A DNA stretch of 64,000 nt from a virus. Numbering within the stretch: position 1 is the stretch's first letter; every line of letters begins with the position of its first letter. The notes below the pieces were generated by a model that worked only from the letters and a program-made list of their open reading frames with translations, ran no database searches and was not told where the DNA came from. Positions 1-64,000 of this stretch are shown here, one piece after another. Position numbers and translations under genes: made by a program. The DNA lies in the IMG/VR virus record IMGVR_UViG_3300003322_000327, positions 38,121 through 102,120 of that record, one strand, 5' to 3'.

Positions 1-64
1 TGAAGAGCAGGGCGGCGACAAGGCCGGAGAGCGGGCCGATCTTCGATTCGAGCTTGGTCATCAT
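1..64 (-). CDS. 5' part of a hypothetical protein running off the left edge (MMTKLESKIGPLSGLVAALLF...)
   Basis: ATG overlaps the stop of 61..555; frame stays open to the window edge. Confidence 0.4.
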   Translation of the reverse strand, partial: MMTKLESKIGPLSGLVAALLF

Positions 65-555
65 GCCACCTTCGGAATCGTGATGAAGAACCGATTCACC
101 ATGGGCGTCCGCAGCGGCTCGCCGTGGATGCCAATCGCGGCAGTCTTGCCGGTCGGTGACTTGACCTCGGCCAGCATGCCGCTCGTGCTTCGGCTGAACC
201 AGCCGGTGAGGCTGTAGACCTCGTCCCGGAACTCGTACTCGCGCTTGAAGATCGAGTCGTCGATCCTGATCTTGTCGACGCCGAACAGACGCAGTTCGGT
301 CGCACGACTGGCCTCGTCTTTCACGAGCTCGATGACCGCAACTCGATCCGAGTCCACGACGTCGGACCACCACACGGGTGTCCTGTCCTCGAACTCTGCC
401 TCGTACTCGGCTTTGCAGCGCTTCAGCGCGTCGGCCTGCATCTCCTTAATGTGGATGCCGCACATGCCGTGCTGGATGACCACGGTCTTCATGATCTTGA
501 GACCACGGATCGCGTGATGCATGAGGACAACGATGACAGTCGGTTTCTGGTTCAT
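61..555 (-). CDS. hypothetical phage protein
   Basis: ORF track 61..561; ATG at 555 preferred to TTG at 561; tiles with neighbours. Confidence 0.65.
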   Translation of the reverse strand: MNQKPTVIVVLMHHAIRGLKIMKTVVIQHGMCGIHIKEMQADALKRCKAEYEAEFEDRTPVWWSDVVDSDRVAVIELVKDEASRATELRLFGVDKIRIDDSIFKREYEFRDEVYSLTGWFSRSTSGMLAEVKSPTGKTAAIGIHGEPLRTPMVNRFFITIPKVA

Positions 556-634
556 GTTCAACTTTCAGACAACAGAGAAACGAACAAAGGGCGACACGAA
601 GTCGCCCCGCTTGGAACTGATGTGGCTCAGCCAC

Positions 635-1033
635 TCAAGGCCAGAGCTCGAACGCCGCCGGGTCGAACACGGTGGGCAGCATCGACAGCGGGCCTTCGGC
701 CACGTAGATGTCGCCGAGCTTGACGCGGAAGCCGGCCTTGCGCGTCATGGACCAGAGGACATCGAGGTCCTCGGTGTGCGCCTGCTTCGCCAGGCTGGCG
801 ATCATGCGGTCGAAGGCTTCCTTGCGGATCAGGGTGGCGATGCGCTCGACTTCGGCCTTGTAGTCGGCCGGGCGCGTGTCGGGGCCTTCGTGGCCGGCGG
901 GCTTCTGGAGGAAGGACTCGCGCAGGTTCTTGAACTCGCGCCAGCCCCAGGTGTGGGCCAGCTCTTCGAGATGACGGTTGAACAACGACTTCACGATCTT
1001 CGGTTCGACAGGACGGACGGCGACGGTGTTCAT
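635..1033 (-). CDS. hypothetical phage protein
   Basis: 132-aa ORF tiling the minus-strand gene run. Confidence 0.7.
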   Translation of the reverse strand: MNTVAVRPVEPKIVKSLFNRHLEELAHTWGWREFKNLRESFLQKPAGHEGPDTRPADYKAEVERIATLIRKEAFDRMIASLAKQAHTEDLDVLWSMTRKAGFRVKLGDIYVAEGPLSMLPTVFDPAAFELWP

Positions 1034-1087
1034 TTCAGATTCCTCTTTGGGTTTGGGGACAACAACGACGAGGACCCGACTGGGACC

Positions 1088-1432
1088 TCAACGATATTTA
1101 CGGTCTAGCAAATCGCGCACCGGCTTCGGCTTCGCCGGTGCGATGAGCTTGGAGGCGAGGACGAACCCGAAGGCAGGTCCATCTTCCTCTGCTCGGTCTT
1201 CATAGACGACAAGGGCTTTCAGACCTTGGCTCGTCATCATGTAGCCGACGACCAGGGCGGGCTCCCACATGCCCGCCAGGTGGCCACGAACTCGACATGG
1301 GCTGTTGTCTCGGGGCAGCTTCTTCAACTGCTCCGCAACATCCTTGTCACCCACGACTCTGCGGTCGATCTTATGCGCATCGAAACCCGTCCTGTTCGAT
1401 GCGTAGGCAATCATGTCGGTTCTGGCGCTCAT
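1088..1432 (-). CDS. hypothetical phage protein
   Basis: 114-aa ORF; start overlaps the upstream stop. Confidence 0.7.
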   Translation of the reverse strand: MSARTDMIAYASNRTGFDAHKIDRRVVGDKDVAEQLKKLPRDNSPCRVRGHLAGMWEPALVVGYMMTSQGLKALVVYEDRAEEDGPAFGFVLASKLIAPAKPKPVRDLLDRKYR

Positions 1433-1755
1433 TGGATTTTCTTTACCTTCAAGCTCTCGACCACGGTGTTCGTGTACGGCGCCTTGCGGCCCTGCTTCGC
1501 GTAGTCCTTGAGGACCTTCTCCTGGTCGAGGTGCGGCATGTCGTACTGGCTGCGGGTGACGCGCAGAACCGTGCCGTCCTGGTACTCGACGTCACAGACT
1601 TCGTCGATGTCGAAGTACTCGATGGCGAAGCCCTTGAGTCCGCGCTCCTCGGCTTCGAGGTCGCGCACCTGCGCCCGGGCCTTGGCGAGCTTGCGCTGCA
1701 CGACCTCCAGGCTGCGCGTCGCATCGGACGCGCGGTATGTGAACTTCTTAGTCAC
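1429..1755 (-). CDS. hypothetical phage protein
   Basis: 108-aa ORF, GTG start with GGAG upstream. Confidence 0.7.
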   Translation of the reverse strand: MTKKFTYRASDATRSLEVVQRKLAKARAQVRDLEAEERGLKGFAIEYFDIDEVCDVEYQDGTVLRVTRSQYDMPHLDQEKVLKDYAKQGRKAPYTNTVVESLKVKKIQ

Positions 1756-1787
1756 GTTGTCTCCTTCTCAGGGTTGAGAGTTGTGGA

Positions 1788-2105
1788 TCAGAAGCCGTGC
1801 ATCTTGACCGGATCGATGCCGGGCCGAAGCTTGAGGATCTGGACGCTCGCCTTGTCGAGCAGGGCGTCTGCCCACCACTCGTCGGGCTTGTCGGCCAGCG
1901 TGAGGAGCAGCTCACTGAGGTCGGCCTCTTCGATCAAGGATTTCTTCTGGTCGAGACAGGAGGTCTGGATCGTGATCCCATCACGGCGACCTTGCGGTCC
2001 GATGTTGATCGAGAGCCAGATCGGCTCATGTTTGCTGCCGGTCGGCCGCTGGGTCTTGGCAACAACGATGTACCAAGCAGGGACGGCATTTGCGATCGTT
2101 TGCAT
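1788..2105 (-). CDS. hypothetical phage protein
   Basis: 105-aa ORF with SD-like AAGGA upstream. Confidence 0.7.
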   Translation of the reverse strand: MQTIANAVPAWYIVVAKTQRPTGSKHEPIWLSINIGPQGRRDGITIQTSCLDQKKSLIEEADLSELLLTLADKPDEWWADALLDKASVQILKLRPGIDPVKMHGF

Positions 2106-2134
2106 TCGTTTTCCTTCGGGTTGAGGATTGCGGG

Positions 2135-2554
2135 TCAGGCCGGATCGTCGAAGTTGTAGTCGTCTTCGTCGCCGTCACCTTCGAGGACGAGATCCTTCAT
2201 CGCCTTGACGGCGTCCGGGTGACGCTTGAGCTCGATCACCGGTTCGGGCTCGGGGATGACGTCAGGCTCTTCGGCGCCCTCGTCTTCATCTTCGTCATCG
2301 TCCTGGTTGGCGCAGAGCTGGATCGCGTAGGCGACGGACTGCTCCGTCGGCTCGGCAATGAACTTGAGGTCGCGCGGATCGAACCAGGAGCAGCCGTTGA
2401 CGCTGTACTGGATGCAGCCGCCGCTGATGTCAGCGGCCGTGATCACCAGCGCGTCGTCATCCTTGGTCCAGTGTTGCCAGGTCGGCGATGCGTACTTGGT
2501 CAGCGTGACCTCGGTGCCGATCGCCAGGCTGATGGGATTCTTGCTATGGCTCAT
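2135..2554 (-). CDS. hypothetical protein with acidic C-terminal half
   Basis: 139-aa ORF, AAGGAG SD; DDDEDEDE tract. Confidence 0.75.
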   Translation of the reverse strand: MSHSKNPISLAIGTEVTLTKYASPTWQHWTKDDDALVITAADISGGCIQYSVNGCSWFDPRDLKFIAEPTEQSVAYAIQLCANQDDDEDEDEGAEEPDVIPEPEPVIELKRHPDAVKAMKDLVLEGDGDEDDYNFDDPA

Positions 2555-2605
2555 GTGAGCTCCTTAGGGTTGGGTTGAAGAACAGTGATGCCGACAACGG
2601 CATCA

Positions 2606-3121
2606 TTACCTCCGGGCGTTGAACTTGGAAGCCAGCGCCTGCATCTTCGACTGCAGGCGTTCCTGGTCACGGCGCTGCTCGGGCGTCGGCGCCCACACCG
2701 GCTGGCCCTTCGTCGCCAGCTGATGGTCGGTGTTCACCTGGCGCACCTGCTGCGCACGCTTGCGCACGATGTTGAACTTGTGCGGGTTCGCGTTCTCGGC
2801 CCGCAGGTGATCGAGATTCCACGTCTTGAGCCACACCTTCAAGCCATCGACGTTGGTGCCGAACTCTTCATTCCACTTCGAGAGATCGGCGCCCGTGATC
2901 TCGTACCAGCCGCCGCCCATCTCGAAGACGTCGGCGAACGTGGACACGGCCTTGCCCTCCGCCGTCGCCTGGAAGCGACGCATGTTCGCCCGGCTGGTCT
3001 GGAGCTTGAGGACGGCGTGCTTGTCGCCGCGGGCAGGCGTCAGAGCGTAGCGGTACGCATTCGACGCCGGCTGGAACAGGATCTTCGTGCCGTTGCAGGT
3101 TTCGATGAGTGCGCGGTTCAT
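2606..3121 (-). CDS. hypothetical phage protein
   Basis: 171-aa ORF, AAGGAG SD. Confidence 0.75.
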   Translation of the reverse strand: MNRALIETCNGTKILFQPASNAYRYALTPARGDKHAVLKLQTSRANMRRFQATAEGKAVSTFADVFEMGGGWYEITGADLSKWNEEFGTNVDGLKVWLKTWNLDHLRAENANPHKFNIVRKRAQQVRQVNTDHQLATKGQPVWAPTPEQRRDQERLQSKMQALASKFNARR

Positions 3122-3181
3122 GTTGTGTACTCCTTCTTTCGTTCAACGTTCGTTCGGTTTTGGATCAGGGGAAGCTGGCTC

Positions 3182-3430
3182 TCACCAGCGCCCGTAGGCG
3201 TTCTCTTCGGCGTCGCGGCAGAGCTCGCGCCGGTAGTGGTTGACGAGCTCACGTTGGCGACGGCCATTGAACCGATGCGTCAACATGTCCGGCCGCGCCT
3301 CCACCTTCTTCTGGACGCGGTGCGGCGTGTTCAGCGCGTTGTTGCTGGCGCCGTTCGCCTTGCACATGAGGCGCCACGTGCGTGTGCCGCGCTTCGGGCC
3401 GAAGTTCCACGGCTTGGGTTCGAGCTTCAT
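3182..3430 (-). CDS. hypothetical basic protein
   Basis: 82-aa ORF, AAGGAG SD. Confidence 0.7.
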   Translation of the reverse strand: MKLEPKPWNFGPKRGTRTWRLMCKANGASNNALNTPHRVQKKVEARPDMLTHRFNGRRQRELVNHYRRELCRDAEENAYGRW

Positions 3431-3439
3431 GCTTGCTCC

Positions 3440-3679
3440 TTACTTCAAGAACCCGTTCCGCTGAAGCGCGCGAACGAATTGTTGTTGGTTCGTGATCCAG
3501 CCGCTGCCGACACCGAGGCCACAGTCGTGCTGACGCATGATGTTGCAGCCACGCTCGGTGACCGCGATGAAGACATTGCCCGGAAGGCGAATGGTCTTCA
3601 TGTGGAAATTCCAGTCGATGTACTTGACGCCCCACTGCTTGAGACAATCGAGAACACCGTAGACGGGGTGATTCGCCAT
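3440..3679 (-). CDS. hypothetical phage protein
   Basis: 79-aa ORF abutting its neighbours. Confidence 0.65.
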   Translation of the reverse strand: MANHPVYGVLDCLKQWGVKYIDWNFHMKTIRLPGNVFIAVTERGCNIMRQHDCGLGVGSGWITNQQQFVRALQRNGFLK

Positions 3680-4003
3680 TCAATGAGTCCTTCCATCGTT
3701 GGGGTAGGCAGCATAGGCTGCGGACCAGGCTTGGCACACTTGCTTCGTGCTCAGCCAGGAGAAAGCGAGACGCTCGGCGACCGCATCGGTGATCGCCTGA
3801 TGACCCGGCGTCGTGCGTGAGTGCAGCATCGCGTCGTTGAGATCGTGGGTCGATGCGGGCCGCATGAAGATCCACTTCCGAGCCGTCGCGTCCCACATGT
3901 AGACATCGGAGCTGTGGCGTCGCTGTTCGTTGACGCGGTCGAGGATGATGAACTCTCCATCCCGCAGCAGGAACTGCGGGAACTCTTGTTGGACGAAACG
4001 CAT
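3680..4003 (-). CDS. hypothetical phage protein
   Basis: 107-aa ORF, AGGAG SD. Confidence 0.7.
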   Translation of the reverse strand: MRFVQQEFPQFLLRDGEFIILDRVNEQRRHSSDVYMWDATARKWIFMRPASTHDLNDAMLHSRTTPGHQAITDAVAERLAFSWLSTKQVCQAWSAAYAAYPNDGRTH

Positions 4004-4012
4004 GACAGGCTC

Positions 4013-4312
4013 CTACCGGTTGATGGGTCGCTCGTAGACGCTGCGACACACCTTATGGACGCCGTCAAAGCGAAACTCGATCTGCGTGAAGTTCGGGCCC
4101 GGTCGATCGAGTTCCGCGCTGGTGGTCGCGTCGCTGACCATGGATCGGATGCGCTTCACCTCCTTGTCCCAGCGTCGGCGCTCTTCGCGCTCGGCCACCT
4201 GCCGCGAGAACGCGGACGAGTAGTGGACAAAGAACTGCGAGTAGGGGCGGCCCAGCATCTCGGCTTCGTCGAGCGCATTGTTGACCGCGATCTTGATGAG
4301 AGACGTATTCAT
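4013..4312 (-). CDS. hypothetical phage protein (MNTSLIKIAVNN...)
   Basis: internal ATG of ORF 4013..4543, immediately after the stop of 4314..4817. Confidence 0.65.
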   Translation of the reverse strand: MNTSLIKIAVNNALDEAEMLGRPYSQFFVHYSSAFSRQVAEREERRRWDKEVKRIRSMVSDATTSAELDRPGPNFTQIEFRFDGVHKVCRSVYERPINR

Positions 4313-4313
4313 C

Positions 4314-4817
4314 TCAGTTGCTCCACGCGACCTTGGCCGCACGTTTGAAGGCCTGACGCTCGTTCGCGCCGTAGAACGCCTGGGTGCCGCCAGCACCGAA
4401 GTCGACGAGGGCCTTGTAGCTCTTCGACTCGTCACAGGTGCCGGCAGGACGCTGGGCGACGATGATGGAGGCGCGGCCGCGGGTCTTGACGACGACACCC
4501 ACCTTCTGACGACGGAACGAGAGGACGCCGGTCGTGCCATCATCGAAACGGACGCGGCGGTTGACCATCGTCTGGCGAACGTGCTTGCGCTTCGCCGGCT
4601 CGGCCTTCTTGGCCTTGGCCTTGGGTTCGACGACGGGCGTCGGAGCCACGACCGACAGCTTCGGCGCTTGACCCTTGACCTGCACCAGCTTGATCTGCGG
4701 GGCTTGCTTGCTCTTGATAGGCTTCGGGGTCGGAGCCTTCGGCTCTGCCTTGGGCTTGCCCTGCTTGGGTGCGTCGAAGTCGAAGAACTCGTTGAGTGCG
4801 TCGAAGCTGTTGGACAT
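4314..4817 (-). CDS. hypothetical Lys/Pro/Ala-rich basic protein
   Basis: 167-aa ORF, AGGAG SD; low-complexity PKAEPKAP N-terminal half. Confidence 0.7.
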   Translation of the reverse strand: MSNSFDALNEFFDFDAPKQGKPKAEPKAPTPKPIKSKQAPQIKLVQVKGQAPKLSVVAPTPVVEPKAKAKKAEPAKRKHVRQTMVNRRVRFDDGTTGVLSFRRQKVGVVVKTRGRASIIVAQRPAGTCDESKSYKALVDFGAGGTQAFYGANERQAFKRAAKVAWSN

Positions 4818-4860
4818 GTTGGAACTCCTAGTACGTTGTCGAGAGTGGATCGGGAACCGG

Positions 4861-4986
4861 TTACGCCGTCGCGTACAGGCGCTTGTAGAAAGCGTCCTTG
4901 AACTCGTTGGGCAGCGCTTGAAACGCTTCGTGCAGTTCGTGGAAGAGGTCGATCAGGACCAGATACTGCTTGTCGGTGAGCACCAT
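4861..4986 (-). CDS. small hypothetical protein (41 aa, MVLTDKQY...)
   Basis: ATG with GAGGGG SD, inside the longer ORF 4861..5193. Confidence 0.55.
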   Translation of the reverse strand: MVLTDKQYLVLIDLFHELHEAFQALPNEFKDAFYKRLYATA

Positions 4987-4996
4987 GTCGTTCCCC

Positions 4997-5275
4997 TCAG
5001 TAGGCCGAGCGCGAGCTGTGCGAGCGACGGGAGCTGTTCCTGACGTCGTGCAGGAACGTCGCGAGGTCGCGCGTGCAGTTCGTGACGTAGATGCTGCCCG
5101 GGCGCTCGTTGCGAACGCAGACGCCGTGACGATGCAGTTCGATCGTCTGGTCGACGCCCTTGCGCTCGACGCGGAGGACGTGCTCCGTGCCATCAGCGCT
5201 GATGCCGCGAGTCGCGCTGATGCCGTGCGCGGCGAGAACGTTCTTGATCGCGTTGAGCTTTTGAAGACGAGTCAT
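4997..5275 (-). CDS. hypothetical phage protein (MTRLQKLNAIK...)
   Basis: ATG at 5275 with AGGAG SD; first gene after the intergenic region. Confidence 0.65.
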   Translation of the reverse strand: MTRLQKLNAIKNVLAAHGISATRGISADGTEHVLRVERKGVDQTIELHRHGVCVRNERPGSIYVTNCTRDLATFLHDVRNSSRRSHSSRSAY

Positions 5276-5360
5276 GTTCGGAACTCCTGTGAATGTGTGA
5301 TGCGGGAATCGGGAAACTGCGCGGTGCCCAGTCCCTCCCCACGACCCCATTTTACACCGG

Positions 5361-5437
5361 AAACCGTCGAAAAACCGCGCTTCATAGGGGAAAACGGGCG
5401 AAAAACGCTCAAAAATGCTCAAAAATTGGGCATTTTT
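5361..5437. promoter_or_regulatory. phased A-tract array (intrinsically curved DNA) in an intergenic region, probably upstream of a leftward promoter
   Basis: A3-A5 runs start at 5361, 5370, 5391, 5401, 5411 and 5421 (10-bp register), followed by a T5 run at 5433. Confidence 0.6.
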
Positions 5438-5452
5438 GTTACAAATTGGACG

Positions 5453-5488
5453 AAAAAAGGCCCCTGCAACCCGGAGGCTGGAGGGGCC
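5453..5488 (-). terminator. Rho-independent terminator (minus strand)
   Basis: GGCCCCT...AGGGGCC stem followed on the minus strand by T6 (A6 at 5453-5458); downstream of gene 5565..6239. Confidence 0.7.
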
Positions 5489-5564
5489 GAAAGCACAGGG
5501 GTTCGGGGCCGTGAGGACCCCGCTCGGTCGTGCTAGGAGGAGACAGGGAGGACGTGCTGCGCGG

Positions 5565-6239
5565 TCAGCCGTTCAGCTCGCCGAGCTTGCTCTTGAGGAA
5601 GGTGCAGGTGCGATCCTTCGAGCGCAGTTCCTTGAGCATGTGCTCGACCTCGCGCTTCGTGAACCGCGCACGCGAACGGATGCGGTTGAGCGCTTCGACG
5701 TCGGTCTCTTGCTTGATGGCTTCCACGAACATGAGGAAGCCGGAGTCGAGGGCGTTCGGGTCTTCCTTCTCGGCCTCGACCATGGTCTTGTTGTTCTCCG
5801 AGAGCTCTTGCACCGAGACGATCTCGGCTCCGGAGTTCTGGATGCCACGCGCCGCTTGCGCTTCGTCGATCTGGCGTTGGCGGGCTTCGAGGCGCTCGCG
5901 CTCCTCGTCGGCGCCGTCTTCGGCCAGGATCTTGGCGGCACGCTCGGCCGAGATGAGTTCCATGACGCGGCTGTTGACCGCGTTGCGGAACTCGGAGCTC
6001 TCGAGCAGCTGCGAGCGCGGGATCTGGTCGGTGATGCGGATCGGCAGCCACGTCATCGGCAGGAACAGGTCATCGACCTTGGTGCCGTTGCGCTTCGGGA
6101 TGCCGATGTGGACCTCACCGGCTTGCTTGGCGCGGCTCTGCGCACTGGAGTTCAGCACCCAGATCGGCGCGCGATCGTTGCTGTCCTGCTCCAGATCGTC
6201 GATGGTGACTTCGTCTTTCGTGTTGACCAATGGGATCAT
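5565..6239 (-). CDS. hypothetical phage protein with a coiled-coil segment
   Basis: 224-aa ORF, GAGGT SD. Confidence 0.75.
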   Translation of the reverse strand: MIPLVNTKDEVTIDDLEQDSNDRAPIWVLNSSAQSRAKQAGEVHIGIPKRNGTKVDDLFLPMTWLPIRITDQIPRSQLLESSEFRNAVNSRVMELISAERAAKILAEDGADEERERLEARQRQIDEAQAARGIQNSGAEIVSVQELSENNKTMVEAEKEDPNALDSGFLMFVEAIKQETDVEALNRIRSRARFTKREVEHMLKELRSKDRTCTFLKSKLGELNG

Positions 6240-6324
6240 GATGTACCTCTATGAAATTGAGAATGCAGTTGCCTACGGTAGTGGTGCTATTGTTGGAAGG
6301 CGCGATCAGTGTCGCCCAATTCTT

Positions 6325-6621
6325 TTAGGTCTTGACCGTCACGAGTGTGTGTACCTCGTAGACATGTACGTTGGAACGCGCGAGGTAGCGATCGGGCGTC
6401 AGGATCGTGGCTACGAACTTGTAGCTCTCATCGAGCTGGTAGGAGTCCTCGACGACAGTGAAGACACGGTTCTCGGCGAACACTGCCTTGTCACTGGTCT
6501 CGAACCAGAGTACGTAGCCTTCGGAAAGGATGTAGCCAGAGCTCAGAAACTGAGCTCCGACCGGGAGCATGGCCGAGGTTTGACCGTGGTCCTTGAGCTT
6601 GACCTTGATGACGTTCTTCAT
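6325..6621 (-). CDS. small beta-rich hypothetical protein
   Basis: 98-aa ORF; MLPVGAQFL...LWFE...HVYEV pattern resembles a recurrent phage family (from recall, not verified). Confidence 0.6.
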   Translation of the reverse strand: MKNVIKVKLKDHGQTSAMLPVGAQFLSSGYILSEGYVLWFETSDKAVFAENRVFTVVEDSYQLDESYKFVATILTPDRYLARSNVHVYEVHTLVTVKT

Positions 6622-6974
6622 GGGGCTTGGGTTCCAGTAATCCCTCTCTCCCGACGATCATTCGTTCTGGCCTCGAAGGCCTGGAGTGCGGCCTGCATCG
6701 ATGCGATCGCACTCTTGTTGTACTCGGACGGGCACTTGGCATCCTGTCGCTTGACGCGGTCGATCAGGATCGCCAGCATGTGCTCGTTGGTGAAGCCGTT
6801 GATGCCGACCGATGCCGGGTTCCCGTTCTGGAACTCGATGGTGGTAATGAAACCACCCGACTCCGAGCGATGCTCGATGTAGTACTGGATGCCCAGGGCA
6901 TCGGTCGTCTGACTCGTGCTGATCTCGACCCCGTTGTGATCCGCGTAGATGACGCTGTTGGTGCCGGCAATCAT
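6618..6974 (-). CDS. tad1: Tad1-family anti-defence sponge (predicted cyclic-nucleotide/gcADPR binding)
   Basis: IEFQNG..NG...LAILIDRV...S..N..A...AL...RTNDRRERGITGT parallels the Tad1 pattern IKFQKG...HG...LLEIVRDRL...S.EN..A...EAL...R.EDRIERNVLGT; ATG at 6974 overlaps the upstream stop. Confidence 0.7.
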   Translation of the reverse strand: MIAGTNSVIYADHNGVEISTSQTTDALGIQYYIEHRSESGGFITTIEFQNGNPASVGINGFTNEHMLAILIDRVKRQDAKCPSEYNKSAIASMQAALQAFEARTNDRRERGITGTQAP

Positions 6975-7588
6975 TGCTGCTCCCGCTGACCCGGGTCTTG
7001 CGCAGCCCACTGGCGATCGGAGACCTCACGCTGCTCGGGCGGATCTTCGCGGTGCTCCTTCGCCATCCAGCCACCGGCCGGATCTTCGGACGGTACCTGC
7101 GGCTTGAGGTCAGGCACCTGCTCCACGTCGGTGCGACCTTCCGGTGGTTCGTTGCCGCGCGCCGGCTGTTCCTTCTCGGCCTTGTGCGCAGCGAGCGCAG
7201 CTTCGAGGTCGATCACGGCTTCACGCACCTGGTTCGGCACCTCGGTAGACGTCGGCTCGTCGGCCGACGCCGTCTGGTCTGGGTTGTTGGCTGCCGCTTG
7301 CGCAGCGACGTCACGCATCGCTTGCTGGTAGCCGAGTTGGTGACCCTTTTCCAGAGCGATGCGGGCTTGGCACTCGTGCGCCAGCGCCAGGATCGACTGC
7401 AGGTCGCTGATCACGTACTGCATGTTGCGGTACGTGTTCTTGGCGATCACGGCGGTGTGATCGTGGCCACGTGGCACGATGCCGACCGACAGGCCGACAC
7501 CGGGCTCGAAGTAGCCGATGAGTTGCATGAGCGGGATCTGCGGGTCCGGCGCACGCACTTGTTCACTTTGGGTTTGGTCGGTCATCAC
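6971..7588 (-). CDS. hypothetical protein with a disordered acidic C-terminus
   Basis: 205-aa ORF, AGGAG SD. Confidence 0.7.
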   Translation of the reverse strand: MMTDQTQSEQVRAPDPQIPLMQLIGYFEPGVGLSVGIVPRGHDHTAVIAKNTYRNMQYVISDLQSILALAHECQARIALEKGHQLGYQQAMRDVAAQAAANNPDQTASADEPTSTEVPNQVREAVIDLEAALAAHKAEKEQPARGNEPPEGRTDVEQVPDLKPQVPSEDPAGGWMAKEHREDPPEQREVSDRQWAAQDPGQREQQ

Positions 7589-7611
7589 TATCTCCTGGAT
7601 GTATGGTCTCT

Positions 7612-8052
7612 TTACAGTTTCAACTTTAGGCGAAGTCGGGCCCTGACTTGCATGAGGATCGTACCGAGGTGATTCAGGCCCTGACCGTCGACTGTACCCC
7701 AGAAAGTATCACCGTGGTTGTTGCCTTCGATCAGCTCTGCGTTGCGAGTGCTGAGAAGCAGCTGCCCGATCTCAGGACCAGAAGTGAACTTCGAAAGCAC
7801 GATGTTGTGCATGAAGTGCAACTTCACGGTCTCCCAATCGGGTCGTCTCTCGATTGAGCGACCGACTCGCTTTGCCAAGTATGGAGTCACTTGCGCTCGA
7901 ACGAGTTCGCGGTCGTGCGCTGTCTTGGCCTTCATGGCCTGAAAGGCGTGCTCGCTCGTCTTCCACGTCTGGTGCCGGTACGTGAATTCGTGCGCGTAGA
8001 AGTTGGACAAGAACTCGTACTCGCCTTCGAACCTGTCGATGACGGAGGGCAT
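7612..8052 (-). CDS. NADAR (YbiA-like) family hydrolase
   Basis: FLSNFY, SEHAFQAMKA, LIEGNNHGDTFWG and NHLGTILMQVR motifs. Confidence 0.9.
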   Translation of the reverse strand: MPSVIDRFEGEYEFLSNFYAHEFTYRHQTWKTSEHAFQAMKAKTAHDRELVRAQVTPYLAKRVGRSIERRPDWETVKLHFMHNIVLSKFTSGPEIGQLLLSTRNAELIEGNNHGDTFWGTVDGQGLNHLGTILMQVRARLRLKLKL

Positions 8053-8062
8053 GATCAGTCCT

Positions 8063-9580
8063 TCAGTAGGTGGTGAGCTTGAAGCGTGGTCGAGTCGCTG
8101 CCACGTACAGAGACCGGAACGACTCGCGCTTGTTCGGGTTCGCCAGGATGTCGGCTTGGTCGACGTACACTTCGTCGAGGGTCGAGCCCTGGAGTCGGTG
8201 CGTCGTCATTGCGTAGCCGTGTCGGATGTCGGTGAACTTGTTCTTCAGCGACCAGAAGTCGGCCCACAGTTCCTTGCGTTTGCGGCTGTCCTTTTCACGC
8301 TGTGCCTTCGAAGCGCGCTTGTTCAGCATCGAACTCAGCTCACCCGGGTCTTCTGCCTTGAAGAGCGTGAGGTGCGAGTTGTGGAGGCTGTACGCCGTGG
8401 CTTCGAGCTTGCCTTCCGGGTACTCGAAGACACGCTCGTGCACTTCCTTGATCTGGAACTCTTCGTCGGTGAAGGCCAGGATCTGACCCATCGAGTCGAC
8501 CAATGGTTCAGCCAGCAGAATCATGTCGTCAGGCTCGAACCCATCCTTGATCTTGAAGCCAAGCGCCTCGCGGATGATTCGGTTGTAGACGTTGACGGTC
8601 TTGTTTCGCCAGCACGCGACCTTGGTCGTTCGCCAGTCTTCGAGACCACGGCCCCGGATCGAGTCCAGCATCTGGTCCTTGCTGACTACGAAGATGCCTT
8701 CGCGTCCGTCGTTGTCGTCAACAATCGGCGACTTGTAGACCTTGCCTTTCAAGCAGTTGCGGATCGCAACCGAGAGACCGAGCAGCTGATTGTCGAAGCG
8801 CTTGACTTCGGTCAGCAGCGCCTTGAACTCCGGCTTCGCCATGCCCCAGACCAGAGACCTGGACTCACCGACTGGGTTGAGCTGCGCTGGATCACCGACG
8901 AAGATCGCACGCCACCCGAGCTCTTCGCACAGGTTGCGCAGAATCTCCGCCAGGAACTCCGGGATCATGCCGGCTTCATCGATGACGAGCACCGGCCTGG
9001 CTCCGAGTTCGGGAGTGCGACCCGTCTGCTTCAGCACCTTCTCGCCGTCCTCGGCTACCATGCGGAGTCCGAGCAGCGAGTACGTGGTCTTGCACGTCTC
9101 ACCGACGAAATCGGACAGCACCTTGGTCGCCTTGTTGGTAGGTGCCGAGAAGTAGAAGTTGTGGCCCTTGATCTGTCGCACCTTGTCCATGAGGAACGAC
9201 TTGCCGGTGCCTGCGTAGCCCTTGATCACGCAGTACGGCTCATCGCTGGCAAGCCAACGGTTGATCATCGCCCACGCCTTGGCTTGACCCTGCGTCATCT
9301 CCTTGCCGCCAGCGAGTTCTGAACTCACAGGGACTGAGACGAACGGCAGGTCGGTGCGCCCAGGAATGGCAATAGGCGAGGCGACCGGTGTGATGCGCCT
9401 CGCCATCATGGCGTCGAGGGTCTTCGTGTTCGCGTTCGGTGGTGCGGGCTTGAACCCTTGCCTCGCATCACGCTCGTACATCAGCGCACTAAGGATAAGC
9501 TCGATGCGGCCGGTCGCGCCTTCGCGGTGTGAGTCGACCAACAAGTCGACAAGAGCCTTGGGATCTCGGAGGTCAGACAT
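8063..9580 (-). CDS. dda: Dda/RecD-like SF1B DNA helicase
   Basis: Walker A GYAGTGKS, SAPTNKA, Walker B LVIDEAGM, VGDPAQLNPV, GYAMTTHRLQGST, LYVAATRP. Confidence 0.9.
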   Translation of the reverse strand: MSDLRDPKALVDLLVDSHREGATGRIELILSALMYERDARQGFKPAPPNANTKTLDAMMARRITPVASPIAIPGRTDLPFVSVPVSSELAGGKEMTQGQAKAWAMINRWLASDEPYCVIKGYAGTGKSFLMDKVRQIKGHNFYFSAPTNKATKVLSDFVGETCKTTYSLLGLRMVAEDGEKVLKQTGRTPELGARPVLVIDEAGMIPEFLAEILRNLCEELGWRAIFVGDPAQLNPVGESRSLVWGMAKPEFKALLTEVKRFDNQLLGLSVAIRNCLKGKVYKSPIVDDNDGREGIFVVSKDQMLDSIRGRGLEDWRTTKVACWRNKTVNVYNRIIREALGFKIKDGFEPDDMILLAEPLVDSMGQILAFTDEEFQIKEVHERVFEYPEGKLEATAYSLHNSHLTLFKAEDPGELSSMLNKRASKAQREKDSRKRKELWADFWSLKNKFTDIRHGYAMTTHRLQGSTLDEVYVDQADILANPNKRESFRSLYVAATRPRFKLTTY

Positions 9581-10139
9581 TCACGTCCTCACGATACGGG
9601 TTGATGTGTACTGCTCGATGGGCCGGCACCATGAGGTAGTGCGCGAACTGGATCGGGTCGATGTCGCGACCGTGGCCGGTGAAGATGACGGGCACCTGCG
9701 GCCAACGTGCGACTACGTCTCTGGCTTTCTCGACTTGGACGTTCGTTGACTTCTGATCCAGGCCCGAGATGACGAGAAGCGTCGGCTCGGACTCTCGCTG
9801 CTTCTGATCCAGCGCGTCACGAAAGTGACCGGTGTGCTCGGCAAGCGTTGAGTCGTAGATCGGAGTCCACAGGACTTGCGCATGTCGGTCAGCTTTCAGG
9901 TGGATCTCGACCAGTCGGGCTGCGAAGTAGTTCGCCTTCAACTCCGAGTACGAGGTGACGATGAAGTGCTGACTTGCTCGACTGTTCTTGATCCAGTCGT
10001 GGATGCTCTGCGTCTGCTGATCAGCGGTCAGGCCGTTGACGTCGCGCGGCTGCCAGCTGAACTCTGCTTGGCGCCAGACGTGGCCCGGCACTTGATGCCG
10101 GACGAACTTCTGATCGACAGAGACACGGATGGTGCTCAT
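9573..10139 (-). CDS. hypothetical protein, possibly a degenerate DnaC/IstB-like loader fold
   Basis: 188-aa ORF between two helicases; PTLLVISGL...PVIFTG strand pattern, but no Walker A. Confidence 0.5.
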   Translation of the reverse strand: MSTIRVSVDQKFVRHQVPGHVWRQAEFSWQPRDVNGLTADQQTQSIHDWIKNSRASQHFIVTSYSELKANYFAARLVEIHLKADRHAQVLWTPIYDSTLAEHTGHFRDALDQKQRESEPTLLVISGLDQKSTNVQVEKARDVVARWPQVPVIFTGHGRDIDPIQFAHYLMVPAHRAVHINPYREDVNV

Positions 10140-12349
10140 TTCTTGTCCTTCTTCAATGCGGCTCGCGCCTGAAGCTCCTTCAGTTCCTTCTCCCAGCGCG
10201 CCACGTTCTCTCGACGCTTCTGACTGTCTGGTGCCTTCTTGAACGCAGACCGGGCGGCGGAGAGACGACGCCGAGCAGCTGTGAGATCAGCATCGAACGT
10301 CCTACTGTATTTACGATTTACCTCCTGTGTCCGCTGGCGCTGCTTGACCTTCGACGCTTCGGACATGACCTTGAAGTGATGCAGCACAGTCAGCGGTGGC
10401 TCGTTGACGAGCTTGAAGCCTTCGACTCCGATCTTGCGCGCCAACAAAATCGCGGACGCAACGTAGGGCACGATCATCAGCACCGGACCCTTGGCGCCTG
10501 GGTCGCGTAGATTCGTCCGGTACAAGGTCTGCACCAAGTTCTCGATCGAATGATCCTGATCGATGTCGTAGTCCGGAATCAGCAACTTGTAGAAGCGTGT
10601 CTGAGTCGGGTTCGGATTCAACGCTGCCAGATGAGTGAAGGCAATCATCGACGAATAGAGGTTGATGCCGTGCAGCGTCGGGGTGTCTGGCACCGTGAAG
10701 GTAGATGAGTCGAGTCGGTCATAGAGAACGGTCCTCAGTCGCTTGTCCCAGTGAGGTGGAACCAGGATTGCGTCGCGCCTGTGCTTGCGGTCGTAGACCG
10801 TTGACCCGGACCTTCCTGGCTTGCGAGTCAGTGAGCCGTGAGCGATCGTGAACTTGACGGTGCGCAGATAGCGCGTGCCGTTCGGATACCAGACCCGCTT
10901 GTCATTCGCGTTCAAGGCCAGTAGCGATCGATTCCCAGAGTTCGGGTAGTGGGTCTGCACCCAGGTCTCGAAGATCCGAGCGGCCGCAGAGAGCAGAGGC
11001 CAGAGCGGAGGCACCGCAAATCGCTTCAGCTGCGCTTCGAGCTCCGTGCTCTTGCACACGCTCTTGCCTTCGGGATTTGCCAGCTCGGAAATGAGCTCGT
11101 CGTGACTACGATCGAGGTCAAGCTCACCTGCTACCTCGGTAGCCAGCTTGACAGGCACAACCATACCCTTGGTCAGCAGATACGAGCTGAGGTTCTCCCA
11201 GAAGACTTGCTTCGAGCCGAAGTACTCCGACCTGAGCAGTGTCGCCACGTGAAGGCGTCGGGTTGCTGCCCTGCGCAGGCGCTCGGACCGGGCCTTAATG
11301 TTCTTCAAGGCAGGGCTCAGCTGCTGACCTTCGAGCAGCGGCACCAGGGTGTGGCCATCGCGCTTCAGAAAGTGGTACATCTGGCTGTCGGTGAAGAAGG
11401 CGCTGGTCAGGATCACGTGCTTGTAGTTGTTGAACAGCGCGGTCGGCCGCATCACAACCTGAACGCTGATCTTTTCCCCGCCCGGGTTCGCATCGTAGAG
11501 CTCGGAGATTTCCAGGTTCGACAGAATGAAAATCGAGCCGCGACCGGAACCTGAGTACTCCTTGTACATAGAGAGCAGGTCGCGCACGTCTTCGGGCAGC
11601 AGGCTTCGAGTCGAGACGCCGAACTGCTCCTTGATCTTCTCAAGCGGAGCAACCGAGCGAATGACGTACAGGTTCTGAGGTCGGTCGCCCTTCTCAAGTG
11701 GAATCGGATCGAGCTTGAAGCGCTTGCGCCATGCGGGCGACTCGGACTCTACCGCGTCGACCGTGATCGAGCGCCAAAGCTTCATCCACTGGTCGCGCGG
11801 AATCTTGAAATCGCGCGGTTGCATCACGCACTTGCGTGCCTCATCGAAGATGACGACCATGCGCTTCAGGAGCTGGTAGTCACGCTCGGTTGTGTCGAAT
11901 CGATTGACACGAACGAACGACTCGTGGGTCGTCATGATGATCTGGCCCAACTGTGCTTCAGACTCGAGATCGTGCTTGCGCCCTGCACGGTACTTCGTGT
12001 CCAGGTAGCGCTCACGGGTGATGAGCCCGAACAGGTAGTTGAGTGCAGTCGTCGGCTGATCACCGATCACCTTGTACTTGGTGCCGAGAAAAGCCTCAGC
12101 GACCCGGTTCGGTTCAGCCACGACCTGCACTCGACTCATCACTGATTTGTCGTCGAGTTTCGCGCGCACGCGCTGGTATGTCTCGTGCAACAGGTCAGCG
12201 GTGGGTGCTACGTAGACCAGAATGTAGTTCGCGTCCTGGCGCTGCAGCAACGTCACTGCCTGATTCACGAAATACTCGGTCTTGCCCGCACCCGGCATCG
12301 CATCGATGTAGCGGAACTCTCGAGTCTCGAAGTCTTTGTCGTCGTTCAT
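10136..12349 (-). CDS. SF2 helicase-related protein, candidate replication or origin-binding protein
   Basis: DAMPGAGKT (Walker A-like), VIFDEARK (Walker B-like), ILTSA, VQTLYRTNLRD (motif VI-like); start moved to ATG 12349, which has a GGAG SD. Confidence 0.65.
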   Translation of the reverse strand: MNDDKDFETREFRYIDAMPGAGKTEYFVNQAVTLLQRQDANYILVYVAPTADLLHETYQRVRAKLDDKSVMSRVQVVAEPNRVAEAFLGTKYKVIGDQPTTALNYLFGLITRERYLDTKYRAGRKHDLESEAQLGQIIMTTHESFVRVNRFDTTERDYQLLKRMVVIFDEARKCVMQPRDFKIPRDQWMKLWRSITVDAVESESPAWRKRFKLDPIPLEKGDRPQNLYVIRSVAPLEKIKEQFGVSTRSLLPEDVRDLLSMYKEYSGSGRGSIFILSNLEISELYDANPGGEKISVQVVMRPTALFNNYKHVILTSAFFTDSQMYHFLKRDGHTLVPLLEGQQLSPALKNIKARSERLRRAATRRLHVATLLRSEYFGSKQVFWENLSSYLLTKGMVVPVKLATEVAGELDLDRSHDELISELANPEGKSVCKSTELEAQLKRFAVPPLWPLLSAAARIFETWVQTHYPNSGNRSLLALNANDKRVWYPNGTRYLRTVKFTIAHGSLTRKPGRSGSTVYDRKHRRDAILVPPHWDKRLRTVLYDRLDSSTFTVPDTPTLHGINLYSSMIAFTHLAALNPNPTQTRFYKLLIPDYDIDQDHSIENLVQTLYRTNLRDPGAKGPVLMIVPYVASAILLARKIGVEGFKLVNEPPLTVLHHFKVMSEASKVKQRQRTQEVNRKYSRTFDADLTAARRRLSAARSAFKKAPDSQKRRENVARWEKELKELQARAALKKDKK

Positions 12350-12730
12350 CGTCTTCTCCGTTTCTGACCCATCTTTACAGTCTGGGAAGAAGTCTATGCC
12401 CTTCGGGCAGCTTAGACCTCTGCACGAATAGTTTGTATCTCCTTCATATCCCTTAAAGAACGAAGTAAGCACAAACTTTTGCTCCGCAATACGTGTGCGA
12501 ATGTGCTTCTGAGTGCGCGTAGCGCAATGGTTCCCGAGACCGTAGGTCGAAGGGAACTTACGAACCGGACCACGAGTTCCAGACCTCTGGTCTACGGAAG
12601 AGTGAAGTTGGAGTGGTCTGGTGCGAGCAGCTTTGATTGCCGGAAGTCTAGGTACTACTTCGATCTAGAGACGAATTCCGAAACCGTAAAGAATGGGCAT
12701 CCCCCATCCACGACCCCGAGGTCCAGTTCC
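12350..12730. promoter_or_regulatory. divergent intergenic control region (strand switch) with several short inverted repeats
   Basis: genes point away on both sides; lower GC; hairpins such as TTCCAGACC-TCT-GGTCTACGGAA and GAAGT...ACTTC. Confidence 0.5.
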
Positions 12731-13459
12731 ATGTCCGCATCTGAAGCCACTCTCATCGACGCCCTGCAAGCACACAACACCCCGGTCGACGCCAACGACT
12801 TCGACATCGAGATCAACGTCCTCGACGAGGACGGCAACGCGGTTCGACAGCTCATCGAGTTCTCGAAGACGGTCGTGAACTGGAGCTACGAACTCGCACC
12901 CGACGACGGTCCCGACTCCGACGACGAGGACGACATCTACTTCGACGACCTGACGGAAGCCGAGCCGGTGGCATCCAAGGGCAAGGTCGAAGCCCAGCCT
13001 GAGATCGTCGGCGGCCGTGTCGTCCGTCCCGGTCTGCTCCGAACCGATGACGACGAAGACGATGACCAGGACGACGATGACGAAGAGCAGGTCAGCTACG
13101 ACCCCGAGCGTCGCGAACTCGTGCTCATGCACCAGGTGACAGGTGCTGCCTTCCGCGAACTCAACAAGTACGTGTTCGAGCCGAAGGACAGGCCGGAGGT
13201 CTCGGTCGAGATCACGTACTACGCGACGGTCGAGCAAGGCGGAAAGCTGCTCAAGGCGCCGATCTTCGTCCACACCTTCTACGGCATCTTCTACGTCACC
13301 GATGACCTGTCGGGCAATCGGCTGATCGGCGGTCAACGCCAAGGCCCGCTGCTGCTGACGATGCGACTCGAGACCCTGGCTGCCAAGACCTTCGGCGATC
13401 CGGCCGACCAGCACCGCCTGGCGTCGCTGATCCAGGAAACCAGCATCGAGGAGCACTGA
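12731..13459 (+). CDS. highly acidic hypothetical protein
   Basis: ATG 12731 within ORF 12479..13459; phage-like codon usage begins here; D/E tracts. Confidence 0.7.
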   Translation: MSASEATLIDALQAHNTPVDANDFDIEINVLDEDGNAVRQLIEFSKTVVNWSYELAPDDGPDSDDEDDIYFDDLTEAEPVASKGKVEAQPEIVGGRVVRPGLLRTDDDEDDDQDDDDEEQVSYDPERRELVLMHQVTGAAFRELNKYVFEPKDRPEVSVEITYYATVEQGGKLLKAPIFVHTFYGIFYVTDDLSGNRLIGGQRQGPLLLTMRLETLAAKTFGDPADQHRLASLIQETSIEEH

Positions 13460-13460
13460 C

Positions 13461-14477
13461 ATGTTCGTCTTCGTCGGCGACCTCCACCTCACCGACTCGG
13501 TCGGCCGTGGTGGACTCTCGAAGCTGATCGAGAACGCAGACAAGTTTGTGGCTGACCTCGTCATCGATCAACCCATGCGCTACGCAGTCAAGCACGGCAT
13601 CAAGCACATGGTGTTCGGTGGCGATATCTGCGAGGGGACTCGACTCTCGTACTCTGGTCAGCTCGCACTGGCCCGAATCTTCCGGGCCGCAAAGAAGAAG
13701 GGCATCAAGTGCTGGCTCTACCTAGGCAACCACGATGTGTTCGACACGGACCCAACGGTCGGCCACAGCCTGGAGGTCGTGCAGCTCTGGGGCTTCGACA
13801 ACGTGGAGATCATCACCGAGATGCGTGACGTTACCATCGGTGACATCGAGTGTCGAGTCCTGCCCTGGCCACATCAGACATTCTCGAAGTCGAGGCTCAA
13901 CCTCGCTCACATCGACGTCCAGGGTTCGCGAACGGACTCGGGTCGACTCAACGACAAGGACGAACTGAACAAGAGCGAAGCCTGGGCGCTGATCGGCCAC
14001 ATCCACACGAGTCAGCGCGTGCGCAACTCCGTGTATCCGGGTACCCTGTACCAGACCAACTTCGGTGAGAAGCCGGAGAAGTTCTTCGCTGTCGTCAGAT
14101 ACGACGAGGGCTTCGACATCGAGCTCATTCCGGTCAAGAACGTGTACACCCTGCATTCGGTGAAGGTCGAGACCAAGGCCGATCTCAAGGGCCTTGAAGC
14201 TGGCGACCAGCACCTGTACAAGCTGGTGGTCGAAGGTCAGAAGGTCGGAGCCGCCGACTGGGCACACCTCAAGGTCGTCAAGGTCGTGACTGGCAAGGAC
14301 GAAGCACAGGAGCTGGCTGTCGCCAAGCACTGGGAGAAGCTGACGAAGGGCGCCTCGATCCAGATCAGCTCTGAGGAATTTTTCGAGGCATGGCTCGACA
14401 GCCAGCCGAGGCCTGACGCATTCAAGGAGCAAGTGCGTCAGGTCCGCAAGCGTGTGCTCGCAGGAGTTTCCAAGTGA
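13461..14477 (+). CDS. Mre11/SbcD (T4 gp47-like) metallophosphoesterase nuclease
   Basis: GDLH, GGDI, LGNHD and GHIH motifs, then YPGTLYQTNFGE. Confidence 0.85.
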   Translation: MFVFVGDLHLTDSVGRGGLSKLIENADKFVADLVIDQPMRYAVKHGIKHMVFGGDICEGTRLSYSGQLALARIFRAAKKKGIKCWLYLGNHDVFDTDPTVGHSLEVVQLWGFDNVEIITEMRDVTIGDIECRVLPWPHQTFSKSRLNLAHIDVQGSRTDSGRLNDKDELNKSEAWALIGHIHTSQRVRNSVYPGTLYQTNFGEKPEKFFAVVRYDEGFDIELIPVKNVYTLHSVKVETKADLKGLEAGDQHLYKLVVEGQKVGAADWAHLKVVKVVTGKDEAQELAVAKHWEKLTKGASIQISSEEFFEAWLDSQPRPDAFKEQVRQVRKRVLAGVSK

Positions 14478-14929
14478 CTGTCATGAATTTCATCAGCCCC
14501 GTGATCGTCGATGGTCGCGGATACTCGATCGGTCAGCGTGGTACTCTGATCTGCCTCGTCTACGACCTGTGGTCGAACAAGCTGCTGACCCACGATGCCG
14601 AGTATCGCATAAGCTGCGGATCTGGCACGGACCCGAGCCACGTGGTGTGGAAGCCGGCAGGTCACGAGACCAAGGCGATGAGTATCAAGGCCCTCGGTCA
14701 GTACATCCTCAAGCAGGTGCGGACTTCGCGACCCGTTCGCCAAGGGCAGGACCCCGAGTACAGGTTCTACGCCATCATGTACACGACGGCCGAACTTTAC
14801 CCGGCGCACCTTGCACGCTTCTGGAAGCAGATCGCGCGTCACAACCTTAGGGTGCTGGAGCAAGAGCGCCGTCAGGGTCAGAGCGTCCGGCGTCGGCCCT
14901 ACCCGCCGGCACAACCACTCATCGTCTAG
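14474..14929 (+). CDS. hypothetical phage protein
   Basis: 151-aa ORF, GTGA overlap with the upstream stop. Confidence 0.65.
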   Translation: MTVMNFISPVIVDGRGYSIGQRGTLICLVYDLWSNKLLTHDAEYRISCGSGTDPSHVVWKPAGHETKAMSIKALGQYILKQVRTSRPVRQGQDPEYRFYAIMYTTAELYPAHLARFWKQIARHNLRVLEQERRQGQSVRRRPYPPAQPLIV

Positions 14930-14938
14930 GAGACAAGC

Positions 14939-15319
14939 ATGGCAACGTATGATGAAGCGACAAGGACCACGATCTTCACGGCCGAAGAGAAAGCGGCGTT
15001 CGCCAAGAGCGCAGCAGAAAGCCTGAAAGCCAAGATGGACAAGAACAGGGCCGAGTGCCCGAGGCCCGATGACGACAAGTGGATGTGGGAGCGAGGTATG
15101 CACTACGTCTGCACTGTCCTCGAGTTCAGGTCCAAGTACGCCTACGTTGACGACGCGATCGCCAACGCCCTGAAGTGGGACACCGAGCGTGAAGCCTACG
15201 AGTGGCTGGTGCCGCAGCTCGACAGGGCAGTGACTGCGGCGATCGACCACGCGCACAACATCAGCTTGCGCCACATCAGGGCCGAGCTCCGACTCAAGCA
15301 ACTTCGGGAGCCCGTATGA
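14939..15319 (+). CDS. hypothetical phage protein
   Basis: 126-aa ORF, AGGAG SD. Confidence 0.7.
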   Translation: MATYDEATRTTIFTAEEKAAFAKSAAESLKAKMDKNRAECPRPDDDKWMWERGMHYVCTVLEFRSKYAYVDDAIANALKWDTEREAYEWLVPQLDRAVTAAIDHAHNISLRHIRAELRLKQLREPV

Positions 15320-15738
15320 GCCTCATCAGCCCACCCTTCGATCCAGACCTACCCCGTGCCTGGACCACGATCACGGGCGAACTCTGCACCTGTCAATGCC
15401 ACCGCACCCATGGTGTCTTTCACTGCATTCCGTGCTGCGGTCCGACCCGTGAGAGCGATCTGGCAATCATCGACATGCTCACCGACAAGGACAAGGTGAG
15501 GTTCACAGTCGATGATCCCTCGAACGGCAATGCTGCTGCCTCGATCACCAACATCGAGTTCAAGGAGAATGGTGCCGTTACGTGCATGGTGCGCATCGAA
15601 TCGACAGGCGGCACCAAGGTCTCGATCAGTGACCTGGAGCCCGGCACCACCTACGGCTACAAGGCTGAGGCCACCAAGAAGTCCGATGGCACGATCGAGA
15701 ACGTGCAGCTCATCTCTGTCTCCAAGGTGAGTCCATGA
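15316..15738 (+). CDS. hypothetical protein with a Cys/His cluster (CTCQCHRTHGVFHCIPCC)
   Basis: ATGA overlap at 15316. Confidence 0.65.
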   Translation: MSLISPPFDPDLPRAWTTITGELCTCQCHRTHGVFHCIPCCGPTRESDLAIIDMLTDKDKVRFTVDDPSNGNAAASITNIEFKENGAVTCMVRIESTGGTKVSISDLEPGTTYGYKAEATKKSDGTIENVQLISVSKVSP

Positions 15739-16181
15739 GCAAGTGGAAGATCAGCAAGGGTACCGGCCTCAAGTTCGATCCCAAGTTCGAGCGCGACCAG
15801 CACTTGGCGTACGTGTATGGGCTCAAGGCCGACTTCGCGTTCTATCAGCCACACTCGGCGCTCTTGCACTACAACTCGAGCCCGAACATGTTCAGGGCAG
15901 ACGGCAACATGTACTACCGTCTACCGACCGACAGGCCGGGCCCGATCACGCTTCTGTCTCCGGAGCAGCGACAGAAGCAGCTCATGGAGCAAGAGCTCAT
16001 GAACTTCGTGGCCCAGAAGTGGGGCTCGGAGTCGAGTGCGATCCGTACTCTGAACGGTACGGTGATGCTCAAGTACGGTGATCGAGTCATCGAGATGAGC
16101 GCCAACGTCTACGACAATCTTGTCCTTCACACCAGTGCCAAGGACGTCAAGACCAAACTCCAGTCAGGAGAGAAGCCATGA
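15735..16181 (+). CDS. hypothetical phage protein
   Basis: 148-aa ORF, ATGA overlaps on both ends. Confidence 0.7.
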   Translation: MSKWKISKGTGLKFDPKFERDQHLAYVYGLKADFAFYQPHSALLHYNSSPNMFRADGNMYYRLPTDRPGPITLLSPEQRQKQLMEQELMNFVAQKWGSESSAIRTLNGTVMLKYGDRVIEMSANVYDNLVLHTSAKDVKTKLQSGEKP

Positions 16182-16465
16182 TCGAGATCAAGAAAGGCGG
16201 CAAGTACTACCTGCACGGCGCTTACCCTGCCGAAGAGGTCATCGTCATTCAAGCACCTGACGCGCCAGGCGCCGATGTGCTGGTCAAGCATCCGACAGGT
16301 CCCACGTATCAGAGTCCGGCCCGCATGCACCTGACTCGCCGACAGGCCGACGAGGCGACGCTGAGCGAGAAGATGACGCAGCTCGCGAACTTCAGAGCCA
16401 AGGTGACCGAACTTGGACTCGAGGTCGAGAGCATCGAGGTTCGCATGAAGGAGGACCAGACATGA
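16178..16465 (+). CDS. hypothetical phage protein
   Basis: 95-aa ORF, AGGAG SD. Confidence 0.7.
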   Translation: MIEIKKGGKYYLHGAYPAEEVIVIQAPDAPGADVLVKHPTGPTYQSPARMHLTRRQADEATLSEKMTQLANFRAKVTELGLEVESIEVRMKEDQT

Positions 16466-16677
16466 CTGTCTGCATTGCCGTCGGCAAGGAACTCACGGTC
16501 GCCAAGTGTCCTCTGAACAAGGGCAGCTGCTACTGGCAGCATCGGGAGACGCACGAATGCAAGGCTACGACTCAAGAACTGACAGTGCAGGAGTTCTGCG
16601 CTCACGTCGGTCTGAGGGGGAGCCCGAGCGAGGAACAGATCGGTCGATTCCAGATCAAGCTCCGACAGATGCTGTAA
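16462..16677 (+). CDS. small Cys-rich hypothetical protein
   Basis: 71-aa ORF, GGAGG SD. Confidence 0.65.
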   Translation: MTVCIAVGKELTVAKCPLNKGSCYWQHRETHECKATTQELTVQEFCAHVGLRGSPSEEQIGRFQIKLRQML

Positions 16678-16707
16678 ATAAGAGGCATCCCCTGCACAGG
16701 AAGAACG

Positions 16708-19700
16708 ATGCTCGAGAAGACCATCACCTATAAGGACGGGTCGAACAGTCACGACTGGAATCTGACCCTTCCGATCGATCCCAACTACGCGAACCAGAAG
16801 AAGCGACTGCTGGTCATCCTTCAAACGATCGACAGTCGCGACCTCAAGGCCGAAGGTGTGCTCGCCGACAAGCGAGTCAGGACTGCCTTCGTCGAAGCCA
16901 TCAAGCTCGGGCGCAAGTTCGCCCGCCAACGCAAGCCCGATCTCGGTGAGTTCGGGCTTGCTGTCGTTAACTACAACGCTCGGCGCCATCTCCACCTGAA
17001 AGAGCAGGCACGGATCGAAGCCGAAGCCGAGTTCAAGGCTCGAGTTCAGAAGATCATCAAGAAGCTGAACCCTACGCACATCCTGTTCTCCGGCGACCTG
17101 TCTGTCCTGTATCCGGTGAAGGACGCCCCGTTGAAGAACGGCTGGGTGCACGAGTTCGAAGGTCGCAAGGTCACGTCCACCGTCGACTTCGCCAAGCTGC
17201 TGGACAAGGAAGGCCTGTATGCCAACCTGCTCGGCTTCTGGTGTCGTCACCTGGCCAACCTGCTTGTAGGCTCGCTACCTTACAGCCTCGCAGGTCTGGA
17301 ACCGAAGCCGATGCTCGTCGACACCGTGGCCAAGTTTGACCACATGATGGCCGAGTGGGACAAGGTCGAAGCCAAGGGTGGGTTCACTGGTCTCGACACC
17401 GAGACGAAAAACCTCACGGTCAACAACAATCGCATCTTCACGATGCAGATGACGTTCGACCACGACCCACTGGTCGGCTACGTGCTGCCTATCGACCACC
17501 CGCACAAGGACAACCCGTTCACGGTCGACGAACGCAAGTACATCAAGCGTCAACTCAAGGCTCGGTTCGGTGCACCTGACCGCAAGTCCAAGGTCATCAC
17601 CTTCAACGGCATCTTCGACATCCGAGTCATCCGCAAGGCGCTGCACCTCGACATCATCTACATGGGCATCTGGGAGTGCATGGCCGGTGAGCACTTGCTG
17701 GACGAGAACGCATCGAGCTTGCGCTACGTTGGTGTCAGCTCCGACGACGGCCAGATCAGTGCCAACGGCTTGGCCGGTGTCCTCTGCTCCTACGGCAACG
17801 ACTTTTATCTCCGGGACATGTCCTTCGGTAAGAAGGATCGTGCCACGGTCGCGAACGTGAGTCCGAGAGACAAGGGCTTCCTCAAGTACGCGGCGATGGA
17901 CACAGTCTCGATGATAGGGATTCGCAAGTCGCAGATCGAGCGAGCTGATGCTCACTTCCCCGTCGCGGGTAAGGGCTACAAGTCTCCGTTCATCCGCCAC
18001 ATGATGCACCAGATGTCGGACACGGTGCATCAACTGTCCCACCTCAAGGAGGCAGGGTCGCTGGTGAACAAGAAGTACCTGCGATCGCTGATGCAGCCCG
18101 ACTCCGTCCTCGCCAAGGCGATCAAGGAACTGGGCGAAGAATTCAAGACCTTCCCTGAGGTCATCAAGGCCAACAAGGCACTGCTCGCCGACTCCGGCTT
18201 CAAGGCCGGAGGTCTCTTCGGATCGAAGAAGGGTGGCGGCGCCTGGACCTTCAGCTTCACCAAGGCGGCTCACAAGGCGAAGCTGTTTCTAGAAGTCATG
18301 GGCATGGAGGCAGTCAACAAGACGAAGCAGGGCGCGCCTTCGATTGACAAGGACTTCATCGAGACTTACAAGGACCGGAACTTCCTGGTTGCCAAGTTCG
18401 GCGAGTGGACAGCAGCGAACAAGATGCTGGGCACCAACGTCAAGGGCTGGCTCAAGATCCTGACCCGGACGTTCGACGGCACGTTCGACGATCACCTCCG
18501 GTCCGAGATCATCTTCTTCGACGTTGATACGGGTCGCCTCGCAAGCCGCAACCCGAACCTCCAGAACATCCCGAACCGCGGGAAGCTGGCGAAGATCATC
18601 AAGGAGATGTTCATCACGGTCGACGGCCACCTCATGGTCCGGTACGACTACTCAGCGCACGAAGTCCGTGGCTGGTCGATCGTTGCCCTCGACAAGATCC
18701 TGGCGTCGGCCTTCAAGGTCGGTCAGTCTCTGCGGCAGAAGTGGATCAAGGTCCACCCGCCGATGGTGCTCGTCAACTCCGAAGGTCAGCCGATCAAGCT
18801 GCCGATGGCGAAGGACATCCGCGCCACCTACGAGGCTGAACTCAAGACCTCGAAGGACAAGGAACGCATCTCGTTGCTCAAGCGCGTCATCGAGACCGAC
18901 GATCTGGCTGCGCGCTTGAAGAAGGAAGGCGACATTCACATCCAGAACGTGTTCCGGTTCTTCAACAAGTGGGTTGAGAAGTCTGATCCGTTGCGTGACG
19001 CCATCAAGGCCGTGGTCTTCGGTACCATCTACGGCAAGTCGGCGGCCACTCTAGGCAACGATACGAAGAAGGCGGAGTTCGACGCGATCAAGGAGAAGAT
19101 GAGCGTCGCCCACAAGGCCGGTGACCAGAAGACTCTGGACGAACTGATCGAGAAGTACAACGCACTACAGGAAGACGATCGCGAAGACTACGCACAGAAC
19201 ATCATCGACAAGATGTTCTCTCAGTTCAAGGCCGGCCACAAGTGGCTGCTGACCATGAGCGAGAAGGCAGAGCAAGAGCAGCACGTGTACAGCCCGATCT
19301 TCCGCGTCCGTCACCTGTGGGCGACGATCACGAAGGATCGAGCGATCATCAGCCGCCAGGTTCGCCGTGGCATGAACGCGCCGATCCAGGGTTTCGCGTC
19401 CGAGGTCGCGGTCAAGGCTAGTCGTCTGGTCATGCTCGACTACTACAAGAACCAGGACAAGCTCAAGACCAAGATCGGTCTCGACCCCAAGGCCAAGTTC
19501 CCGATCCGATTCAACCGCATGGTGCACGACGCATCGTACTTCACGGTGCCGTACTCGATGGTGTTGCCCTTCATGCACATCCTTCAGTACGATGCGACCT
19601 ACGGCGTGACCAAGGCCTACAAGGACGAGTTCGATCTCGAGTTCACGGTCGAGCCTGAGATCGAAATGGAAGTCGGCGTCCAGGATACGAAGAGCAACAA

Positions 19701-19968
19701 GTGGGGCTGGGCGATCCCGGAACTGCTGCAGCATCTCTCGACCTCTGTCGACGACGGCATCAAGGCCGGCTTCCTCACCGAGTCGAAGGCTGACATCATG
19801 GCGCAGCTCCTGGCGCCGTGGAAGTCGGAACAGAGCCTCAAGTTCCTGAACGAGAAGTTCCCGATGCTCGGCGTCGACCTGACCGAAGAGATCAAGATCG
19901 CGGTCAAGCACTTCGAGGCCCAACAACGCAAGGCTGCGAAAGCGGCGAAGGAAAAGGTGGCAGCGTGA
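16708..19968 (+). CDS. polA: family A DNA polymerase with 3'-5' exonuclease and an N-terminal UDG-like domain
   Basis: ExoI GLDTET, ExoII FNGIFD, ExoIII YAAMD; TGRLASRNPNLQNIP; motif A YDYSAHEVR; motif B RDAIKAVVFGTIYG; NAPIQG; motif C VHDA. Confidence 0.95.
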   Translation: MLEKTITYKDGSNSHDWNLTLPIDPNYANQKKRLLVILQTIDSRDLKAEGVLADKRVRTAFVEAIKLGRKFARQRKPDLGEFGLAVVNYNARRHLHLKEQARIEAEAEFKARVQKIIKKLNPTHILFSGDLSVLYPVKDAPLKNGWVHEFEGRKVTSTVDFAKLLDKEGLYANLLGFWCRHLANLLVGSLPYSLAGLEPKPMLVDTVAKFDHMMAEWDKVEAKGGFTGLDTETKNLTVNNNRIFTMQMTFDHDPLVGYVLPIDHPHKDNPFTVDERKYIKRQLKARFGAPDRKSKVITFNGIFDIRVIRKALHLDIIYMGIWECMAGEHLLDENASSLRYVGVSSDDGQISANGLAGVLCSYGNDFYLRDMSFGKKDRATVANVSPRDKGFLKYAAMDTVSMIGIRKSQIERADAHFPVAGKGYKSPFIRHMMHQMSDTVHQLSHLKEAGSLVNKKYLRSLMQPDSVLAKAIKELGEEFKTFPEVIKANKALLADSGFKAGGLFGSKKGGGAWTFSFTKAAHKAKLFLEVMGMEAVNKTKQGAPSIDKDFIETYKDRNFLVAKFGEWTAANKMLGTNVKGWLKILTRTFDGTFDDHLRSEIIFFDVDTGRLASRNPNLQNIPNRGKLAKIIKEMFITVDGHLMVRYDYSAHEVRGWSIVALDKILASAFKVGQSLRQKWIKVHPPMVLVNSEGQPIKLPMAKDIRATYEAELKTSKDKERISLLKRVIETDDLAARLKKEGDIHIQNVFRFFNKWVEKSDPLRDAIKAVVFGTIYGKSAATLGNDTKKAEFDAIKEKMSVAHKAGDQKTLDELIEKYNALQEDDREDYAQNIIDKMFSQFKAGHKWLLTMSEKAEQEQHVYSPIFRVRHLWATITKDRAIISRQVRRGMNAPIQGFASEVAVKASRLVMLDYYKNQDKLKTKIGLDPKAKFPIRFNRMVHDASYFTVPYSMVLPFMHILQYDATYGVTKAYKDEFDLEFTVEPEIEMEVGVQDTKSNKWGWAIPELLQHLSTSVDDGIKAGFLTESKADIMAQLLAPWKSEQSLKFLNEKFPMLGVDLTEEIKIAVKHFEAQQRKAAKAAKEKVAA

Positions 19969-20123
19969 AACTCCGTCGCATCAAGTGCAGGCTCGATGCC
20001 TGTAATCGCTTCACCCATCGGCGCGCCATTCGAAAGTGGCGTGTCAGTCGAGGAAAGGTTTTCAGTCAGTTCGGAATCGGAGTGGCCACGGAGATCGGTC
20101 GTACATTAGGGGCGACAGCATGA
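19965..20123 (+). CDS. small basic hypothetical protein
   Basis: GTGA overlap with the pol stop; its stop overlaps the next start. Confidence 0.4.
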   Translation: MKLRRIKCRLDACNRFTHRRAIRKWRVSRGKVFSQFGIGVATEIGRTLGATA

Positions 20124-20440
20124 AGTTCGAACACAACGCTCTCAGACTTGAGACCAGCAACGTCGACTCGACGCTGCCCATGATGTGGGCCGTCCATGAT
20201 CGACCGGCCATGGGTCTGAGCTTCAACCCTCCGACGAACCCATACGAGGTCATGTACCTGGGTGAGAATCCGAGTCACTGGCTACTTGTCGTCAGGCGCG
20301 AAGGTCAGCTCGGACCCAATGCCGTACTCGTCCACGCACCGAAGAGCGAGTACAAGCTGTACGGGTCGAGGGAACTGGCTCTGTCTCGGAAGATGGAGTA
20401 CCTGGGTTCGATCGCAGGCATCAAGGTCACGGCATCATGA
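20120..20440 (+). CDS. hypothetical phage protein
   Basis: ATG 20120 with AGGGG SD. Confidence 0.65.
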   Translation: MKFEHNALRLETSNVDSTLPMMWAVHDRPAMGLSFNPPTNPYEVMYLGENPSHWLLVVRREGQLGPNAVLVHAPKSEYKLYGSRELALSRKMEYLGSIAGIKVTAS

Positions 20441-21066
20441 ACATCAGCGGCTACATGGCTCTCGGTGGAGGGCCGGAGTTCGTGTTCACCGGCTTCGATC
20501 AGTACGAGGGCGAAGGGATCGGCCCTCAGCGCGGTCGATGGCGAATGAACGCCGACTTGAAGACGACGGTCCTGTCGATCCCGTCCAGGGACAAGCAGGT
20601 CCAACTCTTCTACTCGTCGAGCATCGAGTCGTTCGCTGGATCGATGGCCAGCATCGATTCGGAGCAAGGCAAGAACTACCGCGAGAAGCTCCGGTCTGTT
20701 CTCGAGTGTCTCGATTCCGGCTTCGTCGGTGCTGTAAATAATATCAGCCTGGCAGCGCATCGGTCGTTGGCGATCCTTACCAACCAATGTCCGGTGCACT
20801 TCTACGGGCTCTACGATGTGCAGCAGCGCGGAGCCTACCTTTTCTGGACGACCGAGCCCTTGGTCGTTCAACGAGTGATGGATCAGAACCCTCTCCGGTT
20901 CCTGCTCTATCGCTTTCCTGTCCTCTTCGAGGACGTCGTGTTCCTGCCCCAAGAGCGCATCTGTGCTCTCTGGTGGACGTGGATTAAGCGGTCCGAGTTT
21001 TCGGCCCTTCAACCTTTCAACGCGTTGGAGCGTCGACTCTTCGGTCAGCCGTTGCTAACGGAGTGA
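20437..21066 (+). CDS. hypothetical protein, possibly a degenerate class II glutamine amidotransferase (Ntn) fold
   Basis: IDSE...SLAILTNQCPV...YLFWTTE resembles the Ntn TDSE...L.R..PL...FASE pattern; no N-terminal Cys. Confidence 0.5.
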   Translation: MNISGYMALGGGPEFVFTGFDQYEGEGIGPQRGRWRMNADLKTTVLSIPSRDKQVQLFYSSSIESFAGSMASIDSEQGKNYREKLRSVLECLDSGFVGAVNNISLAAHRSLAILTNQCPVHFYGLYDVQQRGAYLFWTTEPLVVQRVMDQNPLRFLLYRFPVLFEDVVFLPQERICALWWTWIKRSEFSALQPFNALERRLFGQPLLTE

Positions 21067-21069
21067 TCT

Positions 21070-22047
21070 ATGGATCAACGCAAGCTCGATCATGTGATGC
21101 GCGAGCTGAGTCACTACTCAGGCAAGAAGAAGCCGGGCCCTGGCTCGACCTTCGTGACCTGTCCTTACCACTCGGAGAACACACCTAGTGGTCGCATCTT
21201 CCACTCTCCCGACACCCGTAGTCCTGGCTTCTTCCGATGCTACGGCTGCGGCAAGAAGGCGCAGTGGGATGAACTCGCACCCAAGCTCGGCCTCAAGCCC
21301 TACCAGTGGACACCGCCTGTCGATCAGTACGCCTACGCGCTGCGGCAGCGGGACGACGAGCAGAAGGCGCGCAAGCTCGTCTTCTATCCGTTGCCAGGTG
21401 GCAAGGTCTGGCGGCAGATCCGAACTGACTTCCTGCTCACCATCGGCGCTCGCATGTGCCGCGTCATCTACCCCGATGGTGTCAGGTCGCAGAAGATGCT
21501 CTACTTTCCAGTCATGGTCAAGGGAGAGCTCAGAGGCTACATCCGGGCCCGGACACGCAAGGTCGCGGACAAGCCATCGTACCTAAATGCGCCGGGTGAC
21601 TGGTCGCACGACTATGGTCTGTTCCTCTACGATCAAGCCGTGGCCTTGATGCACAAGCTGGGACTCAAGACCGTGGTGCTGTGTGAAGGCCCTCGTGATG
21701 CTCTCCGGCTTCAGACCTTGAACATCCCAGCGATCGCGATCCTGGGCACGCAGTCGTGGTCGAAGCGCAAGAGTCAGATGATCGAGCTGACTGGTGCGAC
21801 TCGTGTTGTCCTCGCCATGGACGGCGACGACGCGGGGCTGGCTGCGATCGAACTCATCAAGCCCTTGCTCCATCAAATGGTGCAGCAGGTGCGAGTGCTG
21901 AACCTGACCGGACGAGACAGCCCATACTGGCGCTTCCGATCCGAAGAAGAACCGTCAAAGGCCGCTAAGGCCGCGGGTGTTGACCTGTGGGACCCGGGTA
22001 ACATGCCGATCGAGAAAGTGGAAGAGCTGAGGTCCCTATGCAACTGA
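21070..22047 (+). CDS. DNA primase (Zn finger plus TOPRIM)
   Basis: CPYH..CYGC zinc finger; VLCEGPRDAL and LAMDGDDAG TOPRIM motifs. Confidence 0.9.
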   Translation: MDQRKLDHVMRELSHYSGKKKPGPGSTFVTCPYHSENTPSGRIFHSPDTRSPGFFRCYGCGKKAQWDELAPKLGLKPYQWTPPVDQYAYALRQRDDEQKARKLVFYPLPGGKVWRQIRTDFLLTIGARMCRVIYPDGVRSQKMLYFPVMVKGELRGYIRARTRKVADKPSYLNAPGDWSHDYGLFLYDQAVALMHKLGLKTVVLCEGPRDALRLQTLNIPAIAILGTQSWSKRKSQMIELTGATRVVLAMDGDDAGLAAIELIKPLLHQMVQQVRVLNLTGRDSPYWRFRSEEEPSKAAKAAGVDLWDPGNMPIEKVEELRSLCN

Positions 22048-22376
22048 TCAAGATTCCGTGCCCGACCTGCGGTCAGACCCTGAACACGAAGCACACACGT
22101 GGCCGTGCGCGCAAGCGGGAGTGTCCGGAAGGTCACGTGCACTACACGTTCGACAACACGCTGGTCGAGAAGCGGGTCTACCACATGGCTGAGTATCATG
22201 CGAAGGTCAAGCGTCAGACCCTGAACCTCGAAGACTTTCAGCTCAAGGCCATCGTTCCTCCCACTGAGGAAGAACTCGAAGCCGAGGCTGAGAAGACCGA
22301 GACACGACCGAAGACCAAGACCGGTCACTACATTACCGAGACACCAACTGGGACACGGTATGAGATGAGGTGGTGA
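22038..22376 (+). CDS. zinc-ribbon protein
   Basis: CPTC...CPEGH. Confidence 0.65.
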   Translation: MQLIKIPCPTCGQTLNTKHTRGRARKRECPEGHVHYTFDNTLVEKRVYHMAEYHAKVKRQTLNLEDFQLKAIVPPTEEELEAEAEKTETRPKTKTGHYITETPTGTRYEMRW

Positions 22377-22377
22377 G

Positions 22378-22779
22378 ATGAGTCTCGAAGTTGAACCTAT
22401 GGCTCCAGGGCAGAAGACGGCTCTGGTAGTCAGAACTGGAGTTGATCGTCGCACTCAGCTGGCGAAGCTCAGGACCTTCTATCTGCTTTGGATCAGTAGT
22501 TCACTGACGATCGAAGAGCTGACTCGAGTGCAGGAGACGATCGACAGTTTTATCGATGCCCAAGTCACTCCGAGTTGGACACTGATCCGCTTCGACCGCG
22601 AGACCTTCGTCTCTCAGGTCAGACGGGCCCTCGACCCGAAGCACAAGTACATCCTGCAACTGGACCCGAGCGCCAAGGTCCTGAGCTGTAACTTCAACCT
22701 CGAACCTGAGCAAGCGCAGATGATGCGCGAGTTCCTGCACGGCGCATTCGAGAAGCCGAAGCTCGACAACAACATTTGA
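22378..22779 (+). CDS. hypothetical phage protein
   Basis: 133-aa ORF. Confidence 0.65.
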   Translation: MSLEVEPMAPGQKTALVVRTGVDRRTQLAKLRTFYLLWISSSLTIEELTRVQETIDSFIDAQVTPSWTLIRFDRETFVSQVRRALDPKHKYILQLDPSAKVLSCNFNLEPEQAQMMREFLHGAFEKPKLDNNI

Positions 22780-22788
22780 AGGTCACCG

Positions 22789-24114
22789 ATGAGAGAACTA
22801 CCAGCCCCAGGCTACTACTGGGCACCAGCTGCAATGGAGCAACTCTACAACCAGTCGCTGGTGAAGAAACCCTTCGACGGTCCCTACGAGCCCCACATGT
22901 ACCGCAAGGAGTTCGAGGGCAAGGCCGCAGGCGTCCGCATCATGGAAGGCTTCGGATCGAAGATGGCGCACTCGGCGCGCATCAAGCTCAAGGATGCCTG
23001 GCATCCCGGTCGCGAACTCCTGAAGCGCACGCACTTTGGCCTCTACAACGCCCAGGACAAGGTGATGAAGCCTTCGCACCTGGAGCAGGCCGAGGCGCTG
23101 GGCAAGCTGTGCTATCGCATTCAAGACTCGGGTGGCTTCCAGCTCTTCTCTGGCGTCCAGGACTTCATCGACCCAGTCGAGCTGGCGAAGATCCACAACG
23201 TCTTCGCAGACTCCGGAGTTGGCCTCGACTTGCCGATGAGTCTGGTCGAGGACAAGCAACTCGTGATCGCTGGCGCACGCATGATGGCTGCGAACTCCGT
23301 GGTGCTGCAGCGTGAACGCACGACCAAGTGGGCGCTGATGAACGTGAGCCACGGGCTGACCCCTCAACTCCGCGCCACGTGGCAGAAGGTGGCCCTGGCC
23401 GATCCTCTCGACAGCCTGTGCATCGCCGGCCTTCGCGGATCGATCCTCGACACCGCAGTCGGTGCCAACCCGGTTGCGATCGCAGCGCACCTGCTGGTCG
23501 GCATGCTGTACCCTGCCAAGTACAAGCACTACCACCTGTTGGGACTCAGCTCCGTCATCGGCATGAGTCTCGCGGCCCTGATTGCCAACCTGCACCAGAA
23601 GGTCGTGACCTCCGACTCGACAACGTACCTGAACGGGCAGCAGTTCAAGAACTTCATCAACGGCACGATCCCACCGAAGGAAGGCAACTACGGACGGATC
23701 AAGTGCAGCTGTCCAATCTGCAACTTCATCGAGTTCGAGTACTGGATGGATGGCTTCCCGACGCTGATGCTGCTCCACAACGCCGAGCAGATCAACAAGG
23801 GTTGCGAGACGCTGAACGGCCTCGCCAAGGTCGTGATTGCTAAGAAGCTCAAGGGCTTCGAGGCTGCCCGCTTCTTCTTCAAGGCCGGGGTCGGAATCGA
23901 CAAGCGTATGATCCAGCCACTGGGTCGTGCCTTCGACATGATCCTGAACACGAAGAAGTACAGCGAGGCATGCGCCATCGACTACTCGGTGAAGAAGGTG
24001 CAGATGGGATCACTCTTCGGCACCAAGCCCGTCACCAAGGCAGACAACTCGAGGTTCGAGGGCATCATCAAGCGGTACGAGAAGTACCACAAGCAGAAGT
24101 TCCTCAAACCGTAA
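22789..24114 (+). CDS. dpdA: TGT-fold guanine transglycosylase (DpdA-like, predicted 7-deazaguanine insertion into DNA)
   Basis: DSGGFQ signature, LDLP, HLLG, SDSTT, CSCPIC...HN zinc site; adjacent to queC/queE/folE/queD. Confidence 0.8.
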   Translation: MRELPAPGYYWAPAAMEQLYNQSLVKKPFDGPYEPHMYRKEFEGKAAGVRIMEGFGSKMAHSARIKLKDAWHPGRELLKRTHFGLYNAQDKVMKPSHLEQAEALGKLCYRIQDSGGFQLFSGVQDFIDPVELAKIHNVFADSGVGLDLPMSLVEDKQLVIAGARMMAANSVVLQRERTTKWALMNVSHGLTPQLRATWQKVALADPLDSLCIAGLRGSILDTAVGANPVAIAAHLLVGMLYPAKYKHYHLLGLSSVIGMSLAALIANLHQKVVTSDSTTYLNGQQFKNFINGTIPPKEGNYGRIKCSCPICNFIEFEYWMDGFPTLMLLHNAEQINKGCETLNGLAKVVIAKKLKGFEAARFFFKAGVGIDKRMIQPLGRAFDMILNTKKYSEACAIDYSVKKVQMGSLFGTKPVTKADNSRFEGIIKRYEKYHKQKFLKP

Positions 24115-24145
24115 ATAGAAGCATCGCACCTAAGAAGGACCAATC

Positions 24146-25090
24146 ATGAATCCCAACGTCGTACCGTTCTACAGCCATCGCAGCCGCAGGTTCGAAGACC
24201 TGTTCGTCGAGACCCAAGAGCGTCTGCTTGACCTCGCCGGTCTCGATTCCAAGAAGGACATGGCGCTACTCGTCACCGGCTCGGGCACCCTGGCCAACGA
24301 GATCGTCATGAGCTCGATGTCGCGCCGTCCCCACATCGCGACCCACGGAGAGTTCAGCACGCGGCTGCAAGAGACCGCCGACTGCTACTGGGGTGGCGAG
24401 TCGGCGGATCGTGACTACAAGTTCGGCGTCCAGTTCGAGACCGCCGAGGCGACTCTGAACTACACCGACTCGTACTTCGCAGTCGACTGCGTGTCGGCCT
24501 TTCCGTTCTATCCGCTGCCGGAGAAGGCACGGATCATGACCACGGTCAGCTCGAAGCAGCTGGGCGCCGATACGGGCCTCAGCATCATCTTCATTCGCGA
24601 CTACCGCGAACTGCTGACCCAGGGCATCATCGACGGCTCCAAGCGCTCGTACCTGAGCCTGAATCGCTACATCCAGTACGCGCTCAAGAACCAGACGCCG
24701 AACACACCGGGCATCGGACTGATCGAGAGCTTGAACGAGCGCCTGAAGGTCTTCGACCCCGAAGCCGAGCGCGAGCGCATCACCGGCTACTGGCAGCGCA
24801 TCACCGATGCCATCAAGGCCAAGAAGCTGTTTGCGACCTTCACCGGCGTCAAGCCGACTCCGGTCATCACCTTCAAGGGCATCGGCGAGCAGCTCTCCGA
24901 CCTCGGCCTGTACTCGAACTCGGGCAACCCGCAGCTCTTCCTCTGGTCGGCGACCGACGATCAAGTCGATCTCGTGGTCCAGCGCATCATGGACTACGAG
25001 ATGCCAGAAGTCAAGTCGGTGCTGGGCACCGTGGGCACCGCTGTTCCCTTCGCAGCAGGGGTCGGCCTCTCCATCGGAGAATCGAAGTGA
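24146..25090 (+). CDS. PLP-dependent class V aminotransferase-like enzyme (PhnW/serine-pyruvate transaminase fold)
   Basis: VTGSGTLANE, HGEFS, VDCVSAF, SSKQLG (PLP lysine), TPNTP. Confidence 0.8.
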   Translation: MNPNVVPFYSHRSRRFEDLFVETQERLLDLAGLDSKKDMALLVTGSGTLANEIVMSSMSRRPHIATHGEFSTRLQETADCYWGGESADRDYKFGVQFETAEATLNYTDSYFAVDCVSAFPFYPLPEKARIMTTVSSKQLGADTGLSIIFIRDYRELLTQGIIDGSKRSYLSLNRYIQYALKNQTPNTPGIGLIESLNERLKVFDPEAERERITGYWQRITDAIKAKKLFATFTGVKPTPVITFKGIGEQLSDLGLYSNSGNPQLFLWSATDDQVDLVVQRIMDYEMPEVKSVLGTVGTAVPFAAGVGLSIGESK

Positions 25091-25752
25091 GCATCCTCGC
25101 ACATCTCAGCGGCGGCTTCGACTCCGCTGCCTCGACCCTCAAGGTCGCGAACACGGGCGTCACGTTCAGGACCCTGCTCATCAATCTGGGTCAGCCATAT
25201 CTGCTGCAAGAGCGCAAGGCGGCTGAAACCTTCGCCGGCTGGCTGTCGGAGAAGTATCCGAACTACCTCGGTCATCATGAACTGAAGGTCGACATGGCGC
25301 TCTCACAACAGGGCCAGGTCAGCGCCTATATTCCGGTGCGCAACCTCGTGATCGGTGCCATGAGCGCCAACTTCGCACTCGCCACCGGATGCGACACCAT
25401 CGCGGTCGGCAACAAGACGCTCGAACTCAGGCCCGAGGACCCGTACTGCTTCAACGACTGCAGCCTCGAGTTCTACACGGAGCTGGGCAAGCTCGCGACT
25501 TTCGCGTCGCAAGGGCAGAGCGTCCAGTTCATCATGCCACTGCTCGATCTCGTTCACGACAAGTGGGTCGAGGGTGTCGAGATCAAGAAGCGAGTGCCGA
25601 TGTCGAAGCGCGAGGTCGTGCTCTATGTCCAGGAGCAAGGGTACGACGTGCGCCGGCTGTGGAGCTGCTACGAATCGTCGATCCGTCCGTGCGGCAAGTG
25701 CCATCACTGCGCCGAACTCATCAACGCTGGCGTCTGGGACCTCGTATCATGA
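25087..25752 (+). CDS. queC: 7-cyano-7-deazaguanine synthase
   Basis: SGGFDS PP-loop, IPVRN, NDCSLEF, SCY...CGKCHHC. Confidence 0.9.
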   Translation: MSILAHLSGGFDSAASTLKVANTGVTFRTLLINLGQPYLLQERKAAETFAGWLSEKYPNYLGHHELKVDMALSQQGQVSAYIPVRNLVIGAMSANFALATGCDTIAVGNKTLELRPEDPYCFNDCSLEFYTELGKLATFASQGQSVQFIMPLLDLVHDKWVEGVEIKKRVPMSKREVVLYVQEQGYDVRRLWSCYESSIRPCGKCHHCAELINAGVWDLVS

Positions 25753-26606
25753 CCATCATCCCCATCAAGCCGGATCGTGTGATCCAGAACGTCGATCGCG
25801 TCGTCACTGCGCGCGAGTTCGAAGGTCAGGACGACCTGTTCGTCACCGGCCATCCATTCCTCACGATCCAAGGTGAAGGCCCCCGTGCGGGTCAGGTCGC
25901 CTGGTTCGTTCGTCTCGCGGGCTGCAACTTCGGCGACAAGACCACATCGGACAAGAGCCCCGGCATGTGCGCCTTCTGCGACACGAGCTTCCAACTCGAC
26001 CAGGCCAACCAGATCAGTCCCGAGCGACTGCTCGACAACATCATCAAGGACCCGAGGTGGAAGCCGAACCATCTCCTGGTCGTCACTGGTGGTGAGCCGA
26101 CGCTGCAAGCACGAGCCCTGGCTCGCTTCCTAACCCTGGCGGCTGTGCCTTTCGACGACGTGCAGATCGAGACCAACGGCTCGCAGGCCGCGTTCTTCAA
26201 GCTCATCGATCATCCCGACACCAGGGACATGGTCGACAAGCTGATCGTGGTCGTGAGTCCGAAGGCAACGGAGATCACGGGCAAGTACACCCAGACTTCC
26301 AGGTCTGTGCTCTACGGCCCGCAGTCACTGACGGCACTCAAGTTCCTGCTCAGCGCCGACGATCCGTGCTACAAGGAAGTGCCGCTCTGGGGTCGTGAGC
26401 ACATGTCGAACGACAACGGTCCGGTCTACGTGTCTCCGATCGCGGTCTACAAGAAGCCGTACCAGGGCGAGATCAGCAGCGCCTGGGATCACGAACTGAT
26501 CGACGCCGAGGCCACGAGTCGCAACTACAGCTACGCAGCTGCCTACGCAATCGAGCACGGTCTCAACCTCTCGATCCAGCAGCATCTCTTCTGCACCATC
26601 CCATGA
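25749..26606 (+). CDS. queE: 7-carboxy-7-deazaguanine synthase (radical SAM)
   Basis: FLTIQGEG, FVRLAGC, CX14CX2C cluster motif, TGGEP, IETNG, VSPK; ATG at 25749. Confidence 0.9.
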   Translation: MTIIPIKPDRVIQNVDRVVTAREFEGQDDLFVTGHPFLTIQGEGPRAGQVAWFVRLAGCNFGDKTTSDKSPGMCAFCDTSFQLDQANQISPERLLDNIIKDPRWKPNHLLVVTGGEPTLQARALARFLTLAAVPFDDVQIETNGSQAAFFKLIDHPDTRDMVDKLIVVVSPKATEITGKYTQTSRSVLYGPQSLTALKFLLSADDPCYKEVPLWGREHMSNDNGPVYVSPIAVYKKPYQGEISSAWDHELIDAEATSRNYSYAAAYAIEHGLNLSIQQHLFCTIP

Positions 26607-26615
26607 AGGATCACG

Positions 26616-27290
26616 ATGAGCAAGACTGACCACCAACTCGGACTGCAGGTTCGAGATCACCTGATCGCTGCGGGCGTCGAAACTCCGATGATCCCGCTGA
26701 GTCACGCGCGTCCGCTCTACACTCCAGTCGGGCAGAAGGAGAAGATCGCGGAACACTTCGCGGCGATCATGCAGATTCTCGGCCTCGACCTCAACGACGA
26801 CAGCCTGGTCGAAACTCCGAAGCGTGTCGCCAAGATGTACGTGGACGAAATCTTCTACGGCCTCGACTACTCGAAGTTCCCGAAGTGCACGACGGTCGAG
26901 AACAAGATGCGCTACAGCGACATGGTCATGGAACGCAACGTCAGCGTCCAGTCCAACTGTGAGCATCACTTCGTCGTCATCGCCGGCAAGGCCCAGGTCG
27001 CCTACATCCCGAAGGACAAGGTACTCGGTCTCTCGAAGATCAACCGTGTCGTCGAGTTCTTCTCGAAACGGCCGCAGATCCAGGAGCGTCTGAGCGCGCA
27101 GATCTACCACGCGCTGCAGTACATCCTCGGCACCGACGACGTAGCAGTCGTCATCGAGGCCGAGCACTACTGCGTCAAGAGTCGCGGCGTCCGTGACGAA
27201 GGCTCATCGACCGTGAGCTCTCACATGGGTGGCAAGTTCATGGACCCGGCACTCAGGGCCGAGTTCATGTCATTCGTCGAACGAGCCTGA
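26616..27290 (+). CDS. folE: GTP cyclohydrolase I
   Basis: ETPKRVAKMY, NCEHH, GLSKINR, RPQIQERL, HYCVKSRGV. Confidence 0.95.
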   Translation: MSKTDHQLGLQVRDHLIAAGVETPMIPLSHARPLYTPVGQKEKIAEHFAAIMQILGLDLNDDSLVETPKRVAKMYVDEIFYGLDYSKFPKCTTVENKMRYSDMVMERNVSVQSNCEHHFVVIAGKAQVAYIPKDKVLGLSKINRVVEFFSKRPQIQERLSAQIYHALQYILGTDDVAVVIEAEHYCVKSRGVRDEGSSTVSSHMGGKFMDPALRAEFMSFVERA

Positions 27291-27324
27291 TCCAACAACC
27301 TCACCACACCACATAGGAAGCAAC

Positions 27325-28203
27325 ATGAGCACCGAACAAGTCAACGAACAGAGCCAGAACGAGCCCGTCGAAGCCGACCAAGGACTGGCGCCGCCGAAGT
27401 CGTACCCGCTTCTCAGCGCAGCCGAGCTGCAGCGCGTGCTGAGCCGCACCAGCGAGCACAGCTTCGCCTTCAACATCCAGCGCATGAACCAGATGTACAA
27501 GCTGCCGATCCTGACGGCGCCGACTCTGGAAGGTCTGACCAAGCCGAACGGCACGTCCGAGTCGGCCTCGAACCGCATCAAGGGCTTCCTCCGCACCCTG
27601 CACGACGAGGTGCTGGAAGGCAACGAGATCCTGGTCAAGCTGTGCCTCATCGAGTCGAGCCGTCTCGACACCGTGCCGGTGACGCTGGTCGAATGGGTGA
27701 AGACCATCGAAGAACGCCTCGGCATCATCCTCAGCTCCGAGTCGGCCACGAAGTGCCTCGAGTTCGCCGATCTGGTGCAGCGCGACTACGACGAAGCCGT
27801 CAAGGACGTGTTGGTCGACATCGCCGACTGGACGGGCGACATCATGGTCTACTGCCGGTCCGAGGCCATGAAGTTCGGCCTGCCCTCCGAGAACGTGCTC
27901 GAAGCCATCATGGGCTCCAACTTCACGAAGCTGCCCTCCGACGGCATCCCGGTCCACGACGCGAACGGCAAGTTCCTGAAAGACATGACCAACTTCGTGC
28001 CGCCCGAGCCGGCGATCAAGACCATGCTGTTCGGCCTCAAGCCCGAACCCACGGTCGACGCCGACGGCAACGTCAAGGCCACGGTCAGCCCGGCCACCCA
28101 GTCCTGGTTCGGCATCCCCGACTCGGACCCGACGGTCAAGATGAGCAACAACGTGTACTCTCCGGCCGAAGCCGGAACCAAGGACACGGGCTTCGTCGAC
28201 TGA
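27325..28203 (+). CDS. MazG-like all-alpha NTP pyrophosphohydrolase (PRA-PH/DR2231-like)
   Basis: DEVLE...DIADWTGDIMVY...IMGSNFTKL...NGKFLK...PP; ATG at 27325 with AGGAAG SD. Confidence 0.7.
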   Translation: MSTEQVNEQSQNEPVEADQGLAPPKSYPLLSAAELQRVLSRTSEHSFAFNIQRMNQMYKLPILTAPTLEGLTKPNGTSESASNRIKGFLRTLHDEVLEGNEILVKLCLIESSRLDTVPVTLVEWVKTIEERLGIILSSESATKCLEFADLVQRDYDEAVKDVLVDIADWTGDIMVYCRSEAMKFGLPSENVLEAIMGSNFTKLPSDGIPVHDANGKFLKDMTNFVPPEPAIKTMLFGLKPEPTVDADGNVKATVSPATQSWFGIPDSDPTVKMSNNVYSPAEAGTKDTGFVD

Positions 28204-28213
28204 GGACTGACCA

Positions 28214-28537
28214 ATGACTGCAGACCTGAAGCCCTTGGGTTGGGGCATCATCGCCAACAACGCGAAGGACAAGAAGTTGAGGTCCGGGGCCAAGGTCTGG
28301 ATCATCGGTGTCAACGGAGGTGGAGAACGCTGCCAAGTCAGAGGCCTGAATGTCCAAGGCCGCATGATCGAGAAGTACGTGGCGTTCTCCAATCTCAGCA
28401 ACTATCGACCAAGCGCGATCATGCCGACCCACACGAAGCACGAGGTGTGGCCGTTCGGTGGTCCGGATGATCGCGCTGTGGTGCAGGGCTACTGCGATTC
28501 GCTGAACAAGCGGACAGACAGTAAAGAAGAGTCGTAA
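28214..28537 (+). CDS. hypothetical protein (SH3/KOW-like beta pattern)
   Basis: 107-aa ORF, GAGGA SD. Confidence 0.65.
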   Translation: MTADLKPLGWGIIANNAKDKKLRSGAKVWIIGVNGGGERCQVRGLNVQGRMIEKYVAFSNLSNYRPSAIMPTHTKHEVWPFGGPDDRAVVQGYCDSLNKRTDSKEES

Positions 28538-28548
28538 AGGAGCAGAGC

Positions 28549-29181
28549 ATGGAATTCAAGTACAAGTCAACGAAGACCTTTCACCAGGCCTTTCCGGTCG
28601 CGTACAGGCAGTGGCGTGCGGACTCGCATTGCAACGTCGTGCATGGCTACGCGCTGTCGATCCACCTCGAGTTCGGCGCCTTCGACCTCGACGCTCGTAA
28701 CTGGGTCGTCGACTTCGGATCGCTGAAGCCCCTCAAGGCGCAGCTCGAAGACTGGTTCGATCACACGATGCTGGTCGCCGAAGACGATCCGCATCGGGAA
28801 GCGCTGCTCGCTCTCCACAAGCTGGGTGTCGCCAAGGTCACCGAAGTCGAGCGCACGGGCTGCGAAGGTCTGGCCGACTTCGTCTTCGAGCACCTCAACG
28901 ATCGTGACGCCGGCTGGCTCAAACTCTACGGCTACGGCGGTCGCGTCATCTGCACCAAGGTCGAAGTCCGTGAGACGGATGCCAACATGGCGATGCGGAC
29001 CCTGACCGTCAGCGACTGGGTCCGGTTCACGATGCCGACCGAGCAGAAGCACGTCCACCAAGGTGCTGTCGCGGCAGGCAGCACCAAACCAGTCGGCACC
29101 ATCGAAGACTTCGAGGTCGTCTGTGACAAGAACGGACTGACGGCCGATGAACGACTGGCTCAACAAGCGGAGCGAGCATGA
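28549..29181 (+). CDS. queD: 6-carboxytetrahydropterin synthase
   Basis: YRQWRADSHCNVVHGY, WVVDFG, FDHTML, CEGLA, VEVRET. Confidence 0.85.
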   Translation: MEFKYKSTKTFHQAFPVAYRQWRADSHCNVVHGYALSIHLEFGAFDLDARNWVVDFGSLKPLKAQLEDWFDHTMLVAEDDPHREALLALHKLGVAKVTEVERTGCEGLADFVFEHLNDRDAGWLKLYGYGGRVICTKVEVRETDANMAMRTLTVSDWVRFTMPTEQKHVHQGAVAAGSTKPVGTIEDFEVVCDKNGLTADERLAQQAERA

Positions 29182-29630
29182 GACCAGTACATATCCACAC
29201 CCACGTCGAGGCACCACGGACTCCGAGCCGTATCGACGTCCACGAGCATCGGGCTCCGACCGTCGAGTCGGCGAAGTTTCTGTCCGAGCTCGAAGCCGAG
29301 GCCATGAAGAAGATCGAGGCATCGATCAAGCTCGACCACTCTCTGTTCGACTGCCGTGTATTCGTCATGCGAGAGTCCGGCATCAACAACGACATCAAGT
29401 TCGTGATGTTCTATCGGCTGGGTCCGAATCCGACGCCCGGTCGTGAACTGGACTACGCGAAGATGACTCGTGTTGAACACGAGGTACAGCTCTGGAGCAA
29501 TCCGCCACTCGACCAGATCGTGGCCGGCATCATCAAGGCTCTGTCCGAGTCGATCGCCAGAACCATGCTGAGCTCGTGCGGCGAGAGCCTGCTGCGCTCG
29601 ATGCGTGAGATGGGCATGGGCTGGTCATGA
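29178..29630 (+). CDS. hypothetical phage protein
   Basis: 150-aa ORF, ATGA overlaps. Confidence 0.65.
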   Translation: MRPVHIHTHVEAPRTPSRIDVHEHRAPTVESAKFLSELEAEAMKKIEASIKLDHSLFDCRVFVMRESGINNDIKFVMFYRLGPNPTPGRELDYAKMTRVEHEVQLWSNPPLDQIVAGIIKALSESIARTMLSSCGESLLRSMREMGMGWS

Positions 29631-29926
29631 CTACCAGAGAAGAACGCGAAGCTCATCACGCATTCGTGCTCGGAGTTAAGACCGAGATGGAAGGCAAGTT
29701 CGACTCGTTGTCGCCAGCCGATCGCGAACTCGTGCTCGGCATGAGTGCCAACTTCCATTACAGGGACGGAACGAAGAACCCTGAGCCACCGATGGGTACG
29801 ATCAGCATCCGTCCAGGTCAGCTGAATAATCTGCTGGCCCTGGCTCTGCTTCTCGGACGTCAGTCCGAAGCCACCGTCGGCATCTACATCAAGTCGCCGA
29901 TCCCTCCGGCACCACCACGCACGTAA
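29627..29926 (+). CDS. hypothetical phage protein
   Basis: 99-aa ORF. Confidence 0.65.
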   Translation: MTTREEREAHHAFVLGVKTEMEGKFDSLSPADRELVLGMSANFHYRDGTKNPEPPMGTISIRPGQLNNLLALALLLGRQSEATVGIYIKSPIPPAPPRT

Positions 29927-29935
29927 GGAATCAAC

Positions 29936-30994
29936 ATGAACGAAACTCAAGTCCGCCCCGTCCAGACCCAGTACGAAGACATGATGCGCTTCATCCGTGA
30001 CCACGGCCGCTACAAGGGCGACCGGACGGGCACCGGTACCAAGTCGATCTTCGGCTACCAGCTGCGCTACAACCTGCAGCACGGCTTCCCGCTCATCACC
30101 ACCAAGAAGGTGGCGACCAAGCCGATGGTGACCGAACTGCTGTGGTTCTTGAAGGGCGACACCAACATCGGCTACCTGCACGAGCACGGCTGCCACATCT
30201 GGGACGAGTGGGCAGACAAGGACGGCAATCTCGGCCCCGTCTACGGTGCGCAGTGGCGTGCGTGGCCGGGCAAGTTCGCCGTCATGCAGACGGCCTCGAT
30301 GGCGAGTCCGGAACGTCAACTCCCGGACGGCGCCCGTGACGTCGTCAACATCGTAGGCCAGACCGGCGACCTCCACACCATCTATCAGGAGCCGATCGAC
30401 CAGATCGAGTGGGTCGTGAATCGGCTGAAGACGAACCCGGACTGCCGGCGCATCATCGTCAGCGCCTGGAACGTGGCCGAGCTGCCGAAGATGGCGCTCA
30501 TGCCCTGCCACGCGCTCTTCCAGTTCTACACGCACGAGCTGACCCTGAAAGAGCGGCAGGACCTGTACCTGACCGACGAGCCGCAGCCCGACTACGCAGC
30601 CGAGACCGACGAGGCGGTGATGCAGCACCTGCACAAGTTCCTGGACGAGCAGGGCGTGCCGCGTCGAGCCCTCAGCTGCCAGCTGTACCAGCGCAGCTGC
30701 GACACCTTCCTCGGCGTCCCGTTCAACATCGCGAGTTACGCGCTGCTGACCCACATGATCGCCCAGCAGGTCGGTATGGCCGTCGGCGACTTCATCTGGA
30801 CGGGAGGCGATGTCCACCTCTACTCCAACCACGGGGAGCAAGTGGACCTGCAGCTGAGTCGAGTGTCCGAAGCCTATCCGTTCCCGACTCTGAAGCTTCG
30901 GAAAGCGAACTCGATCTTCGAGTACACCCACGACGACATCGAGTTCGTGAACTACCAGCACCATCCGGCCATCAAGGCCCCGGTCGCGGTCTGA
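29936..30994 (+). CDS. thyA: thymidylate synthase
   Basis: [61 protein letters not shown]. Confidence 0.97.
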
Positions 30995-31005
30995 CGGAGA
31001 AGGCG

Positions 31006-31941
31006 ATGCTCACCATCGGTAAGCCCATCATCCGACAGACGTGGCACAAGTACGGCGGCATCGGCGGACAGGCGAGGCTGGCCGGCATCAACGACCTGAA
31101 TCCGATGAGGGTCGACCCCAACTCGGCTCTCTTCGTCTTCACGATCGGTTGGGACGTCGGTAAGCTGAACTTGCCCACTTGCAGCGGTGGTGACGTCGTG
31201 CCCATCAAGCTTCACGACACGAACGTTGCAGCGATCAATCATCGAGCTCTGACGATGCACATGTGTCAGTGTCTGCACGATGGTGGCCTAGTCACAATCC
31301 AGATGCCGTTCATCGATGGTTCGGTGGACTCGGAACTCTGTGCCTACGTGCTCGAAGTTCCGGGTCTGAGTGGCTTCAAGGTCGCTGACATCAGCATTCA
31401 AGATCGACTGGGTGCGGTTGACAAGGCATGGTCGATCCAGTCAGGGCACAGTGTAGAAGCTGATGACCTGATGTTCGTGATGTCGGCTCACACAGCGTCT
31501 CTGCCTTCCAAGGTCACGGAACTGAATCTCGATTCGGACTGGAAGCTGCTTGCTCGACACGAGGACGGCGCGCAGCTGATGCCGAATCAGGTCGGCTATC
31601 GCTTCGCCAATCACGGCGGTCGAAACATGGCAGTCTTCGCTACCAGCGACACGAGCAAGAACGGAGACTTCACGATCATGACCACGATGCGCAAGGAACT
31701 CGAGTCCGATGATGTAGTTCATGACGAGGCCGCTGACGACGGAATCGATCAAGAAATGCCAGTGGATCCGGTGAAGACCAGGACCTTCTTGCACGTCAAG
31801 GTCGGCACCGACGACTGGCATCCGACCGATGCTTACATCGATGCGGTCAAGAAGAAGTTCGAGGACGCCAAGGTCGTTGACGTGGTGATCGCGACCGACA
31901 GCCGAGTTTCGATCGAGGTCCACACCATCTACAAGGATTGA
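31006..31941 (+). CDS. hypothetical phage protein
   Basis: ATG 31006 with GGAG SD, within ORF 30409..31941. Confidence 0.65.
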   Translation: MLTIGKPIIRQTWHKYGGIGGQARLAGINDLNPMRVDPNSALFVFTIGWDVGKLNLPTCSGGDVVPIKLHDTNVAAINHRALTMHMCQCLHDGGLVTIQMPFIDGSVDSELCAYVLEVPGLSGFKVADISIQDRLGAVDKAWSIQSGHSVEADDLMFVMSAHTASLPSKVTELNLDSDWKLLARHEDGAQLMPNQVGYRFANHGGRNMAVFATSDTSKNGDFTIMTTMRKELESDDVVHDEAADDGIDQEMPVDPVKTRTFLHVKVGTDDWHPTDAYIDAVKKKFEDAKVVDVVIATDSRVSIEVHTIYKD

Positions 31942-32153
31942 CCATGGCCCAGGCCCCAAAAATTCCGGTGCAGGTCAGCTTCGTTGAAGTCGGCCACAAG
32001 TCAGAAGTCGTCATACTGACTCGGGTTCCATCACTCGGTGAACACGTGTGCGTCGGTGAGCGGGTCTACCTCGTTCTTTCAGTCATCCACAATCCTCTGA
32101 CTCACGCCACCAGCGGCGAGGCCGCTGCTCTGATCCGAGTCAATGGAACCTGA
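31938..32153 (+). CDS. small hypothetical protein
   Basis: 71-aa ORF overlapping the upstream stop. Confidence 0.5.
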   Translation: MTMAQAPKIPVQVSFVEVGHKSEVVILTRVPSLGEHVCVGERVYLVLSVIHNPLTHATSGEAAALIRVNGT

Positions 32154-32161
32154 GGTCGAAC

Positions 32162-32392
32162 ATGAGTCAACTTCGTCACGTAGTTGCCATTCCGGCATTC
32201 GACACCAACGTCGCGGCCAATGGCACGTATCCGGGCTGGCAGTCAGGCAACCTCTGCGTCTTCGACGCCAAGGACTTGACAGGCCGATCCCAGTCCTACC
32301 AGTTCGATACCAAGGTCGGTGTTCGCGATCTCAGATGCAAGGTCAGCGTCACTGTCTACAACGGTGTCGCGACCTCCAGTTCTGATACTTGA
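32162..32392 (+). CDS. small hypothetical protein
   Basis: 76-aa ORF, GAGGT SD. Confidence 0.6.
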   Translation: MSQLRHVVAIPAFDTNVAANGTYPGWQSGNLCVFDAKDLTGRSQSYQFDTKVGVRDLRCKVSVTVYNGVATSSSDT

Positions 32393-32649
32393 AGGTGATC
32401 ATGAACACGAAAGCAACGAAGCTTGCACCCGACATTGTCCGCAGTCGGGAAGTCAGCACCAAGGCCGGTCACAGCATCGAGGTCGTGGTGCACCTGAAGC
32501 CCGGACAACACCTGCTCGTCGTCGAGGCCGACAAGATGTACCAGTTCAACGGCGACCCGTTGGATGACGTGCTATCGGGTGACGCACTGCTCGGACTCGG
32601 GCGCGTGACCTGGGACAACCTCGAGCAAGAGTGGTTGAGTGTCGACTGA
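32389..32649 (+). CDS. small hypothetical protein
   Basis: 86-aa ORF (ATG at 32401 is an alternative start). Confidence 0.6.
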   Translation: MKVIMNTKATKLAPDIVRSREVSTKAGHSIEVVVHLKPGQHLLVVEADKMYQFNGDPLDDVLSGDALLGLGRVTWDNLEQEWLSVD

Positions 32650-32653
32650 GTAA

Positions 32654-32693
32654 AGGGCGCATGGGCACCAAGTCCATGCGCCCTCTTTCGTTT
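32654..32693 (+). terminator. Rho-independent terminator closing the replication/metabolism operon
   Basis: 11-bp stem AGGGCGCATGG/CCATGCGCCCT followed by CTTTCGTTT. Confidence 0.75.
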
Positions 32694-32757
32694 CTGGACC
32701 CTAATTTTATGCCTACATGATCTAGACATCCCACCAATCCACAAGAGGAACCCGGGC

Positions 32758-34377
32758 ATGGAAGTCTTCAAGCTCACCGCCTCGCAGCTGACGAACCTGC
32801 TGCAAATTCTCGGCGCCCTGGTTGCCGACTACATCTCCAATCCGAAGGGTCCGATGGCTCAGAACCTTCGGCCCTACGTCAAGTCGAAGCTCGAGTGGCG
32901 CGACCTGCCATCGTTGCCTCAAGCGATTCAGACCGCGATCAAGGGTGGCGACAAGCTCAGCGCCCTGTTCGAGGTCGGCACCGAACTCCGGCATGCGCTG
33001 CCTGACTTCAAGCAGAACCGCGAGTACACGACGCCCGAACTCAAGATGCTGAACGCGCTTCGCGCTTACCTCAGCTCGGACTCGGAGTCGGCGCTCAACT
33101 ACATCCGCACCAATGCGTCGGTGTTCGGCAGTCCTGAACTCGCCTCCATCTTCGTGCCTCCGATTCCCAAGGCCGACAACGTGGCGCTCAAGCGCGTCGT
33201 CAAGTCGCTGGTCGGTCGCGACGGCACGCACCTGACGCGGCAAGAAGCCGAGATGCTGAAGGAGACGAACCCGAAGGACTACGCGCTGTATGTCGAGCAC
33301 CGGAAGGCGCACAACGCGGAGTTCAAGGCCACGTTGTCGAACTTCGTTCGCAAGCAAGGCGCGAAGGCCGACTATGCGAAGGCCTACAAGTACATCGTGG
33401 GTCAAGGCTTCACGCACTCGATGGTGCCGGGCTTCGATGGCCTGATCGACGACAAGGGTGCCTGGTACACGAAGGAAGGCGAACTCATCAACGGCGTGCC
33501 GAACCTCAGCACCTACACGCACGTGGTGATGAACGATGGCCGAGACCCGGAAGCCAGCTGGATCTTCAAGGCCTACAAACTGGACGGCGAAGTCGCCTAC
33601 GGCTACACGGCCAACTTCCGTCGTTCGCAGTCGAGCGCCAAGTACGAGCACGTGGCCGACCTGATGCGTAACATCGGTGAGATCCAGGCCAAGTGGCAGC
33701 AGAAGATCAAGAAGTTCAATCCGGCTGACAAGCTCAGCGTCTGCGCCGTCGTGCTCGAGATCCTCTACTCGTACGCTGCGCGCATTGGTTCGGCTCCGGG
33801 CCGCGGTGCCGGCACGCTGCTGGTCAAGAACGCGTCGATCACCCAAAACGGCGTCAACCTCGCCTACATCGGCAAGGACTCGATCCCGACCAAGCACATC
33901 ATCCGCTCGGCTGACAGTCCGGCGCACGCCTATCTGGTCAAGGCGCTGAAGATCCTGATGGAAGGCAAGAAGCCTTCGATGTGGCTCTACACCGCAGAGA
34001 TCAACGGACGCCTGGTCCGAGTCAGCCCTGCCGACGTCAATAAGGCGTTCCATCTCTTCGGTGCTCCCGAGTCGGTGACGGTTCACAAGCTGCGGACGTG
34101 CCGTGGTACCACGCTTTTCAAGCACCTGATGGACAAGGATGCAGAGCGCAAGCCGCCGATGACACCGAAGGATGCGCTCGAGCGCTACAAGGACATGACG
34201 ACCAAGGTCGGTCTGCTGCTGAATCACAAGCGTGGTGTCGGTACCGAGAAGGAGTCGGTGACGGGCACGACCGCGGCTCTGTCCTACATCGACGGCGATC
34301 TCCAGGCCGAACTGTGGAGCCGCTGGGGCTTCCGCCCGCCTTCTTTCCTGGAGAAGCTTCTCCGCGACGACTCGTGA
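32758..34377 (+). CDS. type IB DNA topoisomerase-like protein with a long N-terminal extension
   Basis: catalytic pentad pattern ARIG (R), YIGK (K), KLRT (R), LNH (H) and SYID (Y). Confidence 0.75.
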   Translation: MEVFKLTASQLTNLLQILGALVADYISNPKGPMAQNLRPYVKSKLEWRDLPSLPQAIQTAIKGGDKLSALFEVGTELRHALPDFKQNREYTTPELKMLNALRAYLSSDSESALNYIRTNASVFGSPELASIFVPPIPKADNVALKRVVKSLVGRDGTHLTRQEAEMLKETNPKDYALYVEHRKAHNAEFKATLSNFVRKQGAKADYAKAYKYIVGQGFTHSMVPGFDGLIDDKGAWYTKEGELINGVPNLSTYTHVVMNDGRDPEASWIFKAYKLDGEVAYGYTANFRRSQSSAKYEHVADLMRNIGEIQAKWQQKIKKFNPADKLSVCAVVLEILYSYAARIGSAPGRGAGTLLVKNASITQNGVNLAYIGKDSIPTKHIIRSADSPAHAYLVKALKILMEGKKPSMWLYTAEINGRLVRVSPADVNKAFHLFGAPESVTVHKLRTCRGTTLFKHLMDKDAERKPPMTPKDALERYKDMTTKVGLLLNHKRGVGTEKESVTGTTAALSYIDGDLQAELWSRWGFRPPSFLEKLLRDDS

Positions 34378-34381
34378 GGTC

Positions 34382-34684
34382 ATGATGCAACTGCAGGCAA
34401 AAGCACGACTCCAGGCTAGCGCGAACCAAGAGGACGTACTCGAGGTCGCGCTTCAACGCCAGGGTCTTTCATACACCAAGGTCGATGACAGGACCTTCAA
34501 GATCAAGCGTGTGGATCAAGCCAGTGCACTCGCCTCACTTTTGAGGCGCATCGTCGAGCACTTCGACAAGGATGAAGGTGCGTACCTGGACCATGGGCCC
34601 GAAGGCTATCGGATCTTCAATCCCAAGTCGGACTGGCGCCTGACGACCGACAACGGTGAGCTTCTTGTCAAGCGGGTGAAGTGA
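34382..34684 (+). CDS. hypothetical protein with N-terminal QLQAKARLQAS tag
   Basis: 100-aa ORF; repeated peptide motif. Confidence 0.7.
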   Translation: MMQLQAKARLQASANQEDVLEVALQRQGLSYTKVDDRTFKIKRVDQASALASLLRRIVEHFDKDEGAYLDHGPEGYRIFNPKSDWRLTTDNGELLVKRVK

Positions 34685-35112
34685 TGCCAACACCGTACAT
34701 CAAGAAGCTCTCGAAAGAGGGCAAGGGTTCGGTCCCAAGTCTCGAAAAGAAATGGGATCGAGCCAAGGACGCTGCGGCAAAGCAAGGTCACAGCAAGGAC
34801 TACGGGTACGTCACCAACATCTTCAAGAGCATGTCACACGCAAGTCTCAAACTCCAGGCCAAGTCGAGGCTGCAAGCGACCGAGTACATCCCCGACACGA
34901 AGAAGCTCGCGGAGTGTCACATCGAACGCTGGTACGATCGTTCGATCCGCAGCTGGACGGTTGTCCTCAAGGACAAGGACGACAACCAGGTCGGTGACAG
35001 CATCGTCGTCGGCACACAGGGCGAAGCCAAGAAGATCACGAAGGACAACCCGGCGTTCAACGTCCGGGACTTCGATGCCGAAAACGCACTCCGCTACAGG
35101 AAGAAGTCATGA
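34684..35112 (+). CDS. hypothetical protein with an internal KLQAKSRLQAT tag
   Basis: about 50-aa basic helical N-module, then the tag, then a second module. Confidence 0.7.
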   Translation: MPTPYIKKLSKEGKGSVPSLEKKWDRAKDAAAKQGHSKDYGYVTNIFKSMSHASLKLQAKSRLQATEYIPDTKKLAECHIERWYDRSIRSWTVVLKDKDDNQVGDSIVVGTQGEAKKITKDNPAFNVRDFDAENALRYRKKS

Positions 35113-36077
35113 AACTCCAAGCCAAGAGCCGCCTGTTGGCGATGACGCTGACCGGCCCGCAACGCGACCGCATCATCCAGTCACTGATCGACAGCGAAGA
35201 GCTGTCGCCGAACGACGATCCGCACTCGATGTCGGACGACGAGCTGGTTCGCGAGTACAAGCGCATCCACCACGTCCCGGACAACTGGGAGCCGTCCATG
35301 CTACTCGCATCCGCAGGTCGTGACAGCTTCAATGTCAAGGTCAGCTATGACGATCCGACCGGCAAAGGCATCGCCTCGACCTCGGTTCTGATCAGAGACT
35401 GCACCGATGCTGAACAAGCGCGTCGACTCTTCAACGAGCGCTACAAGCATCACTACAAGAACCCCAAGATCACGAGCGTGATCAAGGTCAAAAACCTTCA
35501 GGCCGATGCCGGTCTCGAGCGCTGGCTCCACGAGATGGCCGATATGCACGGCGCTCAAGGCAATGACGAGGACGGCCGTGCCACGGTCATGGATGCGCTG
35601 CGCAAGAGTCGCGATCGCAATCCGGTGATCATCGTCGTCGGCGATGGGACCCCGAAGCACGTGTTCACGCTCGGCCCGTCGAACCAGATCGCGACCGACA
35701 GCCTGCACGGCCTGTACGACGACGCGCGCACCTACAAGTGCGAGTACGGCGGCAAGCGCTGCGAGTTCAGGACCCTGGCGGTCATCGATGTAGATGACTT
35801 CATGGACCACTACTCATCGGTGCATGCGTCGAAGACGCAGCCGGGTCACAAGCCCATGGAAGCCGCATCAGCCATCGGCGCCGACTTGAAGAATGCGATC
35901 ACGAGCGTGGTCGTCCGAACTCTGAAGGTCCCAACCCCGAAGGACAAGGTGATCACCAAGGTGCTGGCCGACCCGACGGTCAAGAACTACATGAAGGCAA
36001 CCGGCGCTGGCGAAGAGCTCGTCAAGACCTACGCTGCGCGCGTCTGGGACGAGTTCGAAGCTGCCGTCGACCACTGA
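35109..36077 (+). CDS. multi-module hypothetical protein with N-terminal KLQAKSRLLAM tag
   Basis: 322-aa ORF. Confidence 0.75.
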   Translation: MKLQAKSRLLAMTLTGPQRDRIIQSLIDSEELSPNDDPHSMSDDELVREYKRIHHVPDNWEPSMLLASAGRDSFNVKVSYDDPTGKGIASTSVLIRDCTDAEQARRLFNERYKHHYKNPKITSVIKVKNLQADAGLERWLHEMADMHGAQGNDEDGRATVMDALRKSRDRNPVIIVVGDGTPKHVFTLGPSNQIATDSLHGLYDDARTYKCEYGGKRCEFRTLAVIDVDDFMDHYSSVHASKTQPGHKPMEAASAIGADLKNAITSVVVRTLKVPTPKDKVITKVLADPTVKNYMKATGAGEELVKTYAARVWDEFEAAVDH

Positions 36078-36088
36078 AGGAGAATCAC

Positions 36089-37345
36089 GTGCCCATCATC
36101 GATAAGCGCTCCACTCTGACGCCAGCAAACGCGCGCGCGTCCGACGTCGCCAAGGCGATGACGGAGCACGTGGCACCGATGCAGCAGCAGCGTATGCTCG
36201 CTGCGTTCCGCGTCCAAGGCTTCGAGTGCATTCACTACTCGCGTCTCCAGTCCGGCATCAAGTGCAGCTGCAAGTCAGGAACCAAGGTCGTCCAGGCCAA
36301 GCTGGGCGACGACGGTCAAGTCGATGTCGGCACCATCAACAAGGTGCTGACCGGCGAAGCCCGATTCGGCATCGGTGCCTACAATCCGATGTCGCCTGAT
36401 GCAGAGTTCGACGACGTGGACAACTTCCACGACGCGGAGACGAGTCCTCACAACGCAATGAACCAATGGCTGGGTGACCTGCGCAAGGCCGGCCCGGACA
36501 ATGGTGAGAACAACCTGATCACCGACCAGCCGTTGTCGACCGAGACGGGTGAGTTCAGTCCCGACATGGACGAGCTCTTCCGCTCCATCGACTTCGACGC
36601 CATCGGTCTGACTGACGTGAGCTGCCCATTGTGCTTCGGATCGGGGTACATCGGCGGCTTTTCGCCTTTCCGTGGCTGGCGGCAAGTGGTCGGTGCTCAG
36701 GATTTCTCGACCTCATCGACTCTCGACCTGACGACGAATCCGATCTCGATGCGGCCGGGTACGCACCAGTTCATGATGACGCTGCCGAGTGGTGCCATCG
36801 TCCTCGATGTCTTTCGAGCCATGAACGCCGACGAGGTGATCCCGGCGCAGATCACGATCGATGGCACGTCTATCAACGGTCAGCGAATGCTCAGCTTCTT
36901 CGATGGTCAACCGCATCTGATCCAGGTGCAGACCGATCATCCGATGACGCACTTCGAAGCGCAAGCAGGCCTCAGCACCGAGCCGGTCTACTTCGAGTTT
37001 CCGAAGCGCGGCAAGACTCAGGACATCTCGTTGCTCGAACGATCGGAACCATTCCAGATCATGATGAGCCCGGACTGCCCGCAAGTCGAGACCCTGGACA
37101 TCATCGCCGAGACGCAGTCAGGCAAGTTCCTGGTCGTCGGTGCAGTCGATCCCTGGCAGACGCGCAACCGTCAGTTCCTCGGTCAGAACGTGCAAGTCCG
37201 CGTCGCGCAGCCGCAAGAGCTGTGGCGCATCCTGCCACAGCGTGTCCAGACCTGGAGCAAGAACCAGACGGCGAATCTGCCGGCACCTTCCAAGTCGCAA
37301 ACCCTGTCTGGTCTCGGGCCTGGCATGGGTGGCTTCAGCTTCTGA
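36089..37345 (+). CDS. putative virion structural (neck/head-completion-like) protein
   Basis: 418 aa, GTG start with AAGGAG SD; CSC and CPLCFGSG motifs; location in the late region. Confidence 0.5.
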   Translation: MPIIDKRSTLTPANARASDVAKAMTEHVAPMQQQRMLAAFRVQGFECIHYSRLQSGIKCSCKSGTKVVQAKLGDDGQVDVGTINKVLTGEARFGIGAYNPMSPDAEFDDVDNFHDAETSPHNAMNQWLGDLRKAGPDNGENNLITDQPLSTETGEFSPDMDELFRSIDFDAIGLTDVSCPLCFGSGYIGGFSPFRGWRQVVGAQDFSTSSTLDLTTNPISMRPGTHQFMMTLPSGAIVLDVFRAMNADEVIPAQITIDGTSINGQRMLSFFDGQPHLIQVQTDHPMTHFEAQAGLSTEPVYFEFPKRGKTQDISLLERSEPFQIMMSPDCPQVETLDIIAETQSGKFLVVGAVDPWQTRNRQFLGQNVQVRVAQPQELWRILPQRVQTWSKNQTANLPAPSKSQTLSGLGPGMGGFSF

Positions 37346-37353
37346 GGTCTCTT

Positions 37354-37806
37354 ATGGAGCTACAAGCAAAACAAAGGTTGATGGCAACGAAGCTACCGTC
37401 GTGGGCTGAAAGGAAAGCTCAGTCCACGATTTGGTCTCTAGTTCAAGGCGGCAAGTTGACCGGTCGGCACACAGTCAGTCTCACTTCAGATCGTGAGCCG
37501 ACCTGGAAGGTTGAACCCGACGGTGTCATCGATGTCCGCATTCCTCGCCAGTACTTCGATGCGTGCAAGCGTCTTAACGCTGGTTGGGCTCTTCTGCATT
37601 CTGTGCAGCATGAGCTATGGGAAGCGAAGGTCGCGATCAACCTGGCGCGCAAGCAGTATCCGTCGATGAGTCCTTACGTTGCAGCTGAGAACAAGCAGCA
37701 CCTCGGTGGTGAAGCTCATGCTCTGACTTGTGAAGAACTCGACGGCTTGACCTCAGACGAATACGACAAGCAACTCCAGCTCGAGTATTCATACCTTGGA
37801 CTCTGA
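37354..37806 (+). CDS. hypothetical protein with N-terminal ELQAKQRLMAT tag; atypical (more AT-rich) codon usage
   Basis: ATG 37354 within ORF 36631..37806. Confidence 0.65.
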   Translation: MELQAKQRLMATKLPSWAERKAQSTIWSLVQGGKLTGRHTVSLTSDREPTWKVEPDGVIDVRIPRQYFDACKRLNAGWALLHSVQHELWEAKVAINLARKQYPSMSPYVAAENKQHLGGEAHALTCEELDGLTSDEYDKQLQLEYSYLGL

Positions 37807-37807
37807 C

Positions 37808-38407
37808 ATGGAACTCAAAGCTGCACAGAGGCTTCAAGCCTCGACATTCATGCCCGATCGACTGGTCATGATCGACTGCGAGATGACCGGCCTCGATCCG
37901 AAGGCCGATGACCTGATCCAGATCGCGGCCATCAAGCTGGAGCTGCAGGGCGATCAGTACATCGAGACCGGACCGGATCTCAACTTCTTCATCCACACCG
38001 ACAAGCAGCCTGCGTCCGAGTTCGCGCGCAAGTACATGAGCGACGTCTACAAGCAAGCAAACGAGTCGACCGTCGACTACGTGCAAGCGAAGGCAATCCT
38101 CGACTCGTGGCTCGGAGACTGGAAGGGCGAGGTCAGCCCATGCGGCGACTGCGTGCCCACCGACGTGCTCTTCATGTACATGAAGGGCGTCATCGGTCTC
38201 TCCAGGTACGAGGGCGATACTCCAGTCAAGGGCACCTTCCACTACGAGTACTTCGATATGAACGCCATCAAGGCGCTGGCCCGTCAGAAGAAGGGCTACA
38301 AGTTCGACAAGGAACTCGAGCGCCTACCTGGTGATCACGATGCGCTGGTCGACTGCCGCAACCAGCTCGTGGAAATGAACGCCATCATCAAGGTCCTGCT
38401 CTCATGA
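37808..38407 (+). CDS. DEDDh 3'-5' exonuclease (oligoribonuclease/DnaQ-like) with N-terminal ELKAAQRLQAS tag
   Basis: MIDCEMTGLDP..DDLIQIAA, VPTD, HDALVDC. Confidence 0.85.
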   Translation: MELKAAQRLQASTFMPDRLVMIDCEMTGLDPKADDLIQIAAIKLELQGDQYIETGPDLNFFIHTDKQPASEFARKYMSDVYKQANESTVDYVQAKAILDSWLGDWKGEVSPCGDCVPTDVLFMYMKGVIGLSRYEGDTPVKGTFHYEYFDMNAIKALARQKKGYKFDKELERLPGDHDALVDCRNQLVEMNAIIKVLLS

Positions 38408-38441
38408 GCGACCATCCATCCAGATTCCAAGTGAGGACCCA

Positions 38442-39644
38442 ATGACCGATCCCGTCAAGAAGTTTCGCAGTCTCGAAGAAGTCAAGCGCTTCCTGCTCGA
38501 TGAAACCAAGGAGTTCGAACTCGATCGACAGCTGGTCGAGCGCGGGCTCTCTCAACTCGCTCGCGTCATCAAGGCCGGCCAGCGCAAACTCGAAGCCGCC
38601 GGACCCGAGGGCATGCAGATCCTCGACATCAGCGGCAAGGGCGAGAACGGCAAGCGCCGTCGTACCCTCAACATCGACTTCCCAGTCGTGCACGTTCCCA
38701 ACGCGGAGCAGCTCAAGGAGCACTACGCAATGGCGGAGAAGCTGAGCGAGCAGTACAAGTACATCGTGAACGTCGAGAACGAGTTCAAGATGAACATGAA
38801 GGGCGAGGGCGGCAAGCAGTACCAGGACACCCTCGGCCAGTTCCAGAAGCTCAAGTCGCATATCGAAGAGACGCTGCGCCAGCTGTTCCAAGCCCTGGCC
38901 GAAGTCGCCGAAGGTCACGCACCGCGCCAGTACAAGAACTTCATCAAGGCCCTGGCCGAAGAGATCGAGAACAACAAGCACATCGAGTGCGACTCGCTAA
39001 AGACCATGAGCTACGTGGCTCTGGGCAAGGCTGGCGAGCTCATCTTCTGCGGCTACATCATCCTCCAGAACGCGGTGAACGACGAGGGCAAGATCATCGA
39101 TCACCTCTACATCGCGATCAAGTGGACGGTGGGCGCCGACGTCGAACTCTTCATCGATCACGATTTCGTGGCTCCGACGTTGCTCGACAACGGCACGGTG
39201 ATCACGAGCTTGCGCACCGCCGCGCAGGCCATCGCCCAGCAGATGAGCCTCGAAGGCTTCAGCTCGCAGATTGGCAACCTCCCGATCTCGATGCAGATTC
39301 GCGAGCCGGCCGGTGGCCTGAGCCGCGAAGCCTTCTCGGCGGCTGACGTCATCGAGAAGATCGACGCCAAGCGCGACGAGCTGATCTTCGTCCTCAACAC
39401 CTCGGACCCGGCCAAGCGCGACGAGGCGCAAAAGCAGATCTTCCTCGAACTCCGGGCCATCGTCAGGAATAAGAAGGGTACCCAGATTCGTGTCCGACCG
39501 CAGGGCAACGTCCTGACGTTCACGTTCACGAACATGGACCACACGAGTGGCATCCACCCGATCGACCTCGAGTTCCTCGAAGAGAAGTACAAGCTGAACC
39601 CGACGCAGCTTCGGAAAATCTGCAACACCATCAACGGGAACTAG
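38442..39644 (+). CDS. hypothetical protein, probably virion-associated
   Basis: 400-aa ORF, GAGGA SD. Confidence 0.7.
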   Translation: MTDPVKKFRSLEEVKRFLLDETKEFELDRQLVERGLSQLARVIKAGQRKLEAAGPEGMQILDISGKGENGKRRRTLNIDFPVVHVPNAEQLKEHYAMAEKLSEQYKYIVNVENEFKMNMKGEGGKQYQDTLGQFQKLKSHIEETLRQLFQALAEVAEGHAPRQYKNFIKALAEEIENNKHIECDSLKTMSYVALGKAGELIFCGYIILQNAVNDEGKIIDHLYIAIKWTVGADVELFIDHDFVAPTLLDNGTVITSLRTAAQAIAQQMSLEGFSSQIGNLPISMQIREPAGGLSREAFSAADVIEKIDAKRDELIFVLNTSDPAKRDEAQKQIFLELRAIVRNKKGTQIRVRPQGNVLTFTFTNMDHTSGIHPIDLEFLEEKYKLNPTQLRKICNTINGN

Positions 39645-39645
39645 C

Positions 39646-40188
39646 ATGCTGCTCGTCGCCGAAACTCTGACTCAGTATCTGACGCGCCTCAGCCAGGACT
39701 TGAAGATCAAGATGGCTGGCCGTGGAGCGTACTCTGTGGTCTTCGACTACCCGCCTGATCGGGACATCGTGGTCAAGGTCAGCGCCGGCGATCGATCGTA
39801 TCTGCAGTTCATCCAGTTCTGTAGGCTCAACGAAGGCAACCGTTGGCTCCCTCAGGTCCTCGATGTCCACAAGCTGGAAGTCGAGGATCAGGACGAGGTG
39901 TGGGCGGTCTTCCTCCAGCGCCTGACGCCTGCGTCTGCGATCCAGGTCAACAACGCATTCAAGACCGAGATCGCACCATGGGTCACGGACTTCACGGTCT
40001 ACTCAGACAGGGCTCGACTCTCGTTCCCCGAGTGGAAGAATGTGATGCGCATGGCCTCGGACCCGCAGACCCGCAAACTCGCGCTCTTCCTCATCACCCA
40101 CTTCAATCGGTTGGACCTGCTGACGCAGAATTTCATGATGCGTGGCTCCCAGCTCGTGTTCAACGACCCTCTGAGTCCGATCACATGA
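39646..40188 (+). CDS. minimal protein-kinase-like fold protein
   Basis: GRGAYSVV Gly loop, VVKV lysine, DLLTQNFM catalytic loop, FNDP in place of DFG. Confidence 0.65.
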   Translation: MLLVAETLTQYLTRLSQDLKIKMAGRGAYSVVFDYPPDRDIVVKVSAGDRSYLQFIQFCRLNEGNRWLPQVLDVHKLEVEDQDEVWAVFLQRLTPASAIQVNNAFKTEIAPWVTDFTVYSDRARLSFPEWKNVMRMASDPQTRKLALFLITHFNRLDLLTQNFMMRGSQLVFNDPLSPIT

Positions 40189-40685
40189 AACTCCAAGCCA
40201 AGCAGCGACTGATCGCGAGGCAGGATGCGACCTCGGCCTTCGATCCTGGTCTCATAGAGCGCATGACGCCGGTTGACTACAAGTCGAGGTACAAGCTCGT
40301 GAACATGAGCATCCGCGACTTCCTCAAGATGGCGCGTCCTGGTCACGACAAGGTCAAGGAGCGCGACGTCAAGGATCTGGTGAAGAAAGGCGTCAAGTTC
40401 AACTCGGTGCCTTTCCTCACCTTCGATGCCAACGGTGACGATGATGCACGAGTCACTGGCCACGAAGGTCGCCATCGTGCGCGCGAACTCCAGGCTCAAG
40501 GCTACACGCACATGCCGGTCGAACTCCGTGGTCCGATTCGCTGGTCGGAGCAGGCTGATCCGAAGCGCTTCGACTACCGTGAGTCGTGGCCTGAAGTCCT
40601 AGTCTCGGAAGACGGTACCGACTACATCCCATTCCCTGTTCCACGGGAAGAGGCCACCCATCCATACAAGCCGGTGACATCATGA
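40185..40685 (+). CDS. ParB/Srx-like domain protein with N-terminal KLQAKQRLIAR tag
   Basis: VPFL...VTGHEGRHRARELQAQGYTHMPV, a ParB-N GxHR pattern. Confidence 0.7.
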   Translation: MKLQAKQRLIARQDATSAFDPGLIERMTPVDYKSRYKLVNMSIRDFLKMARPGHDKVKERDVKDLVKKGVKFNSVPFLTFDANGDDDARVTGHEGRHRARELQAQGYTHMPVELRGPIRWSEQADPKRFDYRESWPEVLVSEDGTDYIPFPVPREEATHPYKPVTS

Positions 40686-40882
40686 CGAGCGAAGAAGCAT
40701 TGACCAAGATTCAGGATGACTTGCAGATCCTGCTGTGTTCGGCGATCCCTCTGGTGCGTGGTGAAGATGAGATCGTTGGCTACCAGATCAAGACCGGCGC
40801 TCTGCATCGAATCATCGGCACCATGCAGGAAGCCGGCCACTCGGTGACGGTTCCACTCCACAGTCAACAGATCAAGGTCTGA
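40682..40882 (+). CDS. small hypothetical protein
   Basis: 66-aa ORF, ATGA overlap. Confidence 0.55.
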   Translation: MTSEEALTKIQDDLQILLCSAIPLVRGEDEIVGYQIKTGALHRIIGTMQEAGHSVTVPLHSQQIKV

Positions 40883-40884
40883 CC

Positions 40885-41625
40885 ATGACGCACAAAGAAC
40901 TCAGGGCCGCGATGCGCCTCACTCTCTTCGCTGAATTCAATGCGGTCGATCCGAACCGTGTGGTTCCGAATCACGACGGCTCTGACCATCAGTTGCGCGT
41001 CGCTCTCGACAAGCTCGATCGGATGAACGATCGCAGGGCCAACTTCCCGGAAGAAGGTGCCGACGTCGGCTCCATGACCAGGCCTGAAGGCGAGCTCTTT
41101 CCGTACTCGGTGAACGTGGCTGCAGGCATGAACCCGGACGGCACGATCAAGGTCAAGACCATGGAAGTCAAAGCTGCATCGATCGAAGACGCAATGCGCA
41201 TCGCGACCCAGATGAATGCGGGCCGTGAGACAGGCTACGGCGCTGGTGTCCTGCTCTTCAGTCGCAAGACCGGCCGGTTCCTGTTCGTCAAGCGCGGTCC
41301 GAACGGCGACGAGCCTGGCACCTGGTGTACGGGTGGCGGTGGCGTCGAACCTGACGAGACCATCGAGCAGGCCGTGCGGCGTGAGAACCAGGAAGAGCTG
41401 GGATTCGACGGCGAATACGAGCTGATCCACATGGATCGTCAGGCGAGCCCAGGCTTCGTCTTTCACAACCACATGGCTGTCATCGATGACGAGTTCGAGC
41501 CCGTGCTCAACGACGAGCACACCGAGTACAGGTGGTGTGAGCCGGACCAGATTCCGGAGCCACTCCATCCCGGCCTCAGGCTTGCTCTCTCCAACTGGAT
41601 GAAGCGGCAAGGAGTAAGCGAATGA
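40885..41625 (+). CDS. NUDIX hydrolase with an N-terminal extension carrying a degenerate tag (KELRAAMRL)
   Basis: Nudix box GGGVEPDETIEQAVRRENQEELG; LNDEHTEYRW. Confidence 0.9.
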   Translation: MTHKELRAAMRLTLFAEFNAVDPNRVVPNHDGSDHQLRVALDKLDRMNDRRANFPEEGADVGSMTRPEGELFPYSVNVAAGMNPDGTIKVKTMEVKAASIEDAMRIATQMNAGRETGYGAGVLLFSRKTGRFLFVKRGPNGDEPGTWCTGGGGVEPDETIEQAVRRENQEELGFDGEYELIHMDRQASPGFVFHNHMAVIDDEFEPVLNDEHTEYRWCEPDQIPEPLHPGLRLALSNWMKRQGVSE

Positions 41626-42638
41626 CGCTGACTGAAGTCAAGGGTCTGCTGACCCGTCTCGGCTTCACCGAGCTGAGCCTCGTCAAGTCCGACGAAGCAG
41701 CCCGCACCTACACCTTCCAGTTCAAGCAGTTCAATCCCAAGCTCATGAAGTCGAAGCCGACGATGGCTGCGAAGGGCTCGGTCGCTATCTGGGAACTGGA
41801 AGACGTCGGCAAGATCGGCGTCAGCCCATCGAACCAGGTGGTCCGGTTCATCGATGCAGGCAAGCGCACGCAGGTCCCGAAGGCCGATGACTCGCACCTG
41901 TCACGAGCAACAGCTGTGCCGGAAGAGCTGGAGCAGCAGTTCCAGAAGGCGGTCATCAACCCAGGCAAGCGCGTCCAGTTCATGAAGAACCTGTGGACGT
42001 TCTACAACCGCGAGAAGTTCGGCGGTCGCATGGAGATGCCGGCCCTGAAAACTTCGAACACGGGCGCTCCGAAAGGCACTCGCATGTTCCATCGTGGAGG
42101 TCCGCACTTCACGACTGGTATGATCTGGGTCGCCGAGTACATGTGGAATGCACGGCTGCCGTTCTTTCTCGAACTCTTTCTTCACGAGATGTGCCACCAA
42201 GCGGTGTGGGACCTGGACCGGATTCTCGATCGAACGGAGCAAGGGCACGGCAAGGACTGGCAGCGCCGGATGACCCACGTCGGCCTCGATCCCCGCCGCT
42301 TCGATCCGACCGACAACCAGGAGTACACGACTGGCCTGTCCAAGGCTCAGGAAGAAGAGAAGCGAACCGACCTGTACGGTCCATCCGCTGACCCAGCAAG
42401 CCTGAAGCACCTGCGACGCATGACCCAGTTCGAGCCCGGTGACTGCTTCATGCTCATCTACGGTCGTCTGGTCAAGGGCTATCTGCGGACCAGCGGTCGC
42501 AGCTTCACCTTCACGTTCCGACGCCACGACTCAGGCAACCTGACGGGTCTCGCGTACCCGAGCCTCAAGTCGTTCGAAGAGGAAGCGTTGCCGAACCTCT
42601 ACCACTACCCAAAGGGACGCACAGTCCCGAAGGACTGA
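41622..42638 (+). CDS. SprT-like zinc metalloprotease domain protein
   Basis: LFLHEMCHQ (HExxH) followed by GHGKDWQ. Confidence 0.8.
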   Translation: MTLTEVKGLLTRLGFTELSLVKSDEAARTYTFQFKQFNPKLMKSKPTMAAKGSVAIWELEDVGKIGVSPSNQVVRFIDAGKRTQVPKADDSHLSRATAVPEELEQQFQKAVINPGKRVQFMKNLWTFYNREKFGGRMEMPALKTSNTGAPKGTRMFHRGGPHFTTGMIWVAEYMWNARLPFFLELFLHEMCHQAVWDLDRILDRTEQGHGKDWQRRMTHVGLDPRRFDPTDNQEYTTGLSKAQEEEKRTDLYGPSADPASLKHLRRMTQFEPGDCFMLIYGRLVKGYLRTSGRSFTFTFRRHDSGNLTGLAYPSLKSFEEEALPNLYHYPKGRTVPKD

Positions 42639-42639
42639 G

Positions 42640-44121
42640 ATGAAAAAGCTCTACGTCTTCACCAAGACCGGCGCCGACATCACGAACCAGTTCAGTCCTG
42701 AGCTGAACACGGGCGAGACCGTCACGTCGATCACCGTCGGCGCCGTGACTCCGGCTTCGGCCTCCGCACCGAGCCTCACGATCTCGAGTGGCAACAGCGT
42801 GCCGGTCCTGTTCACCATCACCGGTGGAGCCACGGGCTTCACTTTCGGCTGGCCCCTGACCTTCGTGACGAACCAGCGCACGTTCGTCCTCACCGTCGCT
42901 TGCAACGTCCTGTCCGACTCGTTCGACCCGTATCCGAATGCAGACCCGGGCTCGTACCAGGACATGGTCGGCCCCATCGAGGCCGGCAAGACTGCGGTCT
43001 CCACTGCCTTCTTCCCTCTCCCGACCTCGATCAACCCGCAAGGCGGCTACGTGATCTGGGAGCTGCTGGACACGCAAGGCACCGTCTGGTCGGCGGGTAA
43101 CGCCTTCGAACTCAAGATCATCGCCAACGGTGTGTCGAACACTGTGATGGCAAAGTCGCTGGTCAACGTTCCGGCTCAGATTCCTCCCAGCCCTGACGCC
43201 CCGTACCAGCTGCGGACGACCCTGATCCTGCCTTCGGGTCAGCGCGTGCCGCAGTTCGAAGCCATCACGGTCACGGGCTTCCCTACCATCCAGCTTGGCG
43301 CCCAGGACTCGATCGAGATGCAGGGCGATCCTGCGACCGTCAGCCTCGTCACCGAGAAGCTGTACCAGAACTACGTGATCGAGATCCGTCAAGGCGGTCA
43401 AGTGTTGGCGACCATGCCAGTCTCGGGCGCCGAGAAGATCGCCAACGGCTACTTCGTGGCTGCGACGATCGACACGACGAACATGCCAGCCACGTTCATC
43501 CCATACCAGATCAACTGGAAGTTCTGGGACGTGCCAGCGCAGACGTTCCGCATCACAGCCGACCTGTGGATCGCCACCGACTCGATGCTCCAGGCCTGTG
43601 AAGATGTCAAGTCGAAGGTCAACAAGGCGCGCACCACCCTGTACGGTACGGAGGACTCGCAGTTCCCGTCGACCGAGATCATGAAGTGGCTGCGTCGCGG
43701 CATGGACTACTTCAACGGCTTTCAGGGTCAGTTCTCGTCTTTCACGATGACAAACGCCCTGGGTCCGGTCCGTGAGTACTGGCTGCTGTGCGCCGAGAAG
43801 GCCGCACTCGAGGCCCAGTACCTGATGGAAGGTGAAAAGGCCTTCAACTTCGCGGGTGCCGGCATCAGTCTCGACGTCGATCGCACTTCCTACCTCGACA
43901 ACATGGCATCGAAGATCCAGTCCGTCCTGGACTCGGACCTCAAGCCCTTGAAGGTGAATTTGATCATCAAGGGCAACACCAACGGAGACGGGTCGGGTCC
44001 GAACAAGGATGGTAACTTCGGTGCCCTCCAGCGTGGAGCAATGGGTGCAGTCGGTATCACCATCAGTCCCGCCTCCCTCTACGGCGGTGTCATCGGTGGT
44101 TACGGTCTGCCATACATCTAA
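42640..44121 (+). CDS. putative virion structural protein (beta-rich N-terminus; possible head-tail adaptor)
   Basis: 493 aa, Thr/Ser/Gly-rich beta segments; late-region context; role is inference. Confidence 0.45.
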   Translation: MKKLYVFTKTGADITNQFSPELNTGETVTSITVGAVTPASASAPSLTISSGNSVPVLFTITGGATGFTFGWPLTFVTNQRTFVLTVACNVLSDSFDPYPNADPGSYQDMVGPIEAGKTAVSTAFFPLPTSINPQGGYVIWELLDTQGTVWSAGNAFELKIIANGVSNTVMAKSLVNVPAQIPPSPDAPYQLRTTLILPSGQRVPQFEAITVTGFPTIQLGAQDSIEMQGDPATVSLVTEKLYQNYVIEIRQGGQVLATMPVSGAEKIANGYFVAATIDTTNMPATFIPYQINWKFWDVPAQTFRITADLWIATDSMLQACEDVKSKVNKARTTLYGTEDSQFPSTEIMKWLRRGMDYFNGFQGQFSSFTMTNALGPVREYWLLCAEKAALEAQYLMEGEKAFNFAGAGISLDVDRTSYLDNMASKIQSVLDSDLKPLKVNLIIKGNTNGDGSGPNKDGNFGALQRGAMGAVGITISPASLYGGVIGGYGLPYI

Positions 44122-44201
44122 CCAAAACGATAAATAGATGTCCAATAAGGTCCCTCGCGGACCTTTTGGCGCCTCTTCAACCCTTTCGTCTAGGAACCAA
44201 A

Positions 44202-45320
44202 GTGACCAATCACCACAAGCGGAAGCCCCGCGTCCTCTTTGTCCTCAAGACCCGACCGTCGGGTCCCTACGGCTCCTGGGGTTACAGCGCCAACGGCGGC
44301 CTGCTCGACTCCGGCATGAGCGTCTCGGTCCGTCAGATGGTCATCGCCCTCGAACGTCTCGGCTTCGAAGCCAAGCTGGTCCAGGTGCAGGACAACAACT
44401 TCATACACCAGGAGGTCGTCAGCTACGAACCGACTCACGTCATCATCGAAGGCTTCTGGGTCGTCCCTGCCAAGTTCAAGATCCTGGCGGCGATGAACCC
44501 CGAGATCGAGTGGATGGTTCGTTGCCATTCCAACACCGAGTTCCTGGCCCACGAAGGCACGGTCTTCGGCTGGGCGCTCGACTACCTGGAAGGCGGCATC
44601 ACCGTCGGCTTTAACAGCCCCGAAGCCGAACGTGAAGTGCGCGAGCTCGTGCGCGATGCAGAGGTCGAGCGTCCGGGCCGCATCGTCTACGTGCCCAACT
44701 ACTACGACTTCGAGGCCAACCTCTGCTGGCACATGGAGCTCATGCGCAAGCTCCGCATCAAGCACTCGAAGCCGAAGAAGATGGGCGAGTTTCACGTCGG
44801 CTGCTTCGGCGCCGTCCGTCCGCTGAAGAATCACATGAACCAGGCTCTGGCTGCCCTCAAGGTCGCGGCCCGGATGGGTCTCCAGCTCCGGTTCTACATC
44901 AACGCCAACCGCGTCGAGAATCAGGGCGATGCGCTGCTCCGCAGCCTCCGATCCCTGTTCGAGCGCATGAAACCGCACGAGCTGGTGGAGGTCCCGTGGC
45001 AAGAGCACGCCGACTTCATGAAGACCCTGAACTCTATGGACATGGTCAGCCAGGTCTCGATGTCCGAGACCTTCAACATCGTGCTGGCCGACTCCGTTGC
45101 GTCCGGCATCCCTGTCGTCGGCGCCAACATCCCCTGGCTCGATCGTGAGTACCTGGTGAAGGACCCGACTGACGTGACTGAGATCGCGCGCGTCATGCAT
45201 CACACCTGGCTCAAGTCGGGCAACAACTCGGTGCAGGATCGTCAGCGTCGCACGCTCTCGAACTACGTGACGAAGAGCCTGGTCCTCTGGGCGAACTATC
45301 TCGAAGGCCGCCCGGCCTGA
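44202..45320 (+). CDS. GT-B (GT4-like) glycosyltransferase
   Basis: FGAVRPLKNHMNQALAA and SETFNIVLADSVASGIPVV; GTG start at 44202 with AGGA SD. Confidence 0.75.
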   Translation: MTNHHKRKPRVLFVLKTRPSGPYGSWGYSANGGLLDSGMSVSVRQMVIALERLGFEAKLVQVQDNNFIHQEVVSYEPTHVIIEGFWVVPAKFKILAAMNPEIEWMVRCHSNTEFLAHEGTVFGWALDYLEGGITVGFNSPEAEREVRELVRDAEVERPGRIVYVPNYYDFEANLCWHMELMRKLRIKHSKPKKMGEFHVGCFGAVRPLKNHMNQALAALKVAARMGLQLRFYINANRVENQGDALLRSLRSLFERMKPHELVEVPWQEHADFMKTLNSMDMVSQVSMSETFNIVLADSVASGIPVVGANIPWLDREYLVKDPTDVTEIARVMHHTWLKSGNNSVQDRQRRTLSNYVTKSLVLWANYLEGRPA

Positions 45321-45340
45321 CCCGATCATCTCCAACTGAC

Positions 45341-47713
45341 ATGGAAAACCCACACATGGACAAGACCGAAAACTCCGCTGCAGCCGTGATCGCTGACGCC
45401 GCCTCGAGTGCGGCCTCGGCGCCCAAGCCTGTGAGTAAGGATCGCGTGACCAAGCGCGACGGAAGCTTGCAAGAGAGGGACATCAACAAGATCCACGCGG
45501 TGATCGAGTGGGCAGTCAACGGCGACGAGAACATGCCCCCGATCAAGGGCGTGTCGGTCGCCGATATCGAGGCCAACGCAGAGCTGCAGTTCTTCGACAA
45601 GATGAAGACCAGCCAGATCCACGATGCGCTCATCGCATCGGCGCGCGACCTCATCTCCGAGGACAACCCGAACTACGACCACGTGGCAGCCCGCCTCGTC
45701 TGGTTCAAGGTCCGCAAGGAAGCGTTCGGACAGAACCATCCGCCGCACCTGAGCTACGTGATCGCCAAGAACATCCAGAAGAAGTTCTACGATCCGGCCA
45801 TCCTGGAGCTCTACAGCGAAGACGAGATCGACCAGCTGAACCGCATGATCGATCACCGGCGTGACGACCTGTTCCGCTACGCCGGCGCGGAGCAGATGCG
45901 ACTCAAGTACCTGTGCCAGAACCGCAAGACTCGCAAGCCGACCGAGAGCTTCCAGTTCCCCTATCTCATGGTCGCTGCCACGCTGTGCGCTCTGGAGCCG
46001 CGCGAGACTCGCATGAAGGCGGTCAAGGACTACTACGACGCGATCTCGACGCACAGCCTGTCAGAGCCGACTCCGGTCATGGCCGGTGTTCGTACCCTGA
46101 TCAAGCAGTTCAGCTCGTGCGTCGTCATCTCGGCCGGCGACAGCCTCGACTCAATCGAACGCGCGGGCACTGCGATCCTGAAGTATGCGAGCCGCAAGGC
46201 CGGCATCGGCATCGACGGTGGGCGCATCCGTGGCGTCGGCCAACCGATCCGTGGTGGCGAGGCCATCAGCACCGGCCAGATCCCGTTCATCAAGAAGTTC
46301 AACGGTGACCTGAAGTCCAGTGCCCAAGGCGGCGTCCGCGGCGCCAGTGCCACCTACAACTACATGTTCTGGCACATCGAGTGGGAATCCCTCATCGAGC
46401 TCAAGAACGAGAAGGGCACCGACGAGACCCGTGTCCGCACTCTGGACTACGTGCCGGCCTTCAACAAGCTGTTCTTCGATCGCTGGATCGCCGACCAGGA
46501 CATCACGCTCTTCAGTCCCGAGGAAGTGCCCGACCTCTACACCGCCTTCTACAGCCCGGACATCGACAAGTTTATCCGGCTGTACGAGAAGTACGAGGCC
46601 GACCCGAAGATCACGAAGCGCCGCATCGCCGCATCCGAGATGGCGCAGAAGTTCATCCTCGAGCGCTTCGAGACCGGTCGCGTCTACTGCATGTTCGCCG
46701 ACACGGTCAACACGCAGACGCCGTTCCTGGAGGCGGTGACCAGCACCAATCTGTGCGTCGAGATCTGCCTCGCAACCGTCCCGGTCAGCGCCGAAGATCA
46801 CAGCATCGGCCGCATCGCCCTCTGCACACTGGGCGCCATCAACCTGGGCAAGGTCGATCTCTCGACCCAGGAAGGCAAGGACGAACTGCGTCGTGTCTGC
46901 CGCATCGCAGTCAGGACCAAGGACAACCTCCTGTCGTACCAGGACTATCCGCTCGAAGAAGCCAGGCTCGCGGTCGAGGAGTACCGGCCGCTCGGCATCG
47001 GCGTCATCGGCTTCGCGCACTGGCTGGTCAAGAACAACCTACGCTGGGGCGAGGCCAATACGATCGCCAAGGTCAACGAGCTGTACGAGCACATCAGCTA
47101 CTACCTGATCGAAGCCTCGGTCGAGCTGGCCGAAGAGCGTGGTCCGTGCAAGAAGCGCACGAAGTACAGCGACGGCTGGTTCCCGTGGGAAGACTCGAAG
47201 ATCGTTCTTCCGAAGACCCTCGACTGGGAAGCGCTGCGCAAGCGCATGAAAGCTGCGGGTGGTACGCGCAATGCGACCCTCATGGCCGGCATGCCTTCGG
47301 AGACGAGCTCGCAGCTGGCGAACGAGACCAACGGGGCCGAGCCGCCGAAGAGCTTGGTGACGACGAAGGACTCGAAGGACGGATCTCTGCCACAAGTGGT
47401 CCCGGACTTCGCGAAGTACAACCACCTGTACGAGACGCAGTGGCAAGTCGATCCGATCGCGTACTTGAAGACACTGGCGCCGCAACAGCACTATTACGAT
47501 CAAGCGATCTCGATCAACAACAGCTTCGATCCGCAGCTGATGAAGCGGGACGAGAAGAGTGACAAGGTGCTGCTGTCGAACTTCGCACACATCTTCAATC
47601 TCATGTACAACCTGGGCTTCAAGACCGCGTACTACTCGAACGTGCGCAAGCCCGAGTCGATGGACGCCGAGACCGAGGACGACGGCTGCGAATCCGGCGC
47701 CTGCAAGATTTGA
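45341..47713 (+). CDS. nrdA: class Ia ribonucleotide reductase alpha subunit with ATP cone
   Basis: VTKRDG ATP cone, PTPVMAG, SSCVV, TNLCVEI, ALCTLG, MPSETSSQ, AYY, C-terminal CESGACKI. Confidence 0.97.
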   Translation: MENPHMDKTENSAAAVIADAASSAASAPKPVSKDRVTKRDGSLQERDINKIHAVIEWAVNGDENMPPIKGVSVADIEANAELQFFDKMKTSQIHDALIASARDLISEDNPNYDHVAARLVWFKVRKEAFGQNHPPHLSYVIAKNIQKKFYDPAILELYSEDEIDQLNRMIDHRRDDLFRYAGAEQMRLKYLCQNRKTRKPTESFQFPYLMVAATLCALEPRETRMKAVKDYYDAISTHSLSEPTPVMAGVRTLIKQFSSCVVISAGDSLDSIERAGTAILKYASRKAGIGIDGGRIRGVGQPIRGGEAISTGQIPFIKKFNGDLKSSAQGGVRGASATYNYMFWHIEWESLIELKNEKGTDETRVRTLDYVPAFNKLFFDRWIADQDITLFSPEEVPDLYTAFYSPDIDKFIRLYEKYEADPKITKRRIAASEMAQKFILERFETGRVYCMFADTVNTQTPFLEAVTSTNLCVEICLATVPVSAEDHSIGRIALCTLGAINLGKVDLSTQEGKDELRRVCRIAVRTKDNLLSYQDYPLEEARLAVEEYRPLGIGVIGFAHWLVKNNLRWGEANTIAKVNELYEHISYYLIEASVELAEERGPCKKRTKYSDGWFPWEDSKIVLPKTLDWEALRKRMKAAGGTRNATLMAGMPSETSSQLANETNGAEPPKSLVTTKDSKDGSLPQVVPDFAKYNHLYETQWQVDPIAYLKTLAPQQHYYDQAISINNSFDPQLMKRDEKSDKVLLSNFAHIFNLMYNLGFKTAYYSNVRKPESMDAETEDDGCESGACKI

Positions 47714-47723
47714 AGGAACAACG

Positions 47724-48791
47724 ATGCAACCTCTTCACACTACCCCAACGCGACTCTTCTTCGACCCGGCCGGCAAGTCGATCGCGCGCTATGACAAGCC
47801 GCTGTTCCCGATCTTCGACAAGCTGAACAAGCGTATGCGGAGCTTCAACTGGGAGCCCGAAGTCGTGCCCATGGCCGGCGAGCGTCGATCGTTCAACGCC
47901 ATGACCGATGCAGAGCAGTTCATCTTCACGTCTGGCCTTCAGCGTGCGATCATGCTGGACACGAAGCAGGGCGAGGAGCCGGTGCAGGTCTTCGGCGCCC
48001 ATTGCACGGACCCGAGCCTGAGCAACTGCATCACGACCTGGCAGCTGTTCGAGGGCATCCACAGCGAGTCCTACACGCACATCCTGCAGAACGTGTACCC
48101 GGACGGCGGCCAGGCCGTGGTCGATCAGATCCCGAGCATCCGTGCCATCACGGAATGCGCGGAAGCGATCTCCGACGCCTACGATCGCATGAAGGCGAAC
48201 CCGACGAAGGAGAACCTGTACCTGGCGCTGATCGAAGCCAACGCGCTGGAGGCCCTGCGTTTCTTCAACTTCTTCGCCACGGTCTTCAACTTCAAGAAGC
48301 GCATGCTGGTGCCGGGCTCGGGTGACGTCGTGAAGCTGATCGCTCGTGACGAGAACATCCACCTGAGCCTGGTGATGCACATCCTCAGGTGCCTGCCTCG
48401 CAACGATCCGGAGTTCGTCGAGATCATCGGCGACAACCGCGAGCGCGCGCTGCAGATCTACCGCAAAGCCAGCGAGCAAGAGAAGCAGTGGGCTGCCTAC
48501 CTGTTCTCGCAAGGTCCGATCATGGGCCTGAACGAAGGCATCCTCTGCGAGCACATCGACTACCGCGAGATCAAGGCCACGAATGGCGCCGGTCTGACGA
48601 CCAAGAAGCTGCCGAAGCTGAACATCAGCTACATGGCCGAGTACGTGGACAACAGCGACAAGGTGCAGGGTGCTCCGCAGGAAGACGGCGCGCTCGAGTA
48701 CCTGAGCGCGGCTTCTCTGTTCAACGACATGAGCACGTGGAAGCCGAAGCTGACCGGCAAGCTGTCGCTCGAAGACCTGGTGGCAGCATGA
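47724..48791 (+). CDS. nrdB: class Ia ribonucleotide reductase beta subunit
   Basis: MLDTKQG, EGIHSESY (radical Tyr), LEALRFF, RDENIH. Confidence 0.95.
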   Translation: MQPLHTTPTRLFFDPAGKSIARYDKPLFPIFDKLNKRMRSFNWEPEVVPMAGERRSFNAMTDAEQFIFTSGLQRAIMLDTKQGEEPVQVFGAHCTDPSLSNCITTWQLFEGIHSESYTHILQNVYPDGGQAVVDQIPSIRAITECAEAISDAYDRMKANPTKENLYLALIEANALEALRFFNFFATVFNFKKRMLVPGSGDVVKLIARDENIHLSLVMHILRCLPRNDPEFVEIIGDNRERALQIYRKASEQEKQWAAYLFSQGPIMGLNEGILCEHIDYREIKATNGAGLTTKKLPKLNISYMAEYVDNSDKVQGAPQEDGALEYLSAASLFNDMSTWKPKLTGKLSLEDLVAA

Positions 48792-49081
48792 ACGCGCCAT
48801 GGATGCCCGATGATTCGAAGCGGCGCATCGTCTGTGCCGCTGTGAAGTTCAAGGACGGCCTGATCGTGGGCCCCAGGCACTACGACGATGTCATGCGCGC
48901 TCAGTACCACGCGTTCGGCTTCACCGCAACCGAGGACGATGGAGTACAGGGTTTCATCGATCAGTTCGGTACCTTTCACGATCGCAAGGCCGCGTTCGTG
49001 ATCGCTCAGCGCCAGGATCAGATCCGTCATAAAAGCGGACACCCTGACTCGAAGGAACTTTTCTCAGAGGACCTCTACTAG
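48788..49081 (+). CDS. conserved-type small phage protein
   Basis: RIVCAA...GPRH...QGFIDQFG.F.DR..A...ELFSEDLY pattern. Confidence 0.65.
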   Translation: MNAPWMPDDSKRRIVCAAVKFKDGLIVGPRHYDDVMRAQYHAFGFTATEDDGVQGFIDQFGTFHDRKAAFVIAQRQDQIRHKSGHPDSKELFSEDLY

Positions 49082-49098
49082 AGGCGAAGGAGTTCAAG

Positions 49099-49446
49099 AT
49101 GACCGACGATACCCAACCCGAAGCTTCGTCCGTGACGACGCGCACGGTGTCGAAGACCGAGACCGTGGTCGAGCCACCCCACCACGTGAGTCTCGCCCTG
49201 GCAACCATGACCGCGCTGTGGGACTGGTTCGACAAGCGCGATGTCGAGAAGCACCTGGTGGCATTCCTGACACTGGTCGTCAGCTACCAGGTGATCTGCT
49301 GGTCGATGGGCTACGCCGATCGCAACCACGAGCGCACGGGCACCGACATCAGTCTGGTGCTGGCTGCCATCAACGTTCCGATCACTGCCTTCCAGGCCGC
49401 GATCGTCAAGTGGTACTTCTCGGCACGGACCGGCACCTCGGAGTGA
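49099..49446 (+). CDS. two-TM membrane protein (holin-like candidate)
   Basis: hydrophobic segments LVAFLTLVVSYQVICW and ISLVLAAINVPITAFQAAIV. Confidence 0.55.
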   Translation: MTDDTQPEASSVTTRTVSKTETVVEPPHHVSLALATMTALWDWFDKRDVEKHLVAFLTLVVSYQVICWSMGYADRNHERTGTDISLVLAAINVPITAFQAAIVKWYFSARTGTSE

Positions 49447-49450
49447 GATC

Positions 49451-49789
49451 ATGAAGTTCAGAATTGCAGAAAGTCGTGAAGAGCTCGTGGCTGCAGTCGG
49501 AGGTGCTGACGTGCTGAACAGCATCAAGACCAGCAATCGGTACAGCGCCGAGCGCGGTCATTCGATCACAGTCAAGGGCAAGCAGGTGCTGTTCGATCCG
49601 AAGCCCGAGATTCCGGATCGGCAGCCGCTGCTGGTGTGGAATGCAGATCGCGGGCCAGTCTTGCTATGTGCCGACGAGTACGACACGCTGACTCGCATCA
49701 CGCCGCTCGAAGCCCTGCTTTACCGAGCTGGTCATCTCTCCCTGGACCAGTTGAACAAGCAGTACAACTGCAGCGACTGTCAGGGTTGA
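49451..49789 (+). CDS. hypothetical phage protein
   Basis: 112-aa ORF. Confidence 0.65.
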   Translation: MKFRIAESREELVAAVGGADVLNSIKTSNRYSAERGHSITVKGKQVLFDPKPEIPDRQPLLVWNADRGPVLLCADEYDTLTRITPLEALLYRAGHLSLDQLNKQYNCSDCQG

Positions 49790-49802
49790 ACAGGTCAATT
49801 TT

Positions 49803-50102
49803 ATGGCTACGCGACGCCCCACCTTCACTCGCCGCCGTGCCAACGGCACTGCCCGCATCAAGCGCGACTCATACTCGAACTCGACGACAAGCTGGTGGGA
49901 CATTCGCAAGGAAGTCTTCGAGCGTGACGACAAGAAGTGTCAGTCTCGAATCGGTGGTCGTCCTTGCCTCAAGCCCGGAGTCGATGTGCATCACATCATT
50001 CCGTTGTCGAGAGGCGGTACGACCACCAAAGGTAACCTCATCACGGTGTGCGAAGCCTGCCATCAAGCACGGCATCGTCACCAGCTGAAAGGACGACCAT
50101 GA
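49803..50102 (+). CDS. HNH endonuclease
   Basis: C..C...DVHHIIPLSRGG....NLITVCEACHQARH. Confidence 0.9.
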   Translation: MATRRPTFTRRRANGTARIKRDSYSNSTTSWWDIRKEVFERDDKKCQSRIGGRPCLKPGVDVHHIIPLSRGGTTTKGNLITVCEACHQARHRHQLKGRP

Positions 50103-50206
50103 AACTCCAAGCCAAGACCAGGCTCCAGGCCACCATCGGGCACATCGACAAGATGGCCAACTTCGCCGAGCAAGCCAAGGGCTGGAATCACAAGGGCACG
50201 AAATGA
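50099..50206 (+). CDS. 35-aa micro-ORF MKLQAKTRLQATIGHIDKMANFAEQAKGWNHKGTK (absent from the ORF track)
   Basis: ATGA overlaps at both ends; begins with the repeated tag. Confidence 0.65.
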   Translation: MKLQAKTRLQATIGHIDKMANFAEQAKGWNHKGTK

Positions 50207-50817
50207 ATCTCCAAGCGAAGCAACGCCTGCTGGCGTCCTCAACCATCGACCCGGATGCGCAACCGCGTCAGGCCGACAACGCACTGCCGGTTTCCGTCGG
50301 CGCCGGAGTCGATGACGATTCGAAGACCGTGATCGAAACCGAACTCGGTGACGCGCGTCGAGGTCTCGAACGTGCCAAGGCTCAGGGCCACACCGACTCG
50401 GTGACCGCCTACGAGAACCTGATCACCGAACTCGAGAAGGCGAACAGTCCGGTCATCGCCAATGACACGTCAGACATGGGCTCGCTGCCGATGTCGAATC
50501 CCGCGGATTCGCCGCTCGGTGATCCCGACACGGATGCCGAGCGTGTGGACAACATGATCGTTGGCGAAGAGCAGCCGTGTCTGATCCAGCCGGAGCCGGG
50601 ACCCGAAGATGTGCTCAAGCTCGACACGACGGCCAGCACCGAAGACCCGATCTCCGATGGCGCCGCCTACGACATGCTGATCGACGGCGAGTCGGAAGAG
50701 GAAGCCGGTGAGCCCGTGGTGCAGGAGGTGACGAACAACGACGGTTCGATCGAACCCGATCCGACGCAGCCACTGCTGATCGACGACGTTTCCGCCGGCC
50801 CACCCGTCATCAAGTAG
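50203..50817 (+). CDS. acidic hypothetical protein with N-terminal NLQAKQRLLAS tag (internal head protein-like)
   Basis: 204 aa, D/E/P-rich. Confidence 0.75.
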   Translation: MNLQAKQRLLASSTIDPDAQPRQADNALPVSVGAGVDDDSKTVIETELGDARRGLERAKAQGHTDSVTAYENLITELEKANSPVIANDTSDMGSLPMSNPADSPLGDPDTDAERVDNMIVGEEQPCLIQPEPGPEDVLKLDTTASTEDPISDGAAYDMLIDGESEEEAGEPVVQEVTNNDGSIEPDPTQPLLIDDVSAGPPVIK

Positions 50818-50844
50818 AACAGTAAAGAACGGTTGGAGGTAGCG

Positions 50845-51531
50845 ATGGGTCCGTATCCAAAGGCACTCCAGCACCCACCGGGTCCGCTGGACTTCCCACA
50901 CAACTTCAATCCGCACGCGGTCGGCATCTGGTTCCAGTCAGTTCGGAACCTGCCGGCCGATCCGAGGTCCGCATGGGTTGCAGCTCTCAGGCTCTACAAG
51001 GCCGGCTGCAAGTCGGCGGGCCTTTCGCCGTTTGCGGAGTCGAAGCAGGATACGAACATCGCGATTCGCAACTACCTCTGGCACCAGAGGCGGCACCTGG
51101 TCCGATTCATGAACGTGACCCGTTTCATGGTAGGAATCAAGCCGATCCGAAACCTGGTGCGTGAGGCTCGACTCGAGACCTACGGCTTCAGCATCGTCAT
51201 CAAGGCGCCGGTTGAGATTCCGGACCCGACCTGGGTGCAGACGCTGTTCAGGCTCGGAGCCGGCTACAGATTCAATCACCAGCGCGATCAGTTGCGCAGG
51301 TACGTGCTGGAGCTCGACCCTGGGCTCATCGTCTTCGTCTACAACCAGGGTACGGTGCAAGCCAGGCGCTGGTTCATCGGCTACGAGGTTAAGGTCCCGC
51401 TGCTTCCGCTCTACCCAGCGGACTCGAACATGGACCTCAGAGCCAAAGAACAGTTCATCCTCGATCAGCTGTGGCGTCCATTGCAGAACAGCTATCGAGC
51501 CCTGAATCAAGACCGAGGACGACACCTATGA
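50845..51531 (+). CDS. hypothetical phage protein
   Basis: ATG 50845 with GGAGGT SD. Confidence 0.7.
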   Translation: MGPYPKALQHPPGPLDFPHNFNPHAVGIWFQSVRNLPADPRSAWVAALRLYKAGCKSAGLSPFAESKQDTNIAIRNYLWHQRRHLVRFMNVTRFMVGIKPIRNLVREARLETYGFSIVIKAPVEIPDPTWVQTLFRLGAGYRFNHQRDQLRRYVLELDPGLIVFVYNQGTVQARRWFIGYEVKVPLLPLYPADSNMDLRAKEQFILDQLWRPLQNSYRALNQDRGRHL

Positions 51532-51860
51532 GTACCGAAGTCGGTTTCGAGTACAGCTATAACGGACGTCAGGGCTTCGTCCGAGCCACGAGTTTCAGGC
51601 AAGCCCTCGACCACGCCAAGGTCAACTACCTGGTGCAGATTGGCTATGGCCCTCGGCACCCCAAGTTCAGGCTCAAGAAGTCGGAGTTGAGTGACGCACC
51701 GTTCAAACTCAAGTTCTCCGATCTCTCGTTCCAGCGCTACAAGGAACTCTACCTAGGGTTCCGCGAAGATCAACTGAGCGAAAGCGGCAAGGCAACGCTG
51801 TCGGACTTTCAGACCATCATCAAAGACAAGGAAAAGTTCAATGAGCTCCATCACCTCTGA
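51528..51860 (+). CDS. hypothetical phage protein
   Basis: ATG 51528 with GAGGA SD. Confidence 0.6.
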   Translation: MSTEVGFEYSYNGRQGFVRATSFRQALDHAKVNYLVQIGYGPRHPKFRLKKSELSDAPFKLKFSDLSFQRYKELYLGFREDQLSESGKATLSDFQTIIKDKEKFNELHHL

Positions 51861-54800
51861 AGCCGCGGCACCGCTGATGAAGCTGCCGCCCAACCCACTG
51901 CGCGCAGCAGTCCTCAAGCGTCCTCGCACGAACCTGGTGCCGAATCAGGACTACGCGCTGACCAAGGACCAGATGCAGTCGGGCTTCATGGCCGTCTTCA
52001 ACTGGGCCTACTCCGGCGACCCGCGCAAGACCATGCTGAAGCTGGCGTTCAGCCCGCTGATGAACATGGCTTCGCTCTCGACTGGCAAGATGCCGGCCGC
52101 GAAGACGCCGGAGCAACGCAAGGAGCGCAAGAACCTCAACCAGTCGATCGCCGAGTGGGAGAAGAAGCGCCAGGACTTCAACCTCGCGCAGTACACGACC
52201 CTCAAGAAGGTCAACGCTGGCAACGAGAGCCACTTCTTGCTCGGTCTTCCGATCGTCAAGGTGTCGAGCCCTGACTCGGCCAACGCCGTGCTGATGATGT
52301 TCGGCGCCGAACCGCTGACCGACGAAGCGCGTGAGACCTTCAACGCGCCTCGTGACAAGCAGGTCACCGAAGACGGCACGCAAGCCGGTCCTCAAGTCGT
52401 GGCTTACGCGGCCTCTAAGTGCCTGGCCAAGGCTGGCCTCAACGGTGACACGACGGTCATGTTCGCCAAGTGCCTGCAAGCCGTTCGGTACTACTACACC
52501 GAGCACGATGTCGTCATCTTCCTCGAGTTCAAGATCCTGCCGCACGAAGCGCAGTATCTGGTCTCGGAAGACTGGGCGCAGATTCGTCCGGTCGACCTGT
52601 ACCCGCTGTTCACGATGTGGGTCGAGGCCGAGTACGTGTCGAAGAAGTACGGCAAGAGCGCGACCTCGATGTCGAAGATCGCGCAGACGCTGCCGAAGCA
52701 CCTGCCCGGCGACGAGCGTGTTGATCAGTTCAACATCTCGATCAACATGAAGGGTGAGCCACTCTGGATTCCGAAGGAGTGCGACAACACCGTCAAGTAC
52801 GAGACCATGTTCTCTGACGCAGGTCAGCAGGGCTCGGGCGAGTTCGCCCTTCGAAAGCCCGGCGCCTACAAGCAGCTGCAGCTGCCGGTCAACATTCCGA
52901 TCCTGACCGACTGGGTGAACAACAAGTTCACGTACTCGAATGCGACGGGCAAGCCGCAGGTGATTGACCTCGCTCACTTCCGCAAGTGCAACGCCGCGAT
53001 GGCGATGAACTTGATGAAGAAGTCGATGAAGAACAAGTACTTCACGACACTGCAGTACTACGGCGAAGCGGCTGGCCTGTCCGTCGTCGCCAAGGACTAC
53101 GGTGCCGACACGAGTCACTGGCCGAACGCCAGCGACGACATGTCGATCGAGGACTATGCCAACTTCGCCCTCGCGCAGTTCTTCCAGCTCACCAACTCGG
53201 GCGCTCTCACGTTCTACGAACTGATGGACTCGCTGGCTCAGGCCAACCTGGATCGCGGCGACAAGGGTGCGCTCGATCCCAACGATCCGGCAATGCTGCT
53301 GGCCCCGCTGGCGCGCTTCGTCGTCGCTCTCGGCCCGGCCATGATCCGCAACATCGACTCCATGTACAGCAAGTATGCGGTGATTACGATGACGGAAGCG
53401 CTAGGCATGATCCAGCTGCTGGCCAGCTACGGGTCCGATCTCACTGGCACGCAGATCGCGGCTGACACGATCAACAAGCCGGCCATCAACCAGGGCATCG
53501 ACAAGAACTGGCAACCGGGCGCCATGCCGCTCGTCACCAAGAAGTTCAGCGAGCCTGACCAAGGTCTGCTGCCCCACCAGTACAAGGTGCGGAACATGCT
53601 GCGTCATCGTCCCGACCTGGCGGCTCTGCCGGTTGATGCTGGCGGTGGCAAGTCGATGCTGGCCATCACGGACGTGCTCGAAGAGATCAAGCATGGCGAG
53701 TCGGAGCCGTACCTCATCATGTGCCCGTCGCACCTGGTGGCGAACTACGTGTCCGAGATCGTCGAGTTCACTGACGGCAAGGTCAACGTGATCCCGGTTA
53801 CGAGCTACAACATCCGTACCACGGGTATCGCTCGCTTCACCGAGATCCTGGAGGCGGCGCCGATCAACACCATCCTGATCGTCGACTACGACGCTCTCAA
53901 GTTCCGGTCTCGCGCCACGGTTTATGGCACGACGACCATCACCGTGTACCCTGTCATCGAGCTGATCCGTCAGTTCCAGCCAGGCTACGTGTTCATGGAC
54001 GAGTCGCACTTCCTGCGCAACGTCAACTCGGCGCGCATGAAGTCGGTGATGACCCTGGTCGCCGACATCAAGAAGAAGCGCCTGGCTTCCGGCACCATGA
54101 ACCCCGACTCTCCGTCCGACCTGCCCGGTCAGATGGCGATCCTGGACCCGACGGTGTTCGGCACCCGTTCCGAGTTCAACGAGCAGTACGGTGAAGTCGT
54201 CAAGGGTCAGCGCGTCATCAGCTGGAAGCGCCACGGGCCGAACGCCGTCTCCACGGTGCTGACGAAGCTGCGTGGTTCCGTCGTCTGGGCCGGCGCCAAG
54301 CGCAAGGAATGGGCTTGCGCCCTGCCCGAGCGTCATGACCACTTCATCAAGGTCAACCTGACTCCACGTCAGAAGGAGATGTACGACGCGATCTTCGACG
54401 ACATGGTGGCGTCGATCCGCAAGGCTGCCGAGTCGGACAAGAATGCCAAGGCTCTGTTGGAGAAGCTGACGGGCAAGAAGGCAAGTGCCGAAGACGAAGA
54501 GAAGTTCGGCGACCTCGGTGACGTTCAGCCCGAGGACGAGGAAGACGATTCGGAAGATGACGTCGATGACGTGGGACCGGCTCTCCAGCCGTACCTGGCC
54601 GATATCGAGCGTTTCGTCACCAACCCAGGCTTCCACCCGTACGCTCGCAACGGCTTCATCAACGCTGAAGGCCAGAAGATCCCGCCGCTGACCGGCGACG
54701 ACCTGAAGAGCCCGAAGGCGATCGCCCTCGAGTATCGACTGCGTGAGTACCTGAACACGCATGAGTCGAAGGCCATCATCTTCACGAACTACAACGAGTC

Positions 54801-56718
54801 GACGGACAGCCTCTTCAACGCGATGCCGGACGACCTCAAGGCTTGCGGTCTGCTCTACAAGACCAGCAGCAAGACCGAGATGGTCAACGCGTTCAAGAAG
54901 AACCCGAAGATCCGCTGGATGATCGGTATCCGCAAGAGCCTGGAAGTCGGCCTGAACCTGCAGCAAGCCGGCTACCTGTGCCGCATGGAAGGTGTGTGGA
55001 CGCCGGGCGAACAGGAGCAAGGTGACGCCCGTATCGAGCGCCCGAACTTCGGGCCCAACGGCGACAAGCGCACGGCTCTCCAGTTCGACACCATCGTGGC
55101 GAACCGGACGATCGACGTGACGAAGGCTGCCCGCCTCCGCGCCAAGATCGTGGCTCTGGCGAAGTTCGACAACAACCTCGACCCTGCGTATCAAGCGATC
55201 CCGGACATTCCTGTCATTCCGATGACGCTGGAAACGATCCAGACCATGAATGACTTCGACGACAACCTGGCGGCATACCAGGAGTCGATGAACATGCTGT
55301 CTGAGCACATCAAGTCCGAGTACGCCGAGTACAAGAAGCAGATCCTGGCTGCGGGCGGCTTCAAGTTCACGCAGGTGGCACAGGCTCCGACGCCTCCGGG
55401 TGCAGCGCTGTTGGCACGCGTGCCCTATGCCCAGGGTACCGAGCTCTACAACGCCTCCGAGATGGGCCTCGTCCGGGTCGACAACTACCTGGGCATGGAA
55501 CTGACCGGTGAAGACGATGACGACGACGCGCCGCCGATCGAGGATGATGACGAGTCGAAGGACAGCGCGGTCATCAAGGCTCAACGAGCCAAGGTGATGG
55601 GCATGCGCTGCCACTGCGAGTTCGGCGATGGTGTCATCTTCGGCGCCGCCGCTCTCGGCAAGGGCAACTTCATCTCGCGCGTTCACGTCGCACTCGACGA
55701 CGGCACGAAGGCACGTGGTCTCAAGGCCACGAACGTCTTCGTCATGACCAGGACCGAGACCAACTCGATCGACATGCGAAACAAGATCGCCCAGGCCGCA
55801 GGTCTGGACATCACCGCACCGATCACGGTTCCGGGTCTCGTCGTCAAGCAGTCGAAGGTGACGCAGAAGCAGCAGCGTGAACAAGAGAAGCAGCGCCAGC
55901 TCGAGATCCGTAAGGAGCAACTCGAGAAGCACAGCCTGGACAAGAAGGCGAAGCTCGCCATCGGCCTCCAGCTCTCGTTCATGAACGGCTACATGCGTCT
56001 GCACTACGACATTGGCACCAACCAGGCCGCTGTAAAGGCGCTGCAGGCTGTCGGCTTCCAGCACGACCTGCCGTACTATCAGACGCGAATCAAGAGCTAC
56101 AAGCAGCTGATCACTCAGGTCGAGAACTGGCTCGGGTCCGGCAAGTTCGAACTCAGCTCCAAGGTCGACCAGGATGCGTTCGAGGCCCTGGCACAAGAAC
56201 TGGCGAACGGTACCATCGCGACTCGTGCGCGCTACATGCGCATGATGAGCGGCGGCAACTTCCGCAACTACCTGCGTCAAGCCTTCAAGCCGAGTCCGGA
56301 TCGGACTCGCCTGTGTCTGTTCTCCATCGTCACTGACGGTGGCGATCGTGATCCGGGCGCTCTCAAGGAAGCGGAACGCAAGGGCGTGAACCCGAACTTC
56401 GGGGTCGCATACTTGTGTCTGCCTTCGGGTGGTGGCTTCCCTGGATCGAAGCTCGCGGTTGCTGACAAGTACAAGGCGCCCGGTACGCGCTGGACCCTGT
56501 CCGACTCGTCGATGAGCCTGTTCGTCAACAACCTGCGGGGCGCGGCTGCCGTGCTCAACGAGTTGGGTCGTGCAGGCGTCAAGATCGAGAATGGCGATGA
56601 GATCCGTCACCAAGCTGCGAACATGAAGAAGCTGACGCCGAAGGACGACGACACGATCGACCGTCGTGTCGCCGATGACGAAGCCGCGGGTGCTGCACCC
56701 GATCGCGGAGCCAAGTAA
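51841..56718 (+). CDS. large SNF2-family (SF2) helicase/translocase with long N- and C-terminal extensions
   Basis: LLPHQ (Q motif), DAGGGKS, CPSHLVANY, FMDESH, ASGT, IIFTNY, GLNLQ, QGDARIER. Confidence 0.9.
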   Translation: MSSITSEAAAPLMKLPPNPLRAAVLKRPRTNLVPNQDYALTKDQMQSGFMAVFNWAYSGDPRKTMLKLAFSPLMNMASLSTGKMPAAKTPEQRKERKNLNQSIAEWEKKRQDFNLAQYTTLKKVNAGNESHFLLGLPIVKVSSPDSANAVLMMFGAEPLTDEARETFNAPRDKQVTEDGTQAGPQVVAYAASKCLAKAGLNGDTTVMFAKCLQAVRYYYTEHDVVIFLEFKILPHEAQYLVSEDWAQIRPVDLYPLFTMWVEAEYVSKKYGKSATSMSKIAQTLPKHLPGDERVDQFNISINMKGEPLWIPKECDNTVKYETMFSDAGQQGSGEFALRKPGAYKQLQLPVNIPILTDWVNNKFTYSNATGKPQVIDLAHFRKCNAAMAMNLMKKSMKNKYFTTLQYYGEAAGLSVVAKDYGADTSHWPNASDDMSIEDYANFALAQFFQLTNSGALTFYELMDSLAQANLDRGDKGALDPNDPAMLLAPLARFVVALGPAMIRNIDSMYSKYAVITMTEALGMIQLLASYGSDLTGTQIAADTINKPAINQGIDKNWQPGAMPLVTKKFSEPDQGLLPHQYKVRNMLRHRPDLAALPVDAGGGKSMLAITDVLEEIKHGESEPYLIMCPSHLVANYVSEIVEFTDGKVNVIPVTSYNIRTTGIARFTEILEAAPINTILIVDYDALKFRSRATVYGTTTITVYPVIELIRQFQPGYVFMDESHFLRNVNSARMKSVMTLVADIKKKRLASGTMNPDSPSDLPGQMAILDPTVFGTRSEFNEQYGEVVKGQRVISWKRHGPNAVSTVLTKLRGSVVWAGAKRKEWACALPERHDHFIKVNLTPRQKEMYDAIFDDMVASIRKAAESDKNAKALLEKLTGKKASAEDEEKFGDLGDVQPEDEEDDSEDDVDDVGPALQPYLADIERFVTNPGFHPYARNGFINAEGQKIPPLTGDDLKSPKAIALEYRLREYLNTHESKAIIFTNYNESTDSLFNAMPDDLKACGLLYKTSSKTEMVNAFKKNPKIRWMIGIRKSLEVGLNLQQAGYLCRMEGVWTPGEQEQGDARIERPNFGPNGDKRTALQFDTIVANRTIDVTKAARLRAKIVALAKFDNNLDPAYQAIPDIPVIPMTLETIQTMNDFDDNLAAYQESMNMLSEHIKSEYAEYKKQILAAGGFKFTQVAQAPTPPGAALLARVPYAQGTELYNASEMGLVRVDNYLGMELTGEDDDDDAPPIEDDDESKDSAVIKAQRAKVMGMRCHCEFGDGVIFGAAALGKGNFISRVHVALDDGTKARGLKATNVFVMTRTETNSIDMRNKIAQAAGLDITAPITVPGLVVKQSKVTQKQQREQEKQRQLEIRKEQLEKHSLDKKAKLAIGLQLSFMNGYMRLHYDIGTNQAAVKALQAVGFQHDLPYYQTRIKSYKQLITQVENWLGSGKFELSSKVDQDAFEALAQELANGTIATRARYMRMMSGGNFRNYLRQAFKPSPDRTRLCLFSIVTDGGDRDPGALKEAERKGVNPNFGVAYLCLPSGGGFPGSKLAVADKYKAPGTRWTLSDSSMSLFVNNLRGAAAVLNELGRAGVKIENGDEIRHQAANMKKLTPKDDDTIDRRVADDEAAGAAPDRGAK

Positions 56719-56786
56719 GCTCCAATTTCATCAACATGGACGGTCCTTCAAAGGCCGTCCCCTTTCCACCACCTGAAGGAATCATC

Positions 56787-57335
56787 ATGACGTTTTCCAT
56801 GAACCCGCTGAAGAAGGCGATGCAAGCCGCCGGTCACGTGCTGTCCGAAGGCGAAGGCTTCCTGGTGCACGAACTCCAGACCGCGCGCGACTGGCTGCAC
56901 TCGATCGGCATGGGCCACATCGGCGACGACTTCCACATGTTCGAGACCGAGATCGCCAAGCCGGCGTTCCACGGCATCGCCAAGGCCATCGGCTGGGTCA
57001 AGGACGAAGTCGTGGCCGAAGCCGAGAAGCTGAAGGCGGAGCAGGAGGCCAAGGAAGCTGCAGAAGCGGCCGCGAAGGCCCAAGCGGAAGCCGACGCCAA
57101 GGCTCAGGCCGAAGCTGCAGCTGCCGCGCAAGCCGCTGCTGAAGCCAAAGCCAAGGCCGATGCGGAGGCCGCCGCAGCTGCACAAGCAGCCGCCGATGCG
57201 AAGGCTGCGCAAGATGCGGTCGACGCAGCCAAGGCTGCCACGCAACAATCGGAAGCGGCTGACGCCGACGCCGGTTCGAGCGAGCAATCCGAGCAAGCCG
57301 CTGCTCCGGCCCCGGCTCCCGCCACCAAGGAGTAA
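56787..57335 (+). CDS. Ala-rich coiled-coil protein
   Basis: ATG 56787 with AAGGA SD; AEAKAKADAEAAAAAQAAA-type repeats. Confidence 0.7.
   Translation: MTFSMNPLKKAMQAAGHVLSEGEGFLVHELQTARDWLHSIGMGHIGDDFHMFETEIAKPAFHGIAKAIGWVKDEVVAEAEKLKAEQEAKEAAEAAAKAQAEADAKAQAEAAAAAQAAAEAKAKADAEAAAAAQAAADAKAAQDAVDAAKAATQQSEAADADAGSSEQSEQAAAPAPAPATKE
57040..57245 (+). repeat. imperfect tandem coding repeat (Ala/Glu/Lys/Gln)
   Basis: AAAKAQAEADAKAQAEAAAAAQAAAEAKAKADAEAAAAAQAAADAKAAQ. Confidence 0.6.
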
Positions 57336-57341
57336 TCGCAC

Positions 57342-57761
57342 ATGGCCCGTATCATTGGCAACACCGGTCCTGGGATGGAACCAACCGGAACGGGCTCCGG
57401 AGTTGGCAAGTTCCGGGCCCCGTTCGGTCGTGTCACCATCATAGCTGACGCGGATGGTGACGTCTTCCGACTCCCAGTCTCAGCGCTGTTCGGCAAAGCC
57501 GGTCAGGTCTACCAGGGCATCTTCGCTCAGACCACGGCCGTGGCTACCGGTACCGTGCAGATCGACACGACGTTGATCGAGCCCGACCTGGCATGCAACC
57601 CTGCGCAAGACGCAGTGGCTTCGGGTCAGCAGTCGCACTGGCACCCGGACACGACCGTGGCCGTCGGCACCGGCATCTCGAAGCTCAGCATCCCGTGCCC
57701 GACCGCGCTGCGCATCACCTTCGCAAAGAAGGGCACGATCCTCTACCTCACAGGAGTCTGA
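57342..57761 (+). CDS. putative virion structural protein
   Basis: 139 aa, Gly/Thr-rich beta; AAGGAG SD; upstream of the protease. Confidence 0.55.
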   Translation: MARIIGNTGPGMEPTGTGSGVGKFRAPFGRVTIIADADGDVFRLPVSALFGKAGQVYQGIFAQTTAVATGTVQIDTTLIEPDLACNPAQDAVASGQQSHWHPDTTVAVGTGISKLSIPCPTALRITFAKKGTILYLTGV

Positions 57762-57762
57762 C

Positions 57763-58563
57763 ATGACTGGTCCGCGCTTTCCGCGTCAATACTTCTCGCA
57801 GGTGGAGCGCAAGGTCCAAGCTGAAGCCGAGCCTCAAGCCGAGGCTCCGGCTCAGCCGCTGATCCAAGGTCTCGGCCGTTCGGACGAGCGTGCTGTCGAT
57901 GGCGAGAAGGAACCCTCAGTCATCGAGCGCGTCGACTTCGAGTCGTGGCTGCCCTTCGCTGCGAAGACGTACCACATCAGTCCCCGTATCGAGGACTATG
58001 TTTTCAAGAACATGCCGATCTGTCCTTCGGACTTCCCGAATCGGAACGGCATCGCATTCCCGCTGCAGGAGCTCGTGCAGTTCCTGCCGCCTCCGATGAA
58101 TCGCCAGGTCTTCAAGGCCTGGCAAGGCTGCCCAGTTCACCTCGAGCACGACAACGAAGACTGCACCAAGGCGTACGGTGTTGTCTTCGACACGAGCCTA
58201 AGCAAGATCCATGGCTACGGTCAAGGCAAGCACTGGAAGGTCATGGGCCTCATCGGAGTCGACAAGACCAAGTACCCGGAGATCGCGCAGGAAGTCCTGG
58301 ACGGCAAGATCATCACGGGCTCGATGGGCGCCTTGGCAGACAGGTTCACGTGCTCGGTCTGCGGCCGCGAAGCCACCGAGAACAAGTTCATGAACTGCAA
58401 CCACGTTGGCTCCACGAAGGAAGTCAATTGGAAACTCGTGGACTACATGGGCCAGCAACACATCGCGTACCTGAATGCGCACGGCCTCAGCCCGATCGAG
58501 TACAGCCTGGTGCGCGACCCTGCCTGGGTTGCTGCTCTCTCCGATCACATCATGGCATGGTGA
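57763..58563 (+). CDS. putative prohead (capsid maturation) protease
   Basis: DFPNRNG..FP, HLEHD, GSMG, CSVC, IEYSLVRDPA; upstream of scaffold and capsid genes. Confidence 0.7.
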   Translation: MTGPRFPRQYFSQVERKVQAEAEPQAEAPAQPLIQGLGRSDERAVDGEKEPSVIERVDFESWLPFAAKTYHISPRIEDYVFKNMPICPSDFPNRNGIAFPLQELVQFLPPPMNRQVFKAWQGCPVHLEHDNEDCTKAYGVVFDTSLSKIHGYGQGKHWKVMGLIGVDKTKYPEIAQEVLDGKIITGSMGALADRFTCSVCGREATENKFMNCNHVGSTKEVNWKLVDYMGQQHIAYLNAHGLSPIEYSLVRDPAWVAALSDHIMAW

Positions 58564-58568
58564 ACATC

Positions 58569-58919
58569 ATGAACAAGTTGCAAGCGAAGGCCCGTCTGCT
58601 GGCCGACAAGGTCGTTCAAGCTTCCAAAGTGGTGTGGGACTCCACGTTCCACAAGCTTTGGACGGATACCAATGGTGTTTACAACATCAAGACCAAGGAA
58701 GCTGGGCAAGCTCAAGTCCGCATCATGGGCAACCAAGGCGACGAAGACGAAGAGCTGCTCAATCAACTGAGCAAGAAGTACAAGACCGGCAATCTCCAGT
58801 CCGGTGTTCCCAACATCGAGATGGAGATCGGCGGCGAAAACGTGCTTCTGACTTGGGACGAAGCGTACAACCTCGGCTATGCGCTGATGCGTAGCGCAGA
58901 GATAGCCTACTACGGCTAG
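58569..58919 (+). CDS. hypothetical protein with N-terminal KLQAKARLLAD tag
   Basis: ATG 58569 within ORF 57945..58919. Confidence 0.7.
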   Translation: MNKLQAKARLLADKVVQASKVVWDSTFHKLWTDTNGVYNIKTKEAGQAQVRIMGNQGDEDEELLNQLSKKYKTGNLQSGVPNIEMEIGGENVLLTWDEAYNLGYALMRSAEIAYYG

Positions 58920-58934
58920 ACTGACTCCGCGAAA

Positions 58935-59405
58935 ATGACATCGTTGGGACGAGCCGGTGACGGAGGGTCAACGGTTCGCAGAGGAGTCCGAATGAAAGCG
59001 CATATTGAGGCTCTAGATCAGTCTCAACGTGCGTACCTCGGAGCTCTGCTCGCAGCAACGCGACCAGGTTCCGAACCGCACTTGACTGCGGGTGATAGCC
59101 GGCTACCGACCGCGCGTTACCTTGCTGCCAATCGCGACCGGTTGATGGATGCTGACCTCGTTCTGGTCGGCTACAGCTACAGCGATCCATTACCCGTTCA
59201 CTGCTTTGTACAGGCTAAGACAGGCCAGCGCCTCTTTGACTCGAACCGTGTGTGCAAGCTCACTGATCGTAGTTACGAGTGGCCAACCTGGCTCGGCATG
59301 ACCATCAAAGGCGTAGTACTGGCGCGCATCAGCGTCAGGCACCTGCTCGGGGATTTCGTTCTACTCACGGCGCTCGAGGAAAGAAAGAGGCGTCGAACCG
59401 ATTAG
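58935..59405 (+). CDS. hypothetical protein (start uncertain, possibly ATG 58992); atypical codon usage
   Basis: 156-aa ORF; GGAG SD before 58992. Confidence 0.55.
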   Translation: MTSLGRAGDGGSTVRRGVRMKAHIEALDQSQRAYLGALLAATRPGSEPHLTAGDSRLPTARYLAANRDRLMDADLVLVGYSYSDPLPVHCFVQAKTGQRLFDSNRVCKLTDRSYEWPTWLGMTIKGVVLARISVRHLLGDFVLLTALEERKRRRTD

Positions 59406-59414
59406 TGGAGTGGT

Positions 59415-59891
59415 ATGTTCAAGTCAGTCATCAACTTCGGCCTTGCATTCGGTGTGCCGCTCATGGCGGCAGTCTTCACCGCAGTGATCTGTCAGTTCAT
59501 CCCAGAACTTCCGTTGCCACCCGGCTCGAAGTTCTACGCGGATGTCGGCCTAGAGTGGATCACGGCCATACGAGTCCTCGGGTTCATATGGCTCAGCCTG
59601 TGCCTACTTGTCGTCACCGCCGTGCATCAGCGCGACGTGGCGAACCGCAGGTCATTGGCGCTGAAGCGCAGGTGCACAGCACTCGCAAACTTCTTCGCCA
59701 CGTTCGCTTCGTGGTCGCTGACTTTTCCAGGCATCATTCTTTTCGGTGGCGACTGGAACATTGCTTCCTGGGTCTTCGGTTTCTTCACATCGGCAAGTGC
59801 GGTATACACCTGCTACGTGATGATCACCACGGAGTCATTGGTCAAGTCGCTGATTGGCGACATCAGAGAAACAAGTCAGACCCCGATCTGA
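59415..59891 (+). CDS. multi-TM membrane protein
   Basis: four hydrophobic segments; GGAG SD. Confidence 0.7.
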   Translation: MFKSVINFGLAFGVPLMAAVFTAVICQFIPELPLPPGSKFYADVGLEWITAIRVLGFIWLSLCLLVVTAVHQRDVANRRSLALKRRCTALANFFATFASWSLTFPGIILFGGDWNIASWVFGFFTSASAVYTCYVMITTESLVKSLIGDIRETSQTPI

Positions 59892-59895
59892 GCAC

Positions 59896-59931
59896 AAGGG
59901 CCGGTCACGCAAGTGGCGCGGCCCTTTACTT
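59896..59931 (+). terminator. probable terminator hairpin with a GCAA tetraloop
   Basis: AAGGGCCG-GTCAC-GCAA-GTGGC-G-CGGCCCTT followed by TACTT. Confidence 0.6.
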
Positions 59932-60089
59932 CGCCCTCACGATCCGGTGACCACCCCGTTTTGGACTAAAAGTTGCACCCACCATTTTTATTTTGCGGGC
60001 CGAAAGGTCCGGAAACGCCGAGTAGGTTAGACTTTGTGGACTAGTACACAGTGTCTAGCCAACTCATTACCTTAACGAAGGAGTGCTCA

Positions 60090-61577
60090 ATGACCAAGCA
60101 ACTGCGAGCCGCTGCTTCGACCACGATGACTCACGACGGCAACGATCTGAATCTCAAGGTCGAACAGGGTGACGCCGGTCTCGAAAACTCGCAGGAACCG
60201 ATGGGCCTCATCGATCCCGCGAGCCTCGATTCCGGTTTCACGCACTCGGACGAAAAGCCGACGATGCCCGGCATGAAGGCCAAGGCGCCGACGACCGCGG
60301 GCACCAAGGCCGACAAGCCGAAGGTGGAAGCCAACGGCGCGATGTCGGAACCGCTCAAGGATGAAGAGATTCCTCCGGGCGGCAAGATCGCCGAGATGGA
60401 CAACGAACAAGACCCGGCCGTGGGCTACCTGAACAAGGAAGCCGACATGCCCGTCATCAACAACGCCAGCGTGGAAGACGACGCGCCGCCTCCGGGTTCG
60501 GAGATGGACGACGACGCCGAACCGGAAGCCGACCTCGAAGCCACGACCGACGACAACGGCGCCGGCGAGTTCGACGACCTGCCCGGCATCGAAGCGTCGG
60601 ACGAAGGCGATGACGACTCGGAGTTCGAGGACCTGGAACCGGAAGCGCCGATGCCCGAAGCGTCGTCCGCCATGGAACCCAACGCGAGCCCGACCGAGGA
60701 AGTCGCCGAGTTCGAAGCAGCTCCGCCGTCCGACGAAGAGCAGCCTCTCGTCGACGTCGACGAAGTGCCCGACAACGAAGGCTCCGAAGACCTGGTCTTC
60801 GCCGCCCTGGGCAACAGCGTCCACGTGATCCGCAGCAACCGCATCATCGCCTCGATGGGTCCGGCCTCCGCGCGCAAGCTCGGCGTCCAGGACGTGTTCC
60901 AAGGCGAACAGTACGAAGCCGTGGTCGCGCACGCGATCGACACCAAGGGCCTGCGCAAGGGTCTGGTGCAGCAAGGTTTCGTCCTGGCCAAGGTCAAGAT
61001 GACGGCCTCCAAGGCCACGTCGAAGATCGTGAAGGCCAAGGTCGAAGCCGGCATGAAGGACAAGCTCGAAGCCATCGCCAAGCAGAACAAGGCGATGGAA
61101 CAGAGCCTGGCCATCGCAGCCGTCGGCATCAACAAGCAGTACTGGAAGGACGTCCCGAACGAGCTGAAGGCCAGCCTCATCACCGAGCTGGAACAAGCCG
61201 GCGTTCGCGGTGCCAAGCGCCTGGTGTCCTCCGTGTTCGCGTCGCATGGCGTGAGCTACGCGCGTCAGATCCTGGCCCTGGCTCAGCGCATCGCGGCCAT
61301 GCCCGAAGAAGTCCGTGACAACCACGCCGAGAGCCTCGACATGACCAGCGATGGTGATTTCGATGACGACGACATGGTCGAATCGGGCGCCGAGTGCATG
61401 GACGGCGAGCCGGTCAACGAGTTCGAGGAGTTCGAGACGGAAGTTCCCGCTTCCGTGACGGCCGCCCTCGCGAACCCGATGCACCGTCGCGTGAGCCAGA
61501 CCAAGATGATCGCCGGCGTGAAGGACATGCAAGGCGTCAACAGCTTCCTGTACGGCGGTCGGTCGCTCATCGGCTGA
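60090..61577 (+). CDS. prohead scaffold/core protein (acidic disordered N-half, helical C-half)
   Basis: ATG 60090 with AAGGAG SD; located between protease and capsid genes; strongly biased codon usage. Confidence 0.7.
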   Translation: MTKQLRAAASTTMTHDGNDLNLKVEQGDAGLENSQEPMGLIDPASLDSGFTHSDEKPTMPGMKAKAPTTAGTKADKPKVEANGAMSEPLKDEEIPPGGKIAEMDNEQDPAVGYLNKEADMPVINNASVEDDAPPPGSEMDDDAEPEADLEATTDDNGAGEFDDLPGIEASDEGDDDSEFEDLEPEAPMPEASSAMEPNASPTEEVAEFEAAPPSDEEQPLVDVDEVPDNEGSEDLVFAALGNSVHVIRSNRIIASMGPASARKLGVQDVFQGEQYEAVVAHAIDTKGLRKGLVQQGFVLAKVKMTASKATSKIVKAKVEAGMKDKLEAIAKQNKAMEQSLAIAAVGINKQYWKDVPNELKASLITELEQAGVRGAKRLVSSVFASHGVSYARQILALAQRIAAMPEEVRDNHAESLDMTSDGDFDDDDMVESGAECMDGEPVNEFEEFETEVPASVTAALANPMHRRVSQTKMIAGVKDMQGVNSFLYGGRSLIG

Positions 61578-61614
61578 TCAGTCCGGAATTTCCCAACCTC
61601 ATCACGGAGTCAAC

Positions 61615-62301
61615 ATGCTCTACCTGCCTCTCTCGAAGTTCCCGGACAGCGCCGAAACCATCGTCGCGACCGGCGCCTCCATCACCGCCGAAGGTGCCGC
61701 CCTGGTGCGCGCCGCCGGTGCCACCGCCTCGGGCGTGACCATGTCGCAAGGCACGAGCGGCGAAATCTTCGCCGGCTTCTCGATCGCCGCGACGTCGGCC
61801 GCCGCCTTCCAGGCCGCGTACCAGACCAAGGTCGAGAAGTTCGTCGTGCCCTCGTCGGGCTCGGTGCAACTGGCGCAGACCCCGGTCAGCGGCCAGGTCT
61901 TCATCTACGACCAGACCGCGGGCGCCGCGGTGGCGATCTCCGGTGGCGTCAGCGTCACCGGCAACGTGGTCGCGGGCCTCACCGCCGGCAACACGGTCCT
62001 GATCACCTACAAGTATGCCCTGTCGGTCCAGCAAGCCCGCACCATCCAAGGTGACGTGCAGCCCGGCGGCTACATCGGCGACTACATCGGCCAAGTCGGC
62101 CTGATCAAGCGCGGCCTCATCTTCACCGACATGTACGACGCGTCGAAGGACTGGTCGAACGTCGGTGCGAACGGCATCCTCCTGGGCGCCGGCGGCATCC
62201 TGACGACCAGCGGTTCGGGCTCGGCCCTGACCGGTGCCTACGTCGTGTCGCTGCCGAGCCAGGAAGTCCCCTTCCTCGGTCTCGAGTTCAGCGCCGCCTG
62301 A
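61615..62301 (+). CDS. putative capsid decoration/minor head protein
   Basis: 228 aa, Gly/Ala/Thr/Val-rich; directly upstream of the MCP. Confidence 0.6.
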   Translation: MLYLPLSKFPDSAETIVATGASITAEGAALVRAAGATASGVTMSQGTSGEIFAGFSIAATSAAAFQAAYQTKVEKFVVPSSGSVQLAQTPVSGQVFIYDQTAGAAVAISGGVSVTGNVVAGLTAGNTVLITYKYALSVQQARTIQGDVQPGGYIGDYIGQVGLIKRGLIFTDMYDASKDWSNVGANGILLGAGGILTTSGSGSALTGAYVVSLPSQEVPFLGLEFSAA

Positions 62302-62345
62302 TCGGTCGTCGACTGAAGCCAACCACCTTTCAGGAGAAACTCAAC

Positions 62346-63407
62346 ATGCAACGCATCACCGCCAACGTCCGCCCGGCCAAGTCGCCCGTGCTGGCCACCG
62401 AGCTGAAGCTCGCCGGTTCCAACGAGCTGGCCGTCGGCCGCAACGGCGAACTGAACGCCTCGTCCAAGCGCGACCTGCTCGAACAGCAGCGCAAGTTCCT
62501 GACCGCGGCCTCGCAAGGCAACATGCTGGCCATCAGCCGTCAGGAATCGCGTGACCTGGTCCAGGCCGCCTTCAACAGCCCGGAAGCGCACCGCGTCCTG
62601 GGCGAGAAGATCAGCGAGAGCCTGTACATCACGGCGAACCGTCAGGGCTTCATGCGCAAGTACCTGGCCCGGATCGACGTGGAGATCGGCAGCGTGCCGC
62701 GCTTCCCGCTGCGCAACAAGAACGTGACGGCCGTGTGGTCGACCAGCCCGACCAAGGTCGAGTCGCAGATCACGCGCGACAAGTGGTTCACGCCGCCGGA
62801 ACTGACGGTCGTGGCCCGCCCGTTCATCCCGCAGGTCGAACTGAACCAATCCAGCGGCGACGTGCTGCAGGAGAAGTACATCGAGGCCGTGGAAGCCACG
62901 ATGGTCGCCGAGGACCGCCTGTACTACAACCAGCTGCAGAAGCTGGTCGGCGTCGACAACAACCTGACCATCGTGTCGGGCCAGCTGACGCCGTACAGCC
63001 TCATGACCGTCGTGACCAACGTCACGCGCTGGGGCCTCAAGGGCGCCCACCTGCTGATGGCGACGGACCTGTGGCAAGACGTGGTCGGCAACTCCGACTT
63101 CTTCCAAGCCATCGATCCGGTCGCGCGTCACGAGCTGCTGCTCACCGGCGAGCTGGGCACGATGTACGGCATGACCGTGACGTCGGACGCGTTCCGTCAC
63201 CCGGAACACAAGGTCCTGGGCCAGGGCGAGTTCTACGTGATCTCGGACGCGCTGAACCACGGCGCGTACTCGGATCGCGGCGGCATCCAGTCGACCCCGA
63301 TCGACATCTCGATCGAGAAGATCCCCGGCCGCGGCTTCGTCCTGCACGAAGCCCTGGCGGTGTCGGTCGCGAACAGCCGTTCGTTCGCCAAGGGCTATCG
63401 CCTGTAA
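62346..63407 (+). CDS. major capsid protein (HK97-fold inferred)
   Basis: 353 aa, AGGAG SD, extreme codon bias; order protease-scaffold-decoration-MCP; segment pattern typical of jumbo-phage MCPs. Confidence 0.8.
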   Translation: MQRITANVRPAKSPVLATELKLAGSNELAVGRNGELNASSKRDLLEQQRKFLTAASQGNMLAISRQESRDLVQAAFNSPEAHRVLGEKISESLYITANRQGFMRKYLARIDVEIGSVPRFPLRNKNVTAVWSTSPTKVESQITRDKWFTPPELTVVARPFIPQVELNQSSGDVLQEKYIEAVEATMVAEDRLYYNQLQKLVGVDNNLTIVSGQLTPYSLMTVVTNVTRWGLKGAHLLMATDLWQDVVGNSDFFQAIDPVARHELLLTGELGTMYGMTVTSDAFRHPEHKVLGQGEFYVISDALNHGAYSDRGGIQSTPIDISIEKIPGRGFVLHEALAVSVANSRSFAKGYRL

Positions 63408-63415
63408 TCGGCTTC

Positions 63416-63463
63416 GGCTGGGGAGAGATGTCTAGCCGTCTAAACTAGCTCTCTCCCTAGTCG
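63416..63463 (+). promoter_or_regulatory. long imperfect hairpin after the MCP stop (no U-tract)
   Basis: GGCTGGGGAGAG...CTCTCCCTAGTC pairing with G-U wobbles. Confidence 0.5.
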
Positions 63464-63499
63464 GTCCCGTACCACAGGTCACAACCCAAGGAGTTCGAG

Positions 63500-63964
63500 A
63501 TGACCAAGCCGATGAAGTACAACCGCACGCTCGACTGTGTCGCGCTGGCCATTCAAGCGTTCACGCGTGACGGGGACGAAGTCCTGGCCGCGCGACTGTT
63601 CGCCAAGGCGATGGCCCAGCCCGACGTGCAGGCCGCGATGGACACCATCGAAGCCAGCAACCGCTACGCGTTCTCGCAGCTGCAAGCCTCACGGGCCGCG
63701 GCCACGAAGACCGAAGCGGGCGACAAGTCGACGCCCAAGGCCCGCGTCAAGGCTTCCGAAGAGGAAGCCGAGATGCCGACCGAGAAGCCCGCCGAAGAGA
63801 AGGAAGCCGAGATGCCGGTCGAGGCCGACGCATTCGACGGCGACCCGCTCGACGACGTGGTCGAGGAAGAGGAAGAAGTCGTGGAACCTGCCGAGCCCGT
63901 CGTGGCCGGCAAGCGCATGGCCGAAGTCCTGTCCTCGATGAAGAAGGCACGCGACGGCAAGTGA
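63500..63964 (+). CDS. acidic hypothetical head-associated protein
   Basis: 154 aa, AAGGAG SD; follows the MCP. Confidence 0.7.
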   Translation: MTKPMKYNRTLDCVALAIQAFTRDGDEVLAARLFAKAMAQPDVQAAMDTIEASNRYAFSQLQASRAAATKTEAGDKSTPKARVKASEEEAEMPTEKPAEEKEAEMPVEADAFDGDPLDDVVEEEEEVVEPAEPVVAGKRMAEVLSSMKKARDGK

Positions 63965-64000
63965 GCCATCGCGGTAGCACCCTACCGGTGCTTGAAAGGG

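What the first reader, a model, noticed from the sequence alone, without database searches (positions are those of the whole stretch)
22789..29181. 7-deazaguanine DNA-modification cluster with an extra PLP enzyme wedged between dpdA and queC: possible new base
Seen: dpdA-like - PLP class V aminotransferase-like - queC - queE - folE - MazG-like - x - queD, co-oriented and mostly coupled (GTGA overlap between the PLP gene and queC). Established: FolE, QueD, QueE and QueC make preQ0, and phage DpdA exchanges it for guanine in DNA; known tailoring steps use QueF, ArcS/Gat-QueC/QueF-L or Dpd methyl/formyl/decarboxylase enzymes. No QueF or ArcS motif is recognisable in this window, and to my knowledge a PhnW/serine-pyruvate-type PLP enzyme is not part of the described pathways. 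Inference: it may tailor the 7-substituent (for example transamination between formyl and aminomethyl forms, or decarboxylation), giving an undescribed modification, or it may supply a substrate.
Basis: partly seen in the sequence, partly recalled or inferred. Interest (0 to 1): 0.8.

Follow-up and report, generated by a model that had tools for sequence, protein, structure and literature searches.

The report
Phage deazaguanine operon with transaminase-QueC module
An uncultured giant phage carries the known genes for replacing guanine in its DNA with a 7-deazaguanine, plus a small vitamin-B6 transaminase coupled to an atypical QueC, a pairing found in several unrelated phages that no published pathway explains and that probably makes a DNA base not yet described.

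Summary
Window 22789-29181 is one co-oriented block: TGT-fold DpdA-like transglycosylase, compact class V PLP transaminase (AT), QueC, QueE, FolE, MazG-like, a 107-aa unknown and QueD. AT/QueC overlap by GTGA and QueC/QueE by ATGA.

AT matches no Pfam model. Its PLP residues are invariant across its family, and its fold matches phosphoserine, aminoethylphosphonate and alanine-glyoxylate transaminases.

AT-QueC is a conserved module. In 15 of 87 distinct AT loci QueC lies directly downstream. These loci span T4-like, jumbo and other phages with three DpdA types. All four of QueC's closest relatives on long contigs have AT upstream.

In 47 of 87 loci, AT instead adjoins an ATP-grasp ligase, often with a small HAD phosphatase, in sugar-decoration clusters.

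The linked QueC departs from the canonical signature and shares two motif spacings with Cap9, which ligates 7-carboxy-7-deazaguanine (CDG) to an amine.

Best reading (about 0.4): AT makes a small amine and QueC joins it to CDG, giving an N-substituted 7-amido-7-deazaguanine that DpdA inserts. Rivals are a nitrogen donor for a known base, or formyl/aminomethyl transamination.

The papers I searched do not describe this. Earlier notes of this scan saw the same pairing on other DNA. The product is unproven without mass spectrometry.

The parts
22789..24114 (+). DpdA-like DNA guanine transglycosylase (TGT fold), 441 aa, P0002
   Evidence: It carries the DSGGFQ, CxCxxC..H and D-S motifs. Its family profile hits ArcTGT 1iq8. 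The AF2 model has pLDDT 87.7, and its 50 best PDB matches are all TGT family, including DpdA 7ui4. It is 24-28% identical to 'TGT' proteins of jumbo phages Motura, BCSR5 and GR7B.
24146..25090 (+). Compact class V (subgroup IV) PLP transaminase, 314 aa, P0001. The core is about 280 aa, followed by a low-confidence C-terminal tail found only in this copy.
   Evidence: Across 23 relatives G45-S46-G47, D114, K137 (the Schiff-base lysine) and T187 are invariant; across 80, D114, K137, T187, H11 and R12 are invariant and G45-S46-G47 nearly so. The AF2 model has pLDDT 92.6. Foldseek top hits are PSAT 3ffr, 3f0h, AEP transaminases and AGXT. An AAGAAGGA ribosome-binding site lies upstream.
25087..25752 (+). 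QueC-family PP-loop ATPase of a non-canonical, AT-linked clade, 221 aa, P0164
   Evidence: PF06508 scores 72.9 bits, but TIGR00364 scores 48.6 against a cut-off of 150.3. The SGGFDS and C(x)7CxxCxxC motifs are present. The clade shows H39->Y, Q(x)5E spacing and an inserted KTxxxR. The start overlaps the AT stop by GTGA.
25749..26606 (+). QueE (7-carboxy-7-deazaguanine synthase, radical SAM), 285 aa
   Evidence: It matches phrog_2076 at 1.4e-28 and TIGR04508 at 1.8e-17. The start overlaps the QueC stop by ATGA.
26616..27290 (+). FolE (GTP cyclohydrolase I)
   Evidence: PF01227 scores 4.6e-61.
27325..28203 (+). MazG-like nucleotide pyrophosphohydrolase with an unassigned N-terminal half
   Evidence: Residues 189-262 of the long ORF match phrog_671 at 1.8e-11. 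The start was chosen by its ribosome-binding site and by the length of the homologue in the syntenic contig.
28214..28537 (+). Unknown 107-aa protein, conserved in the syntenic contig
   Evidence: It has no family hit. The syntenic contig has a 122-aa gene at the same position.
28549..29181 (+). QueD (6-carboxytetrahydropterin synthase) with a C-terminal extension
   Evidence: PF01242 scores 1.9e-15 and phrog_2389 scores 2.9e-38.
29178..29630 (+). Unknown 150-aa protein coupled to QueD by a 4-nt overlap; whether it belongs to the pathway is uncertain
   Evidence: It matches phrog_37058 (function unknown) at 7e-8. The syntenic contig has a 149-aa gene at the same place.

Best explanation
This is a phage operon that replaces guanine in DNA with a 7-deazaguanine.

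Shown by homology: FolE, QueD and QueE can make 7-carboxy-7-deazaguanine (CDG) from GTP. The DpdA-like protein has the TGT fold and motifs of the enzymes that exchange the base in DNA.

Shown here: a compact PLP transaminase with an intact active site is translationally coupled to a non-canonical QueC. This pair is a conserved module in several unrelated phage lineages.

Inferred: the transaminase makes a small primary amine, possibly phosphorylated and of the serinol-phosphate or phosphoserine kind. QueC adenylates the CDG carboxylate, which is its normal first step. It then couples CDG to that amine instead of ammonia. The product would be an N-substituted 7-carboxamido-7-deazaguanine. A secondary amide of this kind cannot be dehydrated to the nitrile preQ0. 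The base is then inserted by DpdA, or the ligation happens on dCDG already in DNA. The result would be an undescribed hypermodified base that shields the DNA from host nucleases.
For: 1. The module is conserved.
- QueC lies directly downstream of AT, mostly with a 4-nt overlap, in 15 of 87 non-identical AT loci. Three more loci lie among que genes.
- These loci belong to T4-like, jumbo and other phage backbones with three different DpdA types.
- The 36 closest QueC clusters are 35-77% identical to this QueC. I examined four of them on long contigs, and all four have an AT (three checked by BLASTP, 36-40% identical to P0001) overlapping the QueC start.
- In a complete 118-kb phage genome the AT-linked QueC is the only QueC.

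2. The family pairs with ligases.
- In 47 of 87 loci the same AT family adjoins an ATP-grasp carboxylate-amine ligase.
- Those loci carry UDP-glucose dehydrogenase, an epimerase, glycosyltransferases and a PIG-L deacetylase.
- On the AT tree the partner has switched between QueC and ATP-grasp at least two or three times.

3. A HAD phosphatase recurs beside AT.
- An NT5C-type HAD lies between DpdA and AT in L100 and L102 and just upstream of AT in L015.
- A small HAD-like gene follows AT in the main marine class, and six loci have the order HAD then AT.
- P0145 is an AT-HAD fusion.

4. Biochemical precedent exists for this trio. In Campylobacter jejuni HS:2, transaminase Cj1437 makes serinol phosphate. 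The ATP-dependent ligase Cj1438C amidates glucuronate with it. The HAD phosphatase Cj1435 then removes the phosphate (PMC11800397).

5. Precedent exists for QueC chemistry with an amine other than ammonia. Cap9 couples AMP-activated CDG to a protein N-terminal amine while keeping the ancestral catalytic core (bioRxiv 10.1101/2025.04.06.647259; PMC13329287).

6. The AT-linked QueC clade departs from the canonical signature.
- His39 of YxQxHxxE is Tyr in all AT-linked QueCs compared.
- The Q(x)5E and C(x)7C spacings are those of Cap9.
- A five-residue insert carries invariant K110 and near-invariant R115.
- Cap9 (9nto_B) is the best PDB hit of the clade profile. Phage CAjan QueC, from a phage known to carry dPreQ0, keeps the canonical motifs.
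Against: - No chemistry was measured, and the amine is unidentified.
- The window's own cluster and the 109.6-kb record hold no HAD phosphatase.
- VPxRN, FxDC and the zinc site are kept. The Tyr35 position is Tyr in some clade members, so ordinary preQ0 synthesis cannot be excluded.
- The margin of Cap9 over B. subtilis QueC is small (56.8 against 54.3 bits).
- AT plus HAD could also reflect PhnW/PhnX-like or SerC/SerB-like metabolism.
- It is not known whether a DpdA can accept a bulky N-substituted base.
- The complex prediction gave no verdict.
Confidence: 0.4

Rival explanations
1. Nitrogen-donor reading. AT supplies nitrogen to an otherwise ordinary QueC reaction, as the glutaminase domain is thought to do in Gat-QueC (my understanding of that enzyme). 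The DNA would then carry a known base: dPreQ0, dADG or dG+.
For: - The gene order AT then QueC mirrors the domain order of Gat-QueC. The nearest phage QueC matches are QueC domains of Gat-QueC proteins.
- The related jumbo phage Motura has an AsnB-like amidotransferase between QueC and the DpdA homologue.
- The QueC keeps its PP-loop, VPxRN, FxDC and zinc site.
Against: - All close fold relatives are transaminases, which pass an amino group to a carbonyl and do not release ammonia.
- ATP-grasp partners and HAD phosphatases in the rest of the family are not explained by ammonia supply.
- His39 of the canonical signature is replaced throughout the clade.
Confidence: 0.2
2. AT interconverts a 7-formyl and a 7-aminomethyl (preQ1) substituent. 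This would give dPreQ1 without QueF, or a 7-formyl base.
For: - The subgroup includes enzymes that convert aldehydes to primary amines: AEP transaminase among the top fold matches, and a weak hit to pyridoxamine-pyruvate transaminase NF046070.
- One family member is fused to a SAM methyltransferase. That recalls methylated dPreQ1 (PMC10516641).
Against: - No QueF and no obvious carboxylate or nitrile reductase appears in the cluster or in five AT-QueC records, one of them a complete genome. The weak PF14489 hits checked fall on FolE ORFs (the L004 hit by coordinates).
- The AT-methyltransferase fusion sits behind an ATP-grasp gene, not in a que cluster.
- This reading does not explain the strict coupling to QueC, or the pairing with ATP-grasp and HAD elsewhere.
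Confidence: 0.15
3. AT is an auxiliary metabolic gene unrelated to the base, for example boosting serine or another amino acid, and lies next to QueC by chance or shared regulation.
For: - It resembles phosphoserine aminotransferase.
- Phages do carry metabolic genes.
- The family also occurs outside que clusters.
Against: - The 4-nt overlap with QueC persists across lineages in which AT is only 30-40% identical and all other neighbours differ.
- All four closest QueC relatives that were examined carry it.
- Where it is not beside QueC, it is beside another ATP-dependent ligase.
Confidence: 0.1

Closest known systems
Phage 7-deazaguanine DNA modification systems: DpdA plus FolE/QueD/QueE/QueC, e.g. 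Escherichia phage CAjan with dPreQ0 (PMC6884629; PMC10516641)
   Same: It has the same precursor genes and a TGT-fold transglycosylase in one cluster next to replication genes.
   Different: - A PLP transaminase is coupled to QueC.
- The QueC lacks the canonical YxQxH spacing and His that CAjan QueC keeps.
- The DpdA is too diverged for Pfam TGT.
- None of the published tailoring enzymes I tested for (QueF, ArcS, GATase) was found.
Cap9 of type IV CBASS, and QatC: QueC-family ligases that attach CDG to a protein N-terminal amine (10.1101/2025.04.06.647259; PMC13329287)
   Same: - Both are QueC-fold enzymes that keep the ancestral core.
- The Q(x)5E and C(x)7C spacings are shared.
- Cap9 is the best PDB hit of the clade profile.
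- The chemistry I propose is the same: CDG-AMP plus an amine other than ammonia.
   Different: - Cap9 belongs to a bacterial defence system, has a protein as its amine substrate, is shorter (about 185 aa), and sits beside a CD-NTase.
- Here the context is a phage DNA-modification operon, and the proposed amine is a small molecule made by AT.
Campylobacter jejuni HS:2 glucuronamide pathway: Cj1437 transaminase, Cj1438C ATP-dependent amide ligase, Cj1435 HAD phosphatase (PMC11800397)
   Same: Both combine a transaminase, an ATP-dependent carboxylate-amine ligase and a HAD phosphatase. This trio recurs around the AT family.
   Different: This is an analogy, not shown homology, because I could not compare Cj1437 or Cj1438 sequences. 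In the window the carboxylate would be CDG rather than glucuronate, the ligase is a PP-loop QueC rather than an ATP-grasp enzyme, and no phosphatase is present.
Gat-QueC of phage 9g-like Queuovirinae (dG+), and the QueC / AsnB-like / TGT arrangement of Achromobacter phage Motura
   Same: A nitrogen-handling module sits directly beside QueC in a phage que cluster. Motura's TGT is a homologue of P0002.
   Different: Those modules are glutamine amidotransferases that deliver ammonia. Here the module is a PLP transaminase of an unrelated fold.
Phosphoserine aminotransferase (SerC), 2-aminoethylphosphonate transaminase (PhnW) and AGXT: class V, subgroup IV
   Same: The fold matches at TM about 0.70-0.74. 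The PLP lysine, the aspartate, the GSGT loop and the N-terminal HR dyad are kept.
   Different: - The family is about 80 residues shorter.
- Identity is 14-21%.
- Scores fall far below every NCBIfam equivalog cut-off, and there is no Pfam hit.
- Most members seen come from viral or phage-like contigs.

Membership tests
Class V (fold type I) PLP aminotransferase | Schiff-base lysine, pyridine-N aspartate and the phosphate-binding GSGT loop | tested here: met
   K137 and D114 are invariant across 23 and 80 family members; G45-S46-G47 is invariant across 23 and nearly invariant across 80. K137 aligns with the PLP lysine of 3f0h.
Class V (fold type I) PLP aminotransferase | Overall fold | tested here: met
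   The AF2 model has pLDDT 92.6. Foldseek matches 3ffr at 3.7e-17 and 2dr1 at TMq 0.74. The best Swiss-Prot matches are PhnW and SerC.
Class V (fold type I) PLP aminotransferase | Match to Pfam PF00266 above the gathering score | tested here: not met
   P0001 has no Pfam hit at E<=0.01. More distant relatives of normal length do hit PF00266.
PhnW / SerC / pyridoxamine-pyruvate transaminase equivalogs (NCBIfam) | Score above the curated equivalog cut-off | tested here: not met
   TIGR03301 scores 39 bits against a cut-off of 360.8. NF046070 scores 18.2 against 600. NF003764 scores 14.9 against 253.
Canonical QueC (preQ0 synthase) | SGGxDS PP-loop and Cys4 zinc site | tested here: met
   LSGGFDS is present, and so is C194-x7-C202-x2-C205-x2-C208. 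The first spacing is C(x)7C, not the canonical C(x)8C.
Canonical QueC (preQ0 synthase) | YxQxHxxE motif (PMC13329287; the Y35A mutant is inactive) | tested here: not met
   P0164 reads LGQPYLLQE. His39 is Tyr in all AT-linked QueCs compared (Y38 invariant in A4). The spacing is Q(x)5E. The Tyr35 position is Leu in P0164 and varies in the clade. CAjan QueC reads YGQRH-NIE.
Canonical QueC (preQ0 synthase) | VPxRN and YPDC motifs | tested here: inconclusive
   IPVRN is kept. YPDC appears as FNDC, with F or W in the clade, and the paper reports partial activity for Y131F. An extra 5-residue insert precedes it.
Canonical QueC (preQ0 synthase) | NCBIfam TIGR00364 equivalog cut-off | tested here: not met
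   The score is 48.6 bits against a cut-off of 150.3.
Canonical QueC (preQ0 synthase) | Converts CDG to preQ0 with ammonia and two ATP | not testable with these tools
   This needs an enzyme assay or complementation of an E. coli queC deletion.
DpdA / TGT superfamily | TIM-barrel TGT fold | tested here: met
   The 50 best Foldseek PDB hits are all TGT, ArcTGT or DpdA. The best is 7nq4 at 1.2e-8 with TMq 0.52. The large rmsd shows strong divergence.
DpdA / TGT superfamily | Catalytic Asp motifs and CxCxxC..H zinc site | tested here: met
   D113-S-G-G-F-Q and D276-S are invariant across 21 homologues; C306, C308, C311 and H330 are nearly invariant. They align with the ArcTGT motifs.
DpdA / TGT superfamily | Pfam PF01702 match, or assignment to a published DpdA1-4 subfamily | tested here: not met
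   There is no PF01702 match in the record at E<=1.
DpdA / TGT superfamily | Exchanges guanine in DNA for a 7-deazaguanine | not testable with these tools
   This needs nucleoside analysis of the DNA.

The most novel reading that the evidence does not exclude
Phages with the AT-QueC module carry a DNA base that has not been described: a 7-carboxamido-7-deazaguanine whose amide nitrogen bears a small group, such as an amino-alcohol or amino-acid residue. A QueC working as an amide ligase would make it, using an amine supplied by a dedicated mini-transaminase. This would be a small-molecule, DNA-directed counterpart of the protein deazaguanylation carried out by Cap9 and QatC.
Probability: 0.35. 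Interest if true: 0.85.

Novelty: new variant of a known kind. Interest (0 to 1): 0.75.

Why it matters
Eight 7-deazaguanine derivatives are reported in phage DNA (PMC10516641), and each new one has changed what is known about how phages resist restriction and other nucleic-acid defences.

- The module is conserved and mobile. It occurs in T4-like, giant and other phages from many environments, and no published pathway accounts for it.
- If QueC here acts as an amide ligase, it would link the chemistry recently found in bacterial defence (Cap9 and QatC attaching CDG to proteins) to phage counter-defence.
- It would also add a new, programmable handle on DNA.
- The finding defines a family of about 280-aa transaminases, mostly seen on viral or phage-like contigs, that works beside ATP-dependent ligases.
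- It gives a concrete experiment: mass spectrometry of the DNA with and without one gene.

Tried and rejected
- **Complex prediction** of AT with QueC: no verdict. It counts neither for nor against binding.
- **Nucleotide search** of the cluster against 50,697 phage records: no match. A tblastn of AT against the same records gave one weak partial hit, so no cultured phage with this AT was found.
- **Cysteine desulfurase / thiolation idea** (class V fold plus a PP-loop enzyme): dropped. The family has no conserved cysteine and its fold neighbours are transaminases.
- **Phosphate-binding argument from the N-terminal His-Arg dyad**: not used as evidence. The same HR occurs in subgroup IV enzymes that do not act on phosphorylated substrates, such as 2dr1 and 1iug.
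- **Weak QueF Pfam hits** in four AT-QueC records: explained as the related T-fold of FolE (the L004 hit falls inside its FolE ORF).
- **My first tally** read the ATP-grasp gene as always downstream of AT. That was wrong. In most loci it lies upstream, and one search gives the corrected count.
- **PDB searches with the ATP-grasp partners**: only marginal Ddl/RimK-type hits or none.
The distribution in cellular genomes was therefore not measured.

Full report
**1. What is there**

The + strand of window 22789-29181 carries a run of co-oriented genes with short gaps or overlaps:

| Coordinates | Gene |
|---|---|
| 22789-24114 | 441-aa protein, P0002 |
| 24146-25090 | 314-aa protein, P0001 |
| 25087-25752 | QueC |
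| 25749-26606 | QueE |
| 26616-27290 | FolE |
| probably 27325-28203 | MazG-like pyrophosphohydrolase |
| 28214-28537 | 107-aa unknown |
| 28549-29181 | QueD |
| 29178-29630 | coupled 150-aa unknown |

- The P0001 stop and the QueC start share GTGA. The QueC stop and the QueE start share ATGA.
- A consensus scan found no more promoter-like or terminator-like sites inside the block than shuffled sequence gives.
- The window lies in an IMG/VR virus record of 109,605 bp that CheckV rates 46% complete. That implies a phage of roughly 200 kb or more.
I did not test that. It does agree with P0002's homologues, which lie in 200-230-kb phages of Pseudomonas, Xanthomonas, Burkholderia and Achromobacter.

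**2. The two proteins that Pfam does not recognise**

*P0002, the DpdA-like protein*
- It has no Pfam or PHROG hit.
- Its 21-member family has invariant DSGGFQ, a conserved D-S, and near-invariant CxCxxC plus His. These align with the same motifs of archaeosine TGT.
- Its AlphaFold2 model has pLDDT 87.7. The 50 best PDB matches are all tRNA-guanine transglycosylases, archaeosine TGT or bacterial DpdA.
- It is therefore a strongly diverged member of the TGT/DpdA superfamily. I could not assign it to a published DpdA subfamily.

*P0001, the transaminase (AT)*
- It also has no Pfam or PHROG hit. It does match class V aminotransferases in the PDB and NCBIfam, far below any equivalog cut-off.
- Its model has pLDDT 92.6. 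The best matches are phosphoserine aminotransferase, 2-aminoethylphosphonate transaminase and alanine-glyoxylate-type enzymes, at TM about 0.70-0.74.
- The family is large. There were 315 clusters at 50% identity with E<=1e-3 and 156 with E<=1e-10. Almost all are 265-310 aa, about 80 residues shorter than ordinary class V enzymes.
- The PLP lysine (K137) and the pyridine-binding aspartate (D114) are invariant and the GSGT loop is invariant or nearly so, so the enzyme is very likely active.
- There is no conserved cysteine, which argues against a desulfurase.

**3. The pairing with QueC is conserved**

- A 71%-identical AT sits in a fully syntenic cluster on other contigs.
- At 31-39% identity, AT lies directly upstream of QueC in a T4-like contig (FolE, 433-aa DpdA-like, AT, QueC) and in a different phage (FolE, AT, QueC, DpdA-ParB fusion, QueD, QueE).
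- I collected 15 viral and 80 metagenomic loci, plus loci fetched by exact-protein look-up, and labelled neighbours with profiles built from the window's own genes.
- Among 87 non-identical AT loci, QueC is directly downstream in 15. Three more loci lie among que genes.
- Working from the other side, the 36 closest QueC clusters are 35-77% identical to this QueC. The four I examined on long contigs all have a Pfam-less protein of about 280 aa overlapping the QueC start. Three are confirmed as AT at 36-40% identity. Each also has a Pfam-less DpdA-like gene upstream.
- A complete 118-kb genome with the module has this QueC as its only QueC.
- The five AT-QueC records searched hold no real QueF; the weak hits checked fall on FolE ORFs (the L004 hit by coordinates).
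- The own record has no QueF, ArcS or class II GATase.

**4. What the rest of the family does**

- In 47 of the 87 loci, AT adjoins an ATP-grasp (RimK-like) ligase: upstream in 42 (5 of them with one on both sides) and only downstream in 5.
- These are mostly low-GC marine contigs that also encode UDP-glucose dehydrogenase, an NAD epimerase/dehydratase, glycosyltransferases, a methyltransferase and a PIG-L deacetylase.
- A small HAD-type phosphatase recurs beside AT.
  - It follows AT in the main marine class, and six loci have the order HAD then AT.
  - An NT5C-type HAD lies between DpdA and AT in two que clusters (L100, L102) and just upstream of AT in L015.
  - One bacterial member, inside a Wzm/Wzt polysaccharide cluster, is an AT-HAD fusion.
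- On a maximum-likelihood tree, the marine ATP-grasp class forms one well-supported clade of 59 rows. The QueC-linked ATs are the deeper branches, with a small ATP-grasp group nested among them. The partner has therefore changed at least two or three times. The window's AT sits in a supported clade of six QueC-linked rows.

**5. Mechanism**

- ATP-grasp enzymes and QueC both activate a carboxylate with ATP and pass it to a nitrogen nucleophile.
- The trio of transaminase, ATP-dependent amide ligase and HAD phosphatase is a worked-out pathway in Campylobacter jejuni HS:2. Cj1437 makes serinol phosphate from dihydroxyacetone phosphate. Cj1438C joins it to glucuronate. Cj1435 removes the phosphate (PMC11800397).
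- QueC-family enzymes are also now known to use amines other than ammonia. Cap9 attacks AMP-activated CDG with a protein N-terminal amine while keeping the ancestral catalytic core (10.1101/2025.04.06.647259; PMC13329287).
- I compared the AT-linked QueC clade with the refined canonical signature of PMC13329287.
  - The PP-loop, VPxRN and zinc site are kept.
  - YxQxHxxE is not kept. His39 is Tyr in all AT-linked QueCs compared (Y38 invariant in A4), and the Tyr35 position is Leu in this phage.
  - The Q(x)5E and C(x)7C spacings are those of Cap9.
  - A five-residue insert with invariant Lys110 and near-invariant Arg115 precedes the (F/W)xDC motif.
  - Cap9 is the best PDB hit of the clade profile, narrowly ahead of B. 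subtilis QueC. CAjan QueC, from a phage known to carry dPreQ0, keeps the canonical motifs.
- My best reading is that AT supplies an amine that this QueC couples to CDG. The product would be an N-substituted 7-amido-7-deazaguanine, which DpdA inserts into DNA. Alternatively the amide is formed on dCDG already in DNA. I put this at about 0.4.
- Steps shown: the genes, the intact PLP site, the conserved coupling, the family contexts and the motif departures.
- Steps inferred: the identity of the amine, the ligase activity of QueC, and the fate of the product.

**6. Rivals**

- *Nitrogen donor for a known base (0.2).* This fits the analogy with Gat-QueC and with Motura's QueC / AsnB-like / TGT arrangement. 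It does not fit a transaminase fold or the ATP-grasp and HAD contexts.
Nothing in these phages would supply the aldehyde or preQ1.
- *An unrelated metabolic gene (0.1).* This does not fit the conserved overlap.
- The remaining 0.15 is for something not considered here.

**7. Weak points**

- There are no chemical data.
- The window's cluster has no phosphatase.
- AT with HAD could also mean SerC/SerB-like or PhnW/PhnX-like metabolism.
- The Cap9-like features rest on two motif spacings and a small difference in score.
- The complex prediction gave no verdict.
- The MazG-like gene, the 107-aa protein and the 150-aa protein remain unassigned.

**8. Novelty**

- Neither of the two main pathway papers nor the 2026 survey of the QueC family mentions an aminotransferase. 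Full-text searches found no description of a PLP enzyme in 7-deazaguanine DNA modification.
- Three earlier AI notes of this scan recorded an AT-QueC pairing, one with a phosphatase, on other DNA. The pairing is therefore not new to the scan.
  - the family-wide link to ATP-dependent ligases and HAD phosphatases;
  - the departure of the partner QueC from the canonical signature toward Cap9;
  - the resulting specific prediction of an amide-linked base.
- I class it as a new variant of a known kind.

Noticed in passing
L023:3873-13365; L026:6875-9279; L012:5379-13104: Many low-GC marine contigs, several of them viral, carry ATP-grasp, this AT family and a small HAD-like phosphatase together with UDP-glucose dehydrogenase, an epimerase/dehydratase, GT2, a methyltransferase and PIG-L. 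It looks like an undescribed uronic-acid amide decoration pathway carried by phages. The target could be a glycan or DNA; I could not tell which.
   Followed up: partly
L018:5743-11512 (Achromobacter phage Motura, MN094788.1 17431-23200): A cultured jumbo phage has QueC, an AsnB-like amidotransferase, a TGT (homologue of P0002), an unknown, QueE, another unknown and FolE. Its QueC also has the Cap9-like Q(x)5E spacing. I found no report of its DNA base. It could serve as a laboratory model for this DpdA family.
   Followed up: partly
L002:11526-13094: A 522-aa protein joins a DpdA-like domain (DSGVF and D-S motifs) to a ParB_N domain. In bacterial Dpd systems, as I recall them, DpdA and the ParB-like DpdB are separate proteins. 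In L004 and L010 the two parts are adjacent genes.
   Followed up: partly
L110:1022-2446 (P0078) and L111:6001-7368 (P0145): The AT family occurs in fusions. One is AT plus a SAM methyltransferase, directly behind an ATP-grasp gene. The other is AT plus a HAD phosphatase, inside a bacterial Wzm/Wzt polysaccharide cluster.
   Followed up: partly
L100:5747-6175; L102:5779-6180: In T4-like contigs a 133-142-aa NT5C-type HAD phosphatase lies between the DpdA-like gene and AT. A Rv2179c-like exonuclease and, in L001, a phosphoribosyltransferase also lie inside the que cluster.
   Followed up: no
window:27325-28203: Only a short C-terminal stretch of the MazG-like protein matches a pyrophosphohydrolase family. 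The N-terminal part of about 150 aa matches nothing. The gene is kept in the syntenic contig but is absent from the other AT-QueC lineages.
   Followed up: no
window:25035-25087 (P0001 residues 291-314): The window's AT ends in a glycine/alanine/valine-rich tail (pLDDT 53-61) that all other family members lack. Even the 71%-identical homologue has a different tail.
   Followed up: no
L027:1283-2957; L056:6723-10276: The AT family also has other contexts. In one, AT is followed by an NTP transferase, which recalls the PntC-AEPT fusions. In another, AT lies between a CDP-glycerol glycerophosphotransferase-like gene and an FtsX-like permease.
   Followed up: no

Follow-up and report, generated by a model that had tools for sequence, protein, structure and literature searches.

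The window analysed here is a 64,000-nucleotide stretch (positions 38,121 to 102,120) of IMG/VR record IMGVR_UViG_3300003322_000327, which derives from an uncultured root-associated jumbo phage; the whole record spans 109.6 kb and is ~46% complete. Positions 22789 to 29181 of the window are occupied by a single co-oriented operon of eight genes (Table 1). The gene order, the shared orientation and the GTGA overlap between the stop of the PLP gene and the start of the queC-family gene, all given in a preliminary description of this DNA, were confirmed in the sequence, and an ATGA overlap similarly joins the queC-family stop to the queE start. A longer open reading frame for QueE, starting at 25389, was discarded in favor of the ATG at this overlap.

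Table 1. Genes of the operon and the adjoining downstream gene (window coordinates)
Product	Position	Strand	Length	Evidence
DpdA-like guanine transglycosylase (TGT superfamily), P0001	22789..24114	+	441 aa	Motifs, profile, AF2/Foldseek
Truncated class-V (SerC/PhnW/AGT-like) PLP-dependent aminotransferase-like enzyme, P0002	24146..25090	+	314 aa	NCBIfam, PDB profile, AF2
QueC*, divergent QueC-family PP-loop ATPase, P0166	25087..25752	+	221 aa	Pfam QueC 72.9 bits
QueE-like radical SAM 7-carboxy-7-deazaguanine synthase, P0190	25749..26606	+	285 aa	PHROG QueE-like 1.4e-28
GTP cyclohydrolase I (FolE)	26616..27290	+	224 aa	Pfam GTP_cyclohydroI 205.8 bits, E 4.6e-61; PHROG 7e-72
MazG-like nucleotide pyrophosphohydrolase-related protein	27325 (likely start)..28203	+	~292 aa	PHROG 671
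107-aa protein without family match, P0004	28214..28537	+	107 aa	Homologue at same position in relatives
QueD-like 6-carboxytetrahydropterin synthase (PTPS fold)	28549..29181	+	210 aa	Pfam PTPS 57.3 bits; PHROG QueD-like 2.9e-38
Conserved neighbour overlapping the QueD stop	29178..29630	+	150 aa	PHROG 37058 (unknown function) 7e-8

The identities of these genes support the initial designation of the locus as a cluster of the 7-deazaguanine DNA-modification type. QueE has a Cx14CxxC radical-SAM motif in its translation and matched TIGR04508 (queE_Cx14CxxC) at 1.8e-17, which is under that model's cut-off. The MazG-like protein was recognized by PHROG 671 ("nucleotide pyrophosphohydrolase", 1.8e-11, residues 189-262 of the long ORF 27229-28203) and had no match in a Pfam search; its likely start, as judged from the sequence, is the ATG at 27325. 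A weak MazG-like gene is also located downstream of QueC* at another locus (L130). No family match was found for P0004 in Pfam, PHROG or NCBIfam, and it has a homologue at the same position in the closest relative (L002-L004, E 5e-58), while homologues of the 150-aa gene follow QueD in L002 (2e-67) and L037 (9e-19). An operon of the same make-up is present on other contigs at 71-96% protein identity and the PLP-QueC pair recurs across many unrelated phage lineages, so that the arrangement is not a chance one. As the preliminary description had reported for QueF and ArcS, no described tailoring enzyme was found in the operon or the record; a search of the entire 109.6-kb record (~46% complete) found no QueF, no AsnB/Gat-type amidotransferase and no second QueC.

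The DpdA-like protein had no match in Pfam, with the TGT models included, or in PHROG or NCBIfam. Its assignment to the TGT superfamily was based on several other observations. The motifs DSGGFQ (D113), TSDSTT (D276) and CxCxxC...H (C306/C308/C311/H330) are invariant in the family alignment (A2), the family profile matched the archaeosine TGT 1iq8 at 5e-5, and the top Foldseek matches of its AF2 model (pLDDT 88) were all TGT structures. Consistent with this assignment, tblastn identified jumbo-phage "TGT domain" proteins of 24-28% identity.

The identification of the second gene product as class-V aminotransferase-like was borne out by three approaches: the protein matched NCBIfam PhnW-AepZ at 6e-10 and, weakly, pyridoxamine-pyruvate transaminase; the profile of its family matched class-V aminotransferases in the PDB (3f0h and 3ffr; best 3e-23); and the top Foldseek matches of its AF2 model (pLDDT 92) were SerC, AEP transaminase and AGT. 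The modelled fold is thus confidently of class V, and this in spite of a single-sequence Pfam search that gave no match. All 67 relatives compared share H11, R12, G47, E52, T99, D114, S117, K137, T187 and Y256, and the PLP-binding residues (K137, D114, T187 and the GSGT loop) are unchanged across the family. No C-terminal arginine is conserved among the 67 relatives, at the site that presumably corresponds to the alpha-carboxylate arginine of SerC/AGT. The family comprises at least 156 clusters at 50% identity (E<=1e-10) of truncated SerC/PhnW/AGT-like enzymes of 265-315 aa, and deposited phage genomes yielded no member in a tblastn search with three family proteins as queries.

The third gene had been described as queC, a designation that we now revise, as it belongs to a divergent, PLP-paired QueC subfamily that we name QueC*. 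Relative to canonical QueC, QueC* carries the changes Y35->L, Y131->F (YPDC->FNDC) and H39->Y, and two of these signature residues are important in E. coli QueC, in which the Y35A mutant is inactive and Y131F is only partly active (PMC13329287). The changes are conserved subfamily-wide rather than being random drift, and there is also a conserved GSKTxxxR insertion beside the substrate-pocket motif (5 residues, GNKTLELR, in the window QueC*). The SGGxDS PP-loop, xPxRN, the Zn cysteines and Y195 are retained and, since this is most of the QueC core, QueC* could still make preQ0 from ammonia. The window QueC* is 32-82% identical to PLP-paired QueCs, including 50% to that of a T4-like phage, versus 23% to the QueC of a sister phage (L037). 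The QueC* profile scored Cap9 (73.7 bits) and QueC (74.3 bits) about equally.

A total of 19 QueC* loci were recovered, 15 from IMG/VR and four from other assemblies. All 15 IMG/VR loci from the profile search had a PLP-family gene immediately adjoining, with stop and start mostly overlapping, and the four additional contigs, which were chosen solely by QueC* homology, had the same pair with 4-nt overlaps (PLP HMM E<=4e-92). There was no QueC* without a PLP gene among the 19. Homologues of the PLP gene are thus found together with queC and dpdA-like genes, the check that had been proposed for this cluster, rather than apart from dpd clusters. The pair was identified in FolE/QueD/QueE operons of unrelated backbones, T4-like and jumbo phages included, and uncultured phages were the source throughout; a DpdA-like gene was recognized adjoining it in only some lineages. 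The PLP gene encodes a separate polypeptide, upstream of QueC* in most lineages, and no fused form was seen among the matches listed. In L121 and L011 the members of the pair are on opposite strands or kilobases apart. Two QueC* contigs have a HAD-family, NT5C-like phosphatase between the DpdA-like and PLP genes; being nucleotidase-type and present in two lineages only, it could instead serve nucleotide metabolism.

Sister jumbo phages have DpdA proteins 57-78% identical to that of the window and keep the order polymerase-primase-DpdA...QueE-FolE-QueD, with the operon and its equivalents embedded among replication genes. The PLP gene is absent from them and its slot contains other genes, for example a canonical QueC and an AsnB-like glutamine amidotransferase (L037). 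From this synteny and the strict pairing, the PLP enzyme and QueC* appear to be an obligate two-gene module standing in for canonical QueC. The DpdA that is 78% identical comes from a sister phage whose inserted base is probably small, which would be awkward for a bulky substituent, a difficulty that would be eased by ligation on DNA-bound 7-carboxy-7-deazaguanine (CDG).

Members of the PLP family also flank RimK-like ATP-grasp carboxylate-amine ligases in phages without deazaguanine genes, and one occurs as a fusion with a HAD phosphatase within a glycan cluster of a bacterium. RimK-like ATP-grasp ligases normally use amines, not ammonia. When 14 QueC*-adjacent members were compared with seven ATP-grasp-adjacent ones, every position with 85% conservation or more in each group had the same residue in the two, and no position was conserved in both groups with differing residues. 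The two groups interleave in the PLP tree. Given that its deep branches are poorly supported, it is chiefly the conserved residues common to both groups that speak for one and the same function in the two contexts. In view of its occurrence beside ATP-grasp ligases in the absence of deazaguanine genes, the PLP enzyme probably acts on something other than deazaguanine itself, and it looks like a general amine supplier.

Our preferred interpretation, to which we give a probability of roughly 40%, is that QueC* ligates adenylated CDG to an amine produced by the PLP enzyme, yielding an N-substituted amide base. FolE, QueD and QueE would convert GTP to CDG, while the PLP enzyme, leaving the deazaguanine untouched, would transaminate an ordinary carbonyl metabolite, probably phosphorylated or otherwise anionic and held by the invariant SerC-like His-Arg pair. 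QueC* would act like QueC in adenylating the CDG 7-carboxylate and would then join it to this amine instead of free ammonia, giving an N-substituted 7-carboxamido-7-deazaguanine that the DpdA-like enzyme would exchange for guanine in phage DNA. Inferred here are the compounds that the two enzymes act on, the chemistry of ligation, the sequence of the steps (before or after insertion into DNA) and DNA as the target. If this is true, the operon may make a new modified DNA base. That the PLP enzyme supplies a substrate was the secondary idea of the preliminary description, and it fits the evidence better than the tailoring reaction put forward first.

It is also conceivable, if rather unlikely, that under a shortage of free ammonia the PLP enzyme passes amino-acid nitrogen, released for instance from serine or phosphoserine by beta-elimination, to QueC* for the amidation of CDG, so that the DNA would have ordinary dPreQ0 or dADG. 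PP-loop ATPases are commonly served by a dedicated nitrogen donor, and the PLP enzyme would play the part that falls to the glutaminase domain in Gat-QueC or AsnB; the amidotransferase adjoining QueC in the same slot of the sister phage, the translational coupling of the pair in most lineages and the catalytic core largely retained by QueC* all agree with such a role. However, we know of no PLP-dependent ammonia-channelling subunit, the nearest folds are true transaminases (SerC, PhnW, AGT) and not lyases, the family also pairs with RimK-like ligases, and the separation of the genes in L121 and L011 is contrary to nitrogen transfer within a pair.

A passenger role, in which QueC* is a fast-evolving but ordinary preQ0 synthase and the PLP gene a co-travelling auxiliary metabolic gene (of serine, phosphonate or amino-acid metabolism), is in our judgement unlikely. 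Phage QueCs are generally divergent (PMC6884629), and the PLP family is known from several differing contexts. Nevertheless, hitch-hiking is hard to invoke for adjacency at 19/19 QueC* loci, in lineages 32-50% identical and usually with 4-nt overlaps, with no PLP-free QueC* among them and with signature changes conserved throughout the subfamily.

We regard as improbable the direct tailoring of the 7-substituent by the PLP enzyme, either by exchange between 7-formyl- and 7-aminomethyl-7-deazaguanine (a QueF-independent preQ1-type route) or by decarboxylation. PhnW exemplifies that class-V enzymes can use amines that lack an alpha-carboxylate, and the weak match to pyridoxamine-pyruvate transaminase, the lack of a conserved C-terminal arginine and the absence of QueF from 16 pair-carrying records (the sole matches being FolE cross-hits) would suit such a reaction. 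Conversely, phages without any deazaguanine genes have PLP enzymes of this family in which the conserved residues are identical, the canonical intermediates (CPH4, CDG, ADG and preQ0) have, to our knowledge, no free carbonyl or primary amine, and no reductase conserved with the pair was found in the examined loci. Attachment of CDG to a protein amine by QueC*, with the TGT-like protein as a binder and perhaps in counter-defence, would agree with the near-equal Cap9 score and the QueC-like/TGT-like pairing of type IV CBASS, but is highly improbable given the catalytic aspartates and zinc site retained by the TGT-like protein, the DNA-modification layout among replication genes and a PLP enzyme left without a role.

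Described phage 7-deazaguanine clusters combine DpdA and FolE/QueD/QueE/QueC with optional QueF, ArcS, Gat-QueC or DpdL/M/N (Hutinet 2019, PMC6884629; Cui 2023, PMC10516641). The operon resembles them in that a TGT-family transglycosylase and a QueC-family enzyme accompany all the steps from GTP to CDG, and differs in that a PLP enzyme and QueC* replace canonical QueC and the DpdA-like protein matches no Pfam TGT model. No PLP enzyme is mentioned in either paper, and neither this one nor the pair is described in the literature found on these pathways, in accord with the earlier view that it lies outside them. As in Gat-QueC (the phage 9g dG+ route) and the AsnB-like protein of L037, with which it shares the operon slot, a nitrogen-handling enzyme is coupled to a QueC-family PP-loop ATPase; here, though, the partner is a fold-type-I PLP enzyme rather than a glutaminase, and a separate polypeptide.

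The PLP family shares with SerC, PhnW (AEP transaminase) and AGT the fold, the Schiff-base lysine, the aspartate to the pyridine nitrogen and the GSGT phosphate loop, and with SerC an N-terminal H-R and NTP motif; one member adjoins an NTP-transferase, reminiscent of PntC-AEPT fusions. Unlike those enzymes, its members are 50-90 residues shorter, sub-threshold in Pfam and almost entirely viral. Cap9 (type IV CBASS) and QatC (QatABCD) are QueC-family proteins that join a protein amine to the carboxylate of a deazaguanine (10.1101/2025.04.06.647259, PMC13329287), and QueC* may likewise be a QueC scaffold that couples the 7-carboxylate to a non-ammonia amine. Those, however, are bacterial defence proteins that target a protein N-terminus, whereas QueC* is phage-encoded with a full biosynthetic pathway and its acceptor is presumed to be a small amine. 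An analogy by role only is provided by C. jejuni capsule amidation with the DHAP transaminase Cj1437, the ATP-dependent amidoligase Cj1438C and the HAD phosphatase Cj1435 (PMC12096443). In that trio the PLP transaminase produces a phospho-amine, the ligase attaches this to a carboxylate in an ATP-dependent step and the product is trimmed by the phosphatase; the possible parallels to this scheme are the ATP-grasp neighbours, the HAD fusion in one bacterial cluster and the HAD neighbour in two QueC* loci, with the differences that the carboxylate here would be that of a nucleobase and the ligase a PP-loop ATPase, not an ATP-grasp enzyme.

The window holds a single operon of tightly packed, co-oriented genes from 22789 to 29630, which is listed together with the corresponding slots of three sister jumbo phages in the table below. 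The stop of the PLP gene and the start of the QueC gene share GTGA, and QueC and QueE share ATGA; the operon and the GTGA overlap, both reported in the preliminary description, are seen in the window sequence. A long ORF from 25389 was considered for QueE and rejected as over-extended, with the QueE start placed at 25749. For the MazG-like gene, dGTP clearance and nucleotide processing are possibilities, and a weak MazG-like gene also lies 3' of the related QueC gene in an unrelated T4-like contig (L130:7660-8343). No QueF, Asn_synthase or second QueC was found in the parent IMG/VR virus record, which comprises 109.6 kb and is estimated to be ~46% complete. The window has a G+C content of ~60%. 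A search of sequencing runs found the window sequence again in root metagenomes of one study; all matching runs were DNA runs, and there was no RNA run among them.

Genes of the deazaguanine operon in the window, and contents of the equivalent slot in the sister jumbo phages L037, L038 and L039
Feature	Coordinates	Strand	Basis or content
DpdA-like	22789-24114	+	TGT fold and motifs; Pfam/PHROG blank
PLP enzyme	24146-25090	+	Class-V model and family profile; Pfam/PHROG blank
QueC family (QueC*)	25087-25752	+	Pfam, PHROG, NCBIfam
QueE	25749-26606	+	Pfam, PHROG, NCBIfam; Cx14CxxC radical-SAM motif
FolE	26616-27290	+	Pfam, PHROG, NCBIfam
MazG-like, nucleotide pyrophosphohydrolase-related	27325-28203	+	Sits between FolE and QueD
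107-aa unknown	28214-28537	+	
QueD	28549-29181	+	Pfam, PHROG, NCBIfam
150-aa unknown	29178-29630	+	
L037 slot	11345-16962		92-aa gene, canonical-looking QueC, AsnB-like glutamine amidotransferase; R2K ATP-grasp further on
L038 slot	11651-14221		Degenerate QueC-like gene; 185-aa and 405-aa unknowns
L039 slot	11380-12241		Only a short PP-loop remnant (167 aa) and a YdjM-like gene

The 441-aa protein at the start of the operon has no match in Pfam or PHROG, and its relatives in metagenomes are 23-96% identical to it. Among 17 relatives, D113 (DSGGFQ), D276 (TSDSTT) and C306, C308, C311 and H330 (CxCxxC...H) are invariant; by analogy to Z. mobilis TGT, we take D113 and D276 to be the catalytic aspartates and CxCxxC...H to be the zinc site. 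The family profile matches archaeosine TGT, and the best Foldseek matches of the AF2 model (pLDDT 88) were all TGT/arcTGT proteins (E ~2e-8, TM ~0.5). Based on the motifs, the profile match and the AF2/Foldseek results, the protein is therefore a DpdA-like member of the TGT superfamily; its target (DNA, not tRNA or protein) and its base specificity we infer from its place in this operon and in a phage. The Pfam TGT model misses these DpdA-like proteins, with 0 of 16 records over its cut-off, and for that reason it was not used to tally DpdA presence. Candidates for DpdA in other QueC* lineages that had been chosen on size and position proved to be terminases, sliding clamps, a polymerase or unknowns. 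Among cultured jumbo phages, vB_PpuM-Peetri has the DpdA-like gene closest to this one, and the annotated region around it contains no queuosine genes.

A search with the single sequence of the 314-aa PLP enzyme, P0002, gave weak matches to PhnW, SerC and AGT-type enzymes; Pfam and PHROG gave no match, and the PhnW-AepZ model of NCBIfam, whose cut-off is 360.8, gave 39 bits. The family profile, however, matches class-V aminotransferases of the PDB at 3e-23, and the top 50 Foldseek matches of the AF2 model (pLDDT 91.9) were all SerC, AEPT (AEP transaminase) or AGT-type proteins, with E-values down to 1e-16 and TM ~0.7. The family comprises 315 clusters (50% identity, E<=1e-3), 156 of them at E<=1e-10, and nearly all members have 265-315 aa, where known class-V enzymes have ~350-390 aa. 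Among 67 relatives, K137, D114, G45-S46-G47-T48 and T187 vary little or not at all; from the alignment to known enzymes, K137 is presumably the Schiff-base lysine, D114 the residue facing the pyridine nitrogen and GSGT the phosphate-binding loop. An N-terminal, SerC-like His-Arg pair, Y256 and Q263 are also invariant. The same 67 relatives have no conserved cysteine and no conserved arginine beyond position 73, and the C-terminal arginine of SerC/AGT is the one that we take to bind the alpha-carboxylate. Thus P0002 has the fold and the PLP-site residues of the class-V group, lacks the full-length C-terminal domain and the conserved alpha-carboxylate arginine, and stays below the curated Pfam/NCBIfam cut-offs. 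Judged by sequence and model, it is a truncated class-V PLP enzyme that is probably active. Its first designation as a class V aminotransferase-like protein is borne out by the family profile and the SerC/AEPT/AGT-like model, as the dpdA-like designation of its neighbour, made from motifs, is for the TGT superfamily.

The PLP family is essentially viral. An alignment profile of 15 sequences found in cellular genomes only distant, full-length class-V relatives, with 23-30% identity over partial alignments, and a BFVD structure search with the enzyme returned generic fold-type-I PLP proteins only. When three members were searched by tblastn against 50,697 deposited phage genomes, one gave a weak partial match and two gave none. 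The PLP enzyme is not mentioned in the literature that we searched on these deazaguanine pathways, and the family is absent from it because that literature was built on GenBank phages, where tblastn finds no members. Kinship with the PLP decarboxylases of thymidine hypermodification was rejected since these have a different PLP fold, the structure prediction of ViI gp226 matching tryptophan synthase beta (PMC8989533). Sulfur transfer by a NifS-like cysteine desulfurase was likewise rejected, given the lack of a conserved cysteine and the transaminases among the structural neighbours. In one contig (L118:4916-6004) the partner of QueC* is a longer class-V aminotransferase of 362 aa that passes the Pfam Aminotran_5 threshold and is perhaps a relative in which reduction went less far than in the miniature enzyme.

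The sister phages keep the polymerase, primase, small gene and DpdA (57-78% identity) on one side of the slot and QueE, FolE and QueD on the other, and the PLP gene is absent in all three. Since different genes occupy the slot under conserved synteny, the step after 7-carboxy-7-deazaguanine (CDG) looks like a variable tailoring cassette in this jumbo-phage lineage, the pattern expected from diversifying selection on the 7-substituent. The AsnB-like partner in the slot of L037 speaks for the possibility that the PLP enzyme is likewise a nitrogen donor, for ordinary preQ0/ADG synthesis; we regard this as unlikely. The QueE homologue of L037 is a 640-aa ORF with a NUMOD3 match (L037:13507-15429), which suggests an inserted homing endonuclease or intein.

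Relatives of the PLP enzyme with 31-71% identity are encoded directly upstream of a QueC gene, usually with a 4-nt overlap, and the FolE/QueD/QueE operons that contain the pair belong to phages of very different kinds, T4-like phages among them. The PLP-paired QueCs, here called QueC*, are 32-82% identical to each other, far above other QueCs: the window protein shares 50% identity with the PLP-paired QueC of a T4-like phage and 23% with that encoded by a sister jumbo phage (not PLP-paired), although the DpdA there is 78% identical, and its best matches in deposited phages are 25-30% identical. A QueC* profile search of IMG/VR returned 15 loci with the PLP gene adjacent in all 15, and four long contigs from other assemblies, selected solely on QueC* homology, have the pair in 4/4, the two genes overlapping by 4 nt and preceded by a DpdA-like gene; no QueC* without a PLP gene was found in either set. 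Co-occurrence of PLP homologues with queC had been named as a check in the preliminary description, and adjacency in all 19 QueC* loci bears it out. We are confident that the PLP gene and QueC* are one functional module, and it seems rather improbable that the former is a passenger metabolic gene next to an ordinary but divergent QueC. A complex prediction on the PLP and QueC* alignments (score 0.00, without controls) is given no weight either way.

Several further observations were made around these modules. Between the window (22789-25752) and its closest relative (L002:8647-11553), the DpdA-like proteins are 96% identical, yet identity is ~77-82% for QueC* and 71% for the PLP enzyme; the module has either diverged at a much higher rate than its DpdA-like neighbour or been exchanged by recombination. 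Two T4-like contigs encode, between the DpdA-like and PLP genes, a small NT5C-like phosphatase of the HAD superfamily that has a DxDGV motif and scores over the Pfam cut-off (L130:5747-6175 and L133:5779-6180). A phosphoribosyltransferase (Pribosyltran) within a T4-like deazaguanine cluster (L006:6774-7259) could serve in salvage of DpdA-released guanine or in deazaguanine nucleotide synthesis. Family A DNA polymerases with an N-terminal domain of the uracil-DNA-glycosylase superfamily adjoin two modules (L123:1529-4054 and L005:944-4009), the latter polymerase also carrying an intein, and a Cas12f1-like TNB (TnpB-type) gene lies ~1 kb downstream of another pair (L132:8731-9921).

Libby et al. 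(2026, PMC13329287) describe canonical QueC by the motifs SGGxDS, YxQxHxxE, VPxRN, YPDC and C(x)8CxxCxxC; in their work on E. coli QueC the variants Y35A, R99A, Y131A and Y189A were inactive and Y131F was partly active. The window protein has the PP-loop (LSGGFDS), the VPxRN motif as IPVRN, of which P83, R85 and N86 are invariant in QueC*, and the zinc motif (C194-Y195...C202-x2-C205-x2-C208), with a spacing of 7, not 8, and with the Tyr after the first Cys kept. It lacks YxQxHxxE, the equivalent stretch being L-G-Q-P-Y-L-L-Q-E, with Y35 replaced by Leu, H39 by Tyr and one extra residue; other QueC* members retain Y35, and nearly all have the Tyr in place of the His and the extra residue. YPDC is likewise missing, being FNDC in the window and [FWY]xD[CS] across QueC*, and this pocket motif is preceded by an adjacent, conserved and subfamily-specific insertion, GSKTxxxRPxDPY. 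The QueC* profile scores CBASS Cap9 (73.7 bits) as well as QueC. By these motifs QueC* is not a canonical QueC, and the earlier name queC thus holds for the family and fails for canonical QueC on the change at Y35, FNDC and the insertion.

The PLP family also occurs outside deazaguanine loci. Half of the IMG/VR records with a member (15/30) have no QueC, and QueD too is absent in 15 of 18 records checked. In the records without QueC, one or two RimK-like ATP-grasp ligases flank the PLP gene, and nucleotide-sugar/glycosyltransferases, an MptE-like protein, a methyltransferase and PIG-L-type deacetylases are encoded nearby (L024:5379-13104; L015, L016 and L018 around 8000-13000). In L024, a complete genome, the cluster directly follows the tail-tip J gene, and such clusters may serve to decorate the virion or a glycan by way of an amidated carboxylate. 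One family member adjoins an NTP-transferase, and in a bacterial Wzm/Wzt glycan cluster the PLP domain is part of a fusion protein with a HAD phosphatase. In a tree with weak deep branches, the members next to QueC* are interspersed with those next to ATP-grasp ligases; wherever both groups conserve a position at >=85%, they share the residue, and these positions held no specificity-determining difference. Most simply, the enzyme would catalyse one reaction, on one shared metabolite, whichever ligase it accompanies, which argues against transamination or decarboxylation of the deazaguanine substituent. It also speaks against this that, to our knowledge, none of CPH4, CDG, ADG and preQ0 has a free carbonyl or primary amine, and that no reductase is conserved alongside the pair. 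The preliminary description had suggested, as one of two options, that the PLP enzyme may tailor the 7-substituent directly, and with the same family and the same residues in phages without QueC/QueD we now consider this highly improbable. The absence of QueF that it reported does extend to all 16 records carrying the pair and likewise counts against direct tailoring; weak QueF matches in 8 of the 16 were discarded as T-fold cross-hits inside FolE genes. Overall, its observation stands and its interpretation is supported in part.

ATP-grasp ligases and PP-loop enzymes of the QueC type have in common that a nitrogen nucleophile is joined to a carboxylate which the enzyme has activated, and amine supply is the simplest role for a transaminase beside either. 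In the scheme that we favour, the PLP enzyme would make an amine, QueC* would ligate it to adenylated CDG, giving an N-substituted 7-carboxamido-7-deazaguanine, and the DpdA-like enzyme would install this base in phage DNA; in a variant, ligation would take place on DNA-bound CDG. There are two precedents. In the capsule pathway of C. jejuni, Cj1437 transaminates DHAP to serinol phosphate, Cj1438C, with ATP, ligates this to the carboxylate of glucuronate and the HAD phosphatase Cj1435 then removes the phosphate (PMC12096443), while Cap9 and QatC demonstrate that a QueC scaffold can use an amine in place of ammonia as the partner of a deazaguanine carboxylate (10.1101/2025.04.06.647259, PMC13329287). 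Several features would suit an amine that is anionic and perhaps phosphorylated: the PLP enzyme has the SerC-like His-Arg pair and no conserved C-terminal arginine, its bacterial relative has the HAD fusion, QueC* has the Lys/Arg-bearing insertion, and two QueC* contigs have the NT5C-like HAD gene between those for DpdA and the PLP enzyme. Given the two ligase precedents and these features, we favour the amine-ligation scheme as a whole, with a probability of roughly 0.4. It is a more tentative proposal that QueC* is a nucleobase-amine ligase for, e.g., a phospho-amino-alcohol, and that its product is a previously unknown base, a ninth natural class of deazaguanine in DNA. To Cap9-like protein modification, its kinship in the profile scores notwithstanding, we give next to no credence.

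Deazaguanine bases shield phage DNA from restriction enzymes and Cas9; eight natural 7-deazaguanine derivatives are known, and every new one has so far revealed new enzymology and another layer of the phage-host arms race. The PLP-QueC* module is widespread, so far metagenome-only, and placed at the step that decides the 7-substituent. If its product is new, it would bring a new DNA base, a new activity of the QueC scaffold (small-amine ligation) and a function not seen before in a miniature class-V PLP enzyme, with practical interest for restriction-resistant DNA and for the detection of modified phage genomes; should the product be ordinary preQ0, no PLP-linked route to that base would have preceded this module. 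The operon is a variant of known deazaguanine DNA-modification systems, in which the PLP-QueC* module is the new part. QueC* resembles ligases of the Cap9/QatC type in its profile similarity to Cap9 and otherwise by analogy, and the ligase reading, if true, would make it a small-molecule counterpart of protein deazaguanylation.

Follow-up and report, generated by a model that had tools for sequence, protein, structure and literature searches.

A stretch of 64,000 nucleotides from a 109.6-kb viral contig (hereafter the window) carries at positions 22789-29181 eight co-oriented genes on the + strand, which encode, in order, a DpdA-like protein, a PLP aminotransferase-like protein (AT), QueC, QueE, FolE, a MazG-like protein, a 107-aa protein and QueD. 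The identities, order and coordinates given for these genes in the original prediction were borne out for all eight. The same gene order was found again in related contigs, indicating that the arrangement is not due to chance, and judged by its sequence the region is a phage 7-deazaguanine DNA-modification cluster. The window has its precursor genes in common with described phage clusters that combine FolE, QueD, QueE and QueC with DpdA (Hutinet 2019, PMC6884629; Cui 2023, PMC10516641); as in phage dpd clusters, it has a TGT-fold transglycosylase candidate, and its genes lie together in a replication/nucleotide-metabolism region.

The radical SAM enzyme QueE (7-carboxy-7-deazaguanine synthase; 25749..26606, +) was identified by phrog_2076 (1.4e-28) and TIGR04508 (1.8e-17), a long open reading frame from 25389 being an over-extension of it, and FolE (GTP cyclohydrolase I; 26616..27290, +) by PF01227 (205.8 bits). 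QueD (6-carboxytetrahydropterin synthase-like, 210 aa; 28549..29181, +) matches PF01242 (57.3 bits) and phrog_2389 (2.9e-38) and is 80% identical to the QueD of relative L021. Together, FolE, QueD and QueE lead to 7-carboxy-7-deazaguanine (CDG). Two accessory genes lie between FolE and QueD. The MazG-like protein (27325..28203, +) has a nucleotide pyrophosphohydrolase-like C-terminal part, to which its likeness is confined (phrog_671, 1.8e-11, on residues 189-262 of the long open reading frame); a Pfam search gave no match, and homologues are present in L020 and L021, the gene being kept in relatives that lack AT. The 107-aa protein (28214..28537, +) had no match in Pfam, PHROGs or NCBIfam, nor did a tblastn search of the other AT-QueC loci yield one.

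The first gene of the cluster (22789..24114, +) encodes a 441-aa candidate DNA-guanine transglycosylase of the TGT fold, assigned by structure match and family motifs. The protein had no match in Pfam (including the TGT and DUF6610 models), PHROG or NCBIfam. When its AlphaFold model (pLDDT 87.7) was searched with Foldseek, the best 50 PDB matches were all members of the TGT family, DpdA (7ui4) among them, and its family retains DSGGFQ (D113-Q118), D276-S277 and a Zn site (C306/C308/C311/H330). Among deposited phage proteins, those closest to it come from jumbo phages, are TGT-like and share 22-28% identity with it, and tblastn of deposited phage genomes (E<=5) gave no match beyond ~20 jumbo phages. 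We infer that this enzyme swaps guanine in DNA for a 7-deazaguanine. The protein is common to relatives with other modules, and its base specificity is uninformative as to a bulky substituent.

AT (314 aa; 24146..25090, +), whose ATG is preceded by a Shine-Dalgarno-like AAGAAGGA, is a class V (fold type I) PLP aminotransferase-like protein according to profile and structure matches. AT had no Pfam match. A profile of its family retrieved class V aminotransferases from PDB (3f0h, E 6.7e-20), and its predicted model (pLDDT 88.3) is matched by SerC, PhnW and AGXT structures at a TM (TMq) of ~0.72. The family comprises miniature class V enzymes of ~270-315 aa, mostly viral, for which there is no Pfam model; among 162 representatives, K137, D114 and T187 are conserved at 99%, and GSG 45-47, F70, H11-R12 and R73 are conserved as well. 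With SerC, PhnW and AGXT (PF00266), AT has in common the fold, the PLP lysine, the aspartate, a GSGT phosphate loop and an N-terminal HRS..F segment, the last of which aligns to the corresponding segment of phosphoserine aminotransferases. It is, however, 45-90 residues shorter than these enzymes, scores under the Pfam threshold, and lacks a conserved arginine in its C-terminal part, where they bind the substrate carboxylate.

Described deazaguanine DNA-modification pathways have no PLP enzyme, whereas the window has one. Known tailoring relies on QueF, on ArcS/Gat-QueC/QueF-L or on DpdL/M/N, and full-text searches and the key papers contained no mention of a PLP enzyme in a 7-deazaguanine DNA-modification pathway, in agreement with the original prediction. 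The predicted absence of QueF also held across the 109.6-kb contig, where a model search gave no match to QueF (PF14489), GATase_7, canonical TGT or formyltransferase; the contig is an estimated 46% complete, so more tailoring genes may sit elsewhere.

The gene that follows AT (25087..25752, +; GTG start) encodes a QueC-family PP-loop ATPase of 221 aa (PF06508, 72.9 bits). On TIGR00364 (cut-off 150.3) the protein scores 48.6 bits; the range for AT-linked QueCs as a group is 48-76 bits, whereas the QueC of L020, which has no AT, reaches 114 bits. In the tree, AT-linked QueCs fall into a single clade (support 92/97), to which neither E. coli QueC nor Gat-QueC nor the other phage QueCs belong, and the window QueC falls outside the clade of the QueCs of described phage clusters. 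A clade-specific 5-residue insertion with invariant K110 and R115 lies directly ahead of the equivalent of the YPDC substrate motif, as defined in PMC13329287. The AT-linked QueCs retain SGGxDS, the arginine of (V/I)PxRN, the Zn cysteines and a tyrosine that follows the first of these cysteines, and with this canonical signature they could be ordinary preQ0 synthases. As far as conserved residues tell, AT and the clade QueC retain what is needed for PLP and ATP-pyrophosphatase catalysis, respectively.

The original prediction had tied the PLP gene to dpdA and queC alike. A check for co-occurrence was strongly positive for one clade of QueC, and the link to dpdA did not hold. AT lies directly upstream of QueC in 8 distinct phage lineages (the window, L001, L002, L003, L007, L012, L024 and L030), with an overlap of 4-7 nt in six of the eight and a gap of ~18 nt in L030 and ~0.5 kb in L024. 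In the window, direct reading of the sequence confirmed the predicted GTGA overlap of the AT stop and QueC start (25087-25090) and revealed an ATGA overlap of the QueC stop and QueE start (25749-25752). Among viral QueCs, AT lies upstream of every one that is matched by the clade model at E<=1e-87, and no AT was found within 5 kb of the more distant viral QueCs (L066-L073). The sister pairs window and L001, L002 and L012, and L007 and L024 appear in both the QueC and the AT trees. In the syntenic relative L020, which has an intein-split QueE and no AT, DpdA, FolE and QueE are 78%, 71% and 65-75% identical to their window counterparts but QueC only 22%, which indicates that AT and QueC move as a cassette. 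The pair is also found in clusters with a different DpdA, or with none recognizable of the window type. The partner of AT is one divergent QueC clade, not dpdA, and co-inheritance is strict. AT and this QueC constitute a mobile, translationally coupled two-gene cassette that has not been described previously; no description of the pairing was found in the literature searched, and none of 50,697 deposited phage genomes, a set from which entries close to the window's own genome may be missing, has the cassette.

The remaining strong members of the AT family with readable flanks all adjoin another ATP-dependent carboxylate-activating ligase, which is a RimK-like ATP-grasp enzyme in at least 11 lineages and an ANL-type adenylating enzyme in L074. 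In these non-QueC loci a homologous HAD phosphatase is usually next, and in P0145 it is fused to AT; no HAD phosphatase was found in any QueC-type locus or in the whole 109.6-kb contig. QueC-linked and ATP-grasp-linked ATs have no group-specific residues and are interleaved in the tree; the two probably share a reaction type. ATP-grasp/HAD-linked ATs with the same residue pattern occur in loci without any deazaguanine genes, from which it follows that AT most probably acts on a common small metabolite rather than on the base.

By analogy with known systems, we tentatively propose, at somewhat less than even confidence, that AT produces a small amine, probably with a phosphate group, and that QueC joins it to CDG to give an N-substituted 7-carboxamido base. 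By transamination, AT would turn a small metabolite with a carbonyl group into a primary amine; the metabolite would probably be phosphorylated, for example a compound of the triose-phosphate or phosphoserine type. The QueC-clade enzyme would then adenylate the CDG carboxylate, the amine made by AT would replace ammonia as the nucleophile, and the product would be N-substituted 7-carboxamido-7-deazaguanine. The modified base would reach phage DNA either through insertion by DpdA or by being built on DNA-bound dCDG. The suggestion in the original prediction that the PLP enzyme may supply a substrate is the one that fits the evidence best, its chemistry being predicted. The absence of the HAD phosphatase from QueC-type loci counts against the proposal: the fate of any phosphate is left unaccounted for, and the amine might carry no phosphate at all. 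If the proposal is true, the cluster may yield a DNA base not yet described; such a base is a live but unproven hypothesis.

Two known systems offer parallels. QueC-family Cap9 adenylates CDG, after which a primary amine attacks in place of ammonia (10.1101/2025.04.06.647259). Cap9 (9nto) is the best and sole PDB match of the window QueC at E<=0.001, and Cap9, QatC (10.1101/2025.04.06.647259, PMC13279940, PMC13329287) and the window QueC are all QueC-family ATP-pyrophosphatases, although neither the PADLOC nor the NCBIfam scores point to a particular affinity for the Cap9 or QatC models. The target of Cap9 and QatC is the N-terminus of a protein, in bacterial defence systems, whereas the window QueC sits in a phage DNA-modification cluster; Cap9 uses a protein amine, and the window QueC would use instead a small molecule that the adjacent AT produces. 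In the experimentally established pathway of Campylobacter jejuni capsule amidation, Cj1437 is a PLP transaminase that converts DHAP to serinol-P, Cj1438C an ATP-dependent amidoligase and Cj1435 a HAD phosphatase, and the set also includes Cj1436 (PMC11800397). The ATP-grasp branch of the AT family likewise combines a PLP enzyme, a ligase and a phosphatase in one operon. AT is likened to Cj1437 by pathway logic, as an analogy only: in the window the ligase would be QueC, the presumed carboxylate belongs to a nucleobase, and the HAD phosphatase is absent.

Less probable, though a serious contender, is that AT is a PLP-dependent nitrogen donor that feeds ammonia to QueC, taking the role of the glutaminase domain in Gat-QueC, GMP synthase and asparagine synthetase, in which case the DNA base would be a known one (dPreQ0, dADG or dG+). 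Dedicated nitrogen donors often accompany PP-loop enzymes of the QueC superfamily, such as the GATase of GMP synthase (PMC13329287), many QueC matches in deposited phages are GATase-QueC fusions, and in L020, which lacks AT, an AsnB-like glutamine amidotransferase directly follows QueC. The translational coupling of AT and QueC suggests a 1:1 complex, and most of the canonical catalytic signature of QueC is retained. Phage 9g-like viruses offer a parallel in Gat-QueC, which serves dG+ synthesis: there, as in the window, QueC is physically linked to an enzyme that handles nitrogen. In Gat-QueC, however, a class II glutaminase is fused to QueC, whereas in the window the PLP enzyme is a protein of its own, and the two QueC portions belong to different clades. 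The nearest relatives of AT in structure and sequence are the transaminases SerC, PhnW and AGXT, not ammonia-releasing lyases, and transaminases do not release ammonia. Ammonia supply also leaves unexplained why the AT family pairs with HAD phosphatases and with RimK-like ATP-grasp ligases; the known relatives of these ligases use the amines of amino acids.

It is rather unlikely that the PLP enzyme tailors the 7-substituent directly, on the free deazaguanine or within DNA, whether by decarboxylation of an amino-acid adduct or by transamination of 7-formyl to aminomethyl, which would give a preQ1-type base without QueF. PLP-dependent decarboxylases are established tailoring enzymes in phage thymidine hypermodification (PMC13458397), no QueF was found on the contig, and the shortened AT, with no conserved C-terminal arginine, could have a site open enough to take a bulky substrate. 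Yet no reductase for a 7-formyl intermediate was recognized among the cluster genes, the 107-aa protein matching nothing, and an amino acid linked to CDG via its alpha-amine has no free amine for PLP chemistry. AT tracks QueC and not DpdA, and the ATs of the same residue pattern beside ATP-grasp and HAD genes, away from deazaguanine genes, leave these reactions, both raised in the original prediction, less supported.

That AT is an auxiliary metabolic gene with no part in DNA modification, adjacent to queC through shared expression timing, is very improbable: AT does diverge faster than DpdA (71% versus 96% identity to the nearest relative), but its branch and the QueC clade are paired one-to-one in eight phage lineages whose genomes are otherwise unrelated, the start and stop codons of the two genes overlap, and their trees contain identical sister pairs. 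Least credible is a sulfur relay like that of IscS with ThiI or MnmA, or of LarE type, giving a thio-carboxylate or thioamide deazaguanine, for although a class V fold adjoins a PP-loop ATPase, the sulfur-inserting LarE is a QueC superfamily member (PMC13329287) and the nearest, though distant, viral structures to AT are NifS-like proteins, no conserved cysteine was found across the 162 AT family representatives (the only Cys-rich column reaches 40%), cysteine desulfurases are absent from the PDB match list of the family profile, the ATP-grasp and HAD partners fit poorly, and the best structural matches of AT are transaminases.

The deazaguanine cluster at 22789-29181 is itself of a familiar kind, and the novelty lies in an aminotransferase-QueC cassette within it and in the chemistry that this cassette implies. 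Bases of the 7-deazaguanine type are one of the main means by which phages shield their DNA against restriction enzymes, CRISPR and DNA glycosylases. The number of known derivatives stands at eight, with new enzymology emerging from each addition. No PLP enzyme or aminotransferase tied to DpdA, QueC, preQ0 or 7-deazaguanine is described in the full-text literature that we searched, and none is mentioned in the 2019 and 2023 papers on phage deazaguanines (Hutinet 2019, PMC6884629; Cui 2023, PMC10516641) or in the QueC-family survey of 2026, in agreement with the original prediction that such an enzyme stands outside the described pathways.

The source of the window is a metagenomic 109,605-bp IMG/VR viral contig of ~60% GC, with a completeness of 46% according to CheckV. 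All eight co-oriented genes named in the original prediction were matched. The miniature PLP aminotransferase-like gene (AT; 314 aa, 24146-25090, + strand), QueC (25087-25752, + strand) and QueE are joined by start/stop overlaps of GTGA and ATGA; both were read directly in the sequence, and the first is the coupling that had been noted between the PLP gene and queC. The genes for FolE, QueD, QueE and QueC, which provide 7-carboxy-7-deazaguanine (CDG) and preQ0, are clustered, and each was recognised by Pfam, PHROG or NCBIfam models. The AT and a 441-aa DpdA-like protein (22789-24114, + strand) matched no model in Pfam, PHROG or PADLOC, so their identification required other routes. The cluster as a whole had no megablast match among deposited phages.

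For the AT, an AlphaFold model (pLDDT 88.3) was matched by Foldseek to phosphoserine, aminoethylphosphonate and alanine-glyoxylate aminotransferases (SerC, PhnW and AGXT; TMq 0.67-0.75, ~0.72; probability 1.00), and the profile of the AT family matches class V aminotransferases with E values as low as 6.7e-20. The predicted Schiff-base lysine K137, pyridine-nitrogen aspartate D114 and phosphate loop G45-S46-G47 (GSGT) align with the motifs of 3f0h and are 85-99% conserved. Among 162 family representatives, K137, D114 and T187 are 99% conserved, and F70, H11-R12 and R73 are conserved in more than 90%. Judged by the model and these residues, the AT fits the fold type I class V architecture, including its PLP-binding residues. 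A Pfam search at E<=0.01 gave no match, which places it below the gathering threshold of PF00266, and it scores 39 bits on TIGR03301 against a cut-off of 360.8. Near the N-terminus, an H-R-S..F segment can be aligned to its counterpart in phosphoserine aminotransferases, where the His-Arg pair contacts the substrate phosphate. After residue 215 no column of the family exceeds 70% Arg/Lys, and a conserved Q263 occupies the position that, by eye, is equivalent to the carboxylate-binding arginine. A cysteine desulfurase of the NifS/IscS/SufS type was ruled out because no cysteine, persulfide-forming or other, is conserved in the 162 sequences; cysteine desulfurases were also absent from the PDB matches of the family profile.

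The AT family is sizeable and almost purely viral. A word-indexed search returned 23 relatives, the alignment of which was used to search for related loci, and an exhaustive profile search returned 193 clusters (50% identity) at E<=1e-30 and 769 at E<=1e-10, nearly all of 265-315 aa. The ESM Atlas cluster that contains the AT is 91% viral, and a strong family member was found on only one contig among 185,579 prokaryotic species genomes. The family has no Pfam model and no description in the searched literature. The BFVD viral structure library holds no close counterpart, and 50,697 deposited phage genomes gave no convincing homologue, tblastn returning one marginal match. On the contig of the nearest relative (P0005/P0027), which corresponds to 22789-25090 of the window, the DpdA-like protein is 96% identical and the adjoining AT only 71%, which points to much faster evolution of the AT than of its neighbor.

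The 441-aa protein is a candidate DpdA by fold and motifs. The 50 best PDB matches of its AlphaFold model (pLDDT 87.7) comprise only tRNA-guanine transglycosylases (TGT) and the DNA preQ0 insertase DpdA, and its family conserves the catalytic DSGGFQ block of TGT, a D276-S277 pair and a CxCxxC...H zinc site (C306/C308/C311/H330), in keeping with a transglycosylase of the TGT superfamily that uses catalytic aspartates and binds zinc. DUF6610 was not matched in the protein. Against deposited phages, tblastn gave no match beyond ~20 jumbo phages of ~200-260 kb, whose TGT-like proteins (22-28% identity, most annotated as hypothetical) are the nearest deposited relatives; their hosts are Pseudomonas, Xanthomonas, Burkholderia, Achromobacter and Vibrio. 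One of these, Peetri_00102 of Pseudomonas phage vB_PpuM-Peetri (L082 8854-10224), was dropped as a functional lead since it lies outside any annotated deazaguanine cluster.

The flanks of every AT-family member that could be fetched from assemblies, IMG/VR and JGI metagenomes were read and scanned with custom HMMs, giving ~20 lineages with readable flanks against ~190 strong AT-family clusters. The AT lies directly upstream of QueC in eight distinct lineages (the window with a close relative, and loci L001, L002, L003, L007, L012, L024 and L030 from other contigs). The AT stop and QueC start overlap by 4-7 nt in six of the eight; the genes are separated by ~18 nt in L030 and by ~0.5 kb in L024. 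The phages are otherwise unrelated: L001 is T4-like with gp45/gp44 clamp genes, L002 is a PolA/RecA phage, and the L007 genomes are small, with terminase and portal genes adjoining the cluster. Proteins of relatives point to Proteobacteria as hosts. The converse also holds: when IMG/VR was queried with the QueC alignment, all eight loci found at 36-47% identity carried an AT, and no AT was found within 5 kb of the next-best viral QueCs (<=27% identical). Maximum-likelihood analysis groups the AT-linked QueCs in a single clade (92/97) apart from E. coli QueC, Gat-QueC of 9g and MiCath, mycobacteriophage QueC and other viral QueCs, and three sister pairs (window and L001, L002 and L012, L007 and L024) are common to the QueC and AT trees. 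The candidate transglycosylases of the AT-QueC phages are different from one another or not recognisable; proteins near the cassettes of L002 and L003 reach probabilities of 6% and 0.6% against the profile of the window's DpdA family, too weak to use, and a PDB sequence search matched in them a ParB domain alone. The partner of the AT is QueC, not DpdA. An AT-QueC fusion protein was sought and none was found, the two longer family members being AT-methyltransferase and AT-HAD fusions. A predicted AT-QueC complex scored 0.05 against a mark of 0.32, which has no bearing on binding either way.

Synteny with the window (PolA, primase, DpdA, ..., FolE, ..., QueD, thymidylate synthase) extends to three contigs, which vary in the slot after dpdA. 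In L020 (10345-15962; DpdA 78% identical) the slot holds a QueC of another clade followed by an AsnB-like glutamine amidotransferase; FolE and QueE of this contig are 71% and 65-75% identical to those of the window and QueC only 22%. The same region also contains an R2K ATP-grasp protein. In L021 (10651-13221; DpdA 68%) it is occupied by a short QueC-like protein together with unknown proteins of 185 and 405 aa, and L022 (10380-11241; DpdA 57%) has only a 167-aa QueC-like remnant. These differences show that this phage lineage swaps the step that handles the CDG carboxylate. AT and QueC constitute one of the interchangeable modules, and closely related phages may make different deazaguanine derivatives.

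Canonical QueC is characterized by SGGxDS, four zinc-binding cysteines, YxQxHxxE, VPxRN and YPDC (PMC13329287). The AT-linked clade retains SGGxDS (SGGFDS in the window), the arginine of (V/I)PxRN (IPVRN in the window), the zinc cysteines and the tyrosine following the first of them; the zinc motif of the window, C194-x7-C202-x2-C205-x2-C208, is one residue short of the canonical C(x)8C. In place of YxQxHxxE the clade has (Y/L)GQxY..(Q/E)E, which is one residue longer and in the window has Leu at the equivalent of Tyr35, essential in E. coli, and YPDC is replaced by F/W-x-D-C/S. Immediately before this last substrate-pocket motif, the clade carries a specific five-residue insertion, G-(S/N)-K-T-x3-R-P-x-D-P (window QueC residues 108-124), with Lys110 and Arg115 invariant in the clade; neither E. 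coli QueC nor Gat-QueC has this insertion, nor do the other phage QueCs in the comparison. With 48.6 bits on TIGR00364, the window QueC falls below the canonical preQ0-synthase equivalog cut-off of 150.3; other clade members score 51-76 and the non-AT QueC of L020 scores 114. It could still be an ordinary preQ0 synthase. A Gat-QueC (dG+ synthase) was rejected, as the protein is a single domain of 221 aa in a separate clade, and no GATase_7 was found on the contig. Its only PDB match at E<=0.001 is Cap9; a special kinship to the Cap9/QatC models was rejected, since its PADLOC QueC scores were not above those of a non-AT QueC.

Every other strong AT member with readable flanks adjoins a different enzyme that activates carboxylates with ATP. 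This partner is a RimK/MptN/Ddl-like ATP-grasp, for which a PDB sequence search gave no match, in at least 11 lineages, and a single bacterial glycan locus has instead an adenylating enzyme of the ANL type that carries a TSGSTG motif. Loci of the ATP-grasp branch nearly always continue with a small HAD phosphatase (motifs DxDST, LTAR and YVDDF) that belongs to one homologous family, as in L009 (7998-10468), L010 (7953-10439), L014 (7965-10436), L015 (7027-9542), L033, L036, L039, L040, L044 and L083. These operons lie on viral contigs amid glycosyltransferase, methyltransferase, deacetylase and radical SAM genes. Of the two fusions, P0145 joins an AT to a HAD phosphatase beside the ANL-type enzyme in a bacterial Wzm/Wzt glycan locus (L074/L075 4527-7368), and P0121 is an AT-methyltransferase between an ATP-grasp and a HAD phosphatase (L076 1-2634). 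The same triad of PLP enzyme, ligase and HAD phosphatase occurs in the capsule pathway of Campylobacter jejuni, which has been established by experiment: Cj1437 converts dihydroxyacetone phosphate by transamination into serinol phosphate, the amine of which is coupled to a glucuronate carboxylate by the ATP-dependent amidoligase Cj1438C, and the HAD phosphatase Cj1435 then removes the phosphate (PMC11800397). By analogy with this serinol-phosphate amidation, the AT-ATP-grasp-HAD operons may encode an uncharacterised viral pathway of glycan or DNA decoration, and the family in this context identifies another group of viral loci, as yet unexplored, for modification or glycan decoration. Adjacency of AT and ligase extends to the window and the seven other AT-QueC lineages, whereas the phosphatase does not: no HAD phosphatase was found in the QueC-type loci or on the whole contig. 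In the AT tree the QueC-linked members are intermixed with the ATP-grasp-linked ones, and no residues separated them at the thresholds used, so the reaction of both groups is most likely of one kind, with a small common metabolite as substrate.

In the canonical QueC reaction CDG is first adenylated and then amidated with ammonia, and dehydration of the amide yields preQ0. In Cap9, a member of the QueC family, the adenylation is the same and the attacking nucleophile is the N-terminal amine of a protein rather than ammonia (10.1101/2025.04.06.647259). This precedent and the features of the AT-linked QueC clade make an amine ligation in three steps the most economical reading. The AT would yield a primary amine, plausibly phosphorylated; the AT-linked QueC would ligate this amine to CDG; and the resulting N-substituted 7-carboxamido-7-deazaguanine would replace guanine in the phage DNA, a scheme that we put forward tentatively. 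It is possible, though short of probable, that the AT-QueC phages carry an undescribed N-alkyl-7-carboxamido-7-deazaguanine, its side chain perhaps bearing hydroxyl or phosphate, made by a miniature PLP transaminase and a QueC retooled as a CDG:amine ligase. The cassette is a defined, testable two-gene module, from which a ninth type of base and an additional activity of the QueC scaffold are predicted. If true, protein deazaguanylation would gain its first small-molecule counterpart and deazaguanine DNA modification its first step that depends on PLP, and a ligase that takes varied amines could serve as a tool to place functional handles on DNA via DpdA-type base exchange.

The AT might instead feed nitrogen to QueC for a known base, given that PP-loop enzymes are habitually paired with nitrogen donors and that an AsnB-like enzyme follows QueC in L020; transaminases do not release ammonia, however, and the ATP-grasp and HAD contexts would be left unexplained, so we regard this as rather unlikely. 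Direct tailoring of the 7-substituent by the PLP enzyme, the main idea of the original prediction, has fared worse and now seems improbable, as no reductase was recognised among the cluster genes that could provide a formyl intermediate and indistinguishable ATs are present in loci without deazaguanine genes. That the AT is an unrelated metabolic gene is very doubtful in view of the one-to-one co-inheritance of AT and QueC, and a sulfur relay is hardly credible in a family with no conserved cysteine.

Two bacterial metagenome-assembled genomes of different phyla (Bordetella sp. and Ca. Sulfopaludibacter) have a canonical QueC with a class V aminotransferase at a fixed distance downstream (L098 4431-7454; L117 about 4492-6684). 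The order in L098 is QueC, QueE, a full-length class V aminotransferase of 344 aa and a GNAT/FeeM-like acyltransferase. This adjacency may be an independent link of class V PLP enzymes to deazaguanine metabolism, or chance.

Inteins and homing endonucleases interrupt modification and replication genes in L020 (12507-14429), L012 (6382-7953) and L002 (1-2009); the interrupted genes include a QueE with Hint and NUMOD3 (640 aa), a FolE with intein/LAGLIDADG (523 aa) and a PolA with an intein. The thymidylate synthase just downstream of the window's cluster (29936-30994; 352 aa) is matched over residues 12-352 to a Pfam profile of 266 positions, which indicates sizeable insertions inside the protein.
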